A DNA stretch of 49,115 nt from a virus. Lineage: Duplodnaviria > Caudoviricetes. The stretch's first letter is position 1. The number at the start of each line of letters is the position of its first letter. Positions 1 to 49,115 of this stretch are shown here, piece by piece. Position numbers and translations under genes: made by a program. The stretch is taken from the IMG/VR virus record IMGVR_UViG_3300032330_000578, positions 1 through 49,115 of that record; one strand, 5' to 3'. The notes below the pieces were generated by a model. It was not told the DNA's origin, did not search any database, and worked only from the letters and a program-made list of their open reading frames with translations.

Positions 1-87
1 CACTCAGTGCAGAAGGAATTCTTTGAACGAGGTAATGCTGCAATGTTACAACGATATGATGGCAAACTACCTTGGAAGAATATATGA
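1..87 (+). CDS. 3' end of a truncated ORF (possibly a glycosyltransferase C-terminus)
   Basis: Open frame 1 HSVQKEFFERGNAAMLQRYDGKLPWKNI*; its TGA overlaps the next ATG (ATGA at 84-87). Confidence 0.55.
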   Translation, partial: HSVQKEFFERGNAAMLQRYDGKLPWKNI

Positions 88-806
88 ATATTATTATCCC
101 CATGGCAGGACTTGGCTCTAGATTCTTCACAGAGCATTACAAACTACCAAAGCCTTTGATTGATATCAAAGGCAAACCTATGATTCAACGTGCGATTGAA
201 ACACTAGACCTTGATGGTCAGTATTTCTTTCTGTTGCGCCAATCTGAATACACGCAACAAACCATCGATGTAATTAAATCTGTAGTTCCTACAGCCAAAT
301 TTAAAATCATAGACTATCTTACAGAGGGTCCAGCATGTTCCGCTTTGCTCTTTGAATTAGATTTGTATCTAGATGATGAATTGGTCATTGCTAATTGCGA
401 CCAGATTATGTCTTGGAATTCGTCTATGTTCTTGCATAATGTTAGAATGTATGATGGCGCAGTTGTAACCTACCATAGTGATACCGAAAAGAACAGTTTT
501 GCTAGACTCAATACAAAAGGGTTAGTGACTGAGATTCGCGAGAAAGAGGTTATCAGCAACGTATCACTAAATGGTATTCATTACTGGGGCAAAAGTTACA
601 GATTCTTTGTTACAGCACGTGAAATGGTTGTTGCCAATGACCGCGCAGAAAATGGCGAGTTCTATATTGGTCCTACATATAATTATATGATTAAGAACAA
701 TTACAAAATTGGTATCTATCATATTCCAAATGAACAACACCACCCTGTTGGTGTTCCTGCTGACTTGGAGAGGTATTTGGCTTATTATGAAAGTAGACAA
801 GATTAA
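84..806 (+). CDS. Sugar-nucleotidyltransferase (NTP_transferase / BcbE-like GT-A fold)
   Basis: N-terminal IIIPMAGLGSRF...LPKPLI signature, TEG, NCDQ, EK and NGEFY motifs. Confidence 0.85.
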   Translation: MNIIIPMAGLGSRFFTEHYKLPKPLIDIKGKPMIQRAIETLDLDGQYFFLLRQSEYTQQTIDVIKSVVPTAKFKIIDYLTEGPACSALLFELDLYLDDELVIANCDQIMSWNSSMFLHNVRMYDGAVVTYHSDTEKNSFARLNTKGLVTEIREKEVISNVSLNGIHYWGKSYRFFVTAREMVVANDRAENGEFYIGPTYNYMIKNNYKIGIYHIPNEQHHPVGVPADLERYLAYYESRQD

Positions 807-1110
807 TAGAATGATGCGTGGTTGGTTCATTGGCAACTTTGAACCATCTCTATATAAGACAGACCAATTTGAAGTTGGCTATCTTACCCATAAGAAAGAT
901 GAAGTATGGAAGGCTCACTATCACGCATTGAGCACTGAGTACAACTACTTGATTAGAGGTAAGATGATTATCCAAGGTGTGGAATTAAACGCTGGAGATT
1001 TATTCGTCTTTGAGCCGGGAGAAATTGCAAATCCCGTATTCTTAGAAGATTGTGAATTGATAGTGGTTAAAACCCCGTCTATACCTTCTGACAAATATAA
1101 TGTGGAGTAG
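787..1110 (+). CDS. Small cupin-domain protein
   Basis: MKVDKINRMMRGWFIGNF start; H-Y-H...TEYNY..GKM and GD.F.FEPGE cupin motifs; overlaps the upstream gene. Confidence 0.7.
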   Translation: MKVDKINRMMRGWFIGNFEPSLYKTDQFEVGYLTHKKDEVWKAHYHALSTEYNYLIRGKMIIQGVELNAGDLFVFEPGEIANPVFLEDCELIVVKTPSIPSDKYNVE

Positions 1111-1112
1111 TT

Positions 1113-2306
1113 ATGGATTTATTCAGACCAGTAGAGTCTTTAGACCAAGAGAAATATTACCTAGCCTACTATGAAATGAGCAGCAAGACTACTTTGCGAG
1201 AAGCCGCATGGAATCTTGCTATTGGTCAAAGCGTAGGCAATCCTAATGTTCGTAATGAATGGGAAACTGAAGAACTTTTTGAAAACCATTCATGTATCAT
1301 CGTTGGCGATGAGCAGCAATATCTAAACAGCAGTGAAGGATTAGTCTGCATTGCTTTTCCAGTAGCCAATACTGATTGGGAAACTGATGGCATCAGTCAT
1401 CTCCTCTGTCAGTTGATGGGGGGTCATGTTGATATTGACGTAATTCAAAAGTGTCGTTTGGTTGACTTGGTTCTTCCATCTTCCGTAAAGAAGCATTTCT
1501 TAGGACCAAAGTTTGGTATCACCGGCATTCGCGAGTTTACGGGTCAACACAACAAACCAATCTTTGGTAGCATCGTCAAACCTAAGATTGGCATCACTCC
1601 AGAAGTATTGCTTGAGATGGTAAAGCAGATGGTTGACGGTGGTGCAGATTTCATTAAAGAAGATGAAATCATGAGCAATCCTGCTATCTGCCCATTAGAT
1701 GTTCGAGTAGATATGATTGCTAACTATCTTGCTAAGCAGAGTCGCAAGGTAGTGTTCTGTCATACCATTAACTGTGACCCGCACATCCTTGCTGATAGAG
1801 TGAAGCGAGTTTATGACCTTGGCGGCAATGGTGTACACATTAACGTGTTCAGCGGTCTTGGTTCATACAACAGCATCCGTAAACTAGACCTACCCTTGTA
1901 TCTGCACTACCAAAGCAGTGGAGCAAAGGTGTTTACTGACGTCAATCACCGATTCAGTATTGCTTGGTCTGTAATGTGTCAACTAGCCACCTTGATGGGT
2001 GTTGATACTATCCAAACCGGAATGATTGGCGGTTACAGCAACGACAATCCGGATGATATTTTAAAGTGCATGAGCATTCTTCGTGAAGGAAACACTCTTC
2101 CCGTATTAAGTTGCGGTATGCATCCTGGTTTAGTGAATCATGTCACTAATCTAGTTGGACCAGACTATCTTGCTAATGCGGGCGGCGCGGTTCATGGACA
2201 TCCTGGTGGTACAGTAAATGGCGCCAAGGCAATGCGTCAAGCAATTGACTTTACACATAATGAAGAGTATAATTTAGCAATTAACAAGTGGGGATTAATT
2301 CAATGA
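1113..2306 (+). CDS. RuBisCO-like protein (form IV RLP)
   Basis: GSIVKPKIG, GGADFIKEDE (carbamylated Lys motif), SCGMHPG and AGGAVHGHPGG; the R295, H327 and K334 equivalents of true RuBisCO appear substituted. Confidence 0.9.
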   Translation: MDLFRPVESLDQEKYYLAYYEMSSKTTLREAAWNLAIGQSVGNPNVRNEWETEELFENHSCIIVGDEQQYLNSSEGLVCIAFPVANTDWETDGISHLLCQLMGGHVDIDVIQKCRLVDLVLPSSVKKHFLGPKFGITGIREFTGQHNKPIFGSIVKPKIGITPEVLLEMVKQMVDGGADFIKEDEIMSNPAICPLDVRVDMIANYLAKQSRKVVFCHTINCDPHILADRVKRVYDLGGNGVHINVFSGLGSYNSIRKLDLPLYLHYQSSGAKVFTDVNHRFSIAWSVMCQLATLMGVDTIQTGMIGGYSNDNPDDILKCMSILREGNTLPVLSCGMHPGLVNHVTNLVGPDYLANAGGAVHGHPGGTVNGAKAMRQAIDFTHNEEYNLAINKWGLIQ

Positions 2307-2941
2307 AGTGGAAGCAAGATTTAGTTAAAGACATTCGTACCTTTTCAGCATATGATGACGCCGATTGGCCACCAAACTCTGAAAAATGCACTCTTGAGGC
2401 ATACAATGCTGTCAATAGAATCACAACGTCTCCGTCTTACAAAGAAGTGACAACCTGCAACTACCTTACTGCTGAACAGCAAATTCGGTCTTTGAAGCAG
2501 TGCCGTGCTATTCTTGAAATTGGTATTAGCCGTAACGGTGAAGGCTCAATCACTCAAGCCTTTCTGAAGAACAAGCCTGATTCTGCCATCTATGTTGGTA
2601 TTGATATTGATGACAAGTCATATCTTAACAACGTAGAAAAGAACATCTACACAATTCAAAATTCATCTTCTGACTATGAAGGTAATCTAAAAAAGATTCG
2701 TGAGTTTGGAGTTGACCAGTTTGACCTCATCTTTATTGATGGTTGGCACAGCGTTAATCAGGTACTTCTTGATTGGGAATACACCAACCTACTTTCTGAT
2801 GATGGCATCGTAGGATTGCATGATATCAACTGGCATTTTGGACCAAAGGATTTTATTGCAGCAGTCAATACAAATCTTTGGAATGTAGAGCGTTTCTGCC
2901 CAGATGACTGGGGTGTTGGATTCTTGTCCAAAAAGAAGTAA
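2303..2941 (+). CDS. Class I SAM-dependent methyltransferase (Methyltransf_24-like)
   Basis: ILEIGI, GIDI, DLIFIDGWH and GIVGLHD motifs; ATGA-coupled to the RLP gene. Confidence 0.8.
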   Translation: MKWKQDLVKDIRTFSAYDDADWPPNSEKCTLEAYNAVNRITTSPSYKEVTTCNYLTAEQQIRSLKQCRAILEIGISRNGEGSITQAFLKNKPDSAIYVGIDIDDKSYLNNVEKNIYTIQNSSSDYEGNLKKIREFGVDQFDLIFIDGWHSVNQVLLDWEYTNLLSDDGIVGLHDINWHFGPKDFIAAVNTNLWNVERFCPDDWGVGFLSKKK

Positions 2942-3663
2942 TGAAGACTGCGCTTCTATTAAGTGGACAGATTCGAAACGCAAAAGAATCTCACGCTAGC
3001 ATACAAACACATCTGATAGAAAAATACCAAGCAGATGTGTTTGTATCAACTTGGAAGCCTGCCTCAAATATTGTCGGTGCAATCGGCTATGCAGTACAAG
3101 ATGATTGTTCTATAGATGAAATCCTCCACCTATACAAACCAAAAGAAGTTTGTGTTGAGGATTTTAATAGCATACCAATCGTATCTGCAATACAAAATTT
3201 AACTTTACATAACAAGACTGCGTATGACGGCACGTTCATTGATGAAGTCAATTTTGCTAATTTGTTCTTTCAGTATTACAAAAGACTTCGTGGCATCAAT
3301 CTAATCGCGCAATATCAGACAATCAATTCAACACAATATGATTGCGTCATAGTGAGTAGGTTTGATTTAACGTTTGACGATTTCCCGTATATTGAACCGC
3401 AACTAGGTGAAATTTACATTCCAGTTGGTCCATATCATGATAGCCCCATGTATCACTATGGAGGATTGCGAGATGTGATGGCTCTTGGTACAATAGATGC
3501 TATGATGAAATATTGCAATCTGTTTAACCATTTACCTAGATATTATGACACAGACTATGGATTGCATCCTGAGTCTATTCTGAGAACACACTTGGAACAA
3601 AACAATCTCAGAGTAAAACGATTTCCAATTTCATCAAGACTAAGAAATATTTCCGTGAGGTAA
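2941..3663 (+). CDS. Putative glycosyltransferase-like protein (paralog A)
   Basis: MKTALLLSGQIR...YD.VI.SRFD...D.MALG...LHPES pattern shared with 4370..5098. Confidence 0.55.
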   Translation: MKTALLLSGQIRNAKESHASIQTHLIEKYQADVFVSTWKPASNIVGAIGYAVQDDCSIDEILHLYKPKEVCVEDFNSIPIVSAIQNLTLHNKTAYDGTFIDEVNFANLFFQYYKRLRGINLIAQYQTINSTQYDCVIVSRFDLTFDDFPYIEPQLGEIYIPVGPYHDSPMYHYGGLRDVMALGTIDAMMKYCNLFNHLPRYYDTDYGLHPESILRTHLEQNNLRVKRFPISSRLRNISVR

Positions 3664-3665
3664 CT

Positions 3666-4373
3666 ATGAATCCGTGTATTGTATCATTTTTTATGGATAA
3701 CATTGACCGCAAGACAGTAGACCTACAAGCAGCTGTTGTGCAGAAGTTTAACAAGAGCAAGGTGAAGCATTACCTAATCAAGGTTGACGCGCCTCACGGA
3801 GTTGCTATTGATTACTTTTGGGCAATGAATGGCTTGAAGCCACATACGCTAGAACCCTATGACATCAAGGCAACTTTAGACCATGACGTCATTTTGTTCC
3901 TAGACATTGATTGTATTCCTCTTCATGAAGATGCAATTGATACCTATCTTGAAGCAGCTGCTGCCGGAAAGATTATGGGCAATGCTCAACGGTCAAATCA
4001 TATTGAAAACAATCAGCATGTCTTTGCTGCGCCATCAGCAGCCGCAATTTCGCGTGATACCTTTATTAAACTTGAACTGCCATCAGGGCTAGAAACCAAG
4101 CGCGGTGATGTTCTTGAAGAGTATACTTTTGCCGCCGAAAAGAATGGCATCCAAGTTGACCTTTCAATGCCATTACGTTATGATAGTCCTCCTAACCGTT
4201 ACGATTGGGAAAAAGACCAACCGCCATACTGGGCACTTGCTGATGGCATGCCTGTATACGGAATGGGTACAACTTATGGCGTTAATGGCAAGGAATTGTT
4301 CTTCCATAATTTCCAGATTCGGATGGAGGGACAACAAGATAAGTTTCAGGCTAAATGCGAGTCTCTTCTATGA
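3666..4373 (+). CDS. Putative GT-A fold glycosyltransferase-like protein
   Basis: ILFLDIDCIP (DxD motif); lies in the glycosylation cluster. Confidence 0.5.
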   Translation: MNPCIVSFFMDNIDRKTVDLQAAVVQKFNKSKVKHYLIKVDAPHGVAIDYFWAMNGLKPHTLEPYDIKATLDHDVILFLDIDCIPLHEDAIDTYLEAAAAGKIMGNAQRSNHIENNQHVFAAPSAAAISRDTFIKLELPSGLETKRGDVLEEYTFAAEKNGIQVDLSMPLRYDSPPNRYDWEKDQPPYWALADGMPVYGMGTTYGVNGKELFFHNFQIRMEGQQDKFQAKCESLL

Positions 4374-5098
4374 AAACAGCGTTGATAGTTTCAGGTCAAA
4401 TTCGCGATGGCAAGAAGTGCTTTGATAGTATTAATGAGCACATCCTGAAGAAATATAATCCTGATGTGTTTGCACATACTTGGATACCAAACGAGAAAAT
4501 GCTTGACCATCGAGGACAGCGTATTGAAGATGATGCGTCCATCGTAGATGTTATGAATATGTACAAACCAAAATCTTTTTTAGTTGAAGATTTTGAATCT
4601 CCAAATAATATTGCTGCATATAATGCATTAGCAAATATTTCTGATGATGCGCCGCATCGGATGGCATATGATGGCAGTCATGCTTGGGAATCTAAATTTG
4701 AAAATGTATATTTTATGTACTATTCTATCTTCAAAGCATGGATGCTTAAGCAACATTATGAACAAACTAACAAAGTCAAATATGATTATTTGATTCGTAT
4801 CAGATTTGATGTTTCATATGATGAGTTTCCAATGTTTGTTTCCAAAGCAAACACTTTACAGATTCCACTAGGGCATTCTGCTAGAGGCGGCATCTCTGAC
4901 TTGTTAGTCTGTGGAGAAGATTTGGTTATGGATAGATATTGTCAACTATTTACAAAAATATTTGACTATTTTAAGAATGGTGAGACGCTTCATCCTGAAT
5001 CAATGTTTAAGCGTTATCTAGAGCAACAAAAAATTAATGTTGAAAGGTTTCCTCTCTCTTACTACTTGAGAGGGAATAGAATTGAGCAATATGAATAG
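4370..5098 (+). CDS. Putative glycosyltransferase-like protein (paralog B)
   Basis: MKTALIVSGQIR...YDYLIRIRFD...ISD...LHPES; ATGA overlap with the upstream gene. Confidence 0.55.
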   Translation: MKTALIVSGQIRDGKKCFDSINEHILKKYNPDVFAHTWIPNEKMLDHRGQRIEDDASIVDVMNMYKPKSFLVEDFESPNNIAAYNALANISDDAPHRMAYDGSHAWESKFENVYFMYYSIFKAWMLKQHYEQTNKVKYDYLIRIRFDVSYDEFPMFVSKANTLQIPLGHSARGGISDLLVCGEDLVMDRYCQLFTKIFDYFKNGETLHPESMFKRYLEQQKINVERFPLSYYLRGNRIEQYE

Positions 5099-5106
5099 GA
5101 GATATT

Positions 5107-5301
5107 ATGGCTAATCGTAGTGATTTTCAACGTGCGGCACTTCCGCGACAAATCAAGAAGTTTCTGCTTGGCGGTAAGTTTAAGGATGCGCATGAGTATG
5201 GTTCAATGAAGCGATTGTTTATTGAAGCGCATAGCATCAACCGTAATGCGCGTAACCGTCGCACAACACTTCAACTAGAAACTTCTGACGCAGAAGGATG
5301 A
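5107..5301 (+). CDS. Small basic hypothetical protein
   Basis: 64-aa ORF with AGGAGA Shine-Dalgarno. Confidence 0.65.
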   Translation: MANRSDFQRAALPRQIKKFLLGGKFKDAHEYGSMKRLFIEAHSINRNARNRRTTLQLETSDAEG

Positions 5302-5549
5302 ACACTCTAGTTGAACTAAGGACTCTGTTTAAAGAGAACAGAGTTCCTGTAACAGAATATGGCGGTTGGTATTTAAAGTGTGGCAATGATTCTTGGGGCA
5401 TAGTTGACGGAGAGTATTACAAGAACTACGTCAAGGTTGACAAGAGTTTTATCAAACAATATGTAATTGATAAGAAAATGCCCGCAAGAGTGAGAGCATT
5501 TAAGATTAATCCAAATAGGGGATATGAAGATGCCAGTGAGAGTAATTAA
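5298..5549 (+). CDS. Hypothetical protein
   Basis: 83-aa ORF, ATGA-coupled. Confidence 0.6.
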   Translation: MNTLVELRTLFKENRVPVTEYGGWYLKCGNDSWGIVDGEYYKNYVKVDKSFIKQYVIDKKMPARVRAFKINPNRGYEDASESN

Positions 5550-5826
5550 ATCCGTAACCGGAGAAGAAATACTTGGTGATGTTGAAGAGATTCAAGGAGG
5601 CTATCTTGTCTCCAATCCTGTAATTGTTATGCTGCGCGGCATGCCGCAAGGTGGACAGATGGGGCTTGAGTTTGTTCCATACATTGCTTATGCAGCAATC
5701 AAGTCTGTAGAGTTTCCTACAGATAAGGTAATTCACGTTTTAGAAGTAGACGATTCAGTTAAAAACCAGTATAATACTATCTTTGGCGGCATTGTCGTGC
5801 CACCCAAGAATATTCTACTGGGGTAA
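5524..5826 (+). CDS. Small beta-rich hypothetical protein of the kind found before gp43 in T4-like phages
   Basis: IKSVTGEEILG...Y...FGGIVVP pattern; position upstream of the polymerase. Confidence 0.65.
   Translation: MKMPVRVIKSVTGEEILGDVEEIQGGYLVSNPVIVMLRGMPQGGQMGLEFVPYIAYAAIKSVEFPTDKVIHVLEVDDSVKNQYNTIFGGIVVPPKNILLG
5747..5775 (+). promoter_or_regulatory. Sigma70-type promoter for gp43
   Basis: TAGACG-17 bp-TATAAT inside the upstream ORF. Confidence 0.5.
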
Positions 5827-5829
5827 AAC

Positions 5830-8358
5830 TTGAACTTCTATACTAATGTAGCCCTCTCAGGTCGAAACATCCTCCTGAGAGGGATTGAGAATGGACAGCG
5901 CATTCGCAGGAAGGTGGAGTATCAACCCACTTTCTTTTTGCCGTCTAAAGAACCAACTGAATTTAAGACTCTGACAGGAGAGTACGTTGCTCCTGTTCAA
6001 CCTGGCACTATTCCTGATTGCCGTGAGTTTGTTAACAAGTACAAAGATGTTGACAACTTTGCCATCTATGGCAACACCCGATACAAGTATGCCTTCATTG
6101 GTGAAGAGTATCCTGGTCTAATTGATTGGGATGTATCTAAGGTTCTTGTTGCGTATCTCGACATTGAGGTTGCATCTGATGATGGGTTTCCTGAACCTAA
6201 AGATGCTAACAAAGAAATCACCGCCATTACCATTAAACTTGGTAACAAGATTCATACCTTTGGTTGCGGTAAATACAATAACACGCAGAGTCATGTAAAG
6301 TACCATAAGTGCGCTGATGAGTATTCATTGCTCAGTCAGTTTATTGACCTATGGACTTTGTATTGCCCTGATGTTGTTACTGGTTGGAACGTCAATCTGT
6401 TTGACATCACTTACATCGTAAACCGTATCATCAACCTTATGGGCGAGAGTGAAGCAAAGAAACTCTCTCCATGGAATCAGGTTCATGCGCGGGAGACAAC
6501 TATTCAAAATCGTACATTCCAAGTGTATGATATTGTTGGCGTGAGTGTACTTGACTATCTTGACTTGTACAAAAAGTATCCAATGCCCAAGTCGCAAGAG
6601 TCTTGGAAGTTGGACCATATCGCATTCATTGAACTTGGTGAGAACAAGTTAGACTACTCTGAGCACGGCTCTTTGTTCAGTCTATACAAGGAAGACTTTC
6701 AGAAGTTTATTGACTACAACATTCGTGACGTTGAACTTGTTGCTAAGTTGAATGACAAAGGTCGATTGATTGACCTTGCGTTGACTCTAGCCTATGTTGC
6801 TAAGGTAAACTACGATGACGTGTTTGCTCAAGTAACAATGTGGGATGCTATTACCTATAATCATATGCTTGAGAAGGGTATTGTTGTACCGCAACCAAGT
6901 GACAAGAGCAAGAAGGAACAGTATGCTGGCGCGTATGTTAAGGAACCTGTTCCTGGTGCATATGACTATGTTGCATCCTTTGACTTGAACTCTCTGTATC
7001 CGCATCTTATCATGCAATACAATATCTCTATGGAAACTCTAATCCAGCCTGACGCATATTCATTAGAGATGAAGGCTATTCGTCAGAGTGATATGACTGT
7101 TGATGAGTTGCTATGTAAAGGCGTGTACACTGACTTCCTAGTTGGACAGGATGCCACAATGGCGGCTAATGGTCAGTTCTTCAAGCGCGATAGAATGGGC
7201 ATGATGCCTGAGATTATGGACTTGATGTATAAGGATAGAACCAAGTACAAGAACATGGCTCAGGATGCTAAAAAGAAGTTACAGACTGTTCTTAGCGATA
7301 AGAAGCAGGTTGAGTATCTTGAAAAGGAAGTCTCACGATACAACAATCTACAGTTGGCAATGAAGGTTACTCTGAACTCTGCTTATGGTGCGATGGGTAA
7401 CAACTACTTCCGATTCTTTGACTTGCGTATTGCTGAAGCCATTACCTACTCTGGTCAGTTGTCCATTCGTTGGATTATGAACAAAGTCAATCAGTACATG
7501 AACAGTGTACTCAAGACAAACAAGGATTATATTGTTGCGTCTGATACTGACTCCATCTATATCCATCTTGGTCCACTGATTGATAAGGTTGGTATCACGG
7601 ATAAGAAGAAAGCCATTGACTTTATGAACAAGGTCTGTGAAGAAAAGATTCAGCCATACATTGACAAGTCATTCCAAGAACTGGCTGAGTATCTGAATGC
7701 TTATGACCAAAAGATGTTCATGAAGCGCGAATCTCTTGCTGACAAGGCTATTTGGACTGCGAAGAAGAATTACCTGCTCAATGTTTGGGATGATGAGGGC
7801 GTTGTATATAAGGAGCCTAAGATTAAGATTGTTGGCATGGCTGCGGTCAAGTCATCAACTCCATCTGCTTGTCGCTCTAAGATTCGTGAAGCAATCAAGA
7901 TTATGATTCAGCAAGATGAGGCAACAATGATTCAGTTTATTGATAAGTTTCGTAATGAATTTAAGACTCTGCCGCTTGAAGAGATATCATTCCCCCGTGG
8001 CGTGACAGGTCTTGCTGAATACTCTGATGGCTCTAACATCTACAAGAAAGGCACTCCAATCCATGTCAAAGCCTCGCTGACCCATAATCATTTCATCGAT
8101 GCGATGCGCCTCAACAAGAAGTATCAACTCATCAAGGAAGGTGAGAAGATTAAGTTCATCTATCTGAAGGAACCTAATCCATTTAGAAATAATACACTTG
8201 CGTTCATGAATGAAATGCCAAAAGAGTTTAATGTCAAGATATACATAGATTATGACCTCCAGTTTGAGACATCTTTCCTAAAGCCGTTGCGTATCATCCT
8301 TGATGCGATTGGTTGGAAGACTGAGCAGGTCAATTCAATCGACGACTTTTTCGGGTAA
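5830..8358 (+). CDS. gp43: Family B DNA polymerase (T4 gp43-like)
   Basis: DIEV exonuclease motif, SFDLNSLYP, K..LNSAYG, SDTDS, KKNY and a C-terminal clamp-binding IDDFF; TTG start. Confidence 0.98.
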   Translation: MNFYTNVALSGRNILLRGIENGQRIRRKVEYQPTFFLPSKEPTEFKTLTGEYVAPVQPGTIPDCREFVNKYKDVDNFAIYGNTRYKYAFIGEEYPGLIDWDVSKVLVAYLDIEVASDDGFPEPKDANKEITAITIKLGNKIHTFGCGKYNNTQSHVKYHKCADEYSLLSQFIDLWTLYCPDVVTGWNVNLFDITYIVNRIINLMGESEAKKLSPWNQVHARETTIQNRTFQVYDIVGVSVLDYLDLYKKYPMPKSQESWKLDHIAFIELGENKLDYSEHGSLFSLYKEDFQKFIDYNIRDVELVAKLNDKGRLIDLALTLAYVAKVNYDDVFAQVTMWDAITYNHMLEKGIVVPQPSDKSKKEQYAGAYVKEPVPGAYDYVASFDLNSLYPHLIMQYNISMETLIQPDAYSLEMKAIRQSDMTVDELLCKGVYTDFLVGQDATMAANGQFFKRDRMGMMPEIMDLMYKDRTKYKNMAQDAKKKLQTVLSDKKQVEYLEKEVSRYNNLQLAMKVTLNSAYGAMGNNYFRFFDLRIAEAITYSGQLSIRWIMNKVNQYMNSVLKTNKDYIVASDTDSIYIHLGPLIDKVGITDKKKAIDFMNKVCEEKIQPYIDKSFQELAEYLNAYDQKMFMKRESLADKAIWTAKKNYLLNVWDDEGVVYKEPKIKIVGMAAVKSSTPSACRSKIREAIKIMIQQDEATMIQFIDKFRNEFKTLPLEEISFPRGVTGLAEYSDGSNIYKKGTPIHVKASLTHNHFIDAMRLNKKYQLIKEGEKIKFIYLKEPNPFRNNTLAFMNEMPKEFNVKIYIDYDLQFETSFLKPLRIILDAIGWKTEQVNSIDDFFG

Positions 8359-8363
8359 CAAAA

Positions 8364-9221
8364 ATGGGATACTTAGCACTACTAGCAGGCTTGCTCCTTT
8401 CAGGAACTGCTGCATACTACTCTATTGTCGGCTTGATGGCAATCTTCCCCGGCTCAACTATTGCTATTGTTGCAATGGGAGCGAGTCTAGAGTTTGCCAA
8501 ACTTGTCGTTGCATCATGGTTGTATCGTAATTGGAAAGCAGCCCCGCTGTTTTTGAAGAGCGTGTTTTGTACTGGTGTAGTGATTCTGATGTTCTTTACA
8601 TCAATGGGCATCTTTGGATTCTTGTCCAAATCTCATCTTGAGCATGCCGCTAGTATGGGGGCTGATACATCTTATCAGATTGCTTCATATGAACAGCAGA
8701 TTGGTTCCAAAGAGAAGACCATCAAGTTAATTGAGCGCCAGATTGATACTCTTGACAATTCAATGCTTAAGTATCTTGAACAGGGTAAAGTCTCTGCAGG
8801 ATTACAGCAGCGTAATAAATTAAAAGCAGACCGAGGCGCACTTGAAAAGCAACGTCAAGTTGCTGAGTCTGAATTGATTAATTTGAATACTAAGATGAAT
8901 GCGTTGAAGATTGATAATGCGAAACGTGAAGTTGAGGTTGGTCCACTTAAGTACATTGCTGAATTAATTTACGGTAGTGATGCCAAGAACCACTTTGATT
9001 CTGCTGTACGGGCAGTAATCATCCTCATTGTTGCCGTGTTTGACCCACTGGCTGTATTGTTATTGATTGCAGCCAATATGAGTTTTATGGGAACAAATAC
9101 AAAGAAAAAGCCTTCTAAGAAGGTTGCCTCTACAAAGAAACCGAAGTATAATAACGATAACCTTTACACCGTCATGATGAATGACGAATTTGGTATACAG
9201 CACAAAAAGGATATACAATGA
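8364..9221 (+). CDS. Membrane protein with a coiled coil, function unknown
   Basis: Three N-terminal hydrophobic helices, a central coiled coil and a C-terminal TM segment (FDPLAV). Confidence 0.75.
   Translation: MGYLALLAGLLLSGTAAYYSIVGLMAIFPGSTIAIVAMGASLEFAKLVVASWLYRNWKAAPLFLKSVFCTGVVILMFFTSMGIFGFLSKSHLEHAASMGADTSYQIASYEQQIGSKEKTIKLIERQIDTLDNSMLKYLEQGKVSAGLQQRNKLKADRGALEKQRQVAESELINLNTKMNALKIDNAKREVEVGPLKYIAELIYGSDAKNHFDSAVRAVIILIVAVFDPLAVLLLIAANMSFMGTNTKKKPSKKVASTKKPKYNNDNLYTVMMNDEFGIQHKKDIQ
9124..9152 (+). promoter_or_regulatory. Sigma70-type promoter for uvsX
   Basis: TTGCCT-17 bp-TATAAT. Confidence 0.55.
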
Positions 9222-10288
9222 GTTTGCTTGAAAAGTTGAGAAAGAATACCACTATCAAGGATTCTGCCATCCTTGCTAAGTCAAAATTTTTTGATGCTAA
9301 GGATATGATTAAGACATCTGTCCCTGCTCTAAACGTAGCATTGTCAGGTGATATTGACGGAGGATTTACTCCTGGTCTTACCATGTGGGCTGGTCCGTCT
9401 AAGCACTTTAAGACAGCATTTAGTCTAATCATGGCAAAGGCTTATCAGGACAAGTATCCTGACTCTGTAGTTCTGTTCTATGACTCAGAGTTTGGTACTC
9501 CGCAGTCTTATTTTGATTCATTTGGTATTGACCGTGAGCGAGTAATTCATACTCCTCTTACTGACATTGAGCAGTTGAAGTTTGATATCATGAATCAGTT
9601 GAAAGGAATCAATCGTGGTGACCGTGTCATAATTGTTGTTGACTCTATTGGTAATCTTGCTTCTAAGAAAGAAGTTGATGATGCCGTTGACCAGAAGTCT
9701 ACAACTGATATGTCTCGCGCCAAGCAGATTAAGTCGCTGTTCCGTATGGTAACACCGCACCTCAACCTGAAGGATATTCCTATGGTTGTCGTCAATCACA
9801 TTTACATGACGCAGGAAATGTATTCTAAGCCTGTCGTGTCTGGTGGTACTGGTCCATATCTTTCAGCTGATAACATCTACATTCTTGGTCGTCAGCAAGA
9901 AAAAGATGGAACTGAACTTGTTGGTTACAACTTTATCATCAATGTCGAAAAGTCCCGTTGCGTCCGCGAAAAGTCTCGCATTCCAGTTACCGTAACCTAT
10001 GAGAATGGTGTTAGCAAGTGGTCTGGTCTACTTGATATGGCTGTTGAATCTGGTCACGTTATCAAACCATCTATGGGTTGGTATGCGCGTGTCAATAAGG
10101 AAACTGGTGAGGTTGAACCTAAGAAGTATCGCATCAAGGATACAGATACCGCAGAGTTTTGGGAACCAATCCTTGAATCAGATTCTTTCAAGCAGTGGGT
10201 CAAGGACAACTATCGTTTTGGCGGCGGCGTGTCTGGTGATTTGACAAAGGAGTTCATAGATGATGAATCTGAAGACGATGATGAATGA
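9218..10288 (+). CDS. uvsX: RecA-like recombinase UvsX
   Basis: GPSKHFKT Walker A, FYDSEFG, DSIGNLASKKE and VSGGTG. Confidence 0.96.
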   Translation: MSLLEKLRKNTTIKDSAILAKSKFFDAKDMIKTSVPALNVALSGDIDGGFTPGLTMWAGPSKHFKTAFSLIMAKAYQDKYPDSVVLFYDSEFGTPQSYFDSFGIDRERVIHTPLTDIEQLKFDIMNQLKGINRGDRVIIVVDSIGNLASKKEVDDAVDQKSTTDMSRAKQIKSLFRMVTPHLNLKDIPMVVVNHIYMTQEMYSKPVVSGGTGPYLSADNIYILGRQQEKDGTELVGYNFIINVEKSRCVREKSRIPVTVTYENGVSKWSGLLDMAVESGHVIKPSMGWYARVNKETGEVEPKKYRIKDTDTAEFWEPILESDSFKQWVKDNYRFGGGVSGDLTKEFIDDESEDDDE

Positions 10289-10697
10289 TTTAATTGCTAA
10301 ACTGGAGTTTAGGCGCGCACGTCAGATTAAACTGGACAAAGACTATCAGTTTATGCTTGACATCAGTAACCCTACCGCATTTTCGGTTAGGGTTCTGAAG
10401 AAGAAGTTTGAAGGCGTTATCATTGAGTACACCGATATAGAATGGGGTGATGATGGAAGATTCCATTTTGATGCTAATGTAATTGCTAACCCCAATCTTA
10501 AGAATGTCGAATCTAGAGCATTCAAAACCTTTACTTCTGACATCATGCGCGGTATAATTACTGAGTCGGTTAGACACGCGGAGAAGATTATTAATGAAAA
10601 CGGAACACTTGATTCTGTCGAGTCTATTGAAGAACGAACCGTTTATGCGGAAGACGATTCCGTATCTGAAGAGCGAGTATCTAAGCGAAAGTCATGA
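10281..10697 (+). CDS. Hypothetical protein between uvsX and gp41 (the gp40 position in T4)
   Basis: ORF overlaps both neighbours; synteny only. Confidence 0.55.
   Translation: MNDLIAKLEFRRARQIKLDKDYQFMLDISNPTAFSVRVLKKKFEGVIIEYTDIEWGDDGRFHFDANVIANPNLKNVESRAFKTFTSDIMRGIITESVRHAEKIINENGTLDSVESIEERTVYAEDDSVSEERVSKRKS
10530..10558 (+). promoter_or_regulatory. Sigma70-type promoter for gp41
   Basis: TTTACT-17 bp-TATAAT about 35 nt upstream of the helicase ATG. Confidence 0.55.
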
Positions 10698-11958
10698 GAA
10701 GAAAGTTTTTGAAGAAATTCAAAACTTCGTAACTAAATACAATACTCTTCCATCTCCTGCGGCAGTACATCTTGCGCTGAAAGCCCGTACCGATGTGACT
10801 GAGCCAGAACTGAAGCGAGCAGTTGAATTGCTTGCTGAGGCATCCAAAGACAAATCAGAACATCGTTTGGAATGGCTAATTGACGAAACTGAAAAGTTCT
10901 GTCAAGAGAAGGCAGTCTACAATGCAATTATGGATTCTATTCAAATCCTTGACGGCAAAGATACTAACAAAGGCAAGGGCGCCATTCCAACTCTTTTGTC
11001 TGATGCCCTTGGGGTTAGTTTTGACCCTAATGTTGGGCATGACTACATTGATAACAGTGATTCCCGCTATGATTTCTATCATCGCGTTGAAAAGCGCATC
11101 CCGCTTGACTTGGAATATTTTAACGTCATTACAAAAGGCGGGTTTCCTCAGAAGACTCTAAATGTTGCGCTTGCCGGCACTGGTGTTGGTAAGTCAATGT
11201 TTATGTGCCATCTGTCGGCAAGTTGTTTGCTAAAGAACTACAATGTTCTCTACATTACTTTGGAAATGGCGGAAGAGCGTATTGCGGAACGTATTGATGC
11301 TAACCTGCTTGATGTTACCCTAGATGACCTTGCTGTCATGCCGAAGGATGTTTTTGACCGTAGAATGGAAAGATTAAAGAAAAACGTGAAAGGCAAACTC
11401 ATCATCAAAGAGTATCCTACTGCTTCAGCAAATGCTGCTCACTTTCGTGCGCTATTGAATGAACTTGAACTAAAGAAAAACTTTAGACCTGACATCATCT
11501 GCATTGACTATCTAAACATCTGCGCATCAGCGCGCATCAAGGCTGGCGCTAACGTCAATTCATTCACTTACATCAAGGCAATCGCAGAAGAGTTGCGCGG
11601 ACTAGCAATGGAACGTAAGGTTCCTATCATCACTGCTACTCAAACCACCCGTTCAGGCTTTACCAATTCTGACCCCGGTCTTGAAGATACATCTGAATCA
11701 TTTGGTCTACCTGCAACAGCTGACTTCATGTTTGCTCTCATCTCAACCGAAGACTTAGAAAAGATGGGACAGATTATGGTCAAGCAGTTGAAGAACCGAT
11801 ATGGTGACCCAAACAAGCACAAGCGATTTGTTGTTGGTATTGATAGGGCTAAGATGCGCTTGTACGACCTAGAATTAAATGCGCAGACTGATATTGTGCA
11901 GGAAACTCAGTCATCTCCGCAGAATTCTAAGGATAAATTTAAGAATCTCAAGATATAA
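10594..11958 (+). CDS. gp41: Replicative DnaB-like helicase (gp41)
   Basis: AGTGVGKS, TLEMAEE, IDYLNI, TATQ, SESFGLPATAD and KNRY. Confidence 0.97.
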   Translation: MKTEHLILSSLLKNEPFMRKTIPYLKSEYLSESHEKKVFEEIQNFVTKYNTLPSPAAVHLALKARTDVTEPELKRAVELLAEASKDKSEHRLEWLIDETEKFCQEKAVYNAIMDSIQILDGKDTNKGKGAIPTLLSDALGVSFDPNVGHDYIDNSDSRYDFYHRVEKRIPLDLEYFNVITKGGFPQKTLNVALAGTGVGKSMFMCHLSASCLLKNYNVLYITLEMAEERIAERIDANLLDVTLDDLAVMPKDVFDRRMERLKKNVKGKLIIKEYPTASANAAHFRALLNELELKKNFRPDIICIDYLNICASARIKAGANVNSFTYIKAIAEELRGLAMERKVPIITATQTTRSGFTNSDPGLEDTSESFGLPATADFMFALISTEDLEKMGQIMVKQLKNRYGDPNKHKRFVVGIDRAKMRLYDLELNAQTDIVQETQSSPQNSKDKFKNLKI

Positions 11959-11961
11959 ATA
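11954..11961 (+). promoter_or_regulatory. T4-type late promoter
   Basis: Exact TATAAATA about 30 nt upstream of the ORF at 11993. Confidence 0.65.
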
Positions 11962-11992
11962 GGATATCCGTGGAATTCTTAGAGAGCAAACA

Positions 11993-12733
11993 ATGGCTGG
12001 TACATCCGCAGAAAGACAGGAATCTGGTTTAGTCCGTAAAATTAAAGCCGCTATCAAAACTAATAAAAACAATCCTGTAACTATTGTTTTTGCTAACGGC
12101 AAGAAACTTACAGGTGTTACTGATGCTATGAAGTATAATGGACGACAGGTTTCTGGTTCTGAACCATATACTGATGTTGTTATTGTACAAGGTAAGAAGA
12201 AAGTTAATCTCTCTTTGAAAGGCGAATCAGCCCCATCTTTGGCTGGTGGCGGTCTTCGCGGAATTGAAATGGCTGCTCCTGGTCTTGGCGCCAAGTTTTT
12301 CAAAGCCGCTTATGACCACCTCAGAGATAACCTTCAACTAAGCCCCGGCGATAAAGTACCAGATACATATGGTAAGATTCCAAGCCGTCTTGTTGAGAAT
12401 ATCGTTGTAGGTAATGCTAGCATGGGTGGACCAATTGACTATATGTACATTGGTCCAATGACTGTTGGTGGTCCAGCATATGATGCTAAGAAGAACATTC
12501 TTAAAGTTGATGGCAATCTATATGAAGCAAAAGAATATGCAGGTAAGCATACGTTATACTTCAGATTGCGCGCAAGAAGAGAAGACCAGCGTTTTGACCC
12601 AGGTGCTAAAGACAATAAGGGTGTACCTAAGATTTATGGTAAATCGCCATCAAGAGGCGATAGTGCTGGGCGCATTGTTGTAGTAAGCGGAGATTCTCTT
12701 CCTAATAATGCAGAGACAGTATCACTTAGATAG
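11993..12733 (+). CDS. Hypothetical protein, possible PD-(D/E)XK-like nuclease
   Basis: N-terminal E (RQE) plus TDVVI...LSLK, resembling a D...SxK variant active site. Confidence 0.45.
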   Translation: MAGTSAERQESGLVRKIKAAIKTNKNNPVTIVFANGKKLTGVTDAMKYNGRQVSGSEPYTDVVIVQGKKKVNLSLKGESAPSLAGGGLRGIEMAAPGLGAKFFKAAYDHLRDNLQLSPGDKVPDTYGKIPSRLVENIVVGNASMGGPIDYMYIGPMTVGGPAYDAKKNILKVDGNLYEAKEYAGKHTLYFRLRARREDQRFDPGAKDNKGVPKIYGKSPSRGDSAGRIVVVSGDSLPNNAETVSLR

Positions 12734-12740
12734 GTAATTT

Positions 12741-13676
12741 ATGACTGTACTTGTGACTGGTGGATTGGGCTTCATTGGTTCAAATTTTGTTATTCGTCAT
12801 CTTGAAAAGTATCCTGATGAACGAGTAGTTGTTGTAGATAATGAATCTTATGCAGCAGCAAGAACAAATTTGTCTTGTGTCGCAGACAAGGCAATCGTAC
12901 ATAAAGTTGACATTGCTGATAAAGATAGAATGAATAAGGTGATGGCAAAGTATATGCCGCACATCATCTATAACTTTGCGGCTGAATCTCACGTTGATAA
13001 TTCTATCGCGGATGATTCTATATTCTATCAGACTAATGTAATGGGCACACTTAACCTTTTGCATATTGTAAAAGAGTATGACATTAAGTTGCTTCATGTA
13101 TCAACAGATGAAGTTTATGGTTCTCTGTCTCTAGATACTAATGATGTCTTTACTGAAAAGACTCCATACAATCCGTTGAATCCTTATTCGGCTAGCAAAG
13201 CCGCATCTGACCATATGGTGCGCGCATACGTCAATACGCATAAGATTAAAGCCGTTGTAACAAATTGCTCTAACAACTATGGACCAAGACAGCATAATGA
13301 GAAACTAATTCCTACAATCATTCGTAGGGCTAAGGCTAATATGACCATTCCAATCTACGGTAATGGTTCTAATGTTCGCGATTGGCTGTATGTAGATGAC
13401 CACTGCGATGCGTTGTTGCGTATTGGTGAAGGATTTGTATACGGTGAGCGATACAACATTGGCGGTCATAATGAACTGACCAATCTGTCTCTAACGCGAT
13501 ACATTCTTGACCTTATGGGCAAGCCTCGCAGCCTAATTGAGTTTGTCAAAGACCGTCCCGGGCATGACGCTAGATATGCTATATCCACTAAGAAAATCGA
13601 AAAAGAACTTAAGTGGCGTCCTACAACAACCCTTGAAGTTGGTATGAAGAATACATTGGAGTATTATAATGCGTAA
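12741..13676 (+). CDS. rfbB: dTDP-glucose 4,6-dehydratase
   Basis: GGLGFIG, AAESHVDNS, STDEVYG, YSASK, CSNNYGP and DRPGHD. Confidence 0.95.
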   Translation: MTVLVTGGLGFIGSNFVIRHLEKYPDERVVVVDNESYAAARTNLSCVADKAIVHKVDIADKDRMNKVMAKYMPHIIYNFAAESHVDNSIADDSIFYQTNVMGTLNLLHIVKEYDIKLLHVSTDEVYGSLSLDTNDVFTEKTPYNPLNPYSASKAASDHMVRAYVNTHKIKAVVTNCSNNYGPRQHNEKLIPTIIRRAKANMTIPIYGNGSNVRDWLYVDDHCDALLRIGEGFVYGERYNIGGHNELTNLSLTRYILDLMGKPRSLIEFVKDRPGHDARYAISTKKIEKELKWRPTTTLEVGMKNTLEYYNA

Positions 13677-14565
13677 AGGTATTGTTCTTTCTGGTGGTCT
13701 AGGAACCAGACTCTATCCATGTACAGAAGTCATTTCAAAGCAACTGCTTCCTGTATATGATAAGCCATTAATTTATTATCCTATTGCTACGCTAATGATG
13801 GCTGGCATTAGTGATATCATGGTCATCACTAATCCTGAAAACAATTTTCAGTTTCAGACTCTTTTGCGGGATGGTTCACAGTGGGGAATCAATATCTGCT
13901 ACGCAACACAGAAAGAGCCAAAAGGTATTGCTGATGCTTTACTAATTGCTGAAGGGTTTATCGGTAAAGATGACTTTGCTTTAATTCTTGGTGATAACAT
14001 CTACTACGGTAATGACCTTGTAAATCGACTAGACCGCTCAAATAGAGATGTTTGGGCTTCAACGTTGTTTGCTTATCATGTAAGTGACCCTGAACGTTTT
14101 GGTGTTCTTGAGTTTGATGATAGCAATACCCCAAAGCGTATTCTTGAGAAGCCTGCTGTTGCCCCGTCTAATTACGCAGTTACGGGTCTATACTTCTATA
14201 AGAACATTGCGTTACATTATGCAAATCAACTTAAGCCATCTCCTCGCGGTGAACTAGAGATTACTGACCTTAACAATCTGCTAATGCAGAATACTGAGGT
14301 TGAGATTGAGTTTATGAATCGCGGTATTGCTTGGATTGATACAGGCACGTTTGATTCTCTTGCTGAGGCATCAACCTTTGTGGCTTCTGTGCAAAAGCGT
14401 ACTGGCACTATGATTTGCTGCCCTGAAGAGATTGCGTTTAAGAATGGGTGGATTGAAAAGGCTGAGTTGCTAGAAGCAGCAACTAAGTATGGTAAATCTG
14501 ATTATGGCACTTATTTGAGGAAGATTGCTGATGAACAAAGAGTTAGCCCAATACATCGATATTAA
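13669..14565 (+). CDS. rfbA: Glucose-1-phosphate thymidylyltransferase
   Basis: GG.GTRLYP, KQLLPVYDKP, LGDN, RGELEITD and W.DTGT. Confidence 0.96.
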   Translation: MRKGIVLSGGLGTRLYPCTEVISKQLLPVYDKPLIYYPIATLMMAGISDIMVITNPENNFQFQTLLRDGSQWGINICYATQKEPKGIADALLIAEGFIGKDDFALILGDNIYYGNDLVNRLDRSNRDVWASTLFAYHVSDPERFGVLEFDDSNTPKRILEKPAVAPSNYAVTGLYFYKNIALHYANQLKPSPRGELEITDLNNLLMQNTEVEIEFMNRGIAWIDTGTFDSLAEASTFVASVQKRTGTMICCPEEIAFKNGWIEKAELLEAATKYGKSDYGTYLRKIADEQRVSPIHRY

Positions 14566-15061
14566 GTATTTCCACGATGACCGTGGTTACTTTTGCGAGA
14601 CATTAAATCTATCTAAGCCGCCATTTAATGAACTGACTTATGTGCAAAGCAATATGTCAGTTAACAACAATGATGTGTTGCGAGGAATGCACTACCAGCA
14701 TAAGTATCCTCAAGGCAAGTTCTGCTATGTAGCATCTGGAGCAGCATATGATTTTGTAATTGACTTACGACAAAGTTCTCCGGACTTTTTAAAGTGCCGC
14801 ACTTTTTACCTTGAGCCAAAGGGACCAGCCGTTTGGGTTCCTCCTGGTTATGCTCACGGATTTTTGTCTTGCCGGGATAACACAATATTTTCTTATCATG
14901 TTTTTGGAAATCCGTGGGTAGCAAGCGATGAACATTCTATTAACCCATTGTCTGTACCTGATATTAAGCAATTGGTAGACAATAAAATATATTTGCGTAT
15001 TTCACCAAAGGATATTGCTGGATATGACTATGCTGCATCAACTTGTCCCATCTATGAATAA
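14531..15061 (+). CDS. rfbC: dTDP-4-dehydrorhamnose 3,5-epimerase
   Basis: DDRGYF.E, VLRGMHYQ, QGK, D.R..SP and GYAHGF. Confidence 0.93.
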   Translation: MNKELAQYIDIKYFHDDRGYFCETLNLSKPPFNELTYVQSNMSVNNNDVLRGMHYQHKYPQGKFCYVASGAAYDFVIDLRQSSPDFLKCRTFYLEPKGPAVWVPPGYAHGFLSCRDNTIFSYHVFGNPWVASDEHSINPLSVPDIKQLVDNKIYLRISPKDIAGYDYAASTCPIYE

Positions 15062-15920
15062 AAGAATTGTAATTCTTGGCGCTCGTGGTCAGATTGGTAG
15101 TGAGATTACTAGACTAGTTCGTGAGGGTCAACATAGGTGGTGGGCATTTAACGGTACTGTTTTTGATTACAACAATCCTGACAGAATCCGTCGAATAATG
15201 GATGAAATCCAACCTGAAGTTATCATCAACTGCGCGGCTTACACTAACGTAGCAACTGCGGAAGAGGCTGCTAATCATCGAGCCGTTAGTGAATTAAATA
15301 TTCAGTTACCTAAAAATCTAACTGATGTTGCCGGTGAGCACAATGCTGAGATTATTCATTTCTCTACTGATTATGTGTATGACGGTAAAAAAAATGAATA
15401 CAAAGAAGATGACAGGGTCAAACCATTAAACAATTATGGTCTAACCAAGAGCATTGGCGACAAGTTTGTATTAGAATATTCCAAATCTAAGGTGTTTCGA
15501 GTTCAAGCCGTCTACTCCAACCGTAACATTAATTTCTTCAGAAGCATTCAAGCCAAAGCCCTAGCAGATGAGCCTGCTACTGTTGTATCAGACCAGTTTA
15601 CAACTCCAACATCAGCATTATGGATTGCTAAGCAAGTCTATCGCACGTTGTTCACGCCGCAGTATGGTTTGTATCATCTATCTCCTAATGGGTTCTGTTC
15701 ATTTGCAGATTTTGCTGAATTGATTTACGCTACCAACTATCCAACAATTTACAATAAGCCAAATCCCCCTATCAAGAGAATCCATTACAAAGACCTAAAC
15801 GTATCTGTAAACCGACCTATGGTAACTATTTTAAATCATGAAAAGTTTAATAATGCGTTCTTCTCTATTACGGAATCATGGGAAGATGTCTATAATGAAT
15901 TTATTAAAATACCTAAATAG
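15054..15920 (+). CDS. rfbD: dTDP-4-dehydrorhamnose reductase
   Basis: GARGQIG, NCAAYT.V, STDYVYDG, YGLTK and DQ..TPT. Confidence 0.93.
   Translation: MNKRIVILGARGQIGSEITRLVREGQHRWWAFNGTVFDYNNPDRIRRIMDEIQPEVIINCAAYTNVATAEEAANHRAVSELNIQLPKNLTDVAGEHNAEIIHFSTDYVYDGKKNEYKEDDRVKPLNNYGLTKSIGDKFVLEYSKSKVFRVQAVYSNRNINFFRSIQAKALADEPATVVSDQFTTPTSALWIAKQVYRTLFTPQYGLYHLSPNGFCSFADFAELIYATNYPTIYNKPNPPIKRIHYKDLNVSVNRPMVTILNHEKFNNAFFSITESWEDVYNEFIKIPK
15912..15919 (+). promoter_or_regulatory. Late promoter variant
   Basis: CCTAAATA about 30 nt upstream of the ORF at 15951. Confidence 0.4.
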
Positions 15921-15950
15921 TAGACTAATCCCACAGAGTGGACGGGTTAA

Positions 15951-17108
15951 ATGTTACAATTTGCGCAGTTTATTACAGAATCGCTTGAGACAGAAAAACT
16001 AACTCACTTAGAGCACGCAGAAGACCATCCTATCAATGCAGGTAAGGCTGGCTTTAATCATGCTGTTCAAACTCTTGAAGCCGTACACAATAAACTATCT
16101 GGCAAGAAGTCAGAAGCCACTTTGACAACCAAGTATGATGGTTCTCCGTCCATAGTATTTGGACATCATCCAGAGAATGGAAAGTTCTTTGTAGCATCTA
16201 AGTCCGCATTCAATAAGAACCCTAAAATCAACTATACTCCTAAAGACATTGAAAAAAATCATGGTCATGCTCCCGGTTTAGTTGATAAATTGAAGACTGC
16301 GCTCAAGCATCTTCCAAAGGTTGCTCCTGGTCATGGCGTCTACCAAGGCGATTTAATGTACACCAAGGATGATGTTAAGGAACATGGAGGTTCCTATCAT
16401 TTTACCCCAAATACTATTACATATTCCTCTAAGAAAGATTCTGAGGAAGGTAAGAAGATTGGTAAGGCTAAGATTGGTGTCGTAGTTCACACCAAGTATG
16501 AAGGTAAAAACTTTGAAGATATGAAGGCAAAGTTTGCTCCTAAGTTGGGCGGGTTTGCAGAACACAAAGATGTTCATATCATGGACCCTGAAACAAACCA
16601 TGAAAAGGCTCACTATACTGCTGAGCAAAAAGACAAGTTTAACTCGCATATTGAAAAGGCTAAGGCACTTGAGGCTAAACATGACTACACTCATTTAGAG
16701 GGTCATCATGAGCATCTGAAGACCTATATCAACCAGACTGTTCGCACTGGTGATACACCTACCGTTGAAGGTTTAAAGGCTCATGTTACTGCATCCCATA
16801 AAAGGGCTGCTGAGAAAGTAAAGACACAAGCCGCAAAAGATAAAATTACTGACAAGATGAATAAGCATCTAGCGCATATTGATGCTAATGCTAAGGAGTT
16901 TAAAACAACTCTTGCAATTCATCATCACTTACAAGCCGCAAAAGACCAACTGGTTAATGCATTATCATCTCATAGTACCTATGGTCATAGCATCAAAGGT
17001 AAAGCAGCAAAACCAGAAGGGTTTGTTGCCGTTATAGATAATAAGCCAACTAAGTTGGTTGACAGAGCAGAGTTCAGTAGAGAAAACTTTCTTGCGAGAC
17101 CACGATGA
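15951..17108 (+). CDS. Conserved T4-like protein upstream of the cytidyltransferase gene (DUF6267-like)
   Basis: HLEH.ED, TTKYDGSP, YQGD, PEGFV and KLVDR.EFS motifs; capsid-targeting-like N-terminus MLQFAQFITE. Confidence 0.75.
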   Translation: MLQFAQFITESLETEKLTHLEHAEDHPINAGKAGFNHAVQTLEAVHNKLSGKKSEATLTTKYDGSPSIVFGHHPENGKFFVASKSAFNKNPKINYTPKDIEKNHGHAPGLVDKLKTALKHLPKVAPGHGVYQGDLMYTKDDVKEHGGSYHFTPNTITYSSKKDSEEGKKIGKAKIGVVVHTKYEGKNFEDMKAKFAPKLGGFAEHKDVHIMDPETNHEKAHYTAEQKDKFNSHIEKAKALEAKHDYTHLEGHHEHLKTYINQTVRTGDTPTVEGLKAHVTASHKRAAEKVKTQAAKDKITDKMNKHLAHIDANAKEFKTTLAIHHHLQAAKDQLVNALSSHSTYGHSIKGKAAKPEGFVAVIDNKPTKLVDRAEFSRENFLARPR

Positions 17109-18988
17109 AACACGCAGTCTTTACATTTGGTAGATTTAATCCTCCAACAGAAGCAGGACACGGCAAACTAATAAATGCCGTTAAATCTCACGCTGAAGCA
17201 GTTGGCGGTGACCACTTTATCTTCCCATCCCACTCTCAGGATGCAAAAAAGAATCCTTTGTCGCATGAAGACAAGGTTTCTGCTATGCATAAGATTTTCC
17301 CCAAAACAAACATCGTTAGCCATCCTGAAGTAAAGACTGCTATTCATGCAATGAAGCATCTTGAAAAGAAAGGATACACTCACGCTACGATGGTTGTTGG
17401 GTCTGACCGTGTTCCTGAGTTTAAGTCTTTGCTTGGCAAGTACAATGGCAAAGAGTACAATTTTAAGAAAATTCACGTTAAGTCTGCTGGTAATCGTGAC
17501 CCAGATGCAGAAGGAGCAGAAGGCATGTCTGCCTCCAAACTTCGCGGTTTGGTGTCAGCAGGAAAACGCGATGAATTTATTAGCCACTACTCTAACAAAA
17601 AAGTTGGTGCTGAAATCCACGATAAGGTAAAGAAAGCAATGAATGAAAAAGCACCAGCACCAATTGGAATCTTTTTATTTGGTGGTCCTGGCAGCGGTAA
17701 GGATTATGTCCTCAAGAACATTTTCTCGCGGTTTGACCTAATTGAAGTACAAGCCGACCAGTTGCTACAGGGTTATGCCGGCATTCTACTAGAAGATAAC
17801 ACAAATATTGTTATTAACTGCTCAGCAGAAAATTCTGAACAAATTGAAACTATCAAGTCTATGCTAGAGGGTTATGAGTTTGACCATGTTTATGTTTCGG
17901 TGACAAATAAAGTCAGCCGTGAACGCAATCAAGCCCGAGCAAATCCACTACGGGAAGATGTTCGTATTAGCAAGATGCTCAAAGCCGAAAGACTTGCTAA
18001 GGCTCTTCCAGAAACATTTACCTTTAACAACTCATTAAATTTAGCCGAATCTAGTGAGATGGAACAGGTATTTTTTGCATCGCAGATTCAAAAATTGCTA
18101 GAGCGTATAGTAGGAATGGGATTGCAAATTCAAGAAACTCCCAGTCCAAAAAACTTTGCTGAGATAAGAGAAGCATTAGGAGAAAGTAATGTTAAAGTTT
18201 CTAAAAAAAATATGGCACTGGCTAACAGGGAAGAAGGAGACTGTGCCTGCAGTGGAGGTGCCTCCGGTAGCCCCTGTGATTGTGGAGGCTCCTGCGGTTG
18301 CGCCGAGTGTGCAGGAACCAGTGAAGCCATCAAAGAAGAAGCCAGCACAGTCAAAGTCCTCAACAGCCTCAAAAGCAAAATCAAAGCCAAAAAAGGTGTA
18401 GGACCAACAAACTATGACGGTAGACTTGGAATCAACATTGGATTGATTTCAGCCCCTACCGTTGTAGGTTCACCTACATCTACTTATGAATCTATACAGT
18501 ATCATCTCAAGAACAACATTTCCTTTACCAAGAACATCTATCGTCCTGGTTCAGATAAGTTTTTTGAGATGATTGACCATGCCCGTCAACTGTATCTTGA
18601 AGGCAAGTATCAGCCTGAAGATGAGTATGAACTTGAAGTCCTAGAAAGCAACATTGGTGAAATAGCCATGTATAAGGGCAAGAAAGTCATACTTGATTTT
18701 CCATTTGAAGTACTTGCTGAAGAAGGTTCAGACCCGACCAAGGGTCATGGAATCGGCAAACCATTCCGCAAGAATGGTGGCGGCGCAGTCTATGTCAAAA
18801 GCGGTGATGGCGTCAAACTGGTTAACTTTAGCCAGTCGGGCATGACCAAGAAGTATAATGACCCGGGTCGTTTGAAGAGTTTTATGGCAAGACATCATTG
18901 CTTGACCAATAAGGACAAAACATCTGCGTCCTACTGGGCTTGCCGTTGGCCAAGATACTTCAGTTCTGGTGGTCAACAGTGGTGGTAA
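17105..18988 (+). CDS. Cytidyltransferase-like / P-loop / C-terminal conserved domain fusion
   Basis: FGRFNPPT..GH, VVGSDRV, SASK; GGPGSGKD Walker A; C-terminal SF.ARH.C...YWACRWP. Confidence 0.8.
   Translation: MKHAVFTFGRFNPPTEAGHGKLINAVKSHAEAVGGDHFIFPSHSQDAKKNPLSHEDKVSAMHKIFPKTNIVSHPEVKTAIHAMKHLEKKGYTHATMVVGSDRVPEFKSLLGKYNGKEYNFKKIHVKSAGNRDPDAEGAEGMSASKLRGLVSAGKRDEFISHYSNKKVGAEIHDKVKKAMNEKAPAPIGIFLFGGPGSGKDYVLKNIFSRFDLIEVQADQLLQGYAGILLEDNTNIVINCSAENSEQIETIKSMLEGYEFDHVYVSVTNKVSRERNQARANPLREDVRISKMLKAERLAKALPETFTFNNSLNLAESSEMEQVFFASQIQKLLERIVGMGLQIQETPSPKNFAEIREALGESNVKVSKKNMALANREEGDCACSGGASGSPCDCGGSCGCAECAGTSEAIKEEASTVKVLNSLKSKIKAKKGVGPTNYDGRLGINIGLISAPTVVGSPTSTYESIQYHLKNNISFTKNIYRPGSDKFFEMIDHARQLYLEGKYQPEDEYELEVLESNIGEIAMYKGKKVILDFPFEVLAEEGSDPTKGHGIGKPFRKNGGGAVYVKSGDGVKLVNFSQSGMTKKYNDPGRLKSFMARHHCLTNKDKTSASYWACRWPRYFSSGGQQWW
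18189..18401 (+). CDS. Nested small Pro/Lys-rich protein in the +1 frame
   Basis: AGGAGA Shine-Dalgarno, amphipathic start MLKFLKKIWHWLTG and a Pro/Val then Lys-rich tail. Confidence 0.55.
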   Translation: MLKFLKKIWHWLTGKKETVPAVEVPPVAPVIVEAPAVAPSVQEPVKPSKKKPAQSKSSTASKAKSKPKKV

Positions 18989-18991
18989 AAG

Positions 18992-19258
18992 GTGAAACCC
19001 TACATTGAAAAATTCCTAAATAATGGTATCATTGTACGGACATTTTCCAAGGATGTGTTATCTGAAGAATTAGTTTGGCACAGAGATAAAAATAATCGCG
19101 ATGTTACTGTGATATCAGGAGAAGGTTGGCTTCTACAATTAGATGACAACCTTCCTACCGAATTAAAAGAGGGATGCACATATCATATTCCGGCATATGT
19201 GTATCACAGAATAAAGCGCGGGAATACAGATTTGACAGTACAAATCAGAGAGACGTAA
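18992..19258 (+). CDS. Small cupin-like protein
   Basis: EELVWHRD...W..Q.D..LP...IP...YHRIK. Confidence 0.7.
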   Translation: MKPYIEKFLNNGIIVRTFSKDVLSEELVWHRDKNNRDVTVISGEGWLLQLDDNLPTELKEGCTYHIPAYVYHRIKRGNTDLTVQIRET

Positions 19259-19259
19259 C

Positions 19260-21533
19260 ATGGCATCAGCATCGGTACTACAGGCTTGGGAAAGAGCATT
19301 TAAGAGTGGCTCTAAATCCCTACAGCAAAAACTCAGAGCAGCCCATGGCAACAAACCTGAGTTCAAGAAGTTTTTAAAAGACCAAGGTCTTGAAACTGAA
19401 ACCAGTGTAAAGCAAGTGTCTAAGTCTCAGGTTGACAAGGTCAAGCAGAAAGCCCGTGAAAAACTAGCCGCAAAGGCATATGGTGCCACCAAGGGAACCC
19501 GTATGGGTGCTGCTGATGGTTCAGGTGAAACGCTCCGTGACACCATTGCACCACTTTCTCCTGAGCAACATGCTGCTGTTAAGACAGCAGAAAGAACTGC
19601 TAAAGCCGCTGCTAAACCAGCCGCCAAGCCTAAGAAAGAAAAGAAGTCAAAGGCTCCAAAACCAGAAGAATCTCGCCTAGACATGATTAAGCGTCTAGCA
19701 TCAAGAAAGAAGATTAACAATCCTCCTGTATCTGCTAAGCAGTTACGCACGATTGCGGCAGTTGGTGGTCAAGAACATGACCATGGCGGATTTGATGACC
19801 TCTCTGGTACTGGCTATGAACACTTAGGTGGTCGTCACAGCATGGATGAGATGAATAAAGAAATGCCTTTATCACGCGAACAACTCGATAACATGGCAAA
19901 GCAAAAGTCCGCAGAGTACGCAAAACTTTATGATAAGGTTTCGCCAGAAATGCGAAAAAAATTAAAACTTCCAGCAAAACTTCCAGAAGAAGTCAAAGAT
20001 AAAGTTAAGGCTAAAACACCTGCATCTTCGCCTCTACATGTCACACTGGACCAAGCATATGCAAAAGGTCGGTTTGGTCGTGCACCAAGAGGTAGCAAGA
20101 CCCTAAAGAATATGTCTGATATTAAACTTGCAAATAACTTGACAAGAGAAGAAACTGAATTTAAAGTTGGCGATAAAGTTTCGATACATTCACCAGATGA
20201 TTGGGATTGGCATGAGCGTAAGGGTGAATTAGTATCAACATCTAATGATGGTCATGTTGTAAAACTAAATGATGGCGGAATGCTATCAGTTGCAAAGCAT
20301 CAGATAAAGAAAATTGACGAAGAGATGAACAACCGTATCACTAAGATTCACGTTCGCGGTCAAAACGTAATTGTTCATAAATATGATACCGAGGCTAATG
20401 GTACATATAAGGAAGTAAAGCATCACTCTAGCGCAACAGCGGCACAAACATATGCTCGCCAATTACATAAAGCCAGAGGTCGTAATGCTAAACTTGTGAT
20501 TAATGAAAACATTATTGACAGATTTGTTGCTAATAAGATTGCTGCGTATCATAGCAATAAAGTTAAAGGTTCTGTAGAGCAATCTGATGCAGCCCGTGAA
20601 GCCGTCACTAAGAAAATGGAACCAATCAAGAAAAAGATTGAGCGCATTAAGGCTAGAGCATCCTACAAAGATAAGTCTCACGCAAGACATGATGAGACCA
20701 AACTAGACCTTAAGCATGCTAATGATGAACACGCAGCACTTAAAGCCGAGCGCGCAAAACACTATGATGCTTTTAAAAATGCATCAGCAGAAAGAGATTC
20801 TAATATTGCCTCAGACATGAAGACCTATGACAAGTATGGTCTTGTTGGTCTAGGTCTAAAACGTTTAAAGCAAAACATTCAAAAGGAAGAGACAATGAAC
20901 GAAGGTATCCTAAGCACAATTCTAGGTAAGAAGAAAGAACTAGCCAAGCCAACCCCAAAGAAGACTGGATACCAAGGTCTTCCTGCTGAGTGGAGCCAAG
21001 AGAAGCGCGGCAATGAATATGACGCCAACAAGTACATGGCTAAACTTAAGAATGAAGAATACAAAGAACCTTTTGAAGGCGGCAAAGAACCTTCCAAGAA
21101 TAAAGGTATTGTTGTCGGCAAGAGCCGTCCTGAAGGAATGTCACGTGTTGCTCACCTAGCCCGTCAAGCCCTAAAGAAGAAGGCTGCAATGAAGGAAGGT
21201 TACATGAAGGCAAACATGCCTGAAACAGAAGATGACAATGGTGCATCTGATATGGCAGAATATGAGCGTCAAGCAAAGAAGAAAGGCGTTCGTGCATATG
21301 ACAAGAAAGGCAACCTAGTTGGCAACTATCGTAGCATGGCAGATGCTAAGAAGTTTAAGCCTAATCATACATACAAGGAAGAAGCCAAACCATCTTCAGT
21401 CTATGCGCTAAATCCTGGTATGAAAGAAAAACTATGGGCAAAGCACATGGCAGATAAGAAAGCCTCTTCACAAGCACCTGCTGATAGAGCAGCCCGTATG
21501 AAAGATAGAATTGCAGCAGCAAAGAGCAAGTAA
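19260..21533 (+). CDS. Large charged low-complexity protein, probable capsid-internal polyprotein
   Basis: Lys/Glu-rich segments separated by (L/I/M)-x-E(E) sites resembling gp21 protease sites. Confidence 0.6.
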   Translation: MASASVLQAWERAFKSGSKSLQQKLRAAHGNKPEFKKFLKDQGLETETSVKQVSKSQVDKVKQKAREKLAAKAYGATKGTRMGAADGSGETLRDTIAPLSPEQHAAVKTAERTAKAAAKPAAKPKKEKKSKAPKPEESRLDMIKRLASRKKINNPPVSAKQLRTIAAVGGQEHDHGGFDDLSGTGYEHLGGRHSMDEMNKEMPLSREQLDNMAKQKSAEYAKLYDKVSPEMRKKLKLPAKLPEEVKDKVKAKTPASSPLHVTLDQAYAKGRFGRAPRGSKTLKNMSDIKLANNLTREETEFKVGDKVSIHSPDDWDWHERKGELVSTSNDGHVVKLNDGGMLSVAKHQIKKIDEEMNNRITKIHVRGQNVIVHKYDTEANGTYKEVKHHSSATAAQTYARQLHKARGRNAKLVINENIIDRFVANKIAAYHSNKVKGSVEQSDAAREAVTKKMEPIKKKIERIKARASYKDKSHARHDETKLDLKHANDEHAALKAERAKHYDAFKNASAERDSNIASDMKTYDKYGLVGLGLKRLKQNIQKEETMNEGILSTILGKKKELAKPTPKKTGYQGLPAEWSQEKRGNEYDANKYMAKLKNEEYKEPFEGGKEPSKNKGIVVGKSRPEGMSRVAHLARQALKKKAAMKEGYMKANMPETEDDNGASDMAEYERQAKKKGVRAYDKKGNLVGNYRSMADAKKFKPNHTYKEEAKPSSVYALNPGMKEKLWAKHMADKKASSQAPADRAARMKDRIAAAKSK

Positions 21534-23269
21534 TGGAACTGAAGCACGCTACTGACCTTGAGATTGCTAAGCATTTAGCATCTCATGCTGCAACTCCAAC
21601 AGGAAAGTCTAGAGAACAGAACAGAGTTGGTAAACTATTGGCTGATAGGAACGCAAGAATGAAAAAAGCACATGTTGTACAACCAATGGGTCTTGTATAT
21701 AAAGAAGACCGTGATGAAAACATGAAGCAAGAGATTGCTGACCGATTAGCCAATACTCCAGCAGAGCGTGCAGAAAGAAAGCATCGTGTACAAGTTGCTA
21801 TTAACAGAGCAAAACAACTTAGAGAAGGTAATAAAATGAAGACATTTTCCAAATTGCAGGAAGCAATTACTCCAGCATCACCAGCACTAGTTAGTGCAAT
21901 GAACAGTCTGTTGGCTGATAATTTTGCCTTCTATCTAAAGGCTCATAACTATCACTGGAACATTGAAGGTGCTGACTTTGCTCAGTATCATGAATTCCTT
22001 GGTAACTTGTATGAAGATGCTCATGGTGCAGTCGATAACATTGCAGAACGCATCCGCACACTAAAAGCCTATGCTCTTGGTACAATGGAAAACTTTATGA
22101 GCGAAACTTCTATTACAGAAGATTCTTCAGTTCCTGGTCCAATGCAGATGCTACAGAACATCACTATGGATAATGAAACTCTAATTGAATCCCTAACAAG
22201 AGCATACAAAGCCGCTGAAGCAGATGGCAGAGTTGGTCTTGCTAATTTCCTACAAGACCGTATTGACGCTCATGAAAAGCATGGCTGGATGCTACGCTCT
22301 CTTGTCAAAGGTAATCTATCAGAATCTGTAGACCTTAGTGAAGTAAATTCACGTCACAGTTTTGTTGCTGCTCAGGATAGACTAACTCCAAGAGCAAAAA
22401 ACGTTAAGCAAGCCCTAAGCACCAAAAGACGCGATGTAGCGGCAACTAACAAATATGGCAAAGTCATTGGCAAAATTGCTGGTATGAAGCCAAAGGAAGT
22501 TGTTGCCAATCTTAAGGATATGGGCGAAGAAGTCGAACTTGATGAAGATGCGCTAAAGGCAAGAGAGCAATGGATGAAAGCAAAGGGTGTATCAACTGGA
22601 AACCCTAAAGCAGACAGAGCCAGAAAAGTTAAAAGACTAATGAAATCCTTTCCTATGAAGAAAGAAGAAGTCGAGCAGATTCAAGAAGTTGGTCCGCAAA
22701 AGAAACTAAAGAGAGTATTTAACAAACTCCGTGATGCCCGTGCAGGGCAACGTTACAAGGATTCTGGTATGCCAGTTCCTGAGCGTGAACCTGGACACAA
22801 AAACACAGTAGACCACAACAAGGCAATTGGTCGCGCTCTTCGCAAGATGGGTGAAGAAACTGAACAGGTTGCTGAATCTGTTAAAGTTGGTCCTAAAAAT
22901 TACCACAAATCTACTGATACAGTTTGGCATGCTGTTCAACATAATGGCAAAGAAATTGGCACAATTGGTACAAATTCTGCGCAAAATGTAGAAAAGCACG
23001 GTAAGTGGGGATTTGAAGATTCACGTGGGTATGGGCGTAGACATGGTGAGCCTGAAATGAATTCAAAAGAAGAGGCTCTTGATGCTCTTGTAAATCGTCA
23101 CAAAGAATATACAAAACAGGTTAATGAAGTACTAAAGCCATCGATGGGCGCATCAGCATACATTCATGATTTTGTTCACTCAAAAAATGCTAAGTTTGCT
23201 GGCAAGTCTAAAGCCGAACGTACCAAGATGGCTCTTGGTGCATACTATAGTGCTAAGAAAGGCAAATAA
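21533..23269 (+). CDS. Dps/ferritin-like domain within a probable capsid-internal protein
   Basis: KAHNYHWNIEG, HEFLG.LYE, DNIAERIR and EKHGWMLRS; possible internal start at 21836 (MKTFSKLQE). Confidence 0.85.
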   Translation: MELKHATDLEIAKHLASHAATPTGKSREQNRVGKLLADRNARMKKAHVVQPMGLVYKEDRDENMKQEIADRLANTPAERAERKHRVQVAINRAKQLREGNKMKTFSKLQEAITPASPALVSAMNSLLADNFAFYLKAHNYHWNIEGADFAQYHEFLGNLYEDAHGAVDNIAERIRTLKAYALGTMENFMSETSITEDSSVPGPMQMLQNITMDNETLIESLTRAYKAAEADGRVGLANFLQDRIDAHEKHGWMLRSLVKGNLSESVDLSEVNSRHSFVAAQDRLTPRAKNVKQALSTKRRDVAATNKYGKVIGKIAGMKPKEVVANLKDMGEEVELDEDALKAREQWMKAKGVSTGNPKADRARKVKRLMKSFPMKKEEVEQIQEVGPQKKLKRVFNKLRDARAGQRYKDSGMPVPEREPGHKNTVDHNKAIGRALRKMGEETEQVAESVKVGPKNYHKSTDTVWHAVQHNGKEIGTIGTNSAQNVEKHGKWGFEDSRGYGRRHGEPEMNSKEEALDALVNRHKEYTKQVNEVLKPSMGASAYIHDFVHSKNAKFAGKSKAERTKMALGAYYSAKKGK

Positions 23270-23271
23270 GT

Positions 23272-23436
23272 ATGGACAAGGAACCAAAAAAAACTAAGTT
23301 CCGTCAGTTGCGCAAGAAGGTTCAAGACAACAAAACTGTTAACCTTGAACCAACTCTATCAACAATGAAGTCAATGCCAACTACAGCGGCTTACGATACA
23401 ACTAAACCAGGAAACGAAAATGTTAAAGTTCAGTGA
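23272..23436 (+). CDS. Small hypothetical protein (54 aa, not in the ORF track)
   Basis: MDKEPKKTKFRQLRKK...NVKVQ* fills the gap between neighbouring genes. Confidence 0.5.
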   Translation: MDKEPKKTKFRQLRKKVQDNKTVNLEPTLSTMKSMPTTAAYDTTKPGNENVKVQ

Positions 23437-23878
23437 GTACTTTGCCGAAGAAAATGGCACGTTAGAAATTGAAAAGGAACAATTAGAAGGTCAACTAGAC
23501 TATCTAAATGCTGACCTTGATAGCGTAACACAAAAACCATTTCAAAACAGTGCTGTCTTTATAAACACAATTCGCGGCACGTTAGAGCGTTACAGTCTGC
23601 TCATTCCATCAATGGGACACGCAACTCTATCTCCTGATGGAGAAGTAGTATTTAAACTTGGTGAGAGCGGTAAGTTCCTCTACATCGTATATGATGTTAA
23701 TGACTTTGGATTTACAGAAGGTTATGCGCAAGTTGTAACCAATGATGAACTCAAAGATTTGTCAAAACTTGATAGCGAAGATTGGATGTCTAACAAAGTG
23801 CCATATGTTCCTAAAAAGACTCCGTATGCCGGAAGAGGTGATGCTGACGATTCTGGAGACAATTCCGATTACACATAA
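23420..23878 (+). CDS. Hypothetical acidic protein
   Basis: 152-aa ORF with capsid-targeting-like start MLKFSEYFAE. Confidence 0.7.
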   Translation: MLKFSEYFAEENGTLEIEKEQLEGQLDYLNADLDSVTQKPFQNSAVFINTIRGTLERYSLLIPSMGHATLSPDGEVVFKLGESGKFLYIVYDVNDFGFTEGYAQVVTNDELKDLSKLDSEDWMSNKVPYVPKKTPYAGRGDADDSGDNSDYT

Positions 23879-24264
23879 TGTTTGAAAATTTAACTGACAA
23901 CAACATTCTACTTTATGCTGTAAAGTGCTATGACAAGCCCAACTGCATTATTAGTGAGTTTGATGAAGACTTCAAAAGAGTCCGATACATTAAACGATTG
24001 CTAAAAAAGTATAGAGAAACAGGTGAACTGAAGGAGCGATTGGTACTTAATCATATCATCCTCCTTCAGAATGTTTTTGGCATTGTGCCAAGCACCAGAA
24101 TTCTGTTTGCAAAAGTTAGTGATAAAGACTATGGTACACTAAAACCTTTTCTAATTTATACATCTGCTATGCCAGCTGTGGTCAGGGGAGTGAATGGGAG
24201 AGATGTGCTCTCTAGTGATATTCCGATGGACTGGAGTATCGTAGAGATTCTAAGGAAACTATAA
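23878..24264 (+). CDS. Conserved T4-like hypothetical protein
   Basis: EF.ED.KR..YIKRL...L.ERL.LNHII.L.NVFG pattern. Confidence 0.75.
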   Translation: MFENLTDNNILLYAVKCYDKPNCIISEFDEDFKRVRYIKRLLKKYRETGELKERLVLNHIILLQNVFGIVPSTRILFAKVSDKDYGTLKPFLIYTSAMPAVVRGVNGRDVLSSDIPMDWSIVEILRKL

Positions 24265-24284
24265 CTTAAACCCAGACATACTGG

Positions 24285-24313
24285 ATTATACCATAAAACT
24301 GGAAAAGAGTCAA
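24285..24313 (-). promoter_or_regulatory. Near-consensus sigma70 promoter on the minus strand
   Basis: Reverse complement reads TTGACT-17 bp-TATAAT with a TGn extended -10; intergenic. Confidence 0.7.
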
Positions 24314-24318
24314 CTAAA

Positions 24319-24831
24319 ATGCCCAAGAAATTTAAGACTATTAGAGAGAATGCGGTTCCCGTGATGGGAGTAGGCAATGTTGGCGGTCCAGTATCAGATA
24401 ACAACCCTCCTGGTCCAAGTAAACTTGCAAAGGCAATTCTGCGCCGCAAGCGCCCTCTAAAAGAGGATGTAGCAAATCATATTGATGAGTTTAAGTCATA
24501 TGCCGCGCAAGAACTAGGCTTGCAAAATGTTCCAAACATCAACATTATTGATGACAGAAAAGCCGCACTAGACAATACAAGTTTTGGTAATTATTCTCCT
24601 GGTAGCAAGGACATTAACGTAAATGTTGCAGGTCGTCATGTTGCTGATGTGCTAAGAACACTAGCACATGAATTGGTTCACCACAAGCAAAATGAAGATG
24701 GCAGACTTACCCATAATGCTGGTGAGACTGGTAGCGATTTTGAAAATGAAGCAAATAGCAAGGCTGGCGTTCTAATGCGCAACTATGGCAAGAGAAACCC
24801 AGGCATCTATGAAGACTATGAAAACACTTGA
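24319..24831 (+). CDS. HExxH zinc-metallopeptidase-like protein
   Basis: LRTLAHELVHHKQ...ENEAN. Confidence 0.7.
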   Translation: MPKKFKTIRENAVPVMGVGNVGGPVSDNNPPGPSKLAKAILRRKRPLKEDVANHIDEFKSYAAQELGLQNVPNINIIDDRKAALDNTSFGNYSPGSKDINVNVAGRHVADVLRTLAHELVHHKQNEDGRLTHNAGETGSDFENEANSKAGVLMRNYGKRNPGIYEDYENT

Positions 24832-25591
24832 AGAGAAGAAACTACTTGTAAAGATGGCGCAGATGCTGGGTCAACCTGTAGACCCAGAACTAGTTGAATC
24901 TATCAAGAGAGAAGAGTATCTAAACCGTAAGATATTCGAAAAAGAAACACCTCCTCCTGCGCCAGTCTTGCAGGAAGTCGTTATTATGGAACCAGAACCT
25001 GCTTCAGCACCGAAGCCTGCTGAAACTAACATTGTTCCCGCAAAACAAGACCTTGTACAACAAGTAGTAAACACGCTAGGCACTACATCAAAGAATCCTC
25101 TCACAGACACATATCGCGACAAGGAGATAGAAGGCATTCGTAAAACTCTTGCTGAGATGATGCAAAAGATTGCTACGATGTCTTGGGGCGGCGGTGGCAC
25201 TGGCGTCGTAAGAATCGGCGCAACGGACGACTTCGATAAAGACTCATACGGCGAAGGCAGATATCTCCGTTGGAAAGATGGGATGTTTCGCCTTGATGAA
25301 CTTACCTCAGGCGACGTTCAAAACAGCACCACACTAGTTGAAGACAACGAATACTACATTCTAGACGATGATTGGTACATCGGCGTAAATTATGCGGGAA
25401 CAGTCAATATACACTTGCCCATAACTGCACCAAATGGGCGAAATCTAGTTATCAAGGACGAATCAGGAAACTGTGCAAATAATCCTATCATTGCTACTGG
25501 AACAGTTGACAATGATGCTGGCGGATTTAATTTGCAAATCAATAATGGAGCGATACACATGGTCTATCGCAATGGCTGGAGAATTATCTAA
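24818..25591 (+). CDS. Hypothetical, probable virion structural protein
   Basis: GGGG.G.V linker and C-terminal beta-rich domain (IKDESG...W.II) seen in fiber-like proteins. Confidence 0.55.
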   Translation: MKTLEEKKLLVKMAQMLGQPVDPELVESIKREEYLNRKIFEKETPPPAPVLQEVVIMEPEPASAPKPAETNIVPAKQDLVQQVVNTLGTTSKNPLTDTYRDKEIEGIRKTLAEMMQKIATMSWGGGGTGVVRIGATDDFDKDSYGEGRYLRWKDGMFRLDELTSGDVQNSTTLVEDNEYYILDDDWYIGVNYAGTVNIHLPITAPNGRNLVIKDESGNCANNPIIATGTVDNDAGGFNLQINNGAIHMVYRNGWRII

Positions 25592-26205
25592 TGTCATATT
25601 TACTGAATAACAATGTCAATGTACAAAATAACAATTCAATTGTCACTGCTGACAATCCCTTTCCAGTTACTGGTATAGTTTATCCCGAGACACATAAACC
25701 TGGATTGCACTATTCTTTTAATAATCATGCTATCAATGTGCATAGAGGATGGACTATTGAATCAGATGCTATGGTCCCTATGATGAGTATACGTTGTAAG
25801 GCTAACGTTAGTATTTCGCAACTCGCTGAGTTAGAAGAATATGAATTAGGAAATAATAACGCCAGTGCGAGTACTATTGTGTATGAATGGTGGTTAGGTA
25901 ATTTAACATTCGGCGGAGCAGCAGTGCCATCTTTCACATCAGTCGGTACGAGATTAGAATACAGATTTTATACTGACTGGTACAGCAGTCAAAATGGCAC
26001 AACAGTAACTAGTTTTGCCGGATGCACTATGATTCATTCTGGTATTATTATTGGCACAACTCGGGGCGGGGACAGCGTCCATACAGCTTTAAACGGAACG
26101 GGAACGGCTACACCAGGAACCTTGCTAACATTGATGGCCAAGAGAGTCGACAACGCAACAAAGTTGGATTTGTGGGGCGCATTTAACTTGATAGAATTTA
26201 CCTAA
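25591..26205 (+). CDS. Hypothetical, probable virion structural protein
   Basis: NPFPV motif; Thr/Gly-rich beta composition. Confidence 0.5.
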   Translation: MSYLLNNNVNVQNNNSIVTADNPFPVTGIVYPETHKPGLHYSFNNHAINVHRGWTIESDAMVPMMSIRCKANVSISQLAELEEYELGNNNASASTIVYEWWLGNLTFGGAAVPSFTSVGTRLEYRFYTDWYSSQNGTTVTSFAGCTMIHSGIIIGTTRGGDSVHTALNGTGTATPGTLLTLMAKRVDNATKLDLWGAFNLIEFT

Positions 26206-26233
26206 CTTTGTTAAAAATCTGTAAGGATATGTT

Positions 26234-28036
26234 TTGCGCAAACTTATATTATTACTGTTGTGGGTTCCATTAGTATCTCACGCGCAAGTCAGCGGGACAA
26301 TCAATCGCCCATTGTCGCCTAAAGCAAAACCAATTGTAATCTACAGGACGGAAATAGACCCTGTTCCTGTAGTGGTAAGAGCAAGACGCCCACCACCAAC
26401 TCTACCTGCTCAGGTGTTTGCCCCGACATTAACGCCTAAAGAAGACCAACCGCTTGTCACTTTTGATACCAGACCACCAGCAGAACTGATTGCTGAGGCG
26501 CGAGCAAACCTAACCAATCGCGAAGGTCCATACGACATTGCTATCAATAATCTGCGTTCAGTAATCTTAACCGAAAAGCCCGACATAGCAAAAGAAGCCT
26601 ATGAACTATTAGGTTATGCTTATGAGAAGTCTAAGGATTTTGAGAAAGCAAAGATACAGTACAAAAAGTACATAACGTTATACCCTACCAAAGATGATGA
26701 CTGGACTCGCGTTCAGCAAAGATTAATGTCGCTCGAAATACTAGAGCCAACAGAACAATTTGCTAGCAGCGGAGTAAAGGACAAACCAAGAACTGGTGAT
26801 AGCAAAGAGTTTGAGGGGACAATCTCAGACTATGGATACTTTGGACAAAGCATTCAATCTTTGTTCGGTCTACAAACAACATACAAGACGGTTCATAACC
26901 AGTACAATCAAACCTATAGAATTAGATTCTCTGCATTAAATGATTTGCGTGAACCAAGCGTTAGTCGAAAGAACCTAGCCCAAGCCTACTGGGATTTTGA
27001 AGATACTTTTGAAAAGTATGGCATTCGCGTAGGACGACAGTCTCCTACTGCTGGTGCGATTAGCCGATTTGATGGTGTATCAGGAAGATTTAAGTATAAT
27101 ACTGAATGGAGTTTTGTTGGTGCAGTTGGACATCCGTATAGCGGACCATCATCAGATACGAATAGACTTTTCCAAGGCATAAGTGCTAATTGGAGAATTA
27201 GCCAAGACTATTCAGCAGGATTCTACTACAACCGTCAAACAGCAGACAAATTTCTAGAACGTTCAGCAGTAGGAACAGAAGTTCAGTATTCATCAGATAA
27301 TACAACAGGAATATTCAGACTTGAGTATGACCTAGTGTATAACAAGATTAATCAAGTCAGTTTCCAAGGTATGCGATATTTTGATAATTTTAACCTGTTT
27401 GCCGTAGTTGACAAAAGACGCTCACCAATGCTATTTGCAGATGTTGCATTAGGGCTAGGGGGATTAAATGCGGAACATCAGGTATACAATTCTGTTGGAG
27501 AACTGCTAAACCGTTCAGGATTGTCATCATCAGAGATATACAATTATATCTCAAACACAACGCAGATGGCAAGTTCATATGTTGTAGGTGGTAGTGTTAA
27601 CTTACCGCAGAAATGGACACTTACGACAGATTTTCAAATCACCAATCTATCAACTGCGCAAGGCTTCATCCTCTCACCGCAGTTTGACCCTGTTCCGGTG
27701 AAGATAGGACTTAACAACAATTACTCATTTAATGTGCATGGAAAAGGTGAAGATTTTCTGTATAAGGACAACACTTTTGAGGTTGTGCTAAACCGAACAA
27801 CAGGTTCAATCAATTCATACTTTGTTGCAGTTTCTGACATATACAGACTTGGTAGACATAATTTTTCAGTAACCCTGAGAGATGACGTTACAGATAAACA
27901 AACCATTACAGGAATTATCAGACTAATCTACGGAATCTCAGAGCATGGCACATTAGAAGCCCAGTATGCAAGAGTAATTGTACTTCCGGGAGATTCTAGT
28001 CAAACTCTTTACATAGGATACAGACAAGATTTTTAG
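26234..28036 (+). CDS. Signal peptide + TPR + outer-membrane beta-barrel (porin-like) protein
   Basis: MRKLILLLLWVPLVSHA signal peptide; TPR-like helix pair AYELLGYAYEKSKDFEKAKIQYKKY; many alternating amphipathic strands; C-terminal YIGYRQDF beta-signal. Confidence 0.8.
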   Translation: MRKLILLLLWVPLVSHAQVSGTINRPLSPKAKPIVIYRTEIDPVPVVVRARRPPPTLPAQVFAPTLTPKEDQPLVTFDTRPPAELIAEARANLTNREGPYDIAINNLRSVILTEKPDIAKEAYELLGYAYEKSKDFEKAKIQYKKYITLYPTKDDDWTRVQQRLMSLEILEPTEQFASSGVKDKPRTGDSKEFEGTISDYGYFGQSIQSLFGLQTTYKTVHNQYNQTYRIRFSALNDLREPSVSRKNLAQAYWDFEDTFEKYGIRVGRQSPTAGAISRFDGVSGRFKYNTEWSFVGAVGHPYSGPSSDTNRLFQGISANWRISQDYSAGFYYNRQTADKFLERSAVGTEVQYSSDNTTGIFRLEYDLVYNKINQVSFQGMRYFDNFNLFAVVDKRRSPMLFADVALGLGGLNAEHQVYNSVGELLNRSGLSSSEIYNYISNTTQMASSYVVGGSVNLPQKWTLTTDFQITNLSTAQGFILSPQFDPVPVKIGLNNNYSFNVHGKGEDFLYKDNTFEVVLNRTTGSINSYFVAVSDIYRLGRHNFSVTLRDDVTDKQTITGIIRLIYGISEHGTLEAQYARVIVLPGDSSQTLYIGYRQDF

Positions 28037-28041
28037 TTTTT

Positions 28042-28049
28042 ACTAAATA
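28042..28049 (+). promoter_or_regulatory. Late promoter variant upstream of the cytochrome gene
   Basis: ACTAAATA in an AT-rich gap, followed by a GGAGA Shine-Dalgarno at 28068-28072. Confidence 0.45.
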
Positions 28050-28080
28050 TAAACATTATCAATAAACGGAGAATTATGCA

Positions 28081-28839
28081 ATGTTTAAGGTAAAGAGTTT
28101 CATCGTAACAGTATTTCTAACAGTTATCCTGTTCGCATCTTATGATGCACCATTCAAGTTCAACCCGCTGCCTACATTTGCAGAAGCAGCTGAGTGCTCT
28201 TTATATGAAACGCTCCACCCAAACTTTCCGCTGACTGGTGCTCACCTTTCAACTGGTAAGTGCTCAACTTGCGCTTCTTGCCATGCTGGTGGTAGATTTA
28301 TTGGTACACCAAAAGTTTGTGCGACCTGCCATAACGGCTCCCCAACAAGCGCAACGGTTGGACGTTCTTCTTCCCATATTCCTATTGGTACAACAGACTG
28401 CGGCAGCTGCCATGCTACTGTAACCTTTACGACTGGCGTGGCTATGAACCACACTGCAGTTTCTTCGCAAAGATGTGATAGTTGTCACAATAATTCTTTT
28501 AGAACTTATAACGCTATAGGTAAGCCATCAGACCACATTCCTACAACAGCGGACTGCGGTACTTGCCACAAGAATACTGGACGTAGTTGGAGTGCCAGTT
28601 TTTCTTCAATCCACGCAGGTGTAACAACAGGTTGCGTAACTTGCCATAATGGTACAACCGCAAAGGGTAAGATTAATGCTCCTGGCGGTCACCCAATTAC
28701 TAGCGATGCTTGTGAAACTTGCCATAGTGTGAGCAATACTATCAGTTTTAAGTGCACTCAGATTATCAATGACCCTAAGATTCAAAAAATGCTTCTAAGC
28801 CCGTTCTTCTCCTCAGACTATCACACATACGGAAACTAA
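28081..28839 (+). CDS. Exported multiheme c-type cytochrome (7 CxxCH)
   Basis: CASCH, CATCH, CGSCH, CDSCH, CGTCH, CVTCH, CETCH; extra His before most motifs (GAH, SHIP, MNH, DHIP, SIH, GHP); hydrophobic N-terminus. Confidence 0.92.
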   Translation: MFKVKSFIVTVFLTVILFASYDAPFKFNPLPTFAEAAECSLYETLHPNFPLTGAHLSTGKCSTCASCHAGGRFIGTPKVCATCHNGSPTSATVGRSSSHIPIGTTDCGSCHATVTFTTGVAMNHTAVSSQRCDSCHNNSFRTYNAIGKPSDHIPTTADCGTCHKNTGRSWSASFSSIHAGVTTGCVTCHNGTTAKGKINAPGGHPITSDACETCHSVSNTISFKCTQIINDPKIQKMLLSPFFSSDYHTYGN

Positions 28840-28841
28840 TC

Positions 28842-29531
28842 ATGGCAGTATCAGGAATAATTTCAAGACCCGTAGGAAGTAGAGGTGCATCTGGTCTAAC
28901 CAAAGAAAAACTTTTACAGATTGTTCCTGCTGCTAAAAATACAAAACTAAATCTTGACTTACTAGTTGAGAGCCTAAATGAAGTTTGCGCAAAGATGGTT
29001 GATGAAGTTAATTTTGCTTCCATCAATCGCCAAGCCGCATTTATTGCTCAATGCGCTCATGAGTCCGGTAGTTTCTGCCGTGTTTCAGAAAACCTTAATT
29101 ATTCACCAGAAGGTCTGGTTAAGATTTTTGGCAAATATTTTCCAACTATTGAGTCTACCAAGAACTATGCTAGACTGCCGGAAAAAATTGCCAATAAAGT
29201 CTACGCTAATCGTATGGGAAATGGTCCAGAAACTTCTGGAGATGGTTGGAAATTTCGCGGACGCGGACTCATTCAACTTACAGGAAAGTCAAATTACCTA
29301 AAATGTGGACCAAGCCTGGGGATAGACCTGACTACATCTCCAGAATATCTAGAAACGGTAGCAGGCGCAGTAAAATCTGCTTACTGGTTCTGGAATACAA
29401 ACGGACTAAATTCTTTTGCTGATGCAGATGACATTAAAGGCATGACAAAGAAGATTAATGGTGGCTATATTGGATTGGAAGAACGTCAGCATCTATATGA
29501 TGTAGCAAAAAAGGTTCTTATAACAATATAG
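28842..29531 (+). CDS. Glycoside hydrolase family 19 endolysin
   Basis: AFIAQCAHESG, ENLNYS, RGRGLIQLTG and INGG..GL.ER. Confidence 0.93.
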   Translation: MAVSGIISRPVGSRGASGLTKEKLLQIVPAAKNTKLNLDLLVESLNEVCAKMVDEVNFASINRQAAFIAQCAHESGSFCRVSENLNYSPEGLVKIFGKYFPTIESTKNYARLPEKIANKVYANRMGNGPETSGDGWKFRGRGLIQLTGKSNYLKCGPSLGIDLTTSPEYLETVAGAVKSAYWFWNTNGLNSFADADDIKGMTKKINGGYIGLEERQHLYDVAKKVLITI

Positions 29532-29538
29532 GTGTAAA

Positions 29539-29793
29539 ATGTCACTAAAGCAACTAATACTAGATACCTTTACAGGTAAGGATAATAAGACAATTGATGT
29601 TGGTCGTATTCTATGGGCATCATCAGTTCTTTCTTTTTTAGGAATGGGATTCTATGGAATCTACAAGGGACAAGCAGTAGACTATATTGCTTTTGGTACT
29701 GGGTGCGCAGCCCTACTTGCTGCAGGTGGTGCGGCTCTTGGCATGAAGGCTAAGACTGAGCCAACTCATAAGGATAACGATGAAATCATTTAA
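29539..29793 (+). CDS. Small two-TM membrane protein, holin candidate
   Basis: Two hydrophobic helices, charged C-terminus; immediately after the endolysin. Confidence 0.5.
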   Translation: MSLKQLILDTFTGKDNKTIDVGRILWASSVLSFLGMGFYGIYKGQAVDYIAFGTGCAALLAAGGAALGMKAKTEPTHKDNDEII

Positions 29794-30127
29794 AGACTTT
29801 TCGGAAACCGTCAAAGAACCAACAGGCGATTTAAAAAAGGCTTGCTGGACAGGATACACTGCTGTTGGCATGAAAATGAAGAATGGCAGAAAGGTTCCTA
29901 ATTGCGTTCCAATTAAGGAAGCAAAAGACAAGGGCGAGTATGACTATGAAGGTGACATGGCAATGTCACAACTGAAGAGCATAATTACAAATGCTAAGAA
30001 ACTTCATGATATGATGGAGCCTGATACCAACTTGCCTGAATGGGTACAGAGCAAGATTACTCTTGCTGAGGACTACATTGTTACTGCCGCCAATTACATG
30101 GAAGGACAGTCAGATGAAGACCTTTAA
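29780..30127 (+). CDS. Probable capsid-internal protein
   Basis: MKSFKDFSE start; CWTGY...VPNCV and LPEWVQSKIT.A.DY modules typical of T4-like head-associated proteins. Confidence 0.7.
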   Translation: MKSFKDFSETVKEPTGDLKKACWTGYTAVGMKMKNGRKVPNCVPIKEAKDKGEYDYEGDMAMSQLKSIITNAKKLHDMMEPDTNLPEWVQSKITLAEDYIVTAANYMEGQSDEDL

Positions 30128-30470
30128 AGAGTTCATGACTGAAGAGCGCAAAGAGACTCATTATCCTACGGCTAGAGAAGCCTTAAATGGTTTGGGTAAA
30201 GCCAAGTTTAATGCTATCATCAAACATCCAACCTTTGACAGTCATCGCAGAGCAATGCGAATGGGTGCTGAAGATTCGAAGTTTGATGTAACTCAGCATG
30301 GTCCTGGCTCATATAAGATTGAAGTTAGCACTCACCCATACTTGACAACATACCATATGTCCCATTATAACGGGCGCGCTAAAATTGGCGCATACCATCA
30401 CATGGTTGCTTCACCAGAAGACCCAAAAAGATATATGACTATTAAAACCCACGGATATGAGTTTGACTAA
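30114..30470 (+). CDS. Probable capsid-internal protein
   Basis: MKTFKEFMTE start, closely matching the T4 internal-protein capsid-targeting sequence. Confidence 0.65.
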   Translation: MKTFKEFMTEERKETHYPTAREALNGLGKAKFNAIIKHPTFDSHRRAMRMGAEDSKFDVTQHGPGSYKIEVSTHPYLTTYHMSHYNGRAKIGAYHHMVASPEDPKRYMTIKTHGYEFD

Positions 30471-30889
30471 TGAAAAAAATATTACTAATGGCTTTGTTAG
30501 CATTTCCGCTTGTTGCTAATGCAAACCCGTACAATTGGAAAGCCCTACGCGCAGTAGATGGTGACACTGTTGAAGTTGAAGCAAAGTGGCTTCCTATTGA
30601 ACTTGGAACCAAAATCAAGATTCGTGTTCTTGGCGTAGATACTCCTGAAAAGGCTCCACGCGCAAAGTGTGAACAGGAAGCAACCAAGGCTATTCTTGCA
30701 TCTGCGTTCACAAAAGACTTTATTAAAAGCGGTAAAGTTGTACAAGTAAACATTAAAGATTGGGACAAATATGGTGGCAGAATTCTTGGTGATATTGTTG
30801 TTGACGGAAAAAGTCTCAAAGACCAATTAATTCTACGTGGTCATGCGCGTGTTTACAATGGAGGCGCCAAGTCAAGTTGGTGTAATTAA
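30470..30889 (+). CDS. Thermonuclease (SNase-like), secreted
   Basis: Signal peptide; VDGDT, IRV.GVDTPE and DKYGGR.LG. Confidence 0.9.
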   Translation: MKKILLMALLAFPLVANANPYNWKALRAVDGDTVEVEAKWLPIELGTKIKIRVLGVDTPEKAPRAKCEQEATKAILASAFTKDFIKSGKVVQVNIKDWDKYGGRILGDIVVDGKSLKDQLILRGHARVYNGGAKSSWCN

Positions 30890-30891
30890 TT

Positions 30892-31443
30892 ATGTTTAAC
30901 TTTATTCCTTTGCCTTACAGAATTTTAGCGGTTATACTATTAGGATTGTCTATATTTGGATTTGGATATTACAAAGGATTACAAGTTAGCAAAGAAAAAA
31001 TTGCATTGTTTGAAGCCAAGGCTAGACTTGAATATGAGCAACTTCGAATTGCCTACGAAAAAGCCAAGAATCATGTAAATGAAAAAATTGTTACTGAATA
31101 TGTTGACCGTATCATCTATGTTACTAAGTGGAGAACTAAAAATGTTGAAATCGTTAAAGAAGTCCCTTCTAATTGTGAGTTGTCTGCTGGTTGGGTGCAC
31201 GTCCACGATTCCGCAGCAGAGGGTCGTGATGCCAATTCCACCGCCGCAGCTGATGGAACCTCCTCAGAAATTAAAGACACTGAAGCCCTCGCAACCGTCA
31301 TCGACAACTATGGAACGTGTGCCGCCAACGCAGAAAAGTTAACTGCGTTGCAAAATTGGATAAAAGAACAAAAAGCCGAAGTGGATAATATAAATAACGG
31401 GAGCGCATCAGGTATAATTAACAGAGATAACAAGAATGACTGA
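30892..31443 (+). CDS. Rz-like inner-membrane spanin
   Basis: N-terminal TM, coiled coil, Cys residues; contains a nested lipoprotein gene. Confidence 0.75.
   Translation: MFNFIPLPYRILAVILLGLSIFGFGYYKGLQVSKEKIALFEAKARLEYEQLRIAYEKAKNHVNEKIVTEYVDRIIYVTKWRTKNVEIVKEVPSNCELSAGWVHVHDSAAEGRDANSTAAADGTSSEIKDTEALATVIDNYGTCAANAEKLTALQNWIKEQKAEVDNINNGSASGIINRDNKND
31142..31342 (+). CDS. Rz1-like outer-membrane lipoprotein spanin (nested)
   Basis: MLKSLKKSLLIVSCLLVGC lipobox, then Pro-rich PIPPPQLMEPP; +1 frame inside Rz. Confidence 0.75.
   Translation: MLKSLKKSLLIVSCLLVGCTSTIPQQRVVMPIPPPQLMEPPQKLKTLKPSQPSSTTMERVPPTQKS
31389..31396 (+). promoter_or_regulatory. T4-type late promoter
   Basis: Exact TATAAATA about 40 nt upstream of the ORF at 31436. 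Confidence 0.6.
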
Positions 31444-31831
31444 ATTTGATACTTCAAAATTAGTGCGATTAGACGGTGATATCAATGCCCTAAAAGTTGA
31501 AGTTAGTTCGTTGAGAGAAAAAGTTGCGTTTTTTAACGTCATTTATGGGAAGTTTGATGATACACTTAACAAGGTGCAAACTCTCATGGAAAACAGAAGA
31601 AATGAAACAAACGACGATTTGAGGGACGTATATCAAAAAATTCAGGATACCGAAAACAAGATTATGACTGAAATTAAGGCTCTCAGAAATGAGATGACCA
31701 CTTCACGAGATGCTGAAAATAACAAAATGAACACCAAAATTGAAAGTTTAGATAAGTGGCGTTGGCAGATGATGGGTGGCGCGGCTGTTATTGGATTCTT
31801 ATTGTCAAAAGCCGCTGATTTTTTTAAGTAG
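31436..31831 (+). CDS. Coiled-coil protein with a C-terminal TM
   Basis: Heptad-rich body; ends LDKWRW..MGGAAVIGFLL. Confidence 0.7.
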   Translation: MTEFDTSKLVRLDGDINALKVEVSSLREKVAFFNVIYGKFDDTLNKVQTLMENRRNETNDDLRDVYQKIQDTENKIMTEIKALRNEMTTSRDAENNKMNTKIESLDKWRWQMMGGAAVIGFLLSKAADFFK

Positions 31832-31860
31832 TTGACTTTTCCATCCGAATAGGATATGCT
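31832..31860 (+). promoter_or_regulatory. Sigma70-type promoter for the primase operon
   Basis: TTGACT-17 bp-TATGCT, intergenic. Confidence 0.65.
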
Positions 31861-31891
31861 AGGTAATCCTAGCCATCACTAAAGTTATATT

Positions 31892-32920
31892 ATGAGCGTA
31901 TACATTGACCAAAAGTACATTGGTTCTTTGTCTTTCAAACTTGATTTATTCAAGAAAAAGAAGGATGACCTGTACAACTTTCGTTGCCCATATTGTGGCG
32001 ACTCCAAACGTAACAAAGTAAAAGCCCGTGCTTTTGTGTATCGAAAGTTAAATGGGTATTTCTTTATTTGCCATAATTGCGGCAAATCTACGACCTTTTC
32101 AAATTTCCTACAGTACATGGATGAAAACCAGTACAAACAGTATGCGTTTGAAAAGTATGCAGATGGCGCTGGTGTTCATTCTCCTGTAAAGAAACCCGAC
32201 TTTAATGAATACAAAGGTGGTGTTTTTGAGCATGTTTTTGAGAAAGAAAAAACGTTAAAACACCTTGAAAATATTGCAGACCTGCCTGATGGACACTTTG
32301 CCAAGGACTATATACTTAATAGGAAGATTCCTCAAAGTGCTTGGTCTGAAGTGTTTTACACAGAAAACTTCAAGCAATTTCTTGATTTGAATTATCCTAA
32401 TCACGGTAAAGAAAACATCCCAGACGATGCGCGAATCATTCTTTTCTACAAGAATGAGGGTGGCTCTGTCACTAACGTAGCAGGGCGCGCATTGGCTGAC
32501 TCTAAAATTCGTTACATTACCGTGAAAGTTGCTGAAGAGAAGAAGATTTTTGGTCTACAGAACGTTGACAAGAACAAACCAATTTATGTTTTTGAAGGTC
32601 AGTTTGATTCACTGTTTGTTCCTAATAGCGTTGCTTCTGGTGATAGCAATCTAATTGGTTGCGGCGAGTATTTCGGGAAAGATGCTGTTATTCTTGTATT
32701 TGATAATGAGCCTCGCAACAAAGAGATTGTCAGGCAAGTAGGCAAAGCGATTGAGCAAGGCTATCAAGTTTGTTTATTTCCCGAAGATGCTCCTGGAAAA
32801 GACATTAATGAAATGATTCAGAATGGAATGATTGTTGATGACGTCAAGATTATGATTAATAACAATACAAGTAAAGACCTATCTGCACAACTGAGATTAG
32901 TAACATGGAAAAAAGTATAA
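31892..32920 (+). CDS. gp61: DNA primase (gp61)
   Basis: RCPYCGDS...CHNC zinc finger, EG.FDS, FDNEPRN and KDINEM (TOPRIM). Confidence 0.96.
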   Translation: MSVYIDQKYIGSLSFKLDLFKKKKDDLYNFRCPYCGDSKRNKVKARAFVYRKLNGYFFICHNCGKSTTFSNFLQYMDENQYKQYAFEKYADGAGVHSPVKKPDFNEYKGGVFEHVFEKEKTLKHLENIADLPDGHFAKDYILNRKIPQSAWSEVFYTENFKQFLDLNYPNHGKENIPDDARIILFYKNEGGSVTNVAGRALADSKIRYITVKVAEEKKIFGLQNVDKNKPIYVFEGQFDSLFVPNSVASGDSNLIGCGEYFGKDAVILVFDNEPRNKEIVRQVGKAIEQGYQVCLFPEDAPGKDINEMIQNGMIVDDVKIMINNNTSKDLSAQLRLVTWKKV

Positions 32921-33678
32921 ACACCTATCGCTCCATCTTCATCTCAGATGTCCATTTAGGAACCAAGGGATGCAAAGCCGATTCGCTTTGCGATTTCCTT
33001 AAGCATAACACTTCTGACCAATTATTTCTTGTTGGTGATATGATTGACGGGTGGAGATTACGTCGAAAATTTTACTGGCATCAATCTCATACTAATGTTG
33101 TCCGTCGTATTTTGACGGCAGCAAAACGTGGCACTCATGTAACTTACATTCCCGGCAATCATGATGAAGATTTGCGCACATTGCTTCCATATGATATATC
33201 ATTTGGTAACATTGAAGTAGTCAACTGGGTAAAGTATCAGGCGCGTGATGGTAAATTTTACATAGTTTGTCATGGTGATATGTTTGATACTGCGCTACAA
33301 GGCAAGTTAAAATTTTTGTATCATTTTGGCGATGTTGCCTATGAATTGCTCCTAGCACTAAATGGCGCTTTGGCTTGGATTCGTCGGAAACTGAGGATGC
33401 CATACTGGAGTTTGAGTGCCTATCTAAAAGGCAAAACTAAAGAAGCGGTATCATACATTTCAGATTTTGAAGATTTAATTGCAAGTTACTGCAAAAATAA
33501 AGGTGCCGATGGAATTATTTGCGGACACATTCATCATGCCGCAATCAAAAAAATTGGAAATATTACTTACATGAATGATGGCGATTGGGTTGAGTCTTGT
33601 ACTGCTCTAGTTGAACATCATGATGGTAAGTGGGAAATTATTCATTGGGGAGATGTGCATGAAAGTACGATTGATTAG
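32905..33678 (+). CDS. Metallophosphoesterase, UDP-2,3-diacylglucosamine hydrolase (LpxH)-like family
   Basis: SDVHLG, GDMIDGW, GNHD, HGD, CGHIH and N.GDWVES. Confidence 0.85.
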   Translation: MEKSINTYRSIFISDVHLGTKGCKADSLCDFLKHNTSDQLFLVGDMIDGWRLRRKFYWHQSHTNVVRRILTAAKRGTHVTYIPGNHDEDLRTLLPYDISFGNIEVVNWVKYQARDGKFYIVCHGDMFDTALQGKLKFLYHFGDVAYELLLALNGALAWIRRKLRMPYWSLSAYLKGKTKEAVSYISDFEDLIASYCKNKGADGIICGHIHHAAIKKIGNITYMNDGDWVESCTALVEHHDGKWEIIHWGDVHESTID

Positions 33679-34324
33679 TTATTCGACCCCGGCTGATTTG
33701 CCGGACTATATGCAAACACCGCAGGAACTTGTTGCATACTGCGCAAGAGTATCTAATCCTGCTAACCAGTTAAATTCAGAAACATCTGAAAAACTTATCA
33801 AGTATCTTATCAAGCACCAGCATTGGTCGCCTCTTGAGATGGCATCAGTTTGTCTTGAAATTGAAACAACTCGCGATATTGCTCGACAGATTCTACGTCA
33901 TCGCAGTTTTTCTTTTCAAGAATTCTCGCAGCGTTATGCAGACCCAACTCAAGACTTGTCGTTTGAAATTCGTGAAGCGAGATTGCAGGACACTAAGAAC
34001 CGTCAGAACAGTGTTGAGACTGATAACCAAAATTTAAAAGAGCGTTGGGAAGACTATCAACGTTCTATTATTGCTAACGCTCAACATGCATATGAATGGG
34101 CTGTTGCAAATGGTATTGCTAAGGAAGTTGCTCGCGCAGTTCTACCTGAAGGTCTTACCATGTCACGTATGTATATGAATGGTACTTTGCGTTCGTGGAT
34201 TCACTATATACAACTCCGTCAAGCAAACGGTACACAAAAAGAACATATGGAAATTGCTAAGGCTTGTGCTGAAGCAATTACTAAAATTTTCCCGCTTACA
34301 AAAGAACTAACAGAAGAGGCATAA
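33659..34324 (+). CDS. thyX: Flavin-dependent thymidylate synthase
   Basis: HWSP.E, RHRSFSFQEFSQRY and TQKEH. Confidence 0.96.
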   Translation: MKVRLISYSTPADLPDYMQTPQELVAYCARVSNPANQLNSETSEKLIKYLIKHQHWSPLEMASVCLEIETTRDIARQILRHRSFSFQEFSQRYADPTQDLSFEIREARLQDTKNRQNSVETDNQNLKERWEDYQRSIIANAQHAYEWAVANGIAKEVARAVLPEGLTMSRMYMNGTLRSWIHYIQLRQANGTQKEHMEIAKACAEAITKIFPLTKELTEEA

Positions 34325-34325
34325 G

Positions 34326-36230
34326 ATGGCAACTAGACTACCCAGCATTTATCAGGATTTCATTCACATTTCTCGCTATGCGCGTTTTAATGACACACTT
34401 GGTCGTCGCGAGACTTGGGATGAAACCGTAGACCGTTATATTTCATTTTTTCAAAAACGTACTGATAACAACAAGAAGGTGCCTTGGGAAGAAATTCGCA
34501 GTGCTATTCTAAATCTTGAAGTTATGCCATCTATGCGCTGCTTGATGACTGCTGGTCCTGCTCTTGAGAAAGACCAAGTGGCTGGATACAACTGCTCATA
34601 TGTTGTTGTTGATAGCCCAAAGTCATTTGACGAAATTATGTACGTTTTGATGTGCGGTACTGGCGTTGGTTTCAGTATTGAATCCCGTTACACTAACAAG
34701 TTGCCAGAGGTTCCAGATGAACTTCATCCAACAGACACTACAATCGTTTTTGCGGATTCCAAGATTGGTTGGGCAACTGGTTTTAGAGAATTCATTTCTC
34801 TGTTATATTCTGGTAAGATTCCTAAGTGGGATATGTCAAAGGTTCGTGCGGCTGGCGAAAGACTCAAAACATTCGGCGGCAGAGCATCAGGACCAGAACC
34901 GTTAGTTGACTTGCTCAACTTCACTCTTAACATTTTTCAAAAGGCTCATGGTCGTAAGTTGACGACATTGGAATGTCATGACATCGTTTGTAAGATTGCT
35001 GATATTGTGGTTTGCGGTGGTGTTCGTCGCAGTGCGCTTATTTCTCTTTCTGACCTTAATGATGACCATATTCGTCATGCTAAATCTGGTCAATGGTGGT
35101 TGGCTGATGGTCAACGCGCTTTGGCAAACAATAGTGCGGTATATGAAGATAAGCCTAGCATGGATACGTTCATGCAAGAATGGGTAGCACTTTATATGTC
35201 AAAGTCTGGTGAGCGCGGTATCTTCTCGCGTCAGGCATCTAAGGCAATCGCAGCAAAACATGGTCGTCGCGACCCTAATCATGAGTTTGGAACTAATCCT
35301 TGCTCTGAGATTATTCTTCGTCCATATGAATTTTGCAATCTCTCTGAGGTTGTTGTTCGCGCTGAAGATACGGTTGAAGACCTAAAGCGCAAGTGTCGTA
35401 TTGCTACTATCATTGGTACACTTCAGTCTACCATGACCGACTTCCGTTACATCAACAAGAAGTGGAAAAAGAACTGCGATGAAGAGCGTTTGCTTGGCGT
35501 TTCACTGACTGGTATTATGGACCATCCGCTTTTAAACGGTAGCATTCCATTAACGCTTCAACACGGTAATCTACCTCGCGCACTACAAGAAATGCGTAAG
35601 GAATGCGTTGATACCAATAAGAAGTTTGCCGACATTCTTGGTATTGAAGCATCTGCTGCTATCACTTGCGTGAAGCCATCAGGTACAGTTAGCCAATTAG
35701 TTGACTCTGCTTCAGGCATTCACCCACGCTACAGTCAGTATTATATCCGTCGTGTTCGTGCCGACAAGAAAGACCCTCTTGCTGATTTTATGATTAAAAA
35801 AGGTTATGTTGCCGAAGAAGACTTCTATGGTAAGAGCAACTGGGTGTTCTCTTTCCCGATGAAGGCTCCTGAAGGCGCAGTACTTACCAAGGATGTAACT
35901 GCCATCAAGCAACTTGAACTATGGCAGATTTACCAAGACCACTGGTGTGAGCATAAGCCATCTATCACCGTATATGTTGGTGATGATGAGTGGATGGAAG
36001 TGGGCGCATGGGTTTATAAGAACATGGCTTCGCTATCTGGTGTATCTTTCCTACCACGCGATACTGGTTCATATCGTCAGGCTCCGTATGAGGGAATTGA
36101 TGAGGCTAAGTATAAGGAACTTCTTGCTACTCAGAACGTTGAACTTAACTGGACTGAGTTTATGGAAGCGACAGATACTACAGAAAGTGCTCAGACATTA
36201 GCATGCGCAGCAGGTGGTTGTGAAATCTAA
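34326..36230 (+). CDS. nrdJ: Class II (B12-dependent) ribonucleotide reductase
   Basis: PSMR, YNCS, GGVRRSA, TNPCSEI, KPSGTVSQL and C-terminal C..GGCE. Confidence 0.93.
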   Translation: MATRLPSIYQDFIHISRYARFNDTLGRRETWDETVDRYISFFQKRTDNNKKVPWEEIRSAILNLEVMPSMRCLMTAGPALEKDQVAGYNCSYVVVDSPKSFDEIMYVLMCGTGVGFSIESRYTNKLPEVPDELHPTDTTIVFADSKIGWATGFREFISLLYSGKIPKWDMSKVRAAGERLKTFGGRASGPEPLVDLLNFTLNIFQKAHGRKLTTLECHDIVCKIADIVVCGGVRRSALISLSDLNDDHIRHAKSGQWWLADGQRALANNSAVYEDKPSMDTFMQEWVALYMSKSGERGIFSRQASKAIAAKHGRRDPNHEFGTNPCSEIILRPYEFCNLSEVVVRAEDTVEDLKRKCRIATIIGTLQSTMTDFRYINKKWKKNCDEERLLGVSLTGIMDHPLLNGSIPLTLQHGNLPRALQEMRKECVDTNKKFADILGIEASAAITCVKPSGTVSQLVDSASGIHPRYSQYYIRRVRADKKDPLADFMIKKGYVAEEDFYGKSNWVFSFPMKAPEGAVLTKDVTAIKQLELWQIYQDHWCEHKPSITVYVGDDEWMEVGAWVYKNMASLSGVSFLPRDTGSYRQAPYEGIDEAKYKELLATQNVELNWTEFMEATDTTESAQTLACAAGGCEI

Positions 36231-37815
36231 GTTAAGAAATTTTCCTTCTGTTAACTACCCAAGTTTGTATGAGTGCCCTGAAAGACGGGCATTCATGCAA
36301 TCTCAATTTAACAAGTATGGCATTACCAAAACAAACTGTTATTTGACTGAACGGTTTGCTAAACTAAAGTCCAATTTAGTAATATACAGCCACTACATTC
36401 CTATTAACACTGGGGAACCAGAAGCAACAGACATTCCAAGTCAGCCAGGAATTAACATATCTTTTCTCAACCTTATCAAGCAATGGTACGATAAAAATGA
36501 GGAAGAGTATGCAATATTCTGCGATGATGACATTAACCTATCCAGTATAGATTATTGGTCATTCACGTGGGATGAGTTTATGGCAAACTTGCCTGAAGAC
36601 TGGGAATGTATACAATTAATTCGAATTAACGATATCACTCAACATGATATCAATCTGACATTGCATAATGGATTCAAACGGCATGCTTTAGAAATCAGAC
36701 CAAGAGAGTGGGATGATTGGGGCACCACCTTTATGATTACTCGTGGATATGCAAAGAAACTTATTGACAGACACTATATCAATGAGTACACTTACAACTT
36801 TGATATCCCATGCCCAGTTTGGGGATGCTTGTATCCAATCTCAGAACATTTCTTTTTTAGAAATCTAGGAAAGGTCTATAACTTTCCGTTGTTCCAAGAG
36901 GAATCTGAGATACCCTCTACATTCAGAGAAAGTTGGATTAAAGCAAATCAAGGTAAACTTGATGACATCTATGAACATGACCGTATCCATAACACATCTA
37001 GAAAGATTTATCTAGACCTATGGCGCGCAGTTGGTTTGAGTACTCCAATACAGAAGATGATGCATACATCAAGTCCTCTTTATGGATTTAATTCAGTCAA
37101 CACAATTACGATGTCTGAGTCTGTAAAGCGTTATGAATACATCAACTCTTGTTTAGATGATATTGGTATACTGAATCGCGCAGTTCATATAAATGATAGA
37201 TTTGAACGAATCAAGGATAATATCCTATGGTATTGTTCAGACTCTAGTATTTGTAATGCTGGAATGGGAGTATCTGTTTCACATCTTGCGTCAATCAGAT
37301 ATTGGTATGACCAGACTACTGAACCTTATGCGTTGTTTACTGAAGATGATGTTGACTTAAGTGTTGCTAAGTTTTGGAAATTTAGATTCCAAGATGTTAT
37401 TAACAGAATGCCTAATGATTGGGAAGCAATTCAACTTGTTCGTATCAGAAATGAACCCGACTATGGCGGATTGCAACTTAGAGAAAGGCAATGGAATGAT
37501 TGGGGTTGCGCGGCATTCGTTGTTAAACGCGAGTATGCTAAAAAGATACTAGATAGAAATATGGATGGCAACAAGTATGTTCTTGCGCTAGGCAACTATC
37601 AACCAATAGTAGAAAACATTATGTTTCTTGGGCTTGGTAAAGTGTATAACTTACCGCTGTTTGCAGAGCATATATATGATAGCGTTGATTCGGATTTGTG
37701 GGACATTGAACGTGGCGTAAAAAACTTTCACCGCGATTCAAGCGAATACTATACCAATCTTTGGAAGACTAATACATTAACTCTTGATGAAATTATGGGT
37801 ATTAAACATGACTAA
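36214..37815 (+). CDS. Tandem two-domain glycosyltransferase (GT25-like)
   Basis: WY...YA.F.(E/D)DD...W.F...P.DWE.IQL.RI...DWG...GKVYN.PLF occurs twice. Confidence 0.7.
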   Translation: MVVKSKLRNFPSVNYPSLYECPERRAFMQSQFNKYGITKTNCYLTERFAKLKSNLVIYSHYIPINTGEPEATDIPSQPGINISFLNLIKQWYDKNEEEYAIFCDDDINLSSIDYWSFTWDEFMANLPEDWECIQLIRINDITQHDINLTLHNGFKRHALEIRPREWDDWGTTFMITRGYAKKLIDRHYINEYTYNFDIPCPVWGCLYPISEHFFFRNLGKVYNFPLFQEESEIPSTFRESWIKANQGKLDDIYEHDRIHNTSRKIYLDLWRAVGLSTPIQKMMHTSSPLYGFNSVNTITMSESVKRYEYINSCLDDIGILNRAVHINDRFERIKDNILWYCSDSSICNAGMGVSVSHLASIRYWYDQTTEPYALFTEDDVDLSVAKFWKFRFQDVINRMPNDWEAIQLVRIRNEPDYGGLQLRERQWNDWGCAAFVVKREYAKKILDRNMDGNKYVLALGNYQPIVENIMFLGLGKVYNLPLFAEHIYDSVDSDLWDIERGVKNFHRDSSEYYTNLWKTNTLTLDEIMGIKHD

Positions 37816-38788
37816 TTTTGTAACAAAAGTGTTAAATAGCGGCGGCAGCATTACGCCACTAATCATTCCAGCATCTGATAAGACTAAGGGCACTGGACTA
37901 TTTAATCCATCCATCTATAATGATAATGGCAAATTGCTACTCAACCTTAGACATTGCCAGTATACCATTTATCACGCAGAGAAAGGTAAGTTTGAGCACC
38001 ACTATGGTCCACTTGTATACCTTAATCCTGAAAATGATATTACACTAACAACTACCAATTACTTCTGTGAGATTGGAGATGATATGCTCATCTCCAAATA
38101 TACTGCTATTGATACTAGCAAACTTGATGTCACCCCTATCTGGGAGTTTGTTGGTCTTGAAGATTGTCGCGTTGTCCGTTGGGATAACAGATTGTATGTC
38201 TCTGGTGTGCGCCGTGATACAACACCTAATGGTCAAGGTAGAATGGAATTGTCTGAGATTGTACAAGAAGGCGATACAGTAAAGGAGGCGTCTCGCTTCC
38301 GTATTCCAGCGCCAACAATGGATACTTCATATTGCGAAAAGAATTGGATGCCTATTACAGACATGCCATATCATTATGTAAAGTGGAGCAATCCTACTGA
38401 AGTTGTACGCGCAGACCCTGTAACCAAAACTTGCAGCACGGTGTTCTTAGGAACATCCTATGTACAGAAGCCATATGACTATCGTGGCGGTTCACAAGTA
38501 ATTCCGTTTGGTGATTATAGAATCTGCCTAGCCCATACAGTTAATCTTTTTAACAGTAAAGCAGGCAGAAAGAATGCTACATACCGACATGTCTTTATCG
38601 TATGGGATAAGAACTGGAACGTAGTAAAGTATACTGAACCATTTGATTTTATGGGCGGTGAAATTGAATTTGGTTGTGGCATGACTCAATATGGTGATGA
38701 TATTCTTATCACCTTTGGGTTCCAAGATAATGCCGCCTATCTACTTAAGATGCCAGTAAAGTTTATTGAGGATTACATCAATGCTTGA
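37808..38788 (+). CDS. Beta-propeller glycosidase/phosphorylase-like protein (GH130/GH43-like)
   Basis: FNPSI, GLEDCR, EKNWMP, RGGS, EF.CG and FGFQD. Confidence 0.7.
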   Translation: MTNFVTKVLNSGGSITPLIIPASDKTKGTGLFNPSIYNDNGKLLLNLRHCQYTIYHAEKGKFEHHYGPLVYLNPENDITLTTTNYFCEIGDDMLISKYTAIDTSKLDVTPIWEFVGLEDCRVVRWDNRLYVSGVRRDTTPNGQGRMELSEIVQEGDTVKEASRFRIPAPTMDTSYCEKNWMPITDMPYHYVKWSNPTEVVRADPVTKTCSTVFLGTSYVQKPYDYRGGSQVIPFGDYRICLAHTVNLFNSKAGRKNATYRHVFIVWDKNWNVVKYTEPFDFMGGEIEFGCGMTQYGDDILITFGFQDNAAYLLKMPVKFIEDYINA

Positions 38789-40823
38789 TTTGATTAATGC
38801 TATTCGCGAATATTCTATTGACCCCGAAAATGCCGATAAGAATTATACGTTAGGTAGAATTTATGAAGACATAGGTCAGACTGCTGCTGCCATATCATAT
38901 CTTCTTCGTGCTGCTGAAAGAACAGAAGATGATGACCTAGCCTATGAATGTCTTATTCGTGTAGGTACTTGCTTTGACCGCCAAGATAATCGTCATCATA
39001 CAGTTCGTGGCGTATACAAGCATGCTATCATGCATAAGCCTGATAGACCAGAAGCATACTACTTTTTATCCAAGTTTGACAACTACTATCAGAATCATCA
39101 AGATGGTTACTACTATGCGCGTACTGGATTAGCAGTAGCCAATCCTAATCCTACGCCATTGCGCGGTGATGTTGGTTATCCTGGCATATATGGATTAATG
39201 TTAGAGAAAGCAGTTGCCGGTTGGTTGTGGGGTAAGCGGGAAGAATGCGCTGCTCTTCTTGATGACATTGTAACAAATCATTGGACTAATTTGACTCCTT
39301 GGTACAAGGATGCAGTCAATAATTGCTACAACAATTACAAACTAACACGTCCTAAAAATGGTTTGCGTATAGTTGATTGTTTTACCTATTACGATGAAAC
39401 TTGTCGTGAAATGTTAGAGTTGCGTTACAATGTGCTAAAGAATTATGTTGACAAATTTGTAGTTTGCGAGGCTAACAGAACGCAAACTGGCGAGTTGATT
39501 GAACGTAAGTTGCGCGCAACTCTACAAGAACTAAATCTGCCTCTTGATAAATTTGTCATCGTTGACGTTGACATTCCTGATGATGATACATTAATTGTGC
39601 ATGAGATTGATAAACTCAATTCGTATCAGAATGCTAATATCGAATCATACAAGGCTAGAGCGAGAGAGCGTCTACAGAAGAATGGATTGCACAAAGTTGT
39701 AGACCAGTTTAGCAACAATACCTACTTTATTGTAAGCGATTGCGATGAAATTGTAAATCCTAATAATCTTGAGCATATTATTGATATTGTTGAAAAAAAC
39801 AAAGACATGGTTGTAAAGATTCCATTAATTCACCTTGAAGGTCGCGCCAATCTCCGAGTACTCCGCACCGACAGTTGGACTCCAAAACCTTGGGATGGCG
39901 CAATGTTCATCTGTAAGAAGGAGCATCTACTACATGCTGAAGTAATTCAGATTCGTTCAAACATCTTTAATCCATATCAGATTGGATACATTAATGATAA
40001 AGGCAAGCGCGTTGAGGATTTGGGTTGGCATTTTTCTTGGATGGGTGATGCCTATCGTAGAAAGAAGAAACTTAATGGATTTGTACATCGTAATGAGAAA
40101 CTAGATTTTCTACAGACTGGAAGTTACGACAGTCAGGCTACGCTTGAGCGTATGGAAATTGAACCAGTTGCTGGCGCAATTTCAATCAGCTGTGAAGCAA
40201 ATACGATTCTTGCGCCATTTCCTGAATCGCAACTCCCTTCTGCTATCCTAGAGAATCCAAAACTTTACGCATTCTTTATAACTGGCAGCAAAGCAGATAA
40301 AGACTTAATCTTGAAGATGCTTGAAAGTGAGTATGAGAAGGCTTGCTCTGCTGATACTGATATCTTTAAGCATCTCCCAGTGCTTCGCAAATTTGCAAAA
40401 GAATGCAGTCATATTACAGAAATGGGCGTTCGCACGGGACAATCTACTCGCGCTTTGTTAGTGGAACCAGTAACGCTTAGGTCATACGACTTGTATCTAA
40501 ATGATGAAGTAGGCAAACTGTTTGCATTGGCGCAGGCTGCGGATAAGGATGTTAAGTACATTGAGGGCGATACATTACAAATTGAAATAGATGAAACTGA
40601 TTTGCTCTTTATTGATACTGAGCATACCTATACTCAGTTAGCAGCTGAATTAGAACTTCATCATCACAAGGCTAGAAAGTATATTGCTTTCCACGATACT
40701 GATAAGCCATTTGCAGAAGAATTGCTTCCTGCTATCATTGAATTTATGATTAGACATCCTGAGTGGGAATTCTGCCACCACAGCAAAGAATGTCATGGTT
40801 TCACCGTAATTAAGAGAAGATAA
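38781..40823 (+). CDS. TPR + GT17-like + methyltransferase fusion
   Basis: N-terminal TPRs; VDCF.Y...LELR...SDCDEI...GWHFSW (GT17-like); EMGVR.G.ST...FIDTEH...FHD (Methyltransf_24-like). Confidence 0.75.
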   Translation: MLDLINAIREYSIDPENADKNYTLGRIYEDIGQTAAAISYLLRAAERTEDDDLAYECLIRVGTCFDRQDNRHHTVRGVYKHAIMHKPDRPEAYYFLSKFDNYYQNHQDGYYYARTGLAVANPNPTPLRGDVGYPGIYGLMLEKAVAGWLWGKREECAALLDDIVTNHWTNLTPWYKDAVNNCYNNYKLTRPKNGLRIVDCFTYYDETCREMLELRYNVLKNYVDKFVVCEANRTQTGELIERKLRATLQELNLPLDKFVIVDVDIPDDDTLIVHEIDKLNSYQNANIESYKARARERLQKNGLHKVVDQFSNNTYFIVSDCDEIVNPNNLEHIIDIVEKNKDMVVKIPLIHLEGRANLRVLRTDSWTPKPWDGAMFICKKEHLLHAEVIQIRSNIFNPYQIGYINDKGKRVEDLGWHFSWMGDAYRRKKKLNGFVHRNEKLDFLQTGSYDSQATLERMEIEPVAGAISISCEANTILAPFPESQLPSAILENPKLYAFFITGSKADKDLILKMLESEYEKACSADTDIFKHLPVLRKFAKECSHITEMGVRTGQSTRALLVEPVTLRSYDLYLNDEVGKLFALAQAADKDVKYIEGDTLQIEIDETDLLFIDTEHTYTQLAAELELHHHKARKYIAFHDTDKPFAEELLPAIIEFMIRHPEWEFCHHSKECHGFTVIKRR

Positions 40824-41479
40824 TGGCATACATTAACGCAAATATCCCGCCCATAGAGTGCTATGTGCGGTCAAACTTCCTACAGAATCGACCTGAGTGG
40901 GATGATGAAAAGGATACATATCTTCCAGTATTGGTATTTGGCGTGGCATCTATACCACACCGAGTGCCATTATTTCATTTCATTATGGAGGATGAGGGAC
41001 TTTGGTTCCGTATGCCAATTCACGCATTCTGTCACAAAACCCCAGCCAAACAATCTGAACTTACCAATCTAGTTTTATGGGATTGTTTCAGTTATCATGT
41101 TGGTGTTACGCAGTATGACTTTTTAATCAACAAGCGTATGCGGTACATTGACCGTAACAAGAACTGGCAAGATGGAACTTACTTGTTCACTCTTGATTGG
41201 GCTCAGGAGGATAAGAATGTCGCGGATTTGGGATTTAGTGAAGTCCCTGGTCAGCACAAATGTGGGCACGTCATCAAACTCGACAACGGTAATTTTGCCA
41301 TCCAGCCAAACAACCGCATCAGAGCATTTGAACCCTCCTTTGTTACAAAACCAGGACAAAATGTTATTGAGCGTAAGATTGGCACCCACATGTGGTCTGT
41401 TGAAAATACAACAAAGTGGGTCTTGTCGGACGATGACAGGTATGACTATACAGTGGAGGAAAAGACTAATGGCAACTGA
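40823..41479 (+). CDS. Conserved phage hypothetical protein
   Basis: LWDCFS...YLFTLDW...HKC.H...QPNNR motif set. Confidence 0.7.
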   Translation: MAYINANIPPIECYVRSNFLQNRPEWDDEKDTYLPVLVFGVASIPHRVPLFHFIMEDEGLWFRMPIHAFCHKTPAKQSELTNLVLWDCFSYHVGVTQYDFLINKRMRYIDRNKNWQDGTYLFTLDWAQEDKNVADLGFSEVPGQHKCGHVIKLDNGNFAIQPNNRIRAFEPSFVTKPGQNVIERKIGTHMWSVENTTKWVLSDDDRYDYTVEEKTNGN

Positions 41480-41786
41480 GTACGATTTTGGATTTAGTTT
41501 TGAAGACAGTGAACCAACAACTCCTGTAGTTTCTAACAATACTGACCTTAAAGTTTTACAGGAAAAAGTAGACTCCCTTTTGACATCGCAGACTAGTTTG
41601 CTTGACACGCAGAACCAGTTGCTGGAAGAACGGTATAAAGCCAAGTTGAAGGAAGTAGAAGGCTTGATTCTACCGCTTCTATATAATCTGATGAAGAACC
41701 CCGATAAGGCTTACATCAAGTGGGAGAATCGGGCACCTGTCATACAAAAACAGATTGACAAGATTACGGCAATTACTAGGAGTTAA
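41469..41786 (+). CDS. Hypothetical protein
   Basis: MATEYDFGFSF start; LPLL.NL.KNPDK.YI.W.NR. Confidence 0.7.
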   Translation: MATEYDFGFSFEDSEPTTPVVSNNTDLKVLQEKVDSLLTSQTSLLDTQNQLLEERYKAKLKEVEGLILPLLYNLMKNPDKAYIKWENRAPVIQKQIDKITAITRS

Positions 41787-41788
41787 CA

Positions 41789-41995
41789 ATGTCAGACAAA
41801 ATCACATGTGACAACTGTGGTTCTGTCTTCGCTTTACTATATGATGAAGATGAGGTAAGTTATACCCCATCACACTGCCCTTTCTGCGGAGACTACTACG
41901 ACAACGCATCAGAAGAATTAGATTTCAACAATGATGACGACAATTTCAAAGACATGATGGAAAGCGATGATGTCCTGTTTGGGGATGAAGATTGA
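41789..41995 (+). CDS. Small zinc-ribbon protein
   Basis: CDNC...CPFCG followed by an acidic tail. Confidence 0.75.
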   Translation: MSDKITCDNCGSVFALLYDEDEVSYTPSHCPFCGDYYDNASEELDFNNDDDNFKDMMESDDVLFGDED

Positions 41996-42543
41996 TTGTT
42001 GTTGGCATCGACTACTCGCTGACTTGTCCCTGTGTTTGTGTCGCCAAAGACCAAACATTCAGTAATAGTTACTTTTACTATTTGACAGACAGGAAATCAG
42101 TGATAGGCAAGTTTCATAACATCCTTGGTGAACCTCACTCTGAGTACTTGACGGACCAAGAACGGTATGAGAACATTGCAATTTGGGTGCTTGAAATTTT
42201 ATCCAATTTCAATCGCGATGAAATTGTTATCATGATTGAAGACTATTCCTTTGGTTCAAAGGGCAGAGTGTTTAACCTTGCTGAGAATTGCGGCATTCTA
42301 AAGTACTTGTTATATAAGCACAACTACATATTCCATACTGTTGCTCCTACCGTTATCAAAAAGTTTGCCACGGGCAAGGGTAATGCAACAAAAGAAAAGA
42401 TGTATGAGGCTTTTGTTAGTGATACAATGATTGACTTACATAACATCTTGTTGCCAAACGTCAAACTAAACTCCCCTATCACGGACATTGTTGACGCTTG
42501 GTACTTGGCAAGATACATGAAACATAGTTTGGAGAAAGTATGA
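41992..42543 (+). CDS. RuvC-like (RNase H fold) nuclease/resolvase
   Basis: GIDYS, IEDY, P..IKKFATGKGNA.K and DIVDA. Confidence 0.8.
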   Translation: MIVVGIDYSLTCPCVCVAKDQTFSNSYFYYLTDRKSVIGKFHNILGEPHSEYLTDQERYENIAIWVLEILSNFNRDEIVIMIEDYSFGSKGRVFNLAENCGILKYLLYKHNYIFHTVAPTVIKKFATGKGNATKEKMYEAFVSDTMIDLHNILLPNVKLNSPITDIVDAWYLARYMKHSLEKV

Positions 42544-43526
42544 AAAAGGTTTTGGTTACTGGCGCAGCTGGATTTTTAGGTTCACACCTTTGCGAGAGAT
42601 TGCTTGCTGAAGGTTGTCGCGTATATGCTTTTGATAACTTGTACACTGGTTCTCTAGACAACATTAGTCACCTAATGACTAGTGATATGTTTAGTTTTCA
42701 TCAGATGGATGTTACATATACTAACTTTGTTCATATTGCTCATAACCGCACTGGTGGCAATCTAAGTGAAATTTACAATCTTGCCTGCCCAGCATCTCCG
42801 GTTCATTATCAGAAAGACCCGATTTATACTTGGAAGACAAGTGTTATTGGCGCAATGAATATTCTTGAACTAGCCGAGTTTGTTAAAAAGTTTGATGGCA
42901 TCTCACCACGTGTTGTGCAAGCATCTACGTCTGAAGTGTATGGCGACCCTCATGTTCACCCGCAACCTGAAAGTTATTTTGGTAATGTTAATCCAATTGG
43001 AATTAGGTCTTGTTATGATGAAGGCAAACGCGCAGCAGAATCCCTTTTCTTTGACTTTAAACGAGTTCATGATACTAACACTGGCGTGTTCCGTATTTTT
43101 AATACTTATGGTCCACGTATGGCTACGGATGATGGTCGTGTAGTCAGTAACTTTATTGTTGCTGGCATTCGCAAAGAACCTCTTGTCATCCAAGGAACCG
43201 GACAGCAGAGTCGCAGTTTCTGTTACGTTGATGACTTGATTGAAGGCATTCTACGATTCGCAAGAAGTGACCTTGCTGGTCCTGTAAACATTGGCAACCC
43301 AACTGAGTTTACTATTCAGCAATTAGCGGATATGATAGTAGACCGTTACGGAATTGAGACATGTTATGTTCCTGCTGTACAAGATGACCCAAAACAGCGT
43401 AAGCCTGATATCACTACAGCACAAACTCGACTGAAGTGGAATCCTACTGTAGAACTACAAGAAGGTCTAGAAAAGACCGCAGCATACTTTGAGGAGAAAC
43501 TAAAATGTCGGAGCGAGACACTGTAG
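42540..43526 (+). CDS. UDP-glucuronate decarboxylase (UDP-xylose synthase)
   Basis: GAAGFLGSHL, LACPASP, STSEVYGDP, YDEGKR, RIFNTYGP and DDP.QR.PDI. Confidence 0.9.
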   Translation: MKKVLVTGAAGFLGSHLCERLLAEGCRVYAFDNLYTGSLDNISHLMTSDMFSFHQMDVTYTNFVHIAHNRTGGNLSEIYNLACPASPVHYQKDPIYTWKTSVIGAMNILELAEFVKKFDGISPRVVQASTSEVYGDPHVHPQPESYFGNVNPIGIRSCYDEGKRAAESLFFDFKRVHDTNTGVFRIFNTYGPRMATDDGRVVSNFIVAGIRKEPLVIQGTGQQSRSFCYVDDLIEGILRFARSDLAGPVNIGNPTEFTIQQLADMIVDRYGIETCYVPAVQDDPKQRKPDITTAQTRLKWNPTVELQEGLEKTAAYFEEKLKCRSETL

Positions 43527-43879
43527 AGAATTGCGATGGCGCGTTTTGGTATCTCACTACTGAGACAACAGCCAATTCTGAAAACACTGTATTGAATACT
43601 GACTTTTATAAATTCAAGAATGCAACCAAAGCCGTAGAAACTGAAATTGGCTTTAAATACAATATTTTACTTTTCAAAGAAAACGAAGTAGAATATACGA
43701 AAGCCGTGCTTGGTGACCCGCATGGCTACATCTCCAGATTAGGCAAAATGGGATACAATGGTCTGCTTGTCAAGGTGGACAGTATTCCAAAGAAAACGCT
43801 TAAACAGATGGTACAAAAGGTTATGGGGGACTTCTCCATTCCCGATTCGCAAATTAAGAATGTACTTAAACAAGTGTGA
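43505..43879 (+). CDS. Hypothetical protein
   Basis: 124-aa ORF with a GAGGAG Shine-Dalgarno. Confidence 0.65.
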   Translation: MSERDTVENCDGAFWYLTTETTANSENTVLNTDFYKFKNATKAVETEIGFKYNILLFKENEVEYTKAVLGDPHGYISRLGKMGYNGLLVKVDSIPKKTLKQMVQKVMGDFSIPDSQIKNVLKQV

Positions 43880-43886
43880 GGTTATT

Positions 43887-44189
43887 ATGAATAATGATGT
43901 TGTGACTACTAATGATGGGTTCTTTGTTCGTGAACCCAAGGCTGACATGAATCAGGCTCAGTTATCTGAATTGCTCAAGAACAACGTGATGACTGTCACC
44001 TTCACTAAGGTTGATGGTACTGAGCGCACTATGCGCTGCACTCTGCTTCCTGAATATCTCCCGCCTGAAACCGGCAACAAGCAACTGCTTACTGAAGGCG
44101 CGCGCAACAATCTCTCTGTATGGGATGTTAAAGCAGGTGGTTGGCGTTCCTTCCGTGTTGATTCCGTCAAGAACATTCGCATAGGTTAA
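43887..44189 (+). CDS. WYL-like/SH3 beta-barrel small protein
   Basis: VTFTKVDGTERTMRCTL...VWD....WRSFR.DSV; GAGG Shine-Dalgarno. Confidence 0.8.
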   Translation: MNNDVVTTNDGFFVREPKADMNQAQLSELLKNNVMTVTFTKVDGTERTMRCTLLPEYLPPETGNKQLLTEGARNNLSVWDVKAGGWRSFRVDSVKNIRIG

Positions 44190-44194
44190 AAATA

Positions 44195-45232
44195 ATGGCA
44201 AAGGTTCGTAAGCCTGTCTACAATCTGGAACCAGATTGGAAAGGTGAATTCACGCAGTCTGATATCATCAAAGCCTATACTTGGTATGATGAGAACAAGA
44301 ATGAGAAGGATGCTTCAGCCTATCTTAAGGTTGAACAGAATATTGCGCGCAACTTCCGTACACTAGCATGGTCTAAGCGCATGCTGGAACGTGGCTGCGT
44401 ATTTACAGAAACATCTCTTGCTACCATTGAACAGATGGAGCAGGATATGAAGGATGAGGTTGCTAGGATTAAGGCTGCACGGCTAGCCGTTCAAGCGGCA
44501 AAGGTTAACACCCCAAGTATTCAAGAACTAACTGAACAGAAGGCTAAGAGATTCATTTCTGAACTTGAAGGTGCTGTTGATGACTATGAAAGCAAGTACA
44601 GCGAGTTTAATGCCTATGAATGGATGACTGAGAATAATGTAAAAGCCGCGCATGCTGGTTACATTGCAGATTACTTTCGCGAACGTTCTAAGGAACTTGT
44701 ATTGGCTCTGTCTGGTAAAGACAAAGAGTTGGCTGAAGGGTATGCTGCGCTTGGAAAGACCAAGTTGATGAATCTAACCAAAATGATTGCCGGTATTGTA
44801 CAAGATGCAGGTAAGATTGGCGTCAATCAAAAGATTGTTCGCAAGCCTCGCATGAAGAAGTCTGTTTCTGTAGAAAAGATTCTCAGTAAGTTGACCTTCA
44901 AGCAGGAAGACACGGAATTTAAGTTAACTTCCCTGAATCCAGTAAAGATTCTTGAAGCCCAGCAACTTTGGGTATTTAACGTGAAAACGCGCAAACTAGG
45001 TTTGTATGTTGCAGAAAACAGTGCTGGATTGGCTGTAAAGGGTGCTACAATCACCAATTACAATCCATCTAATTCTATCTCCAAGACACTTCGTAAACCA
45101 AAAGACGTTCTAAATACGGTTGTGACTGGCGGTAAGATTGCCCTCCGTAAGGTTATGGATGGCGTCAACGCCAAGCCTCAGAAACTTAATGGACGTATCA
45201 ACAAAGATACAATTCTGCTAAGGGTAGAATAG
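44195..45232 (+). CDS. Conserved T4-like hypothetical protein
   Basis: 345-aa ORF ending KTLRKP...NGRIN..TILL. Confidence 0.75.
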   Translation: MAKVRKPVYNLEPDWKGEFTQSDIIKAYTWYDENKNEKDASAYLKVEQNIARNFRTLAWSKRMLERGCVFTETSLATIEQMEQDMKDEVARIKAARLAVQAAKVNTPSIQELTEQKAKRFISELEGAVDDYESKYSEFNAYEWMTENNVKAAHAGYIADYFRERSKELVLALSGKDKELAEGYAALGKTKLMNLTKMIAGIVQDAGKIGVNQKIVRKPRMKKSVSVEKILSKLTFKQEDTEFKLTSLNPVKILEAQQLWVFNVKTRKLGLYVAENSAGLAVKGATITNYNPSNSISKTLRKPKDVLNTVVTGGKIALRKVMDGVNAKPQKLNGRINKDTILLRVE

Positions 45233-45241
45233 GGAGCAAAC

Positions 45242-45763
45242 ATGGTTCGAATTCAAAACACACTTTTGGATAAGAGCGATGTGACTTATATTAAAGAGTA
45301 CGCGAATTTTGTATTGAATCGCTTTGTGCCCAAGTCAGTTCAAAAGACTGCACTAATCAAAATTAAGATTATTCATCCGGATGACTTGGATGATGAGGAA
45401 TATGAGGAAGCCAAGAACATACGGGCTTGGTGTATGTATGAAGGTGTTGTCAAAAACAAACGTCAGTTTGATATAGTCTTAACATATCCTAGATATAATG
45501 CGGCTGCTAAAAAGCCACTGACACGTCTGAAGAAGATACTCATTGACCTTGGACATGAATTAATTCATGTTAAGCAATACCTCAACAACGAGATATTTGA
45601 CTACAAGAATGGGTTTGTTCGATACAAAGGTGAAGAGTTTGATGATTCATACAAATCTAAACTGGAAAATTATTTTGAATCGCCGTGGGAAATTGAAGCC
45701 TATGGTCGCGAACTTGGTTTGTTCCGTATATATGAGCAAATAAAAAAGAAGGGAGAGTTGTAA
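45242..45763 (+). CDS. HExxH metallopeptidase-like protein
   Basis: LGHELIHVKQY...PWEIEAYGRE. Confidence 0.75.
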   Translation: MVRIQNTLLDKSDVTYIKEYANFVLNRFVPKSVQKTALIKIKIIHPDDLDDEEYEEAKNIRAWCMYEGVVKNKRQFDIVLTYPRYNAAAKKPLTRLKKILIDLGHELIHVKQYLNNEIFDYKNGFVRYKGEEFDDSYKSKLENYFESPWEIEAYGRELGLFRIYEQIKKKGEL

Positions 45764-45768
45764 GTTTT

Positions 45769-45948
45769 ATGTCTAAGAAGAAGCGTTACGAATACAGAGA
45801 ATCTAGTGAGTCTGATGGCGACTACCGCGATAAACGTAAATCACACCGATTACAGCCACATGACCGCTGGCGTGCGAATGACTATTCAACATTAAACCTC
45901 ACAGGTGAGGACTATGAAGATGAAGAAGAATGGGACAACGAAAACTGA
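45769..45948 (+). CDS. Small charged hypothetical protein (59 aa, not in the ORF track)
   Basis: MSKKKRYEYRE...EDEEEWDNEN* fills the intergenic gap. Confidence 0.5.
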   Translation: MSKKKRYEYRESSESDGDYRDKRKSHRLQPHDRWRANDYSTLNLTGEDYEDEEEWDNEN

Positions 45949-46126
45949 AAAGATTGTAACCTACCGCAATCGCATTAATAGCGACATTCTATACACAAGT
46001 AACATGTATGAAAGTCGCTTTGTTGATGGTGCTGAATTTATCCAAGTATTTCAGCAGAACACACCATTTAACATTCGGCGCACAAATTGGATGCGCAAGG
46101 ACAGCCTAGAATTGGTAAAAACGTAA
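45914..46126 (+). CDS. Hypothetical protein
   Basis: GAGG Shine-Dalgarno before the ATG. Confidence 0.55.
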   Translation: MKMKKNGTTKTEKIVTYRNRINSDILYTSNMYESRFVDGAEFIQVFQQNTPFNIRRTNWMRKDSLELVKT

Positions 46127-46182
46127 CCTATTGATTCTACAGAATTTTTTCCTATCGACTTTTCCCTCAATTTCAGTACAAT
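46124..46182 (+). promoter_or_regulatory. Early promoter unit 1 (IHF-consensus site + TCGACT/TACAAT)
   Basis: TAACCTATTGATT, T-tract, then TCGACT-16 bp-TACAAT; the architecture repeats at 46760. Confidence 0.6.
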
Positions 46183-46212
46183 AAAGGTATAGTGAAATTT
46201 GAGGAAAAAAAG

Positions 46213-46575
46213 ATGATTCGTGTTTACCACCGCACCTGGACTGCTGAAGATGAGTTTACTGTCCTGGTTCATGGCGCTGCCGTTCTGAACAATCCGCAGG
46301 AGTTGGTCGCTGAAGTGCTGACCGATGACCTTGAGGAAGCGTACCGCATGACGCAGAACATCGAAGGTTCGTGGTCCAAGCCGCGCCTCATGTTCGATGA
46401 GTATGACCGTCTGTCGGAAAATCCTGACTTCCATCCGGAAGTGTGGGTCAAGGCTCCACTCCACGTGGTTGATGGTCGCGAGTATGGCTTGCGCTCCACC
46501 ATGATGGGCGACATCATGGAAAAGGATGGCGTCAAGTATCAGGTTGATTTCTTTGGCTTCAAGCAGGTTGCCTAA
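46213..46575 (+). CDS. Early hypothetical protein
   Basis: GAGG Shine-Dalgarno; TQNIEGSW...RSTMMGD motif. Confidence 0.7.
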   Translation: MIRVYHRTWTAEDEFTVLVHGAAVLNNPQELVAEVLTDDLEEAYRMTQNIEGSWSKPRLMFDEYDRLSENPDFHPEVWVKAPLHVVDGREYGLRSTMMGDIMEKDGVKYQVDFFGFKQVA

Positions 46576-46576
46576 C

Positions 46577-46762
46577 ATGAAGATGTGCGAATTTATCAAG
46601 AGCGTGACCGACAAGAATGGCACCACTTTGTGCCTGTTCCAGGTGGGCAACTACCAGTATGAAATTGACACTCGCAATGGTGACTCTTTCAAGGCTATTG
46701 CGATGGTTGATGGCTCCTGCGAAGACGCCATCAACGTCATGGAATCTCTGGCTGTTCTTTAA
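46577..46762 (+). CDS. Early hypothetical protein
   Basis: MKMCEFIKSV... begins 1 nt after the previous stop. Confidence 0.55.
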   Translation: MKMCEFIKSVTDKNGTTLCLFQVGNYQYEIDTRNGDSFKAIAMVDGSCEDAINVMESLAVL

Positions 46763-46818
46763 GCCATTGATTTCGCAAGAATTTTTGGCATCGACTTTTT
46801 CTCAGAATCCAGTATTAT
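46760..46818 (+). promoter_or_regulatory. Early promoter unit 2 (IHF-consensus site + TCGACT/TATTAT)
   Basis: TAAGCCATTGATT, T-tract, then TCGACT-16 bp-TATTAT. Confidence 0.6.
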
Positions 46819-46824
46819 ATACCT

Positions 46825-47040
46825 ATGAACACTGAAGCAGGCACGAAAATGAACGAAAATATGAAAGAGTTGATTGCGCACGTCGAAGCCATGGGGCATG
46901 AAAGTGGCAACCAGTATGCGTATTGCGCTGGTTACTATGAGTCGCTGCTGACGCATCTCGCAAGGGAATTTCCTGAAGTTGATGCTTTCTTGCAGCGTCG
47001 GGTCAACTACATCAACAGCCAAAACAAGGTTGCTGCGTAA
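46825..47040 (+). CDS. Early hypothetical protein
   Basis: YAYCAGYYESLL helical small protein; start uncertain. Confidence 0.6.
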   Translation: MNTEAGTKMNENMKELIAHVEAMGHESGNQYAYCAGYYESLLTHLAREFPEVDAFLQRRVNYINSQNKVAA

Positions 47041-47041
47041 C

Positions 47042-47257
47042 ATGATGAACGTATACACTAAGTCTGACAAACAATTAGATGATTTGCTCATGAGCATCTC
47101 TGTTTCTGAAATGAGTCTGCGGTATGACCGCACTCCAGAAGATTTGGAGAAGTTTGCAATCAAGTTGCAACGGCTGGCTATTGACATGAAGCGCATCGTG
47201 GTGCAAGCGGAAATGGAGCGCATTGCGATGCAACCCAAGGCAGAGAAAGCAGCGTGA
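47042..47257 (+). CDS. Early hypothetical protein
   Basis: Begins 1 nt after the previous stop. Confidence 0.55.
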   Translation: MMNVYTKSDKQLDDLLMSISVSEMSLRYDRTPEDLEKFAIKLQRLAIDMKRIVVQAEMERIAMQPKAEKAA

Positions 47258-47391
47258 TAGCAATTTTCCCGTTTGTTTGCCTTTGGGCTGCTTTTGGGCT
47301 TTGGAATTACGCTGCAATCACGTTTGTGGTTGGAATGCTGCTTGAGTGGCTTGCAAGGCAACCACCGGGAGATGATGATGGAAGTCATTAA
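47254..47391 (+). CDS. Small membrane protein (45 aa, not in the ORF track)
   Basis: GTGA-coupled; MIAIFPFVCLWAAFGLWNYAAITFVVGMLLEW is hydrophobic. Confidence 0.4.
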   Translation: MIAIFPFVCLWAAFGLWNYAAITFVVGMLLEWLARQPPGDDDGSH

Positions 47392-47491
47392 TGTTTGTTT
47401 TGGAATGGCTCTTGGTTTGCTATCTGTAGCAATCAACTTGTACATTGTGTACAAGTTCATTCGTCACATTTTCTTTTTCAATCCACTATGA
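47372..47491 (+). CDS. Small membrane protein
   Basis: MMMEVINVCFGMALGLLSVAINLYIVYKF single TM; ATGA-coupled to the next gene. Confidence 0.45.
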   Translation: MMMEVINVCFGMALGLLSVAINLYIVYKFIRHIFFFNPL

Positions 47492-47850
47492 ATACTGCTC
47501 CAAGCATCGGTTCACGGGTTCGCATTCAAACTGTAAGGTTTGGTAATAAGAATCTGTATGAAGGTATCGTTGTGCCTTCAAGCCGCACATTCACGTTTGC
47601 TGTACGCACTGGCAATGAACGACATCCAGTGTCTGAGTTTGAGGCTAGTGACCCTGCTGTCATTAGCATTGAAGTGTTGAAGGGTAGCGTTGCGGGCAAA
47701 ACCAATGCGCGTGTCTTCAAGGTCAGGGTCAGAAGCACTGGCAAGACATATTATGTCTCTAGTGTTAATGGCAAGTTGCAATGTAATTGTACTGGATTTT
47801 CTTATAGGAAAACGTGCAGTCATGTAGTGAATGTGAGGAAGTTGGCATGA
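47488..47850 (+). CDS. SWIM zinc-finger protein
   Basis: YYVS...CNCTGFSYRKTCSH (CxC...CxH). Confidence 0.75.
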   Translation: MNTAPSIGSRVRIQTVRFGNKNLYEGIVVPSSRTFTFAVRTGNERHPVSEFEASDPAVISIEVLKGSVAGKTNARVFKVRVRSTGKTYYVSSVNGKLQCNCTGFSYRKTCSHVVNVRKLA

Positions 47851-48044
47851 GTCTAGTTAAGTTGGATTGTTTCACTGATAGTGAATGGACTGAATATGTA
47901 AAGGAAGTTGTACCAGTCAAGGCTGGCAAGACTTTTGATGTTTGTTCAGATTGTACAATTTGCTTTCAGCGAAAGATGCGCGAACAAGGACGATGTAACT
48001 TTCCCATGAAAAACCTGAAGAAAGTTGTTGAGTATCGTATCTGA
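47847..48044 (+). CDS. Small Cys-rich hypothetical protein
   Basis: CF...W..Y...CSDCT..FQ..M...GRC. Confidence 0.6.
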   Translation: MSLVKLDCFTDSEWTEYVKEVVPVKAGKTFDVCSDCTICFQRKMREQGRCNFPMKNLKKVVEYRI

Positions 48045-48068
48045 TTGATTTGATGACGAAAAAAAAGT

Positions 48069-48097
48069 TTTACTTTTCACGCTAACTAGGGTATCAT
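48069..48097 (+). promoter_or_regulatory. Sigma70 promoter of the RNA/tRNA operon
   Basis: Upstream A-tract; TTTACT-17 bp-TATCAT; overlapped by the inverted repeat TTTTCACG...CGTGAAAA. Confidence 0.55.
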
Positions 48098-48282
48098 TCT
48101 TATCTAACGTGAAAAACGGGATATATATAGATATCCCACCACGAGTCCAAGTTGGCTTGTGTATGCTCTTTACAAAACAGATTCTCAAAAGGTGTCCCAC
48201 TACCTGCCCCACCTACTAAAAACACTTGGGGCTGGATTGCGCACGCAGTCGGCTAAACATTCGTTTGGCTTAAACGTGGATA

Positions 48283-48363
48283 TATCTCTGATGAGCCAGT
48301 GAGACTCTGGCGAAACATATGGTTGTTGATGTATTTTTGTTATGCTCCAGCCAGTGTAAGATA
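48283..48363 (+). ncRNA. Type I hammerhead ribozyme
   Basis: Stem I TATCT/AGATA; core CTGATGA (48288-48294); stem II GCCAG/CTGGC; GAAA (48312-48315); stem III ACAT-a-TGGTTG/CAGCCA-GTGT; GUA cleavage triplet ending at 48358. Confidence 0.8.
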
Positions 48364-48364
48364 A

Positions 48365-48624
48365 CAGCAAACATGACCTTGCGGTGTAATTTTGCTGATG
48401 CCTATAGGCAAGAGGATGAATGATACATTGCTGAATGCTTAGTGCACTATGCTTTCAGGTATCAAACATAAACCGCATCATTGCGCGAGGACAGGCGCAT
48501 TATAAATGTAGACCGCAGTTCCCGATACTACAGAAAAAATCGGCAGTTATTTTCCGTGCCGCGAGGATTGCGCGCCTTACAAATTCAATCCATAGTTTGC
48601 TGGCACTATTGACAACAACCAGCA
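48365..48624 (+). ncRNA. Putative structured RNA between the ribozyme and tRNA-Asn
   Basis: Several helices and possible H-type pseudoknots; no credible ORF. Confidence 0.45.
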
Positions 48625-48631
48625 CTTATTT

Positions 48632-48706
48632 TGGCGTGTAGCACAATGGTAGTGCATCTGACTGTTAATCAGAGGGTTGCTGGTTCGAACCCAGCCATGC
48701 CAGCCA
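48632..48706 (+). tRNA. tRNA-Asn (GTT)
   Basis: Acceptor TGGCGTG/CATGCCA, anticodon loop CTGTTAA, TTCGAA T-loop and encoded CCA. Confidence 0.95.
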
Positions 48707-48717
48707 ATTACGTTCAC

Positions 48718-48966
48718 AGCAATCCCTACAACGGGTTGCTACAGTACGGGAACTGACCCGCACCTAATACGGTGGCGTTGTGGTGAGCAACGATAGCCTG
48801 AATCAACAGGGTGGACGCTTTATATGTCCACGTGCCCATGCGTAGCCTTATGCTGACCTAGGAAGCAGAGTGATTAAGGAAATACATGGGCTTTTATTTT
48901 CGCAACAGCAAGACAGGGGTCGCGCCCAGTGCCTAGTGTCAAGTGCTTGTCGGTTGATATGTTGCG
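48718..48966 (+). ncRNA. Putative structured RNA(s) between tRNA-Asn and tRNA-Leu
   Basis: Dense run of hairpins and two long-range closed domains separated by U-rich linkers. Confidence 0.45.
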
Positions 48967-48974
48967 TTTTATTT

Positions 48975-49058
48975 GCGCGAGTGGTGGAATGGTATACACG
49001 ATGGTCTTAGAAGCCATTGCCTAACAGCATGAGAGTTCGAGTCTCTCCTCGCGCACCA
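48975..49058 (+). tRNA. tRNA-Leu (TAG)
   Basis: GCGCGAG/CTCGCGC acceptor, loop CTTAGAA, long variable arm and CCA. Confidence 0.95.
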
Positions 49059-49063
49059 ATTTT

Positions 49064-49115
49064 GCTCCTGTCGTCTAGCGGTTAGGACATCACCCTTTCA
49101 CGGTGGTGACACGGG
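49064..49115 (+). tRNA. tRNA-Glu (TTC), truncated by the window end
   Basis: GCTCCTG start, GTCTAGCGGTTAGGAC D-arm and anticodon loop CTTTCAC. Confidence 0.9.

Follow-up and report, generated by a model that had tools for sequence, protein, structure and literature searches.

The window, that is, the whole stretch of 49,115 nucleotides analysed here, is a single 49-kb fragment of a T4-like phage (28% complete). On its + strand, a gene for a predicted outer-membrane protein of 600 aa (ORF A, 26234..28036) is followed after 44 nt by a gene for an exported heptahaem c-type cytochrome of 252 aa (ORF B, 28081..28839). Why would a phage encode a barrel next to a multihaem cytochrome, to which conduits is the pair related, and what could it do during infection? 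A literature search returned no report of such a porin-cytochrome pair in a phage, and no PHROG family was found for either protein.

We ruled out that the locus is a chimera or host contamination. In a sequencing run that is the possible source, contig depth is 11-14 over the locus, and individual contigs span the joins from the upstream gene through porin to cytochrome and from cytochrome to endolysin; inside the cytochrome gene, two contigs join by a 3-base overlap only. The GC content of ORF A (40.6%) and ORF B (44.4%) is close to that of the window (~41%). Furthermore, relatives that are 93-94% identical contain the porin and cytochrome again in a T4-like context, and the locus is therefore not chimeric. 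The original prediction of two intact frames of phage-like composition thus holds, as does its statement that the window lacks ccm genes: searches of the window for cytochrome c assembly (PF01578) and CcmE gave no match. That haem attachment to the phage cytochrome depends on the host is supported.

The host itself is indicated in general terms. A spanin-like gene (30892..31443, + strand; weak PHROG Rz-like matches, E 1e-4) contains a nested lipoprotein ORF (31079-31342) with a lipobox-like Cys in its sequence, which indicates a Gram-negative host. The closest cultured relatives of the polymerase, from cyanophages, are just 52% identical and do not point to a host, no host marker was found among 148 selected proteins from virus records G547 and G544, and the names of Dps relatives are uninformative in this respect. 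The window contains a Dps gene and a ribonucleotide reductase of the B12-dependent class, and superoxide-dismutase-like and peroxiredoxin genes are present in G544.

The porin had been described from its leader, TPR-like helices, beta-strands and terminal Phe, and the AlphaFold2 model agrees with this description (mean pLDDT 80.8). A probable Sec/SPase I signal peptide (aa 1-17, 26234..26284), read from the sequence as a hydrophobic leader, precedes a Pro-rich linker (aa 18-75) of low confidence (pLDDT <50 at 15-75). The model then places TPR-like helices at aa 82-170 (26477..26743), probably in the periplasm, and a 22-strand beta-barrel (strands at 189-599) at aa 189-600, ending in the terminal Phe (26798..28033; all on the + strand). 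The TPR region is the best-conserved part of the porin, with a column conservation of 0.97 among the six closest sequences and 0.71 among 32 phage-type rows; its TPR Pfam match at 121-152 is weak and under the Pfam cut-off. Two loops, L7 (398-443, helical) and L8 (473-492), are long, conserved and presumably face outward. By fold, the model comes closest to outer-membrane barrels of 22 strands (VIA: Z 19.5, rmsd 3.9, 359 aligned), and these structural matches are generic at 7-12% identity. The gene starts with TTG, a start also found in loci L119 and L120.

The cytochrome has an ATG start, a leader of ~36 aa and a Pfam match to Cytochrome_C7. It contains seven CxxCH motifs (at 64, 80, 107, 132, 159, 185 and 211) and seven spare His (46, 55, 99, 124, 152, 178 and 204). 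The spaced His residues that were noted originally turned out to be invariant in 36 aligned sequences. Three further Cys (39, 61 and 225) are also invariant, and the C-terminal helix is variable. Built without haem, the model is poor (pLDDT 55.7) and was thus excluded from the fold search.

Both genes are under strong purifying selection (dN/dS 0.045-0.10), and the pair recurs among viruses. Barrel and cytochrome were found together in 19 of 20 IMG/VR loci (~13 distinct types) with unrelated neighbourhoods and on very different phage backbones; finding these relatives required alignment scans, as single-protein pattern scans of viral and metagenome contigs with the porin were empty. The gene order in phages is porin, an optional short cytochrome and the 7-haem cytochrome, and a 4-6-haem paralog of the cytochrome is present in 16 of the 20 loci. 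Neither protein matched any of the 50,697 INPHARED records of cultured phages, and the porin had no match in 72,556 plasmids. In a midpoint-rooted FastTree phylogeny, the phage barrels form their own lineage on a long branch apart from the full-size bacterial barrels, with 27-33% identity among subgroups. The motifs of the phage loci recur in only two of 36 bacterial matches, both in L036. The long branch, the subgroup identity and these nearly phage-specific motifs rule out a recent capture from a host; because of the midpoint rooting, the tree fixes neither a donor nor a direction for L036. We conclude that the pair is a real, selected and phage-borne porin and multihaem cytochrome.

When searching bacterial genomes for the same neighbouring pair, we found homologs in four-gene clusters of the PCC3 type. 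The PCC3 porin-cytochrome c cluster has been defined previously (He et al. 2017, PMC5566968; Hoover et al. 2023, PMC9900912); it is a predicted complex whose role is likewise a prediction (10.1101/2025.02.27.639646), and its 'extracellular' cytochromes carry 10-35 haems (PMC9900912). We recognised the family by gene order and haem counts rather than by a named reference strain such as ES-1. The order membrane protein, 18-27-haem cytochrome, variable-haem cytochrome, porin was observed in 20 of 31 loci; of the other 11, ten are truncated where the region or contig stops, and one is of the mini type. In BLAST, the phage cytochrome is closest to the variable 'extracellular' cytochromes (best E from 6e-33 to 2e-14 over 13 full-size proteins); its matches to the periplasmic cytochromes are much weaker (E 5e-10 to 4e-5, seven proteins). 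By this comparison, it is homologous to the 'extracellular' cytochrome of PCC3, in a shortened form. At the sequence level, the pair thus corresponds to the porin and 'extracellular' cytochrome that make up the outer half of the predicted bacterial PCC3, in a miniature form that belongs to a phage lineage. The earlier reading as a porin-cytochrome conduit therefore stands in that the pair is related to such a cluster, whereas its assignment to MtrAB or PioAB does not, as the source family is PCC3 and only its outer half is represented.

The inner half is mostly missing from the phages. A CxxCH scan detected no periplasmic 21-27-haem cytochrome in the window, in the whole of G547 and G544 or in 340 of the 369 kb of G546. 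A short membrane partner (145-158 aa) that retains SGxxG and both Wx3Hx13H motifs occurs in five of nine related virus records, in two of these five unlinked; none was found in the near-complete carriers G546 (100%) and G547 (95%) or in the 28%-complete window. Given these absences, the phage set may be unable to connect to the quinone pool on its own. Of 151 Methylophilaceae genomes, only ten have homologs, as do only 25 of the 401 genomes in the order as a whole; many potential hosts would therefore also be without the inner half. In one Methylophilaceae genome (G001), the PCC3 cluster ends after the membrane protein and a 27-haem cytochrome, porin and outer cytochrome are matched solely by a mini set located on a different contig, and the genome has a ccm operon. 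This single metagenome-assembled genome, whose completeness is not established, gives a hint that the mini-pair and the outer half of PCC3 may be interchangeable.

When is the pair made? A TATAAATA-like T4-type late-gene motif (CTAAATA, 28043..28049, + strand) lies 37 nt upstream of the cytochrome start; TAAATA is the core of T4-type late promoters (PMC2984593, PMC5259590). All 18 viral loci with upstream DNA have TAAATA ahead of the 7-haem gene; ahead of the porin, a motif is found in only eight of 18. As background, four phage sequences have TAAATA ahead of 7-24% of their genes, and one of 32 bacterial homolog ORFs has it; the motif is frequent in two jumbo carriers, at 22-24% of their genes, and its count in the window is not enriched (five observed vs 9.2 expected). 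The late sigma factor gp55 of T4 was matched in three of five related virus records, and scans for sigma-70 promoters and terminators were at chance level. The motif likely drives late viral expression of the cytochrome. A GH19 endolysin gene (28842..29531, + strand), which we regard as context and not as part of the cassette, starts 2 nt past the cytochrome stop with no terminator-like site in between, and the two genes likely share a late transcript.

Taken together, we lean slightly towards a function of this PCC3-outer-half miniature as a short wire of haems that is made late and spans the outer membrane of the infected Gram-negative host. The phage late sigma factor would transcribe the cytochrome from the TAAATA motif, here along with the endolysin. 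Host Sec would export both proteins, host Ccm would attach seven bis-His haems and host BAM would insert the 22-strand barrel, with the periplasmic TPR guiding a thin chain of haems into the barrel, to be held there by loops L7 and L8. Electrons could then move between outside redox partners (iron, organic quinones) and the periplasmic PCC3 cytochrome and membrane partner of the host, or alternatively the phage's own 150-aa membrane partner in phages having one, and their passage would sustain respiration and the proton motive force during virion assembly. This proposal is favoured by the 22-strand model, the seven motifs with seven invariant spare His, the low dN/dS, the PCC3 homology, TAAATA at all 18 viral loci, the motif-intact membrane partner and the combination of mini set, incomplete PCC3 and ccm operon in G001. 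Several observations count against it: late timing leaves little time for an energy gain, each cytochrome molecule costs seven irons, TAAATA is common in jumbo carriers and unenriched in the window with gp55 in three of five records, G001 is a single metagenome-assembled genome, parts of the inner half are missing from carrier phages and would be from many possible hosts, and the role of PCC3 is itself only predicted.

The late motif and the adjacent endolysin are also consistent with an unlikely alternative, a role in lysis or egress, in which late electron leakage at the envelope tunes the proton motive force or redox state and thereby times the holin, or lessens oxidative damage to the progeny while the cell breaks open. 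In the window, L120, L019, L034, L002 and L126, no more than 30 nt separate the cassette from a GH19 endolysin gene, which can be on either side of it and is found so in two unrelated backbones; a holin adjoins the cassette in L017 and L120, spanin-like pairs occur in L031 and L032, and Dps in the window and the redox enzymes of G544 would fit protection of progeny. However, among the neighbours scanned (54 chosen from 175 listed), no lysis gene was recognised near the cassette in L018, L023, L027, L028, L030, L131, L137, L132, L135 and L140, promoter sharing alone would cluster late envelope genes, and an intact mini set is also kept by a bacterium.

The retention of precisely the surface-exposed half, with the wire trimmed from 10-68 haems to 7, would likewise fit a receptor decoy or superinfection exclusion, modelled on the T5 receptor-blocking lipoprotein that acts on FhuA. 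The surface PCC3 wire would here be a phage receptor that the short phage version displaces or caps late in infection, the haem motifs possibly being retained just for folding; late expression is compatible with this. Yet among the six closest porins the predicted outer loops are conserved like the strands (0.83 vs 0.86) and above the periplasmic turns (0.71), and we saw no arms-race variation in these loops. A membrane partner with intact haem-b ligands would be superfluous for a decoy, and one common receptor would be needed across very different phage backbones. The conserved loops and the intact cytochrome-b-like partner in five of nine records weaken this part of the original prediction, and we consider the idea quite improbable.

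Reductive iron scavenging, in which Fe(III) complexes would be reduced by outward-flowing electrons and Fe(II) taken up for phage iron enzymes, draws on the likeness of the PCC3 membrane partner to ferric reductase membrane domains (PMC5566968), on the porin fold being closest to 22-strand TonB-dependent iron transporters and on Dps in the window. We regard it as very unlikely, because seven irons are consumed per cytochrome, replication enzymes need iron early whereas the motif is late, the ribonucleotide reductase of the window is B12-dependent, and the porin model is without a plug domain and its fold match generic. Equally doubtful is that the barrel exports the cytochrome as excess cargo, released or polymerised outside (e.g. 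via Cys225) as a shuttle or filament: the cytochrome's own late motif and ATG start, compared with the TTG start and infrequent motif of the porin, suggest unequal amounts, the TPR-barrel exporters PgaA and BcsC are among the feature look-alikes (0.90-0.91) and the third invariant Cys is odd, but these scores are lead-level only, no known route carries a multihaem chain, once folded, across a barrel of this kind, and the idea differs from a wire chiefly in stoichiometry.

Returning to the late haem wire, we tentatively propose, as a broader scenario that may well prove wrong, that large T4-like and jumbo phages domesticated a minimal, swappable outer-membrane conduit, shared among unrelated phages and occasionally passed back to bacteria, which is used late to plug the respiration of the infected cell into external iron and organic redox pools. 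Known phage auxiliary genes serve photosynthesis, methane oxidation and ammonia oxidation; a virus-made outer-membrane electron conduit was not found in our literature search. If true, viruses would encode extracellular electron transfer and directly join the redox cycling of iron and organic matter. Compared with bacterial PCC3 (four genes, 30-90 haems), the set of two genes and 7 haems is much simpler to express; it would be the smallest natural test system for the role of PCC3, which thus becomes directly testable, and, if working, a compact part for bioelectrochemistry.

How does the pair compare to known systems? MtrAB, MtoAB and PioAB also combine a big outer-membrane barrel with an adjoining multihaem cytochrome gene. 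The barrel of MtrB has 26 strands, compared to the 22 predicted here. MtrB matches the porin model structurally (6r2q_B, Z 15.1, rmsd 5.0, 345 aligned), whereas the phage porin adds a TPR domain and the phage cytochrome has 7 haems, not 10. We rejected membership in MtrAB/PioAB, as the DmsE-family model TIGR03508 scored 29.6 bits against a cut-off of 192.2 and the haems number seven, and an MtrB/PioB-family porin identity, as there was no such Pfam or NCBIfam match and 22 strands are predicted. TonB-dependent transporters share the 22-strand barrel; they differ in that the phage N-terminal domain is TPR-like, with no plug in the model and no plug Pfam match. The sole solved profile relatives of the cytochrome are Geobacter c7-repeat cytochromes (PDB 3ov0 and 3ouq, E 3e-5 and 3e-4); this match is weak and partial (~85 positions), and no porin partner is implied there.

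The amoC-phages are large phages that encode both a porin and a multihaem cytochrome c (bioRxiv 10.64898/2026.06.18.733297). Their cytochrome is of the NapC/NirT type, their porin is a phosphate-selective OprP, and both are near-identical to host genes and not presented there as a conduit. Our search for AmoC/PmoC matched none of five carrier records and no control genome either, and a PF00155 aminotransferase (AlaS) was matched in none of the five.

The closest system is PCC3. The phage pair differs in being virus-borne with a T4-type late motif, in placing the porin first instead of following the order membrane protein, periplasmic cytochrome, extracellular cytochrome, porin, in a cytochrome of 7 rather than 10 or more haems with three added invariant Cys (the outer wire of the bacterial loci having 10-68), and in a membrane partner that is halved to ~150 aa, optional and sometimes unlinked. 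Shared with PCC3 are full-length homology of the porin (profile E as low as 1e-162 in bacterial genomes), the N-terminal pattern of the cytochrome and its spacing of one haem every ~27 residues; some phages also have the membrane partner with its SGxxG and two Wx3Hx13H motifs.

The phage-borne pair of a porin and a multihaem cytochrome is real. Both genes of the original prediction are intact on the + strand, the porin at 26234–28036 (600 aa, TTG start) and the cytochrome at 28081–28839 (252 aa, ATG start), with a spacing of 44 nt. The window is part of a T4-like phage and encodes DNA polymerase, UvsX, helicase, primase, thyX and class II ribonucleotide reductase, as well as a GH19 endolysin and spanin-like genes, and the composition of the pair is indeed phage-like, with the same GC content as the window. 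The IMG/VR record spans the whole contig, which represents an estimated 28% of the phage genome. In the candidate source run, depth was 11–14 over the locus and single contigs spanned both outer junctions of the pair; two contigs, overlapping by 3 bases, meet inside the cytochrome gene. The same pair lies amid T4-like genes on two metagenome contigs, L119 and L120 (cytochrome 93–94% and porin 76% identical to the window).

For both genes, dN/dS is far below 1, as expected under purifying selection: 0.048–0.097 for the cytochrome (six pairwise comparisons) and 0.045–0.048 for the porin (two pairs with unsaturated synonymous sites). At synonymous sites the cytochrome gene has diverged from L119 and L120 about half as far as the porin and most neighbours have. 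Because its differences at four-fold sites (28–36%) are fewer than those of the porin (57–60%) and six neighbouring genes (41–70%), the sequences suggest that the cytochrome gene alone was recently exchanged between related phages.

Elsewhere in the window, a Dps/ferritin domain (aa 122–258, Pfam E 4e-25) lies inside a 578-aa lysine-rich protein (21533–23269); its nearest relatives are stand-alone 145-aa Dps proteins, and the domain stands alone in L119 and is fused in another locus, L123. Nucleotide-sugar and glycosyltransferase genes form large blocks (72–5098, 12741–15920 and 36214–43526), and a calcineurin-like phosphoesterase (32905–33678) has a 59% identical counterpart in locus L032.

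An alignment scan of IMG/VR yielded 20 loci, or ~13 distinct types when near-copies are grouped by hand. The pair is conserved among them: the porin is present in 19 of the 20 cytochrome-bearing loci, and the twentieth starts within the cytochrome gene. A 4–6-haem paralog lies between the porin and the 7-haem gene in 16/20 loci and a small membrane protein adjoins the cassette in 4/20, with neighbourhoods that are unrelated from type to type. Carrier virus records are up to 166–369 kb long; a gp23-type capsid gene was found in four of five tested and a gp55 match in three. Cultured phage records gave no match to either protein. Two carriers have genes for an HD-GYP-like phosphodiesterase and a response-regulator-like protein next to the cassette (virus record G547, L186 11993–12565; L030 5596–6288), and FecR, curlin-repeat and 680-aa membrane protein genes lie just upstream of it in a 326-kb phage (L018 281–4848).

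The AlphaFold2 model of the porin (39-sequence alignment, mean pLDDT 80.8) predicts TPR-like helices (82–170) and 22 strands (189–599) behind a leader helix and a disordered Pro-rich linker, in line with the barrel and helices originally proposed. Among 48,161 solved chains, 22-strand TonB-dependent barrels match its structure best (Z 19.5, rmsd 3.9, 359 aligned), and MtrB scores Z 15.1; since the matches are 6–12% identical, they show only a likeness in fold. The TPR is the most conserved region, and two long loops, which strand parity in the model would orient outward, are likewise conserved. The cytochrome contains seven CxxCH motifs, and another seven His are invariant across 36 aligned sequences, a pattern compatible with the suggested bis-His ligation of seven haems. 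Three additional Cys (39, 61 and 225) are invariant; because the short paralogs retain only the first two, a disulfide between Cys39 and Cys61 is likely, with Cys225 unpaired. A haem-free cytochrome model was of poor quality and was set aside.

Homologs of the neighbouring pair also occur in bacteria. A porin profile search returned 1,085 representatives at E < 1e-30; it detected the porin in 10 of 151 Methylophilaceae, and in 25 of the 401 genomes in the order to which they belong. Four-gene clusters in the order membrane protein, 18–27-haem cytochrome, variable-haem cytochrome and porin make up 20 of 31 bacterial loci; ten are interrupted by region or contig ends and one is of the mini type (porin and 7-haem cytochrome). 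This is the porin-cytochrome cluster PCC3 of He et al. 2017 (PMC5566968), and the haem counts agree with those given by Hoover et al. (PMC9900912).

In a porin tree without a true root (FastTree, 117 porins), a long branch (SH 100) separates all 18 phage-labelled rows, 26 unlabelled rows and a single bacterial row, L036, from the remaining 30 bacterial rows. Five of the 18 are metagenome contigs assigned from context, with L124, L131 and L138 the least secure labels. Of 36 bacterial matches, two have the added-Cys motifs, both in L036. This pattern fits a single old capture that would have been followed by spread among phages.

L036 belongs to a Methylophilaceae genome, G001, where the phage-type mini set (G001:C4; L036 10007–12965) lies in a stretch of raised AT content, with a transposase and a toxin-antitoxin-like pair close by. 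A different contig carries a cut PCC3 (G001:C2:224283–227121; L229 9283–12122), whose membrane protein and 27-haem cytochrome are followed by unrelated genes. The mini set provides the sole porin and outer-cytochrome matches in G001, and two control genomes reveal their long cytochrome. G001 also has a ccm operon, and the same ten Methylophilaceae carry both the porin and the PCC3 membrane protein. If the mini pair can replace the outer half of PCC3, the pattern in this one, possibly incomplete, assembled genome is as expected.

CTAAATA lies 37 nt upstream of the cytochrome start; its count in the window shows no enrichment (5 against 9.2 expected). TAAATA precedes the 7-haem gene in 19/19 phage or phage-like loci displayed and in 18/18 IMG/VR loci with upstream DNA, within spacers that are otherwise unrelated. 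It precedes the porin in 8/18 loci and bacterial homolog ORFs in 1/32, is not present at L036, and has a background per gene of 21/221, 67/276, 102/457 and 4/55. According to two studies, TAAATA forms the core of late promoters in T4-like phages and in some jumbo phages (PMC2984593, PMC5259590).

In the window, the endolysin starts 2 nt past the cytochrome gene, with no terminator-like site between them. Lysis genes lie beside the cassette in several lineages and are absent there in others; we consider a role of the pair in lysis or redox buffering unlikely. A metalloprotease-like domain, akin to window 24319–24831, is fused to a GH19 endolysin immediately upstream of the porin in three loci (L002 46–1116, L019 3649–4911 and L034 5934–7214). 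A holin and a 130-aa membrane protein, the same pair each time, adjoin the cassette at L120 7883–8661 and L017 7284–8064; these two phages are unrelated, and side and strand are reversed between them.

The reading that we narrowly favour, from sequence and models, is that the pair would act late as a host-matured haem wire. Seated within the phage's own barrel, it would join outside redox partners to host periplasmic carriers or to the mini membrane partner of the phage, and so keep up the energy supply while virions assemble. Six virus records searched for cytochrome c assembly genes, and four searched for CcmE, gave no match; thus, haem attachment must come from the host, as had been anticipated. 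The mini membrane partner is present in 5/9 virus records, unlinked to the cassette in two, and absent from two near-complete ones. A receptor decoy is quite unlikely, and reductive iron uptake and an exporter with released cargo are both very unlikely. The function of bacterial PCC3 is itself only predicted (10.1101/2025.02.27.639646), which weighs against every functional reading, including the haem wire.

We found no published report of a phage porin-cytochrome conduit in a search outside subscription journals and preprint supplements. The nearest case is that of amoC-phages, which carry OprP and a NapC/NirT cytochrome (10.64898/2026.06.18.733297). A term search of a paper from 2026 on electron uptake by ES-1 gave no mention of PCC3 (PMC13390432).

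Giant cytochromes of the PCC3 outer type, with 50–90 haem motifs and some in tandem, occur at nine loci (L145, L146, L147, L150, L157, L159, L163, L164 and L166), with no porin match within the DNA examined there. Remote from the cassette, a 149-aa mini membrane partner lies right behind a gene for a 193–197-aa small outer-membrane barrel-like protein (L230 5263–6298, L231 1003–2050).

Of the conduit types named in the original prediction (MtrAB, PioAB and PCC-type clusters), a comparison of sequence families ruled out membership in MtrAB and PioAB; the pair goes with the outer half of PCC3. The phage cytochrome resembles the variable 'extracellular' cytochrome, N-terminus included, far above the periplasmic one, and some short phage paralogs also retain the C-terminal motif of the former. 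The small phage membrane protein corresponds to the PCC3 membrane partner, with SGxxG and both Wx3Hx13H intact, but lacks the middle 140 residues. No 21–27-haem gene was found in the window, in the related virus records G547 and G544, or in 340 of 369 kb of G546. From these sequence comparisons we conclude that the phage pair is a derived outer half of PCC3 and not a full member.

What the first reader, a model, noticed from the sequence alone, without database searches (positions are those of the whole stretch)
48283..48363. Hammerhead ribozyme at the head of the phage tRNA operon
All conserved core nucleotides are present (CUGAUGA, G10.1-C11.1, GAAA, U16.1, H17=A) and three pairable stems give a type I topology, cutting after A48358. 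It lies downstream of the operon promoter and just upstream of a structured RNA and the tRNAs. Self-cleavage could define the 5' end of the downstream RNA and leave a 5'-OH that changes its RNase E sensitivity. HDV-like ribozymes next to phage tRNAs are known; a hammerhead acting as leader processor would be a parallel solution (inference).
Basis: partly seen in the sequence, partly recalled or inferred. Interest (0 to 1): 0.75.

Follow-up and report, generated by a model that had tools for sequence, protein, structure and literature searches.

The report
Hammerhead heading a knotted phage RNA
An intact hammerhead ribozyme motif in an uncultured aquatic T4-like phage is predicted to cut at the first base of a conserved, likely doubly knotted small RNA that matches no Rfam family, 273 bases before the first tRNA, so it likely matures and protects that RNA rather than the tRNAs.

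Summary
The type I hammerhead is really there: complete core, three stems, GUA site after A48358, the only hit in the window (0 of 100 shuffles as good). Its stems covary across 16 distinct relatives. The 'tRNA leader processor' reading is only partly right. The cut lies 273 nt before tRNA-Asn and would make the first base of a 119-nt RNA (48359-48477). That RNA belongs to a family of about 112-185 nt in other phages, with a covarying long-range pseudoknot and no Rfam match. In IMG/VR, 9 of 9 loci found by RNA-only patterns carry a hammerhead 12-13 nt before the family's core motif (17 nt here). Of 22 ribozyme-plus-RNA loci, 12 have no tRNA downstream. Against a strict link: in 12 of 34 loci one clade keeps the ribozyme without the RNA, ahead of an mRNA. 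The window RNA is a divergent member (29 bits; best motif-selected decoy 27). Cleavage, expression and function are untested, and an upstream helix is predicted to compete with stem I. The scan noted this family before on other DNA (e1-5810831; probably e1-9783219).

The parts
48069..48097 (+). Candidate sigma-70/T4-early-type promoter (TTTACT-17-TATCAT)
   Evidence: 9 of 12 consensus matches, not above chance counts. Relatives of another clade have a similar TTTACA-17-TAGTAT site just before the same ribozyme. Inferred.
48104..48282 (+). Structured leader (predicted 5' cleavage product) with several hairpins; can also form a predicted helix (48183-48200 with 48276-48295) that sequesters the 5' strand of stem I
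   Evidence: Folds. In relative X3, 3 compensatory changes, 2 pair-keeping changes and 2 pair-breaking changes in five leader hairpins. No distant homologue among fetched loci.
48283..48363 (+). Type I hammerhead ribozyme; predicted cut between A48358 and A48359 (GUA triplet)
   Evidence: stem covariation over 16 distinct family ribozymes
48359..48477 (+). RNA A: uncatalogued, predicted double-pseudoknot RNA. P1 48365-71/48391-97; pk1 48377-79/48413-15; pk2 48380-85/48472-77; optional hairpin 48399-48410; P3 48416-18/48467-69 and 48422-26/48459-63
   Evidence: Best hit in the window to a model built without it (29.2 bits, E 2e-5, next 13.5); covariation; no Rfam match
48482..48543 (+). Module B: hairpin plus predicted H-type pseudoknot with an A-rich linker; a separate, movable unit
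   Evidence: Homologues in L020 (without a ribozyme in front) and L184/L273, with three different but complementary second stems. Absent from relative X2 (joint).
48554..48625 (+). Module C: variable spacer or structured unit, unexplained
   Evidence: Skipped in relatives X2 and X4; no homologue in fetched loci
48632..48706 (+). tRNA-Asn(GTT), first tRNA of the cluster
48975..49058 (+). tRNA-Leu(TAG)
49064..49115 (+). Third tRNA, cut by the contig end (anticodon TTC read from the sequence, so Glu)
   Evidence: (partial RF00005 match)

Best explanation
A genuine type I hammerhead motif that is predicted to self-cleave after A48358 during transcription and so would create the exact 5'-hydroxyl first base of a conserved, likely double-pseudoknotted small phage RNA (48359-48477), probably shielding it from 5'-end-dependent decay. 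Shown: the core and stems, covariation of the stems in relatives, the fixed spacing between cut and RNA core motif (12-13 nt in relatives, 17 here), the RNA family, its covarying terminal pseudoknot, and the 273-nt distance to tRNA-Asn. Inferred: transcription from about 48104; cleavage; stabilisation, because RNase E and G prefer a 5'-monophosphate; release of the RNA's 3' end by cuts in U-rich linkers and by RNase P at the next tRNA; tRNA 5' ends still made by host RNase P. The job of the RNA itself is not shown. I favour a stable stand-alone RNA of the tRNA cluster, analogous in role, not sequence, to T4 RNAC and RNAD, most plausibly a decoy or protein-binding RNA.
For: Unique, complete motif. 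In 16 distinct family ribozymes every pair at stem I positions 1-5, stem II 1-4 and stem III positions 15.2-15.4 is standard, with three pair types at 15.3 and four at 15.4; the window swaps stem I pair 4 from G-C to A-U. RNA-only patterns: 9 of 9 loci have the ribozyme upstream (only 4 distinct ribozymes). 5'-motif pattern: 20 of 87 loci have a hammerhead; these are the 20 that score 60 bits or more (14 of them built the model), while the other 67 score at most 26.7 bits and have none. 0 of 49 bacterial-genome pattern hits have a ribozyme. Ribozyme-only pattern: 22 of 34 loci carry the RNA. pk2 is 97.5% paired over 20 distinct rows, with 4 of 6 pairs changed on both sides; the rival local pairing shows no covariation. 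Close relatives X2-X4 keep the block up to about 48477 while the modules after it come and go; listed changes avoid the core, and stem III gains a C and a G. RNase E/G preference for a 5'-monophosphate: passages of PMC3014915.
Against: No cleavage or expression data. 12 of 34 ribozyme-pattern loci (one clade) lack the RNA and lead into an mRNA, so the ribozyme persists without it. The window RNA scores only 29.2 bits against 26.7 for the best motif-selected decoy. Stem I is short and A-U rich; in folds from the presumed start its pair probability falls to 0.00-0.02 because of an upstream helix. I found no loop II pseudoknot partner by eye, so the rate could be low. pk1 is nearly invariant, so covariation cannot test it. 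The P1 own-versus-cross test was weak (-5.5 against -4.2 kcal/mol). In T4, phage PNK can phosphorylate 5'-OH ends and speed decay, so the sign of the stability effect is uncertain.
Confidence: 0.6

Rival explanations
1. General 5'-end insulator: the ribozyme gives whatever follows (ncRNA, pre-tRNA or mRNA) a defined 5'-OH end that folds into a terminal hairpin, and RNA A is an optional passenger.
For: In 12 of 34 loci the same ribozyme precedes a short hairpin made from its own stem I 3' strand and then the same ORF 46-51 nt after the cut; sister loci have RNA A at that place. Phage hammerheads ahead of genes are published (PMC3088659).
Against: The RNA-less loci share one downstream gene and look like one clade, and their hairpin looks like a remnant of P1. 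Every RNA A copy found has the ribozyme at a fixed distance, in several different contexts.
Confidence: 0.17
2. Regulated or weak ribozyme: in this phage the upstream leader holds stem I apart, so cutting is slow, conditional or largely lost.
For: A predicted helix 48183-48200 with 48276-48295 outcompetes stem I (0.77 against 0.02 with limited pairing span); stem I has one G-C pair; no tertiary contact was identified.
Against: Equilibrium folding ignores ribozyme tertiary energy and folding during transcription. The listed changes in close relatives spare the core, and one X3 change (48195) would break a pair of the competing helix. Other family members have no such leader.
Confidence: 0.1
3. 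tRNA-operon leader processor: the cut exists to start maturation of the pre-tRNA transcript, in parallel with theta ribozymes.
For: Here the ribozyme is at the head of the cluster; in 3 of 160 related-gene loci it sits inside a tRNA cluster, once 2 nt after tRNA-Trp.
Against: The cut is never near a tRNA end (273 nt here, at least 120 nt in 10 relatives); 12 of 22 loci have no tRNA downstream. 42 of 45 tRNA-bearing related loci show no hammerhead near their tRNAs in the DNA fetched. Theta ribozymes cut within 5 nt of tRNA 3' ends.
Confidence: 0.08
4. The useful product is the upstream piece: a 255-nt structured leader RNA released with a 2',3'-cyclic phosphate end.
For: Leader hairpins show 3 compensatory changes in one close relative.
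Against: What lies upstream differs wholly between family members (promoter, tRNA, other spacers), whereas the downstream RNA is constant. No distant homologue of this leader was found.
Confidence: 0.05

Closest known systems
Type I hammerhead ribozymes of phages and prophages (Rfam clan CL00010, RF00163/RF00008; Perreault et al. 2011, PMC3088659)
   Same: Full consensus core C3-A15, U16, H17; three stems, no mispair next to the core; phage intergenic location.
   Different: Below Rfam gathering scores. The published contexts I read are protein genes (mRNA processing), not the head of a conserved non-coding RNA. No loop II pseudoknot seen. Stem III carries inserts of very different length (10-102 nt between A15.1 and U16.1).
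Theta (HDV-like) ribozymes next to phage tRNAs (Kienbeck et al. 2024, PMC10879173)
   Same: Self-cleaving ribozyme in a phage tRNA region, proposed to replace a host nuclease step.
   Different: Different ribozyme class. Theta cuts within 5 nt of a tRNA 3' end; this one cuts 120 nt or more before any tRNA and at the start of another RNA.
Phage T4 RNAC and RNAD (species 1 and 2 RNAs)
   Same: Small RNAs of similar size (139 and 119 nt) in the tRNA cluster of a T4-like phage, roles unknown (PMC3014915).
   Different: No match to the RNA A model; no hammerhead annotated in front of them in NC_000866.
GOLLD and ROOL large ornate RNAs
   Same: Structured non-coding RNAs linked to phages and tRNA genes (recalled; search listing only).
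   Different: RNA A is far smaller and has no Rfam match to them.

Membership tests
Hammerhead ribozyme (type I) | Core C3 U4 G5 A6 N7 G8 A9, G12 A13 A14 A15, U16, H17 | tested here: met
   consensus as defined in PMC3088659 methods passage
Hammerhead ribozyme (type I) | Three stems, no mispair next to the core, stem I open | tested here: met
   covariation
Hammerhead ribozyme (type I) | Rfam gathering score | tested here: not met
   24.5 bits against 48.5 for RF00008. The long stem III fits the model badly; compact relatives also stay below (31.3 against 34 for RF00163).
Hammerhead ribozyme (type I) | Tertiary contact between stem I and loop II for fast cleavage | tested here: inconclusive
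   No complementary pseudoknot partner for loop II seen by eye; non-canonical contacts cannot be tested here.
Hammerhead ribozyme (type I) | Mg2+-dependent self-cleavage giving 2',3'-cyclic phosphate and 5'-OH | not testable with these tools
   needs an in vitro assay
Theta ribozyme | HDV-like fold | tested here: not met
   hammerhead core instead; no HDV-type Rfam match in 47900-49115
Theta ribozyme | Cleavage site within 5 nt of a tRNA 3' end | tested here: not met
   273 nt before tRNA-Asn; relatives; definition
RNA A family (uncatalogued, defined here from 14 relatives) | Match to a covariance model built without the window | tested here: met
   29.2 bits, E 2e-5, best in the window, starting 3 nt after the cut; margin over motif-selected decoys is small (26.7 bits)
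RNA A family (uncatalogued, defined here from 14 relatives) | 6-pair terminal pseudoknot, P1, P3, and a hammerhead directly upstream | tested here: met
   6 of 6 pairs in the window; P1 7 pairs and P3; cut 17 nt before the core motif against 12-13 in relatives
T4 RNAC/RNAD | Sequence or structure similarity | tested here: not met
   model R1 gives no hit on either gene in L270
Any Rfam family (for RNA A) | Covariance-model match | tested here: not met
   no match over RNA A in the window (E up to 10) or in 12 relative loci (E up to 0.5 and 0.3)

The most novel reading that the evidence does not exclude
RNA A is a new class of self-maturing phage RNA: a compact double-pseudoknot with an invariant core, spread across aquatic T4-like phages, whose own hammerhead gives it a 5'-OH start it needs in order to act in trans during infection, as a decoy against a host RNA-targeting defence or as a ligand-binding or catalytic RNA.
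Probability: 0.3. Interest if true: 0.85.

Novelty: new variant of a known kind. Interest (0 to 1): 0.6.

Why it matters
Why bacteria and phages carry so many self-cleaving ribozymes is an open question (PMC6765202 passage). Here a natural hammerhead has a fixed, testable product: the 5' end of a conserved RNA. Natural variants with and without that RNA, at the same promoter and gene, give a ready comparison. It also adds an uncatalogued pseudoknotted RNA to the old puzzle of stable small RNAs in T4-type tRNA clusters, whose roles are still unknown.

Tried and rejected
1) Chance motif: rejected (and conservation). 3) Coding explanation: the small overlapping ORFs (48159-48302 +, 48200-48370 -) are frame-shifted by 2 and 5 inserted bases in relative X3. 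4) Searching by the window's own stem II found 13 unrelated phage hammerheads, 0 of 13 with a tRNA within 1.5 kb. 5) Single-protein locus searches found no relatives; the alignment search gave only 34-56% identical relatives. 6) BLAST against annotated phages found only tRNA matches or short fragments, so no cultured carrier is known. 7) The GTDB genome scan gave 49 hits, none real. 8) Rival local pairing for RNA A: no covariation and broken in L294. 9) Homology to T4 RNAC/RNAD: none. 10) Expression: no RNA holder listed, which is no evidence either way. 11) A full list of differences in close relatives beyond 48306 was not obtained (62 rows hidden), so it is open whether X3's two stem II changes are wobble or compensatory. 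12) Literature searches met no report of this ribozyme-plus-RNA unit. Motif look-ups in supplements were negative, but three files of PMC10690425 (files 1, 2 and 4) could not be searched and may hold RNA A among its 10,006 candidates.

Full report
Setting. The window is a 49-kb contig of an uncultured T4-like phage: DNA polymerase, UvsX, helicase, primase, thymidylate synthase and RuvC-like genes; the polymerase is at best 52% identical to cultured Synechococcus phages, so the host is unknown. Close relatives lie in aquatic and freshwater metagenome runs. The finding sits in a gene-free stretch between the last ORF (ends 48044) and tRNA-Asn at 48632. The contig ends inside the third tRNA.

Observation. 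A descriptor scan finds this one site on both strands; 1 of 100 shuffles gave any hit and none one as good. The local minimum-energy fold is the hammerhead. Rfam shows only a sub-threshold match. In close relative X3 the listed changes within 48283-48306 are four: two in stem II that keep pairing and two in loop II; none is in the core or the 5' strand of stem I. A C and a G are inserted on opposite sides of stem III, and X2 and X4 turn a U-G pair of stem III into C-G. 62 rows of that table were hidden.

What follows the cut. Among 160 loci fetched by a neighbouring protein family, 45 have tRNAs and 3 (2 distinct phages) have a type I hammerhead inside the tRNA cluster; all 3 continue into a sequence with the same motifs as window 48359-48477. 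Two patterns that contain no ribozyme information found 9 viral loci, all with a hammerhead directly upstream (4 distinct ribozymes). A 5'-motif pattern found 87 loci, of which 20 have the ribozyme. A model built from 14 of them, without the window, scores those 20 at 60-120 bits and the other 67 at 26.7 bits or less. In the window its best hit is 48362-48480 at 29.2 bits (E 2e-5; next 13.5). The window copy is therefore a divergent member. The score alone barely clears motif-selected decoys; what secures it is the position at the cut, a 7-pair P1, a complete 6-pair terminal pseudoknot and P3. No member matches Rfam, T4 RNAC/RNAD, an annotated phage or a bacterial genome.

Structure of RNA A. 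P1 encloses a loop with two pairing elements. One pairs with the very 3' end (pk2): 97.5% of cells paired and 4 of 6 pairs changed on both sides over 20 distinct rows, including changes in L284, L285 and L294, which were found by the ribozyme pattern and not by this motif. The other (pk1, CCU with AGG) is nearly invariant, so it rests on consistency only. P3 and P4 covary. An optional hairpin of very different length lies between P1 and pk1. The alignment was fitted to the nested part of this structure and the rows are related, so the shuffle controls (0 of 500) are not probabilities. The rival local pairing shows no covariation.

The ribozyme family. 16 distinct ribozymes head this RNA, counting the window. 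All keep the core; stems II and III covary; the window replaces a G-C pair of stem I with A-U; both GUC and GUA sites occur; the cut lies 12-13 nt before the core motif, 17 in the window.

Not a tRNA processor. A ribozyme-only pattern found 34 loci: 22 with RNA A and 12 without. Of the 22, 10 have a tRNA downstream, 120-379 nt from the cut, and 12 have none in the fetched flank (2 of these flanks are short); several have their own promoter-like site just upstream and a protein gene after the RNA. Theta ribozymes, by contrast, cut within 5 nt of a tRNA 3' end.

Result against a strict coupling. The 12 loci without RNA A all lead, 46-51 nt after the cut, into the same small ORF that follows RNA A in sister loci. 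Their cut product starts with a hairpin formed by the ribozyme's own stem I 3' strand (9 distinct loci folded, 3 duplicates left out). This looks like a deletion that left a P1 remnant (inference), and it shows the ribozyme can be kept without RNA A. It supports a general role in making a protected 5' end.

Mechanism. Most likely the transcript starts near 48104 (inferred), the ribozyme folds as 48363 emerges and cuts, and RNA A begins with a 5'-OH. RNase E and G prefer 5'-monophosphate ends, though T4 PNK can convert 5'-OH ends and speed decay (PMC3014915 passages), so protection is likely but not certain. RNase P would still make the tRNA 5' end (established knowledge), and U-rich linkers at 48547-53 and 48626-32 probably separate the modules (inference). 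Caveat: equilibrium folds that include the leader replace stem I by an upstream helix, so the natural transcript must be tested.

Prior knowledge. Phage hammerheads and their proposed role in cutting long transcripts are published (PMC3088659: passages, section 7 and a motif search of 11 supplement files). PMC10879173 (passages) does not contain the word hammerhead. PMC10690425 (passages; 6 supplement files searched, 3 not searchable) does not mention hammerheads or ribozymes in its main text. PMC6765202 and PMC10085705 (passages) state that the biological purpose of bacterial and phage ribozymes is unresolved. My searches met no description of this unit, but the library lacks most subscription papers. 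The scan itself noted this family on other DNA (e1-5810831, e1-5810813, e1-5812096); these are unchecked AI notes, and the counts above are my own.

Verdict. A real hammerhead of a known class in a use I did not find in print: heading an uncatalogued, conserved, pseudoknotted phage RNA. New variant of a known kind; interest 0.6.

Noticed in passing
window 48482-48543; L020 12918-12990; L184/L273: Module B: a hairpin plus an H-type pseudoknot with an A-rich linker; the second stem differs in three phages but stays complementary. It moves independently of the ribozyme and has no Rfam match.
   Followed up: partly
window 48707-48833; L252/L303: The spacer after tRNA-Asn holds a run of hairpins with a homologue in another phage's tRNA region (E 9e-10), and a possible long-range 9-base pairing with module B (48516-24 with 48747-55). 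Relatives X2 and X4 skip it.
   Followed up: partly
window 48104-48282: The leader upstream of the ribozyme has five hairpins, two with compensatory changes in relative X3; it may be an RNA in its own right or a switch on the ribozyme.
   Followed up: partly
L221, L238, L186 (stem III of the ribozyme): Near-identical hammerheads carry stem III inserts of about 50-90 nt that look structured, as if stem III were a slot for cargo RNA; the window has a shorter one.
   Followed up: no
L272, L274, L277, L279, L282, L287, L291, L298, L300: Promoter, hammerhead, 5' hairpin and 46-51 nt leader ahead of a small ORF (81 aa in L277), followed there by an ORF that looks like a small heat-shock protein (read by eye): a natural insulator-like cassette.
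   Followed up: partly
L004, L005, L008, L009, L011, L012, L013: Unrelated phage hammerheads that share the window's stem II; several have a loop II to 3'-tail pseudoknot and sit between genes just ahead of a start codon.
   Followed up: no
window 11993-18988 and 36214-43526: Large set of nucleotide-sugar epimerase, cytidyltransferase and glycosyltransferase genes beside the replication genes, suggesting DNA or virion glycosylation; also a ferritin-like gene at 21533-23269.
   Followed up: no
L303 1535-1609 (-): Weak twister-sister ribozyme match (25.5 bits against a cut-off of 34) in the same tRNA cluster as a hammerhead plus RNA A.
   Followed up: no
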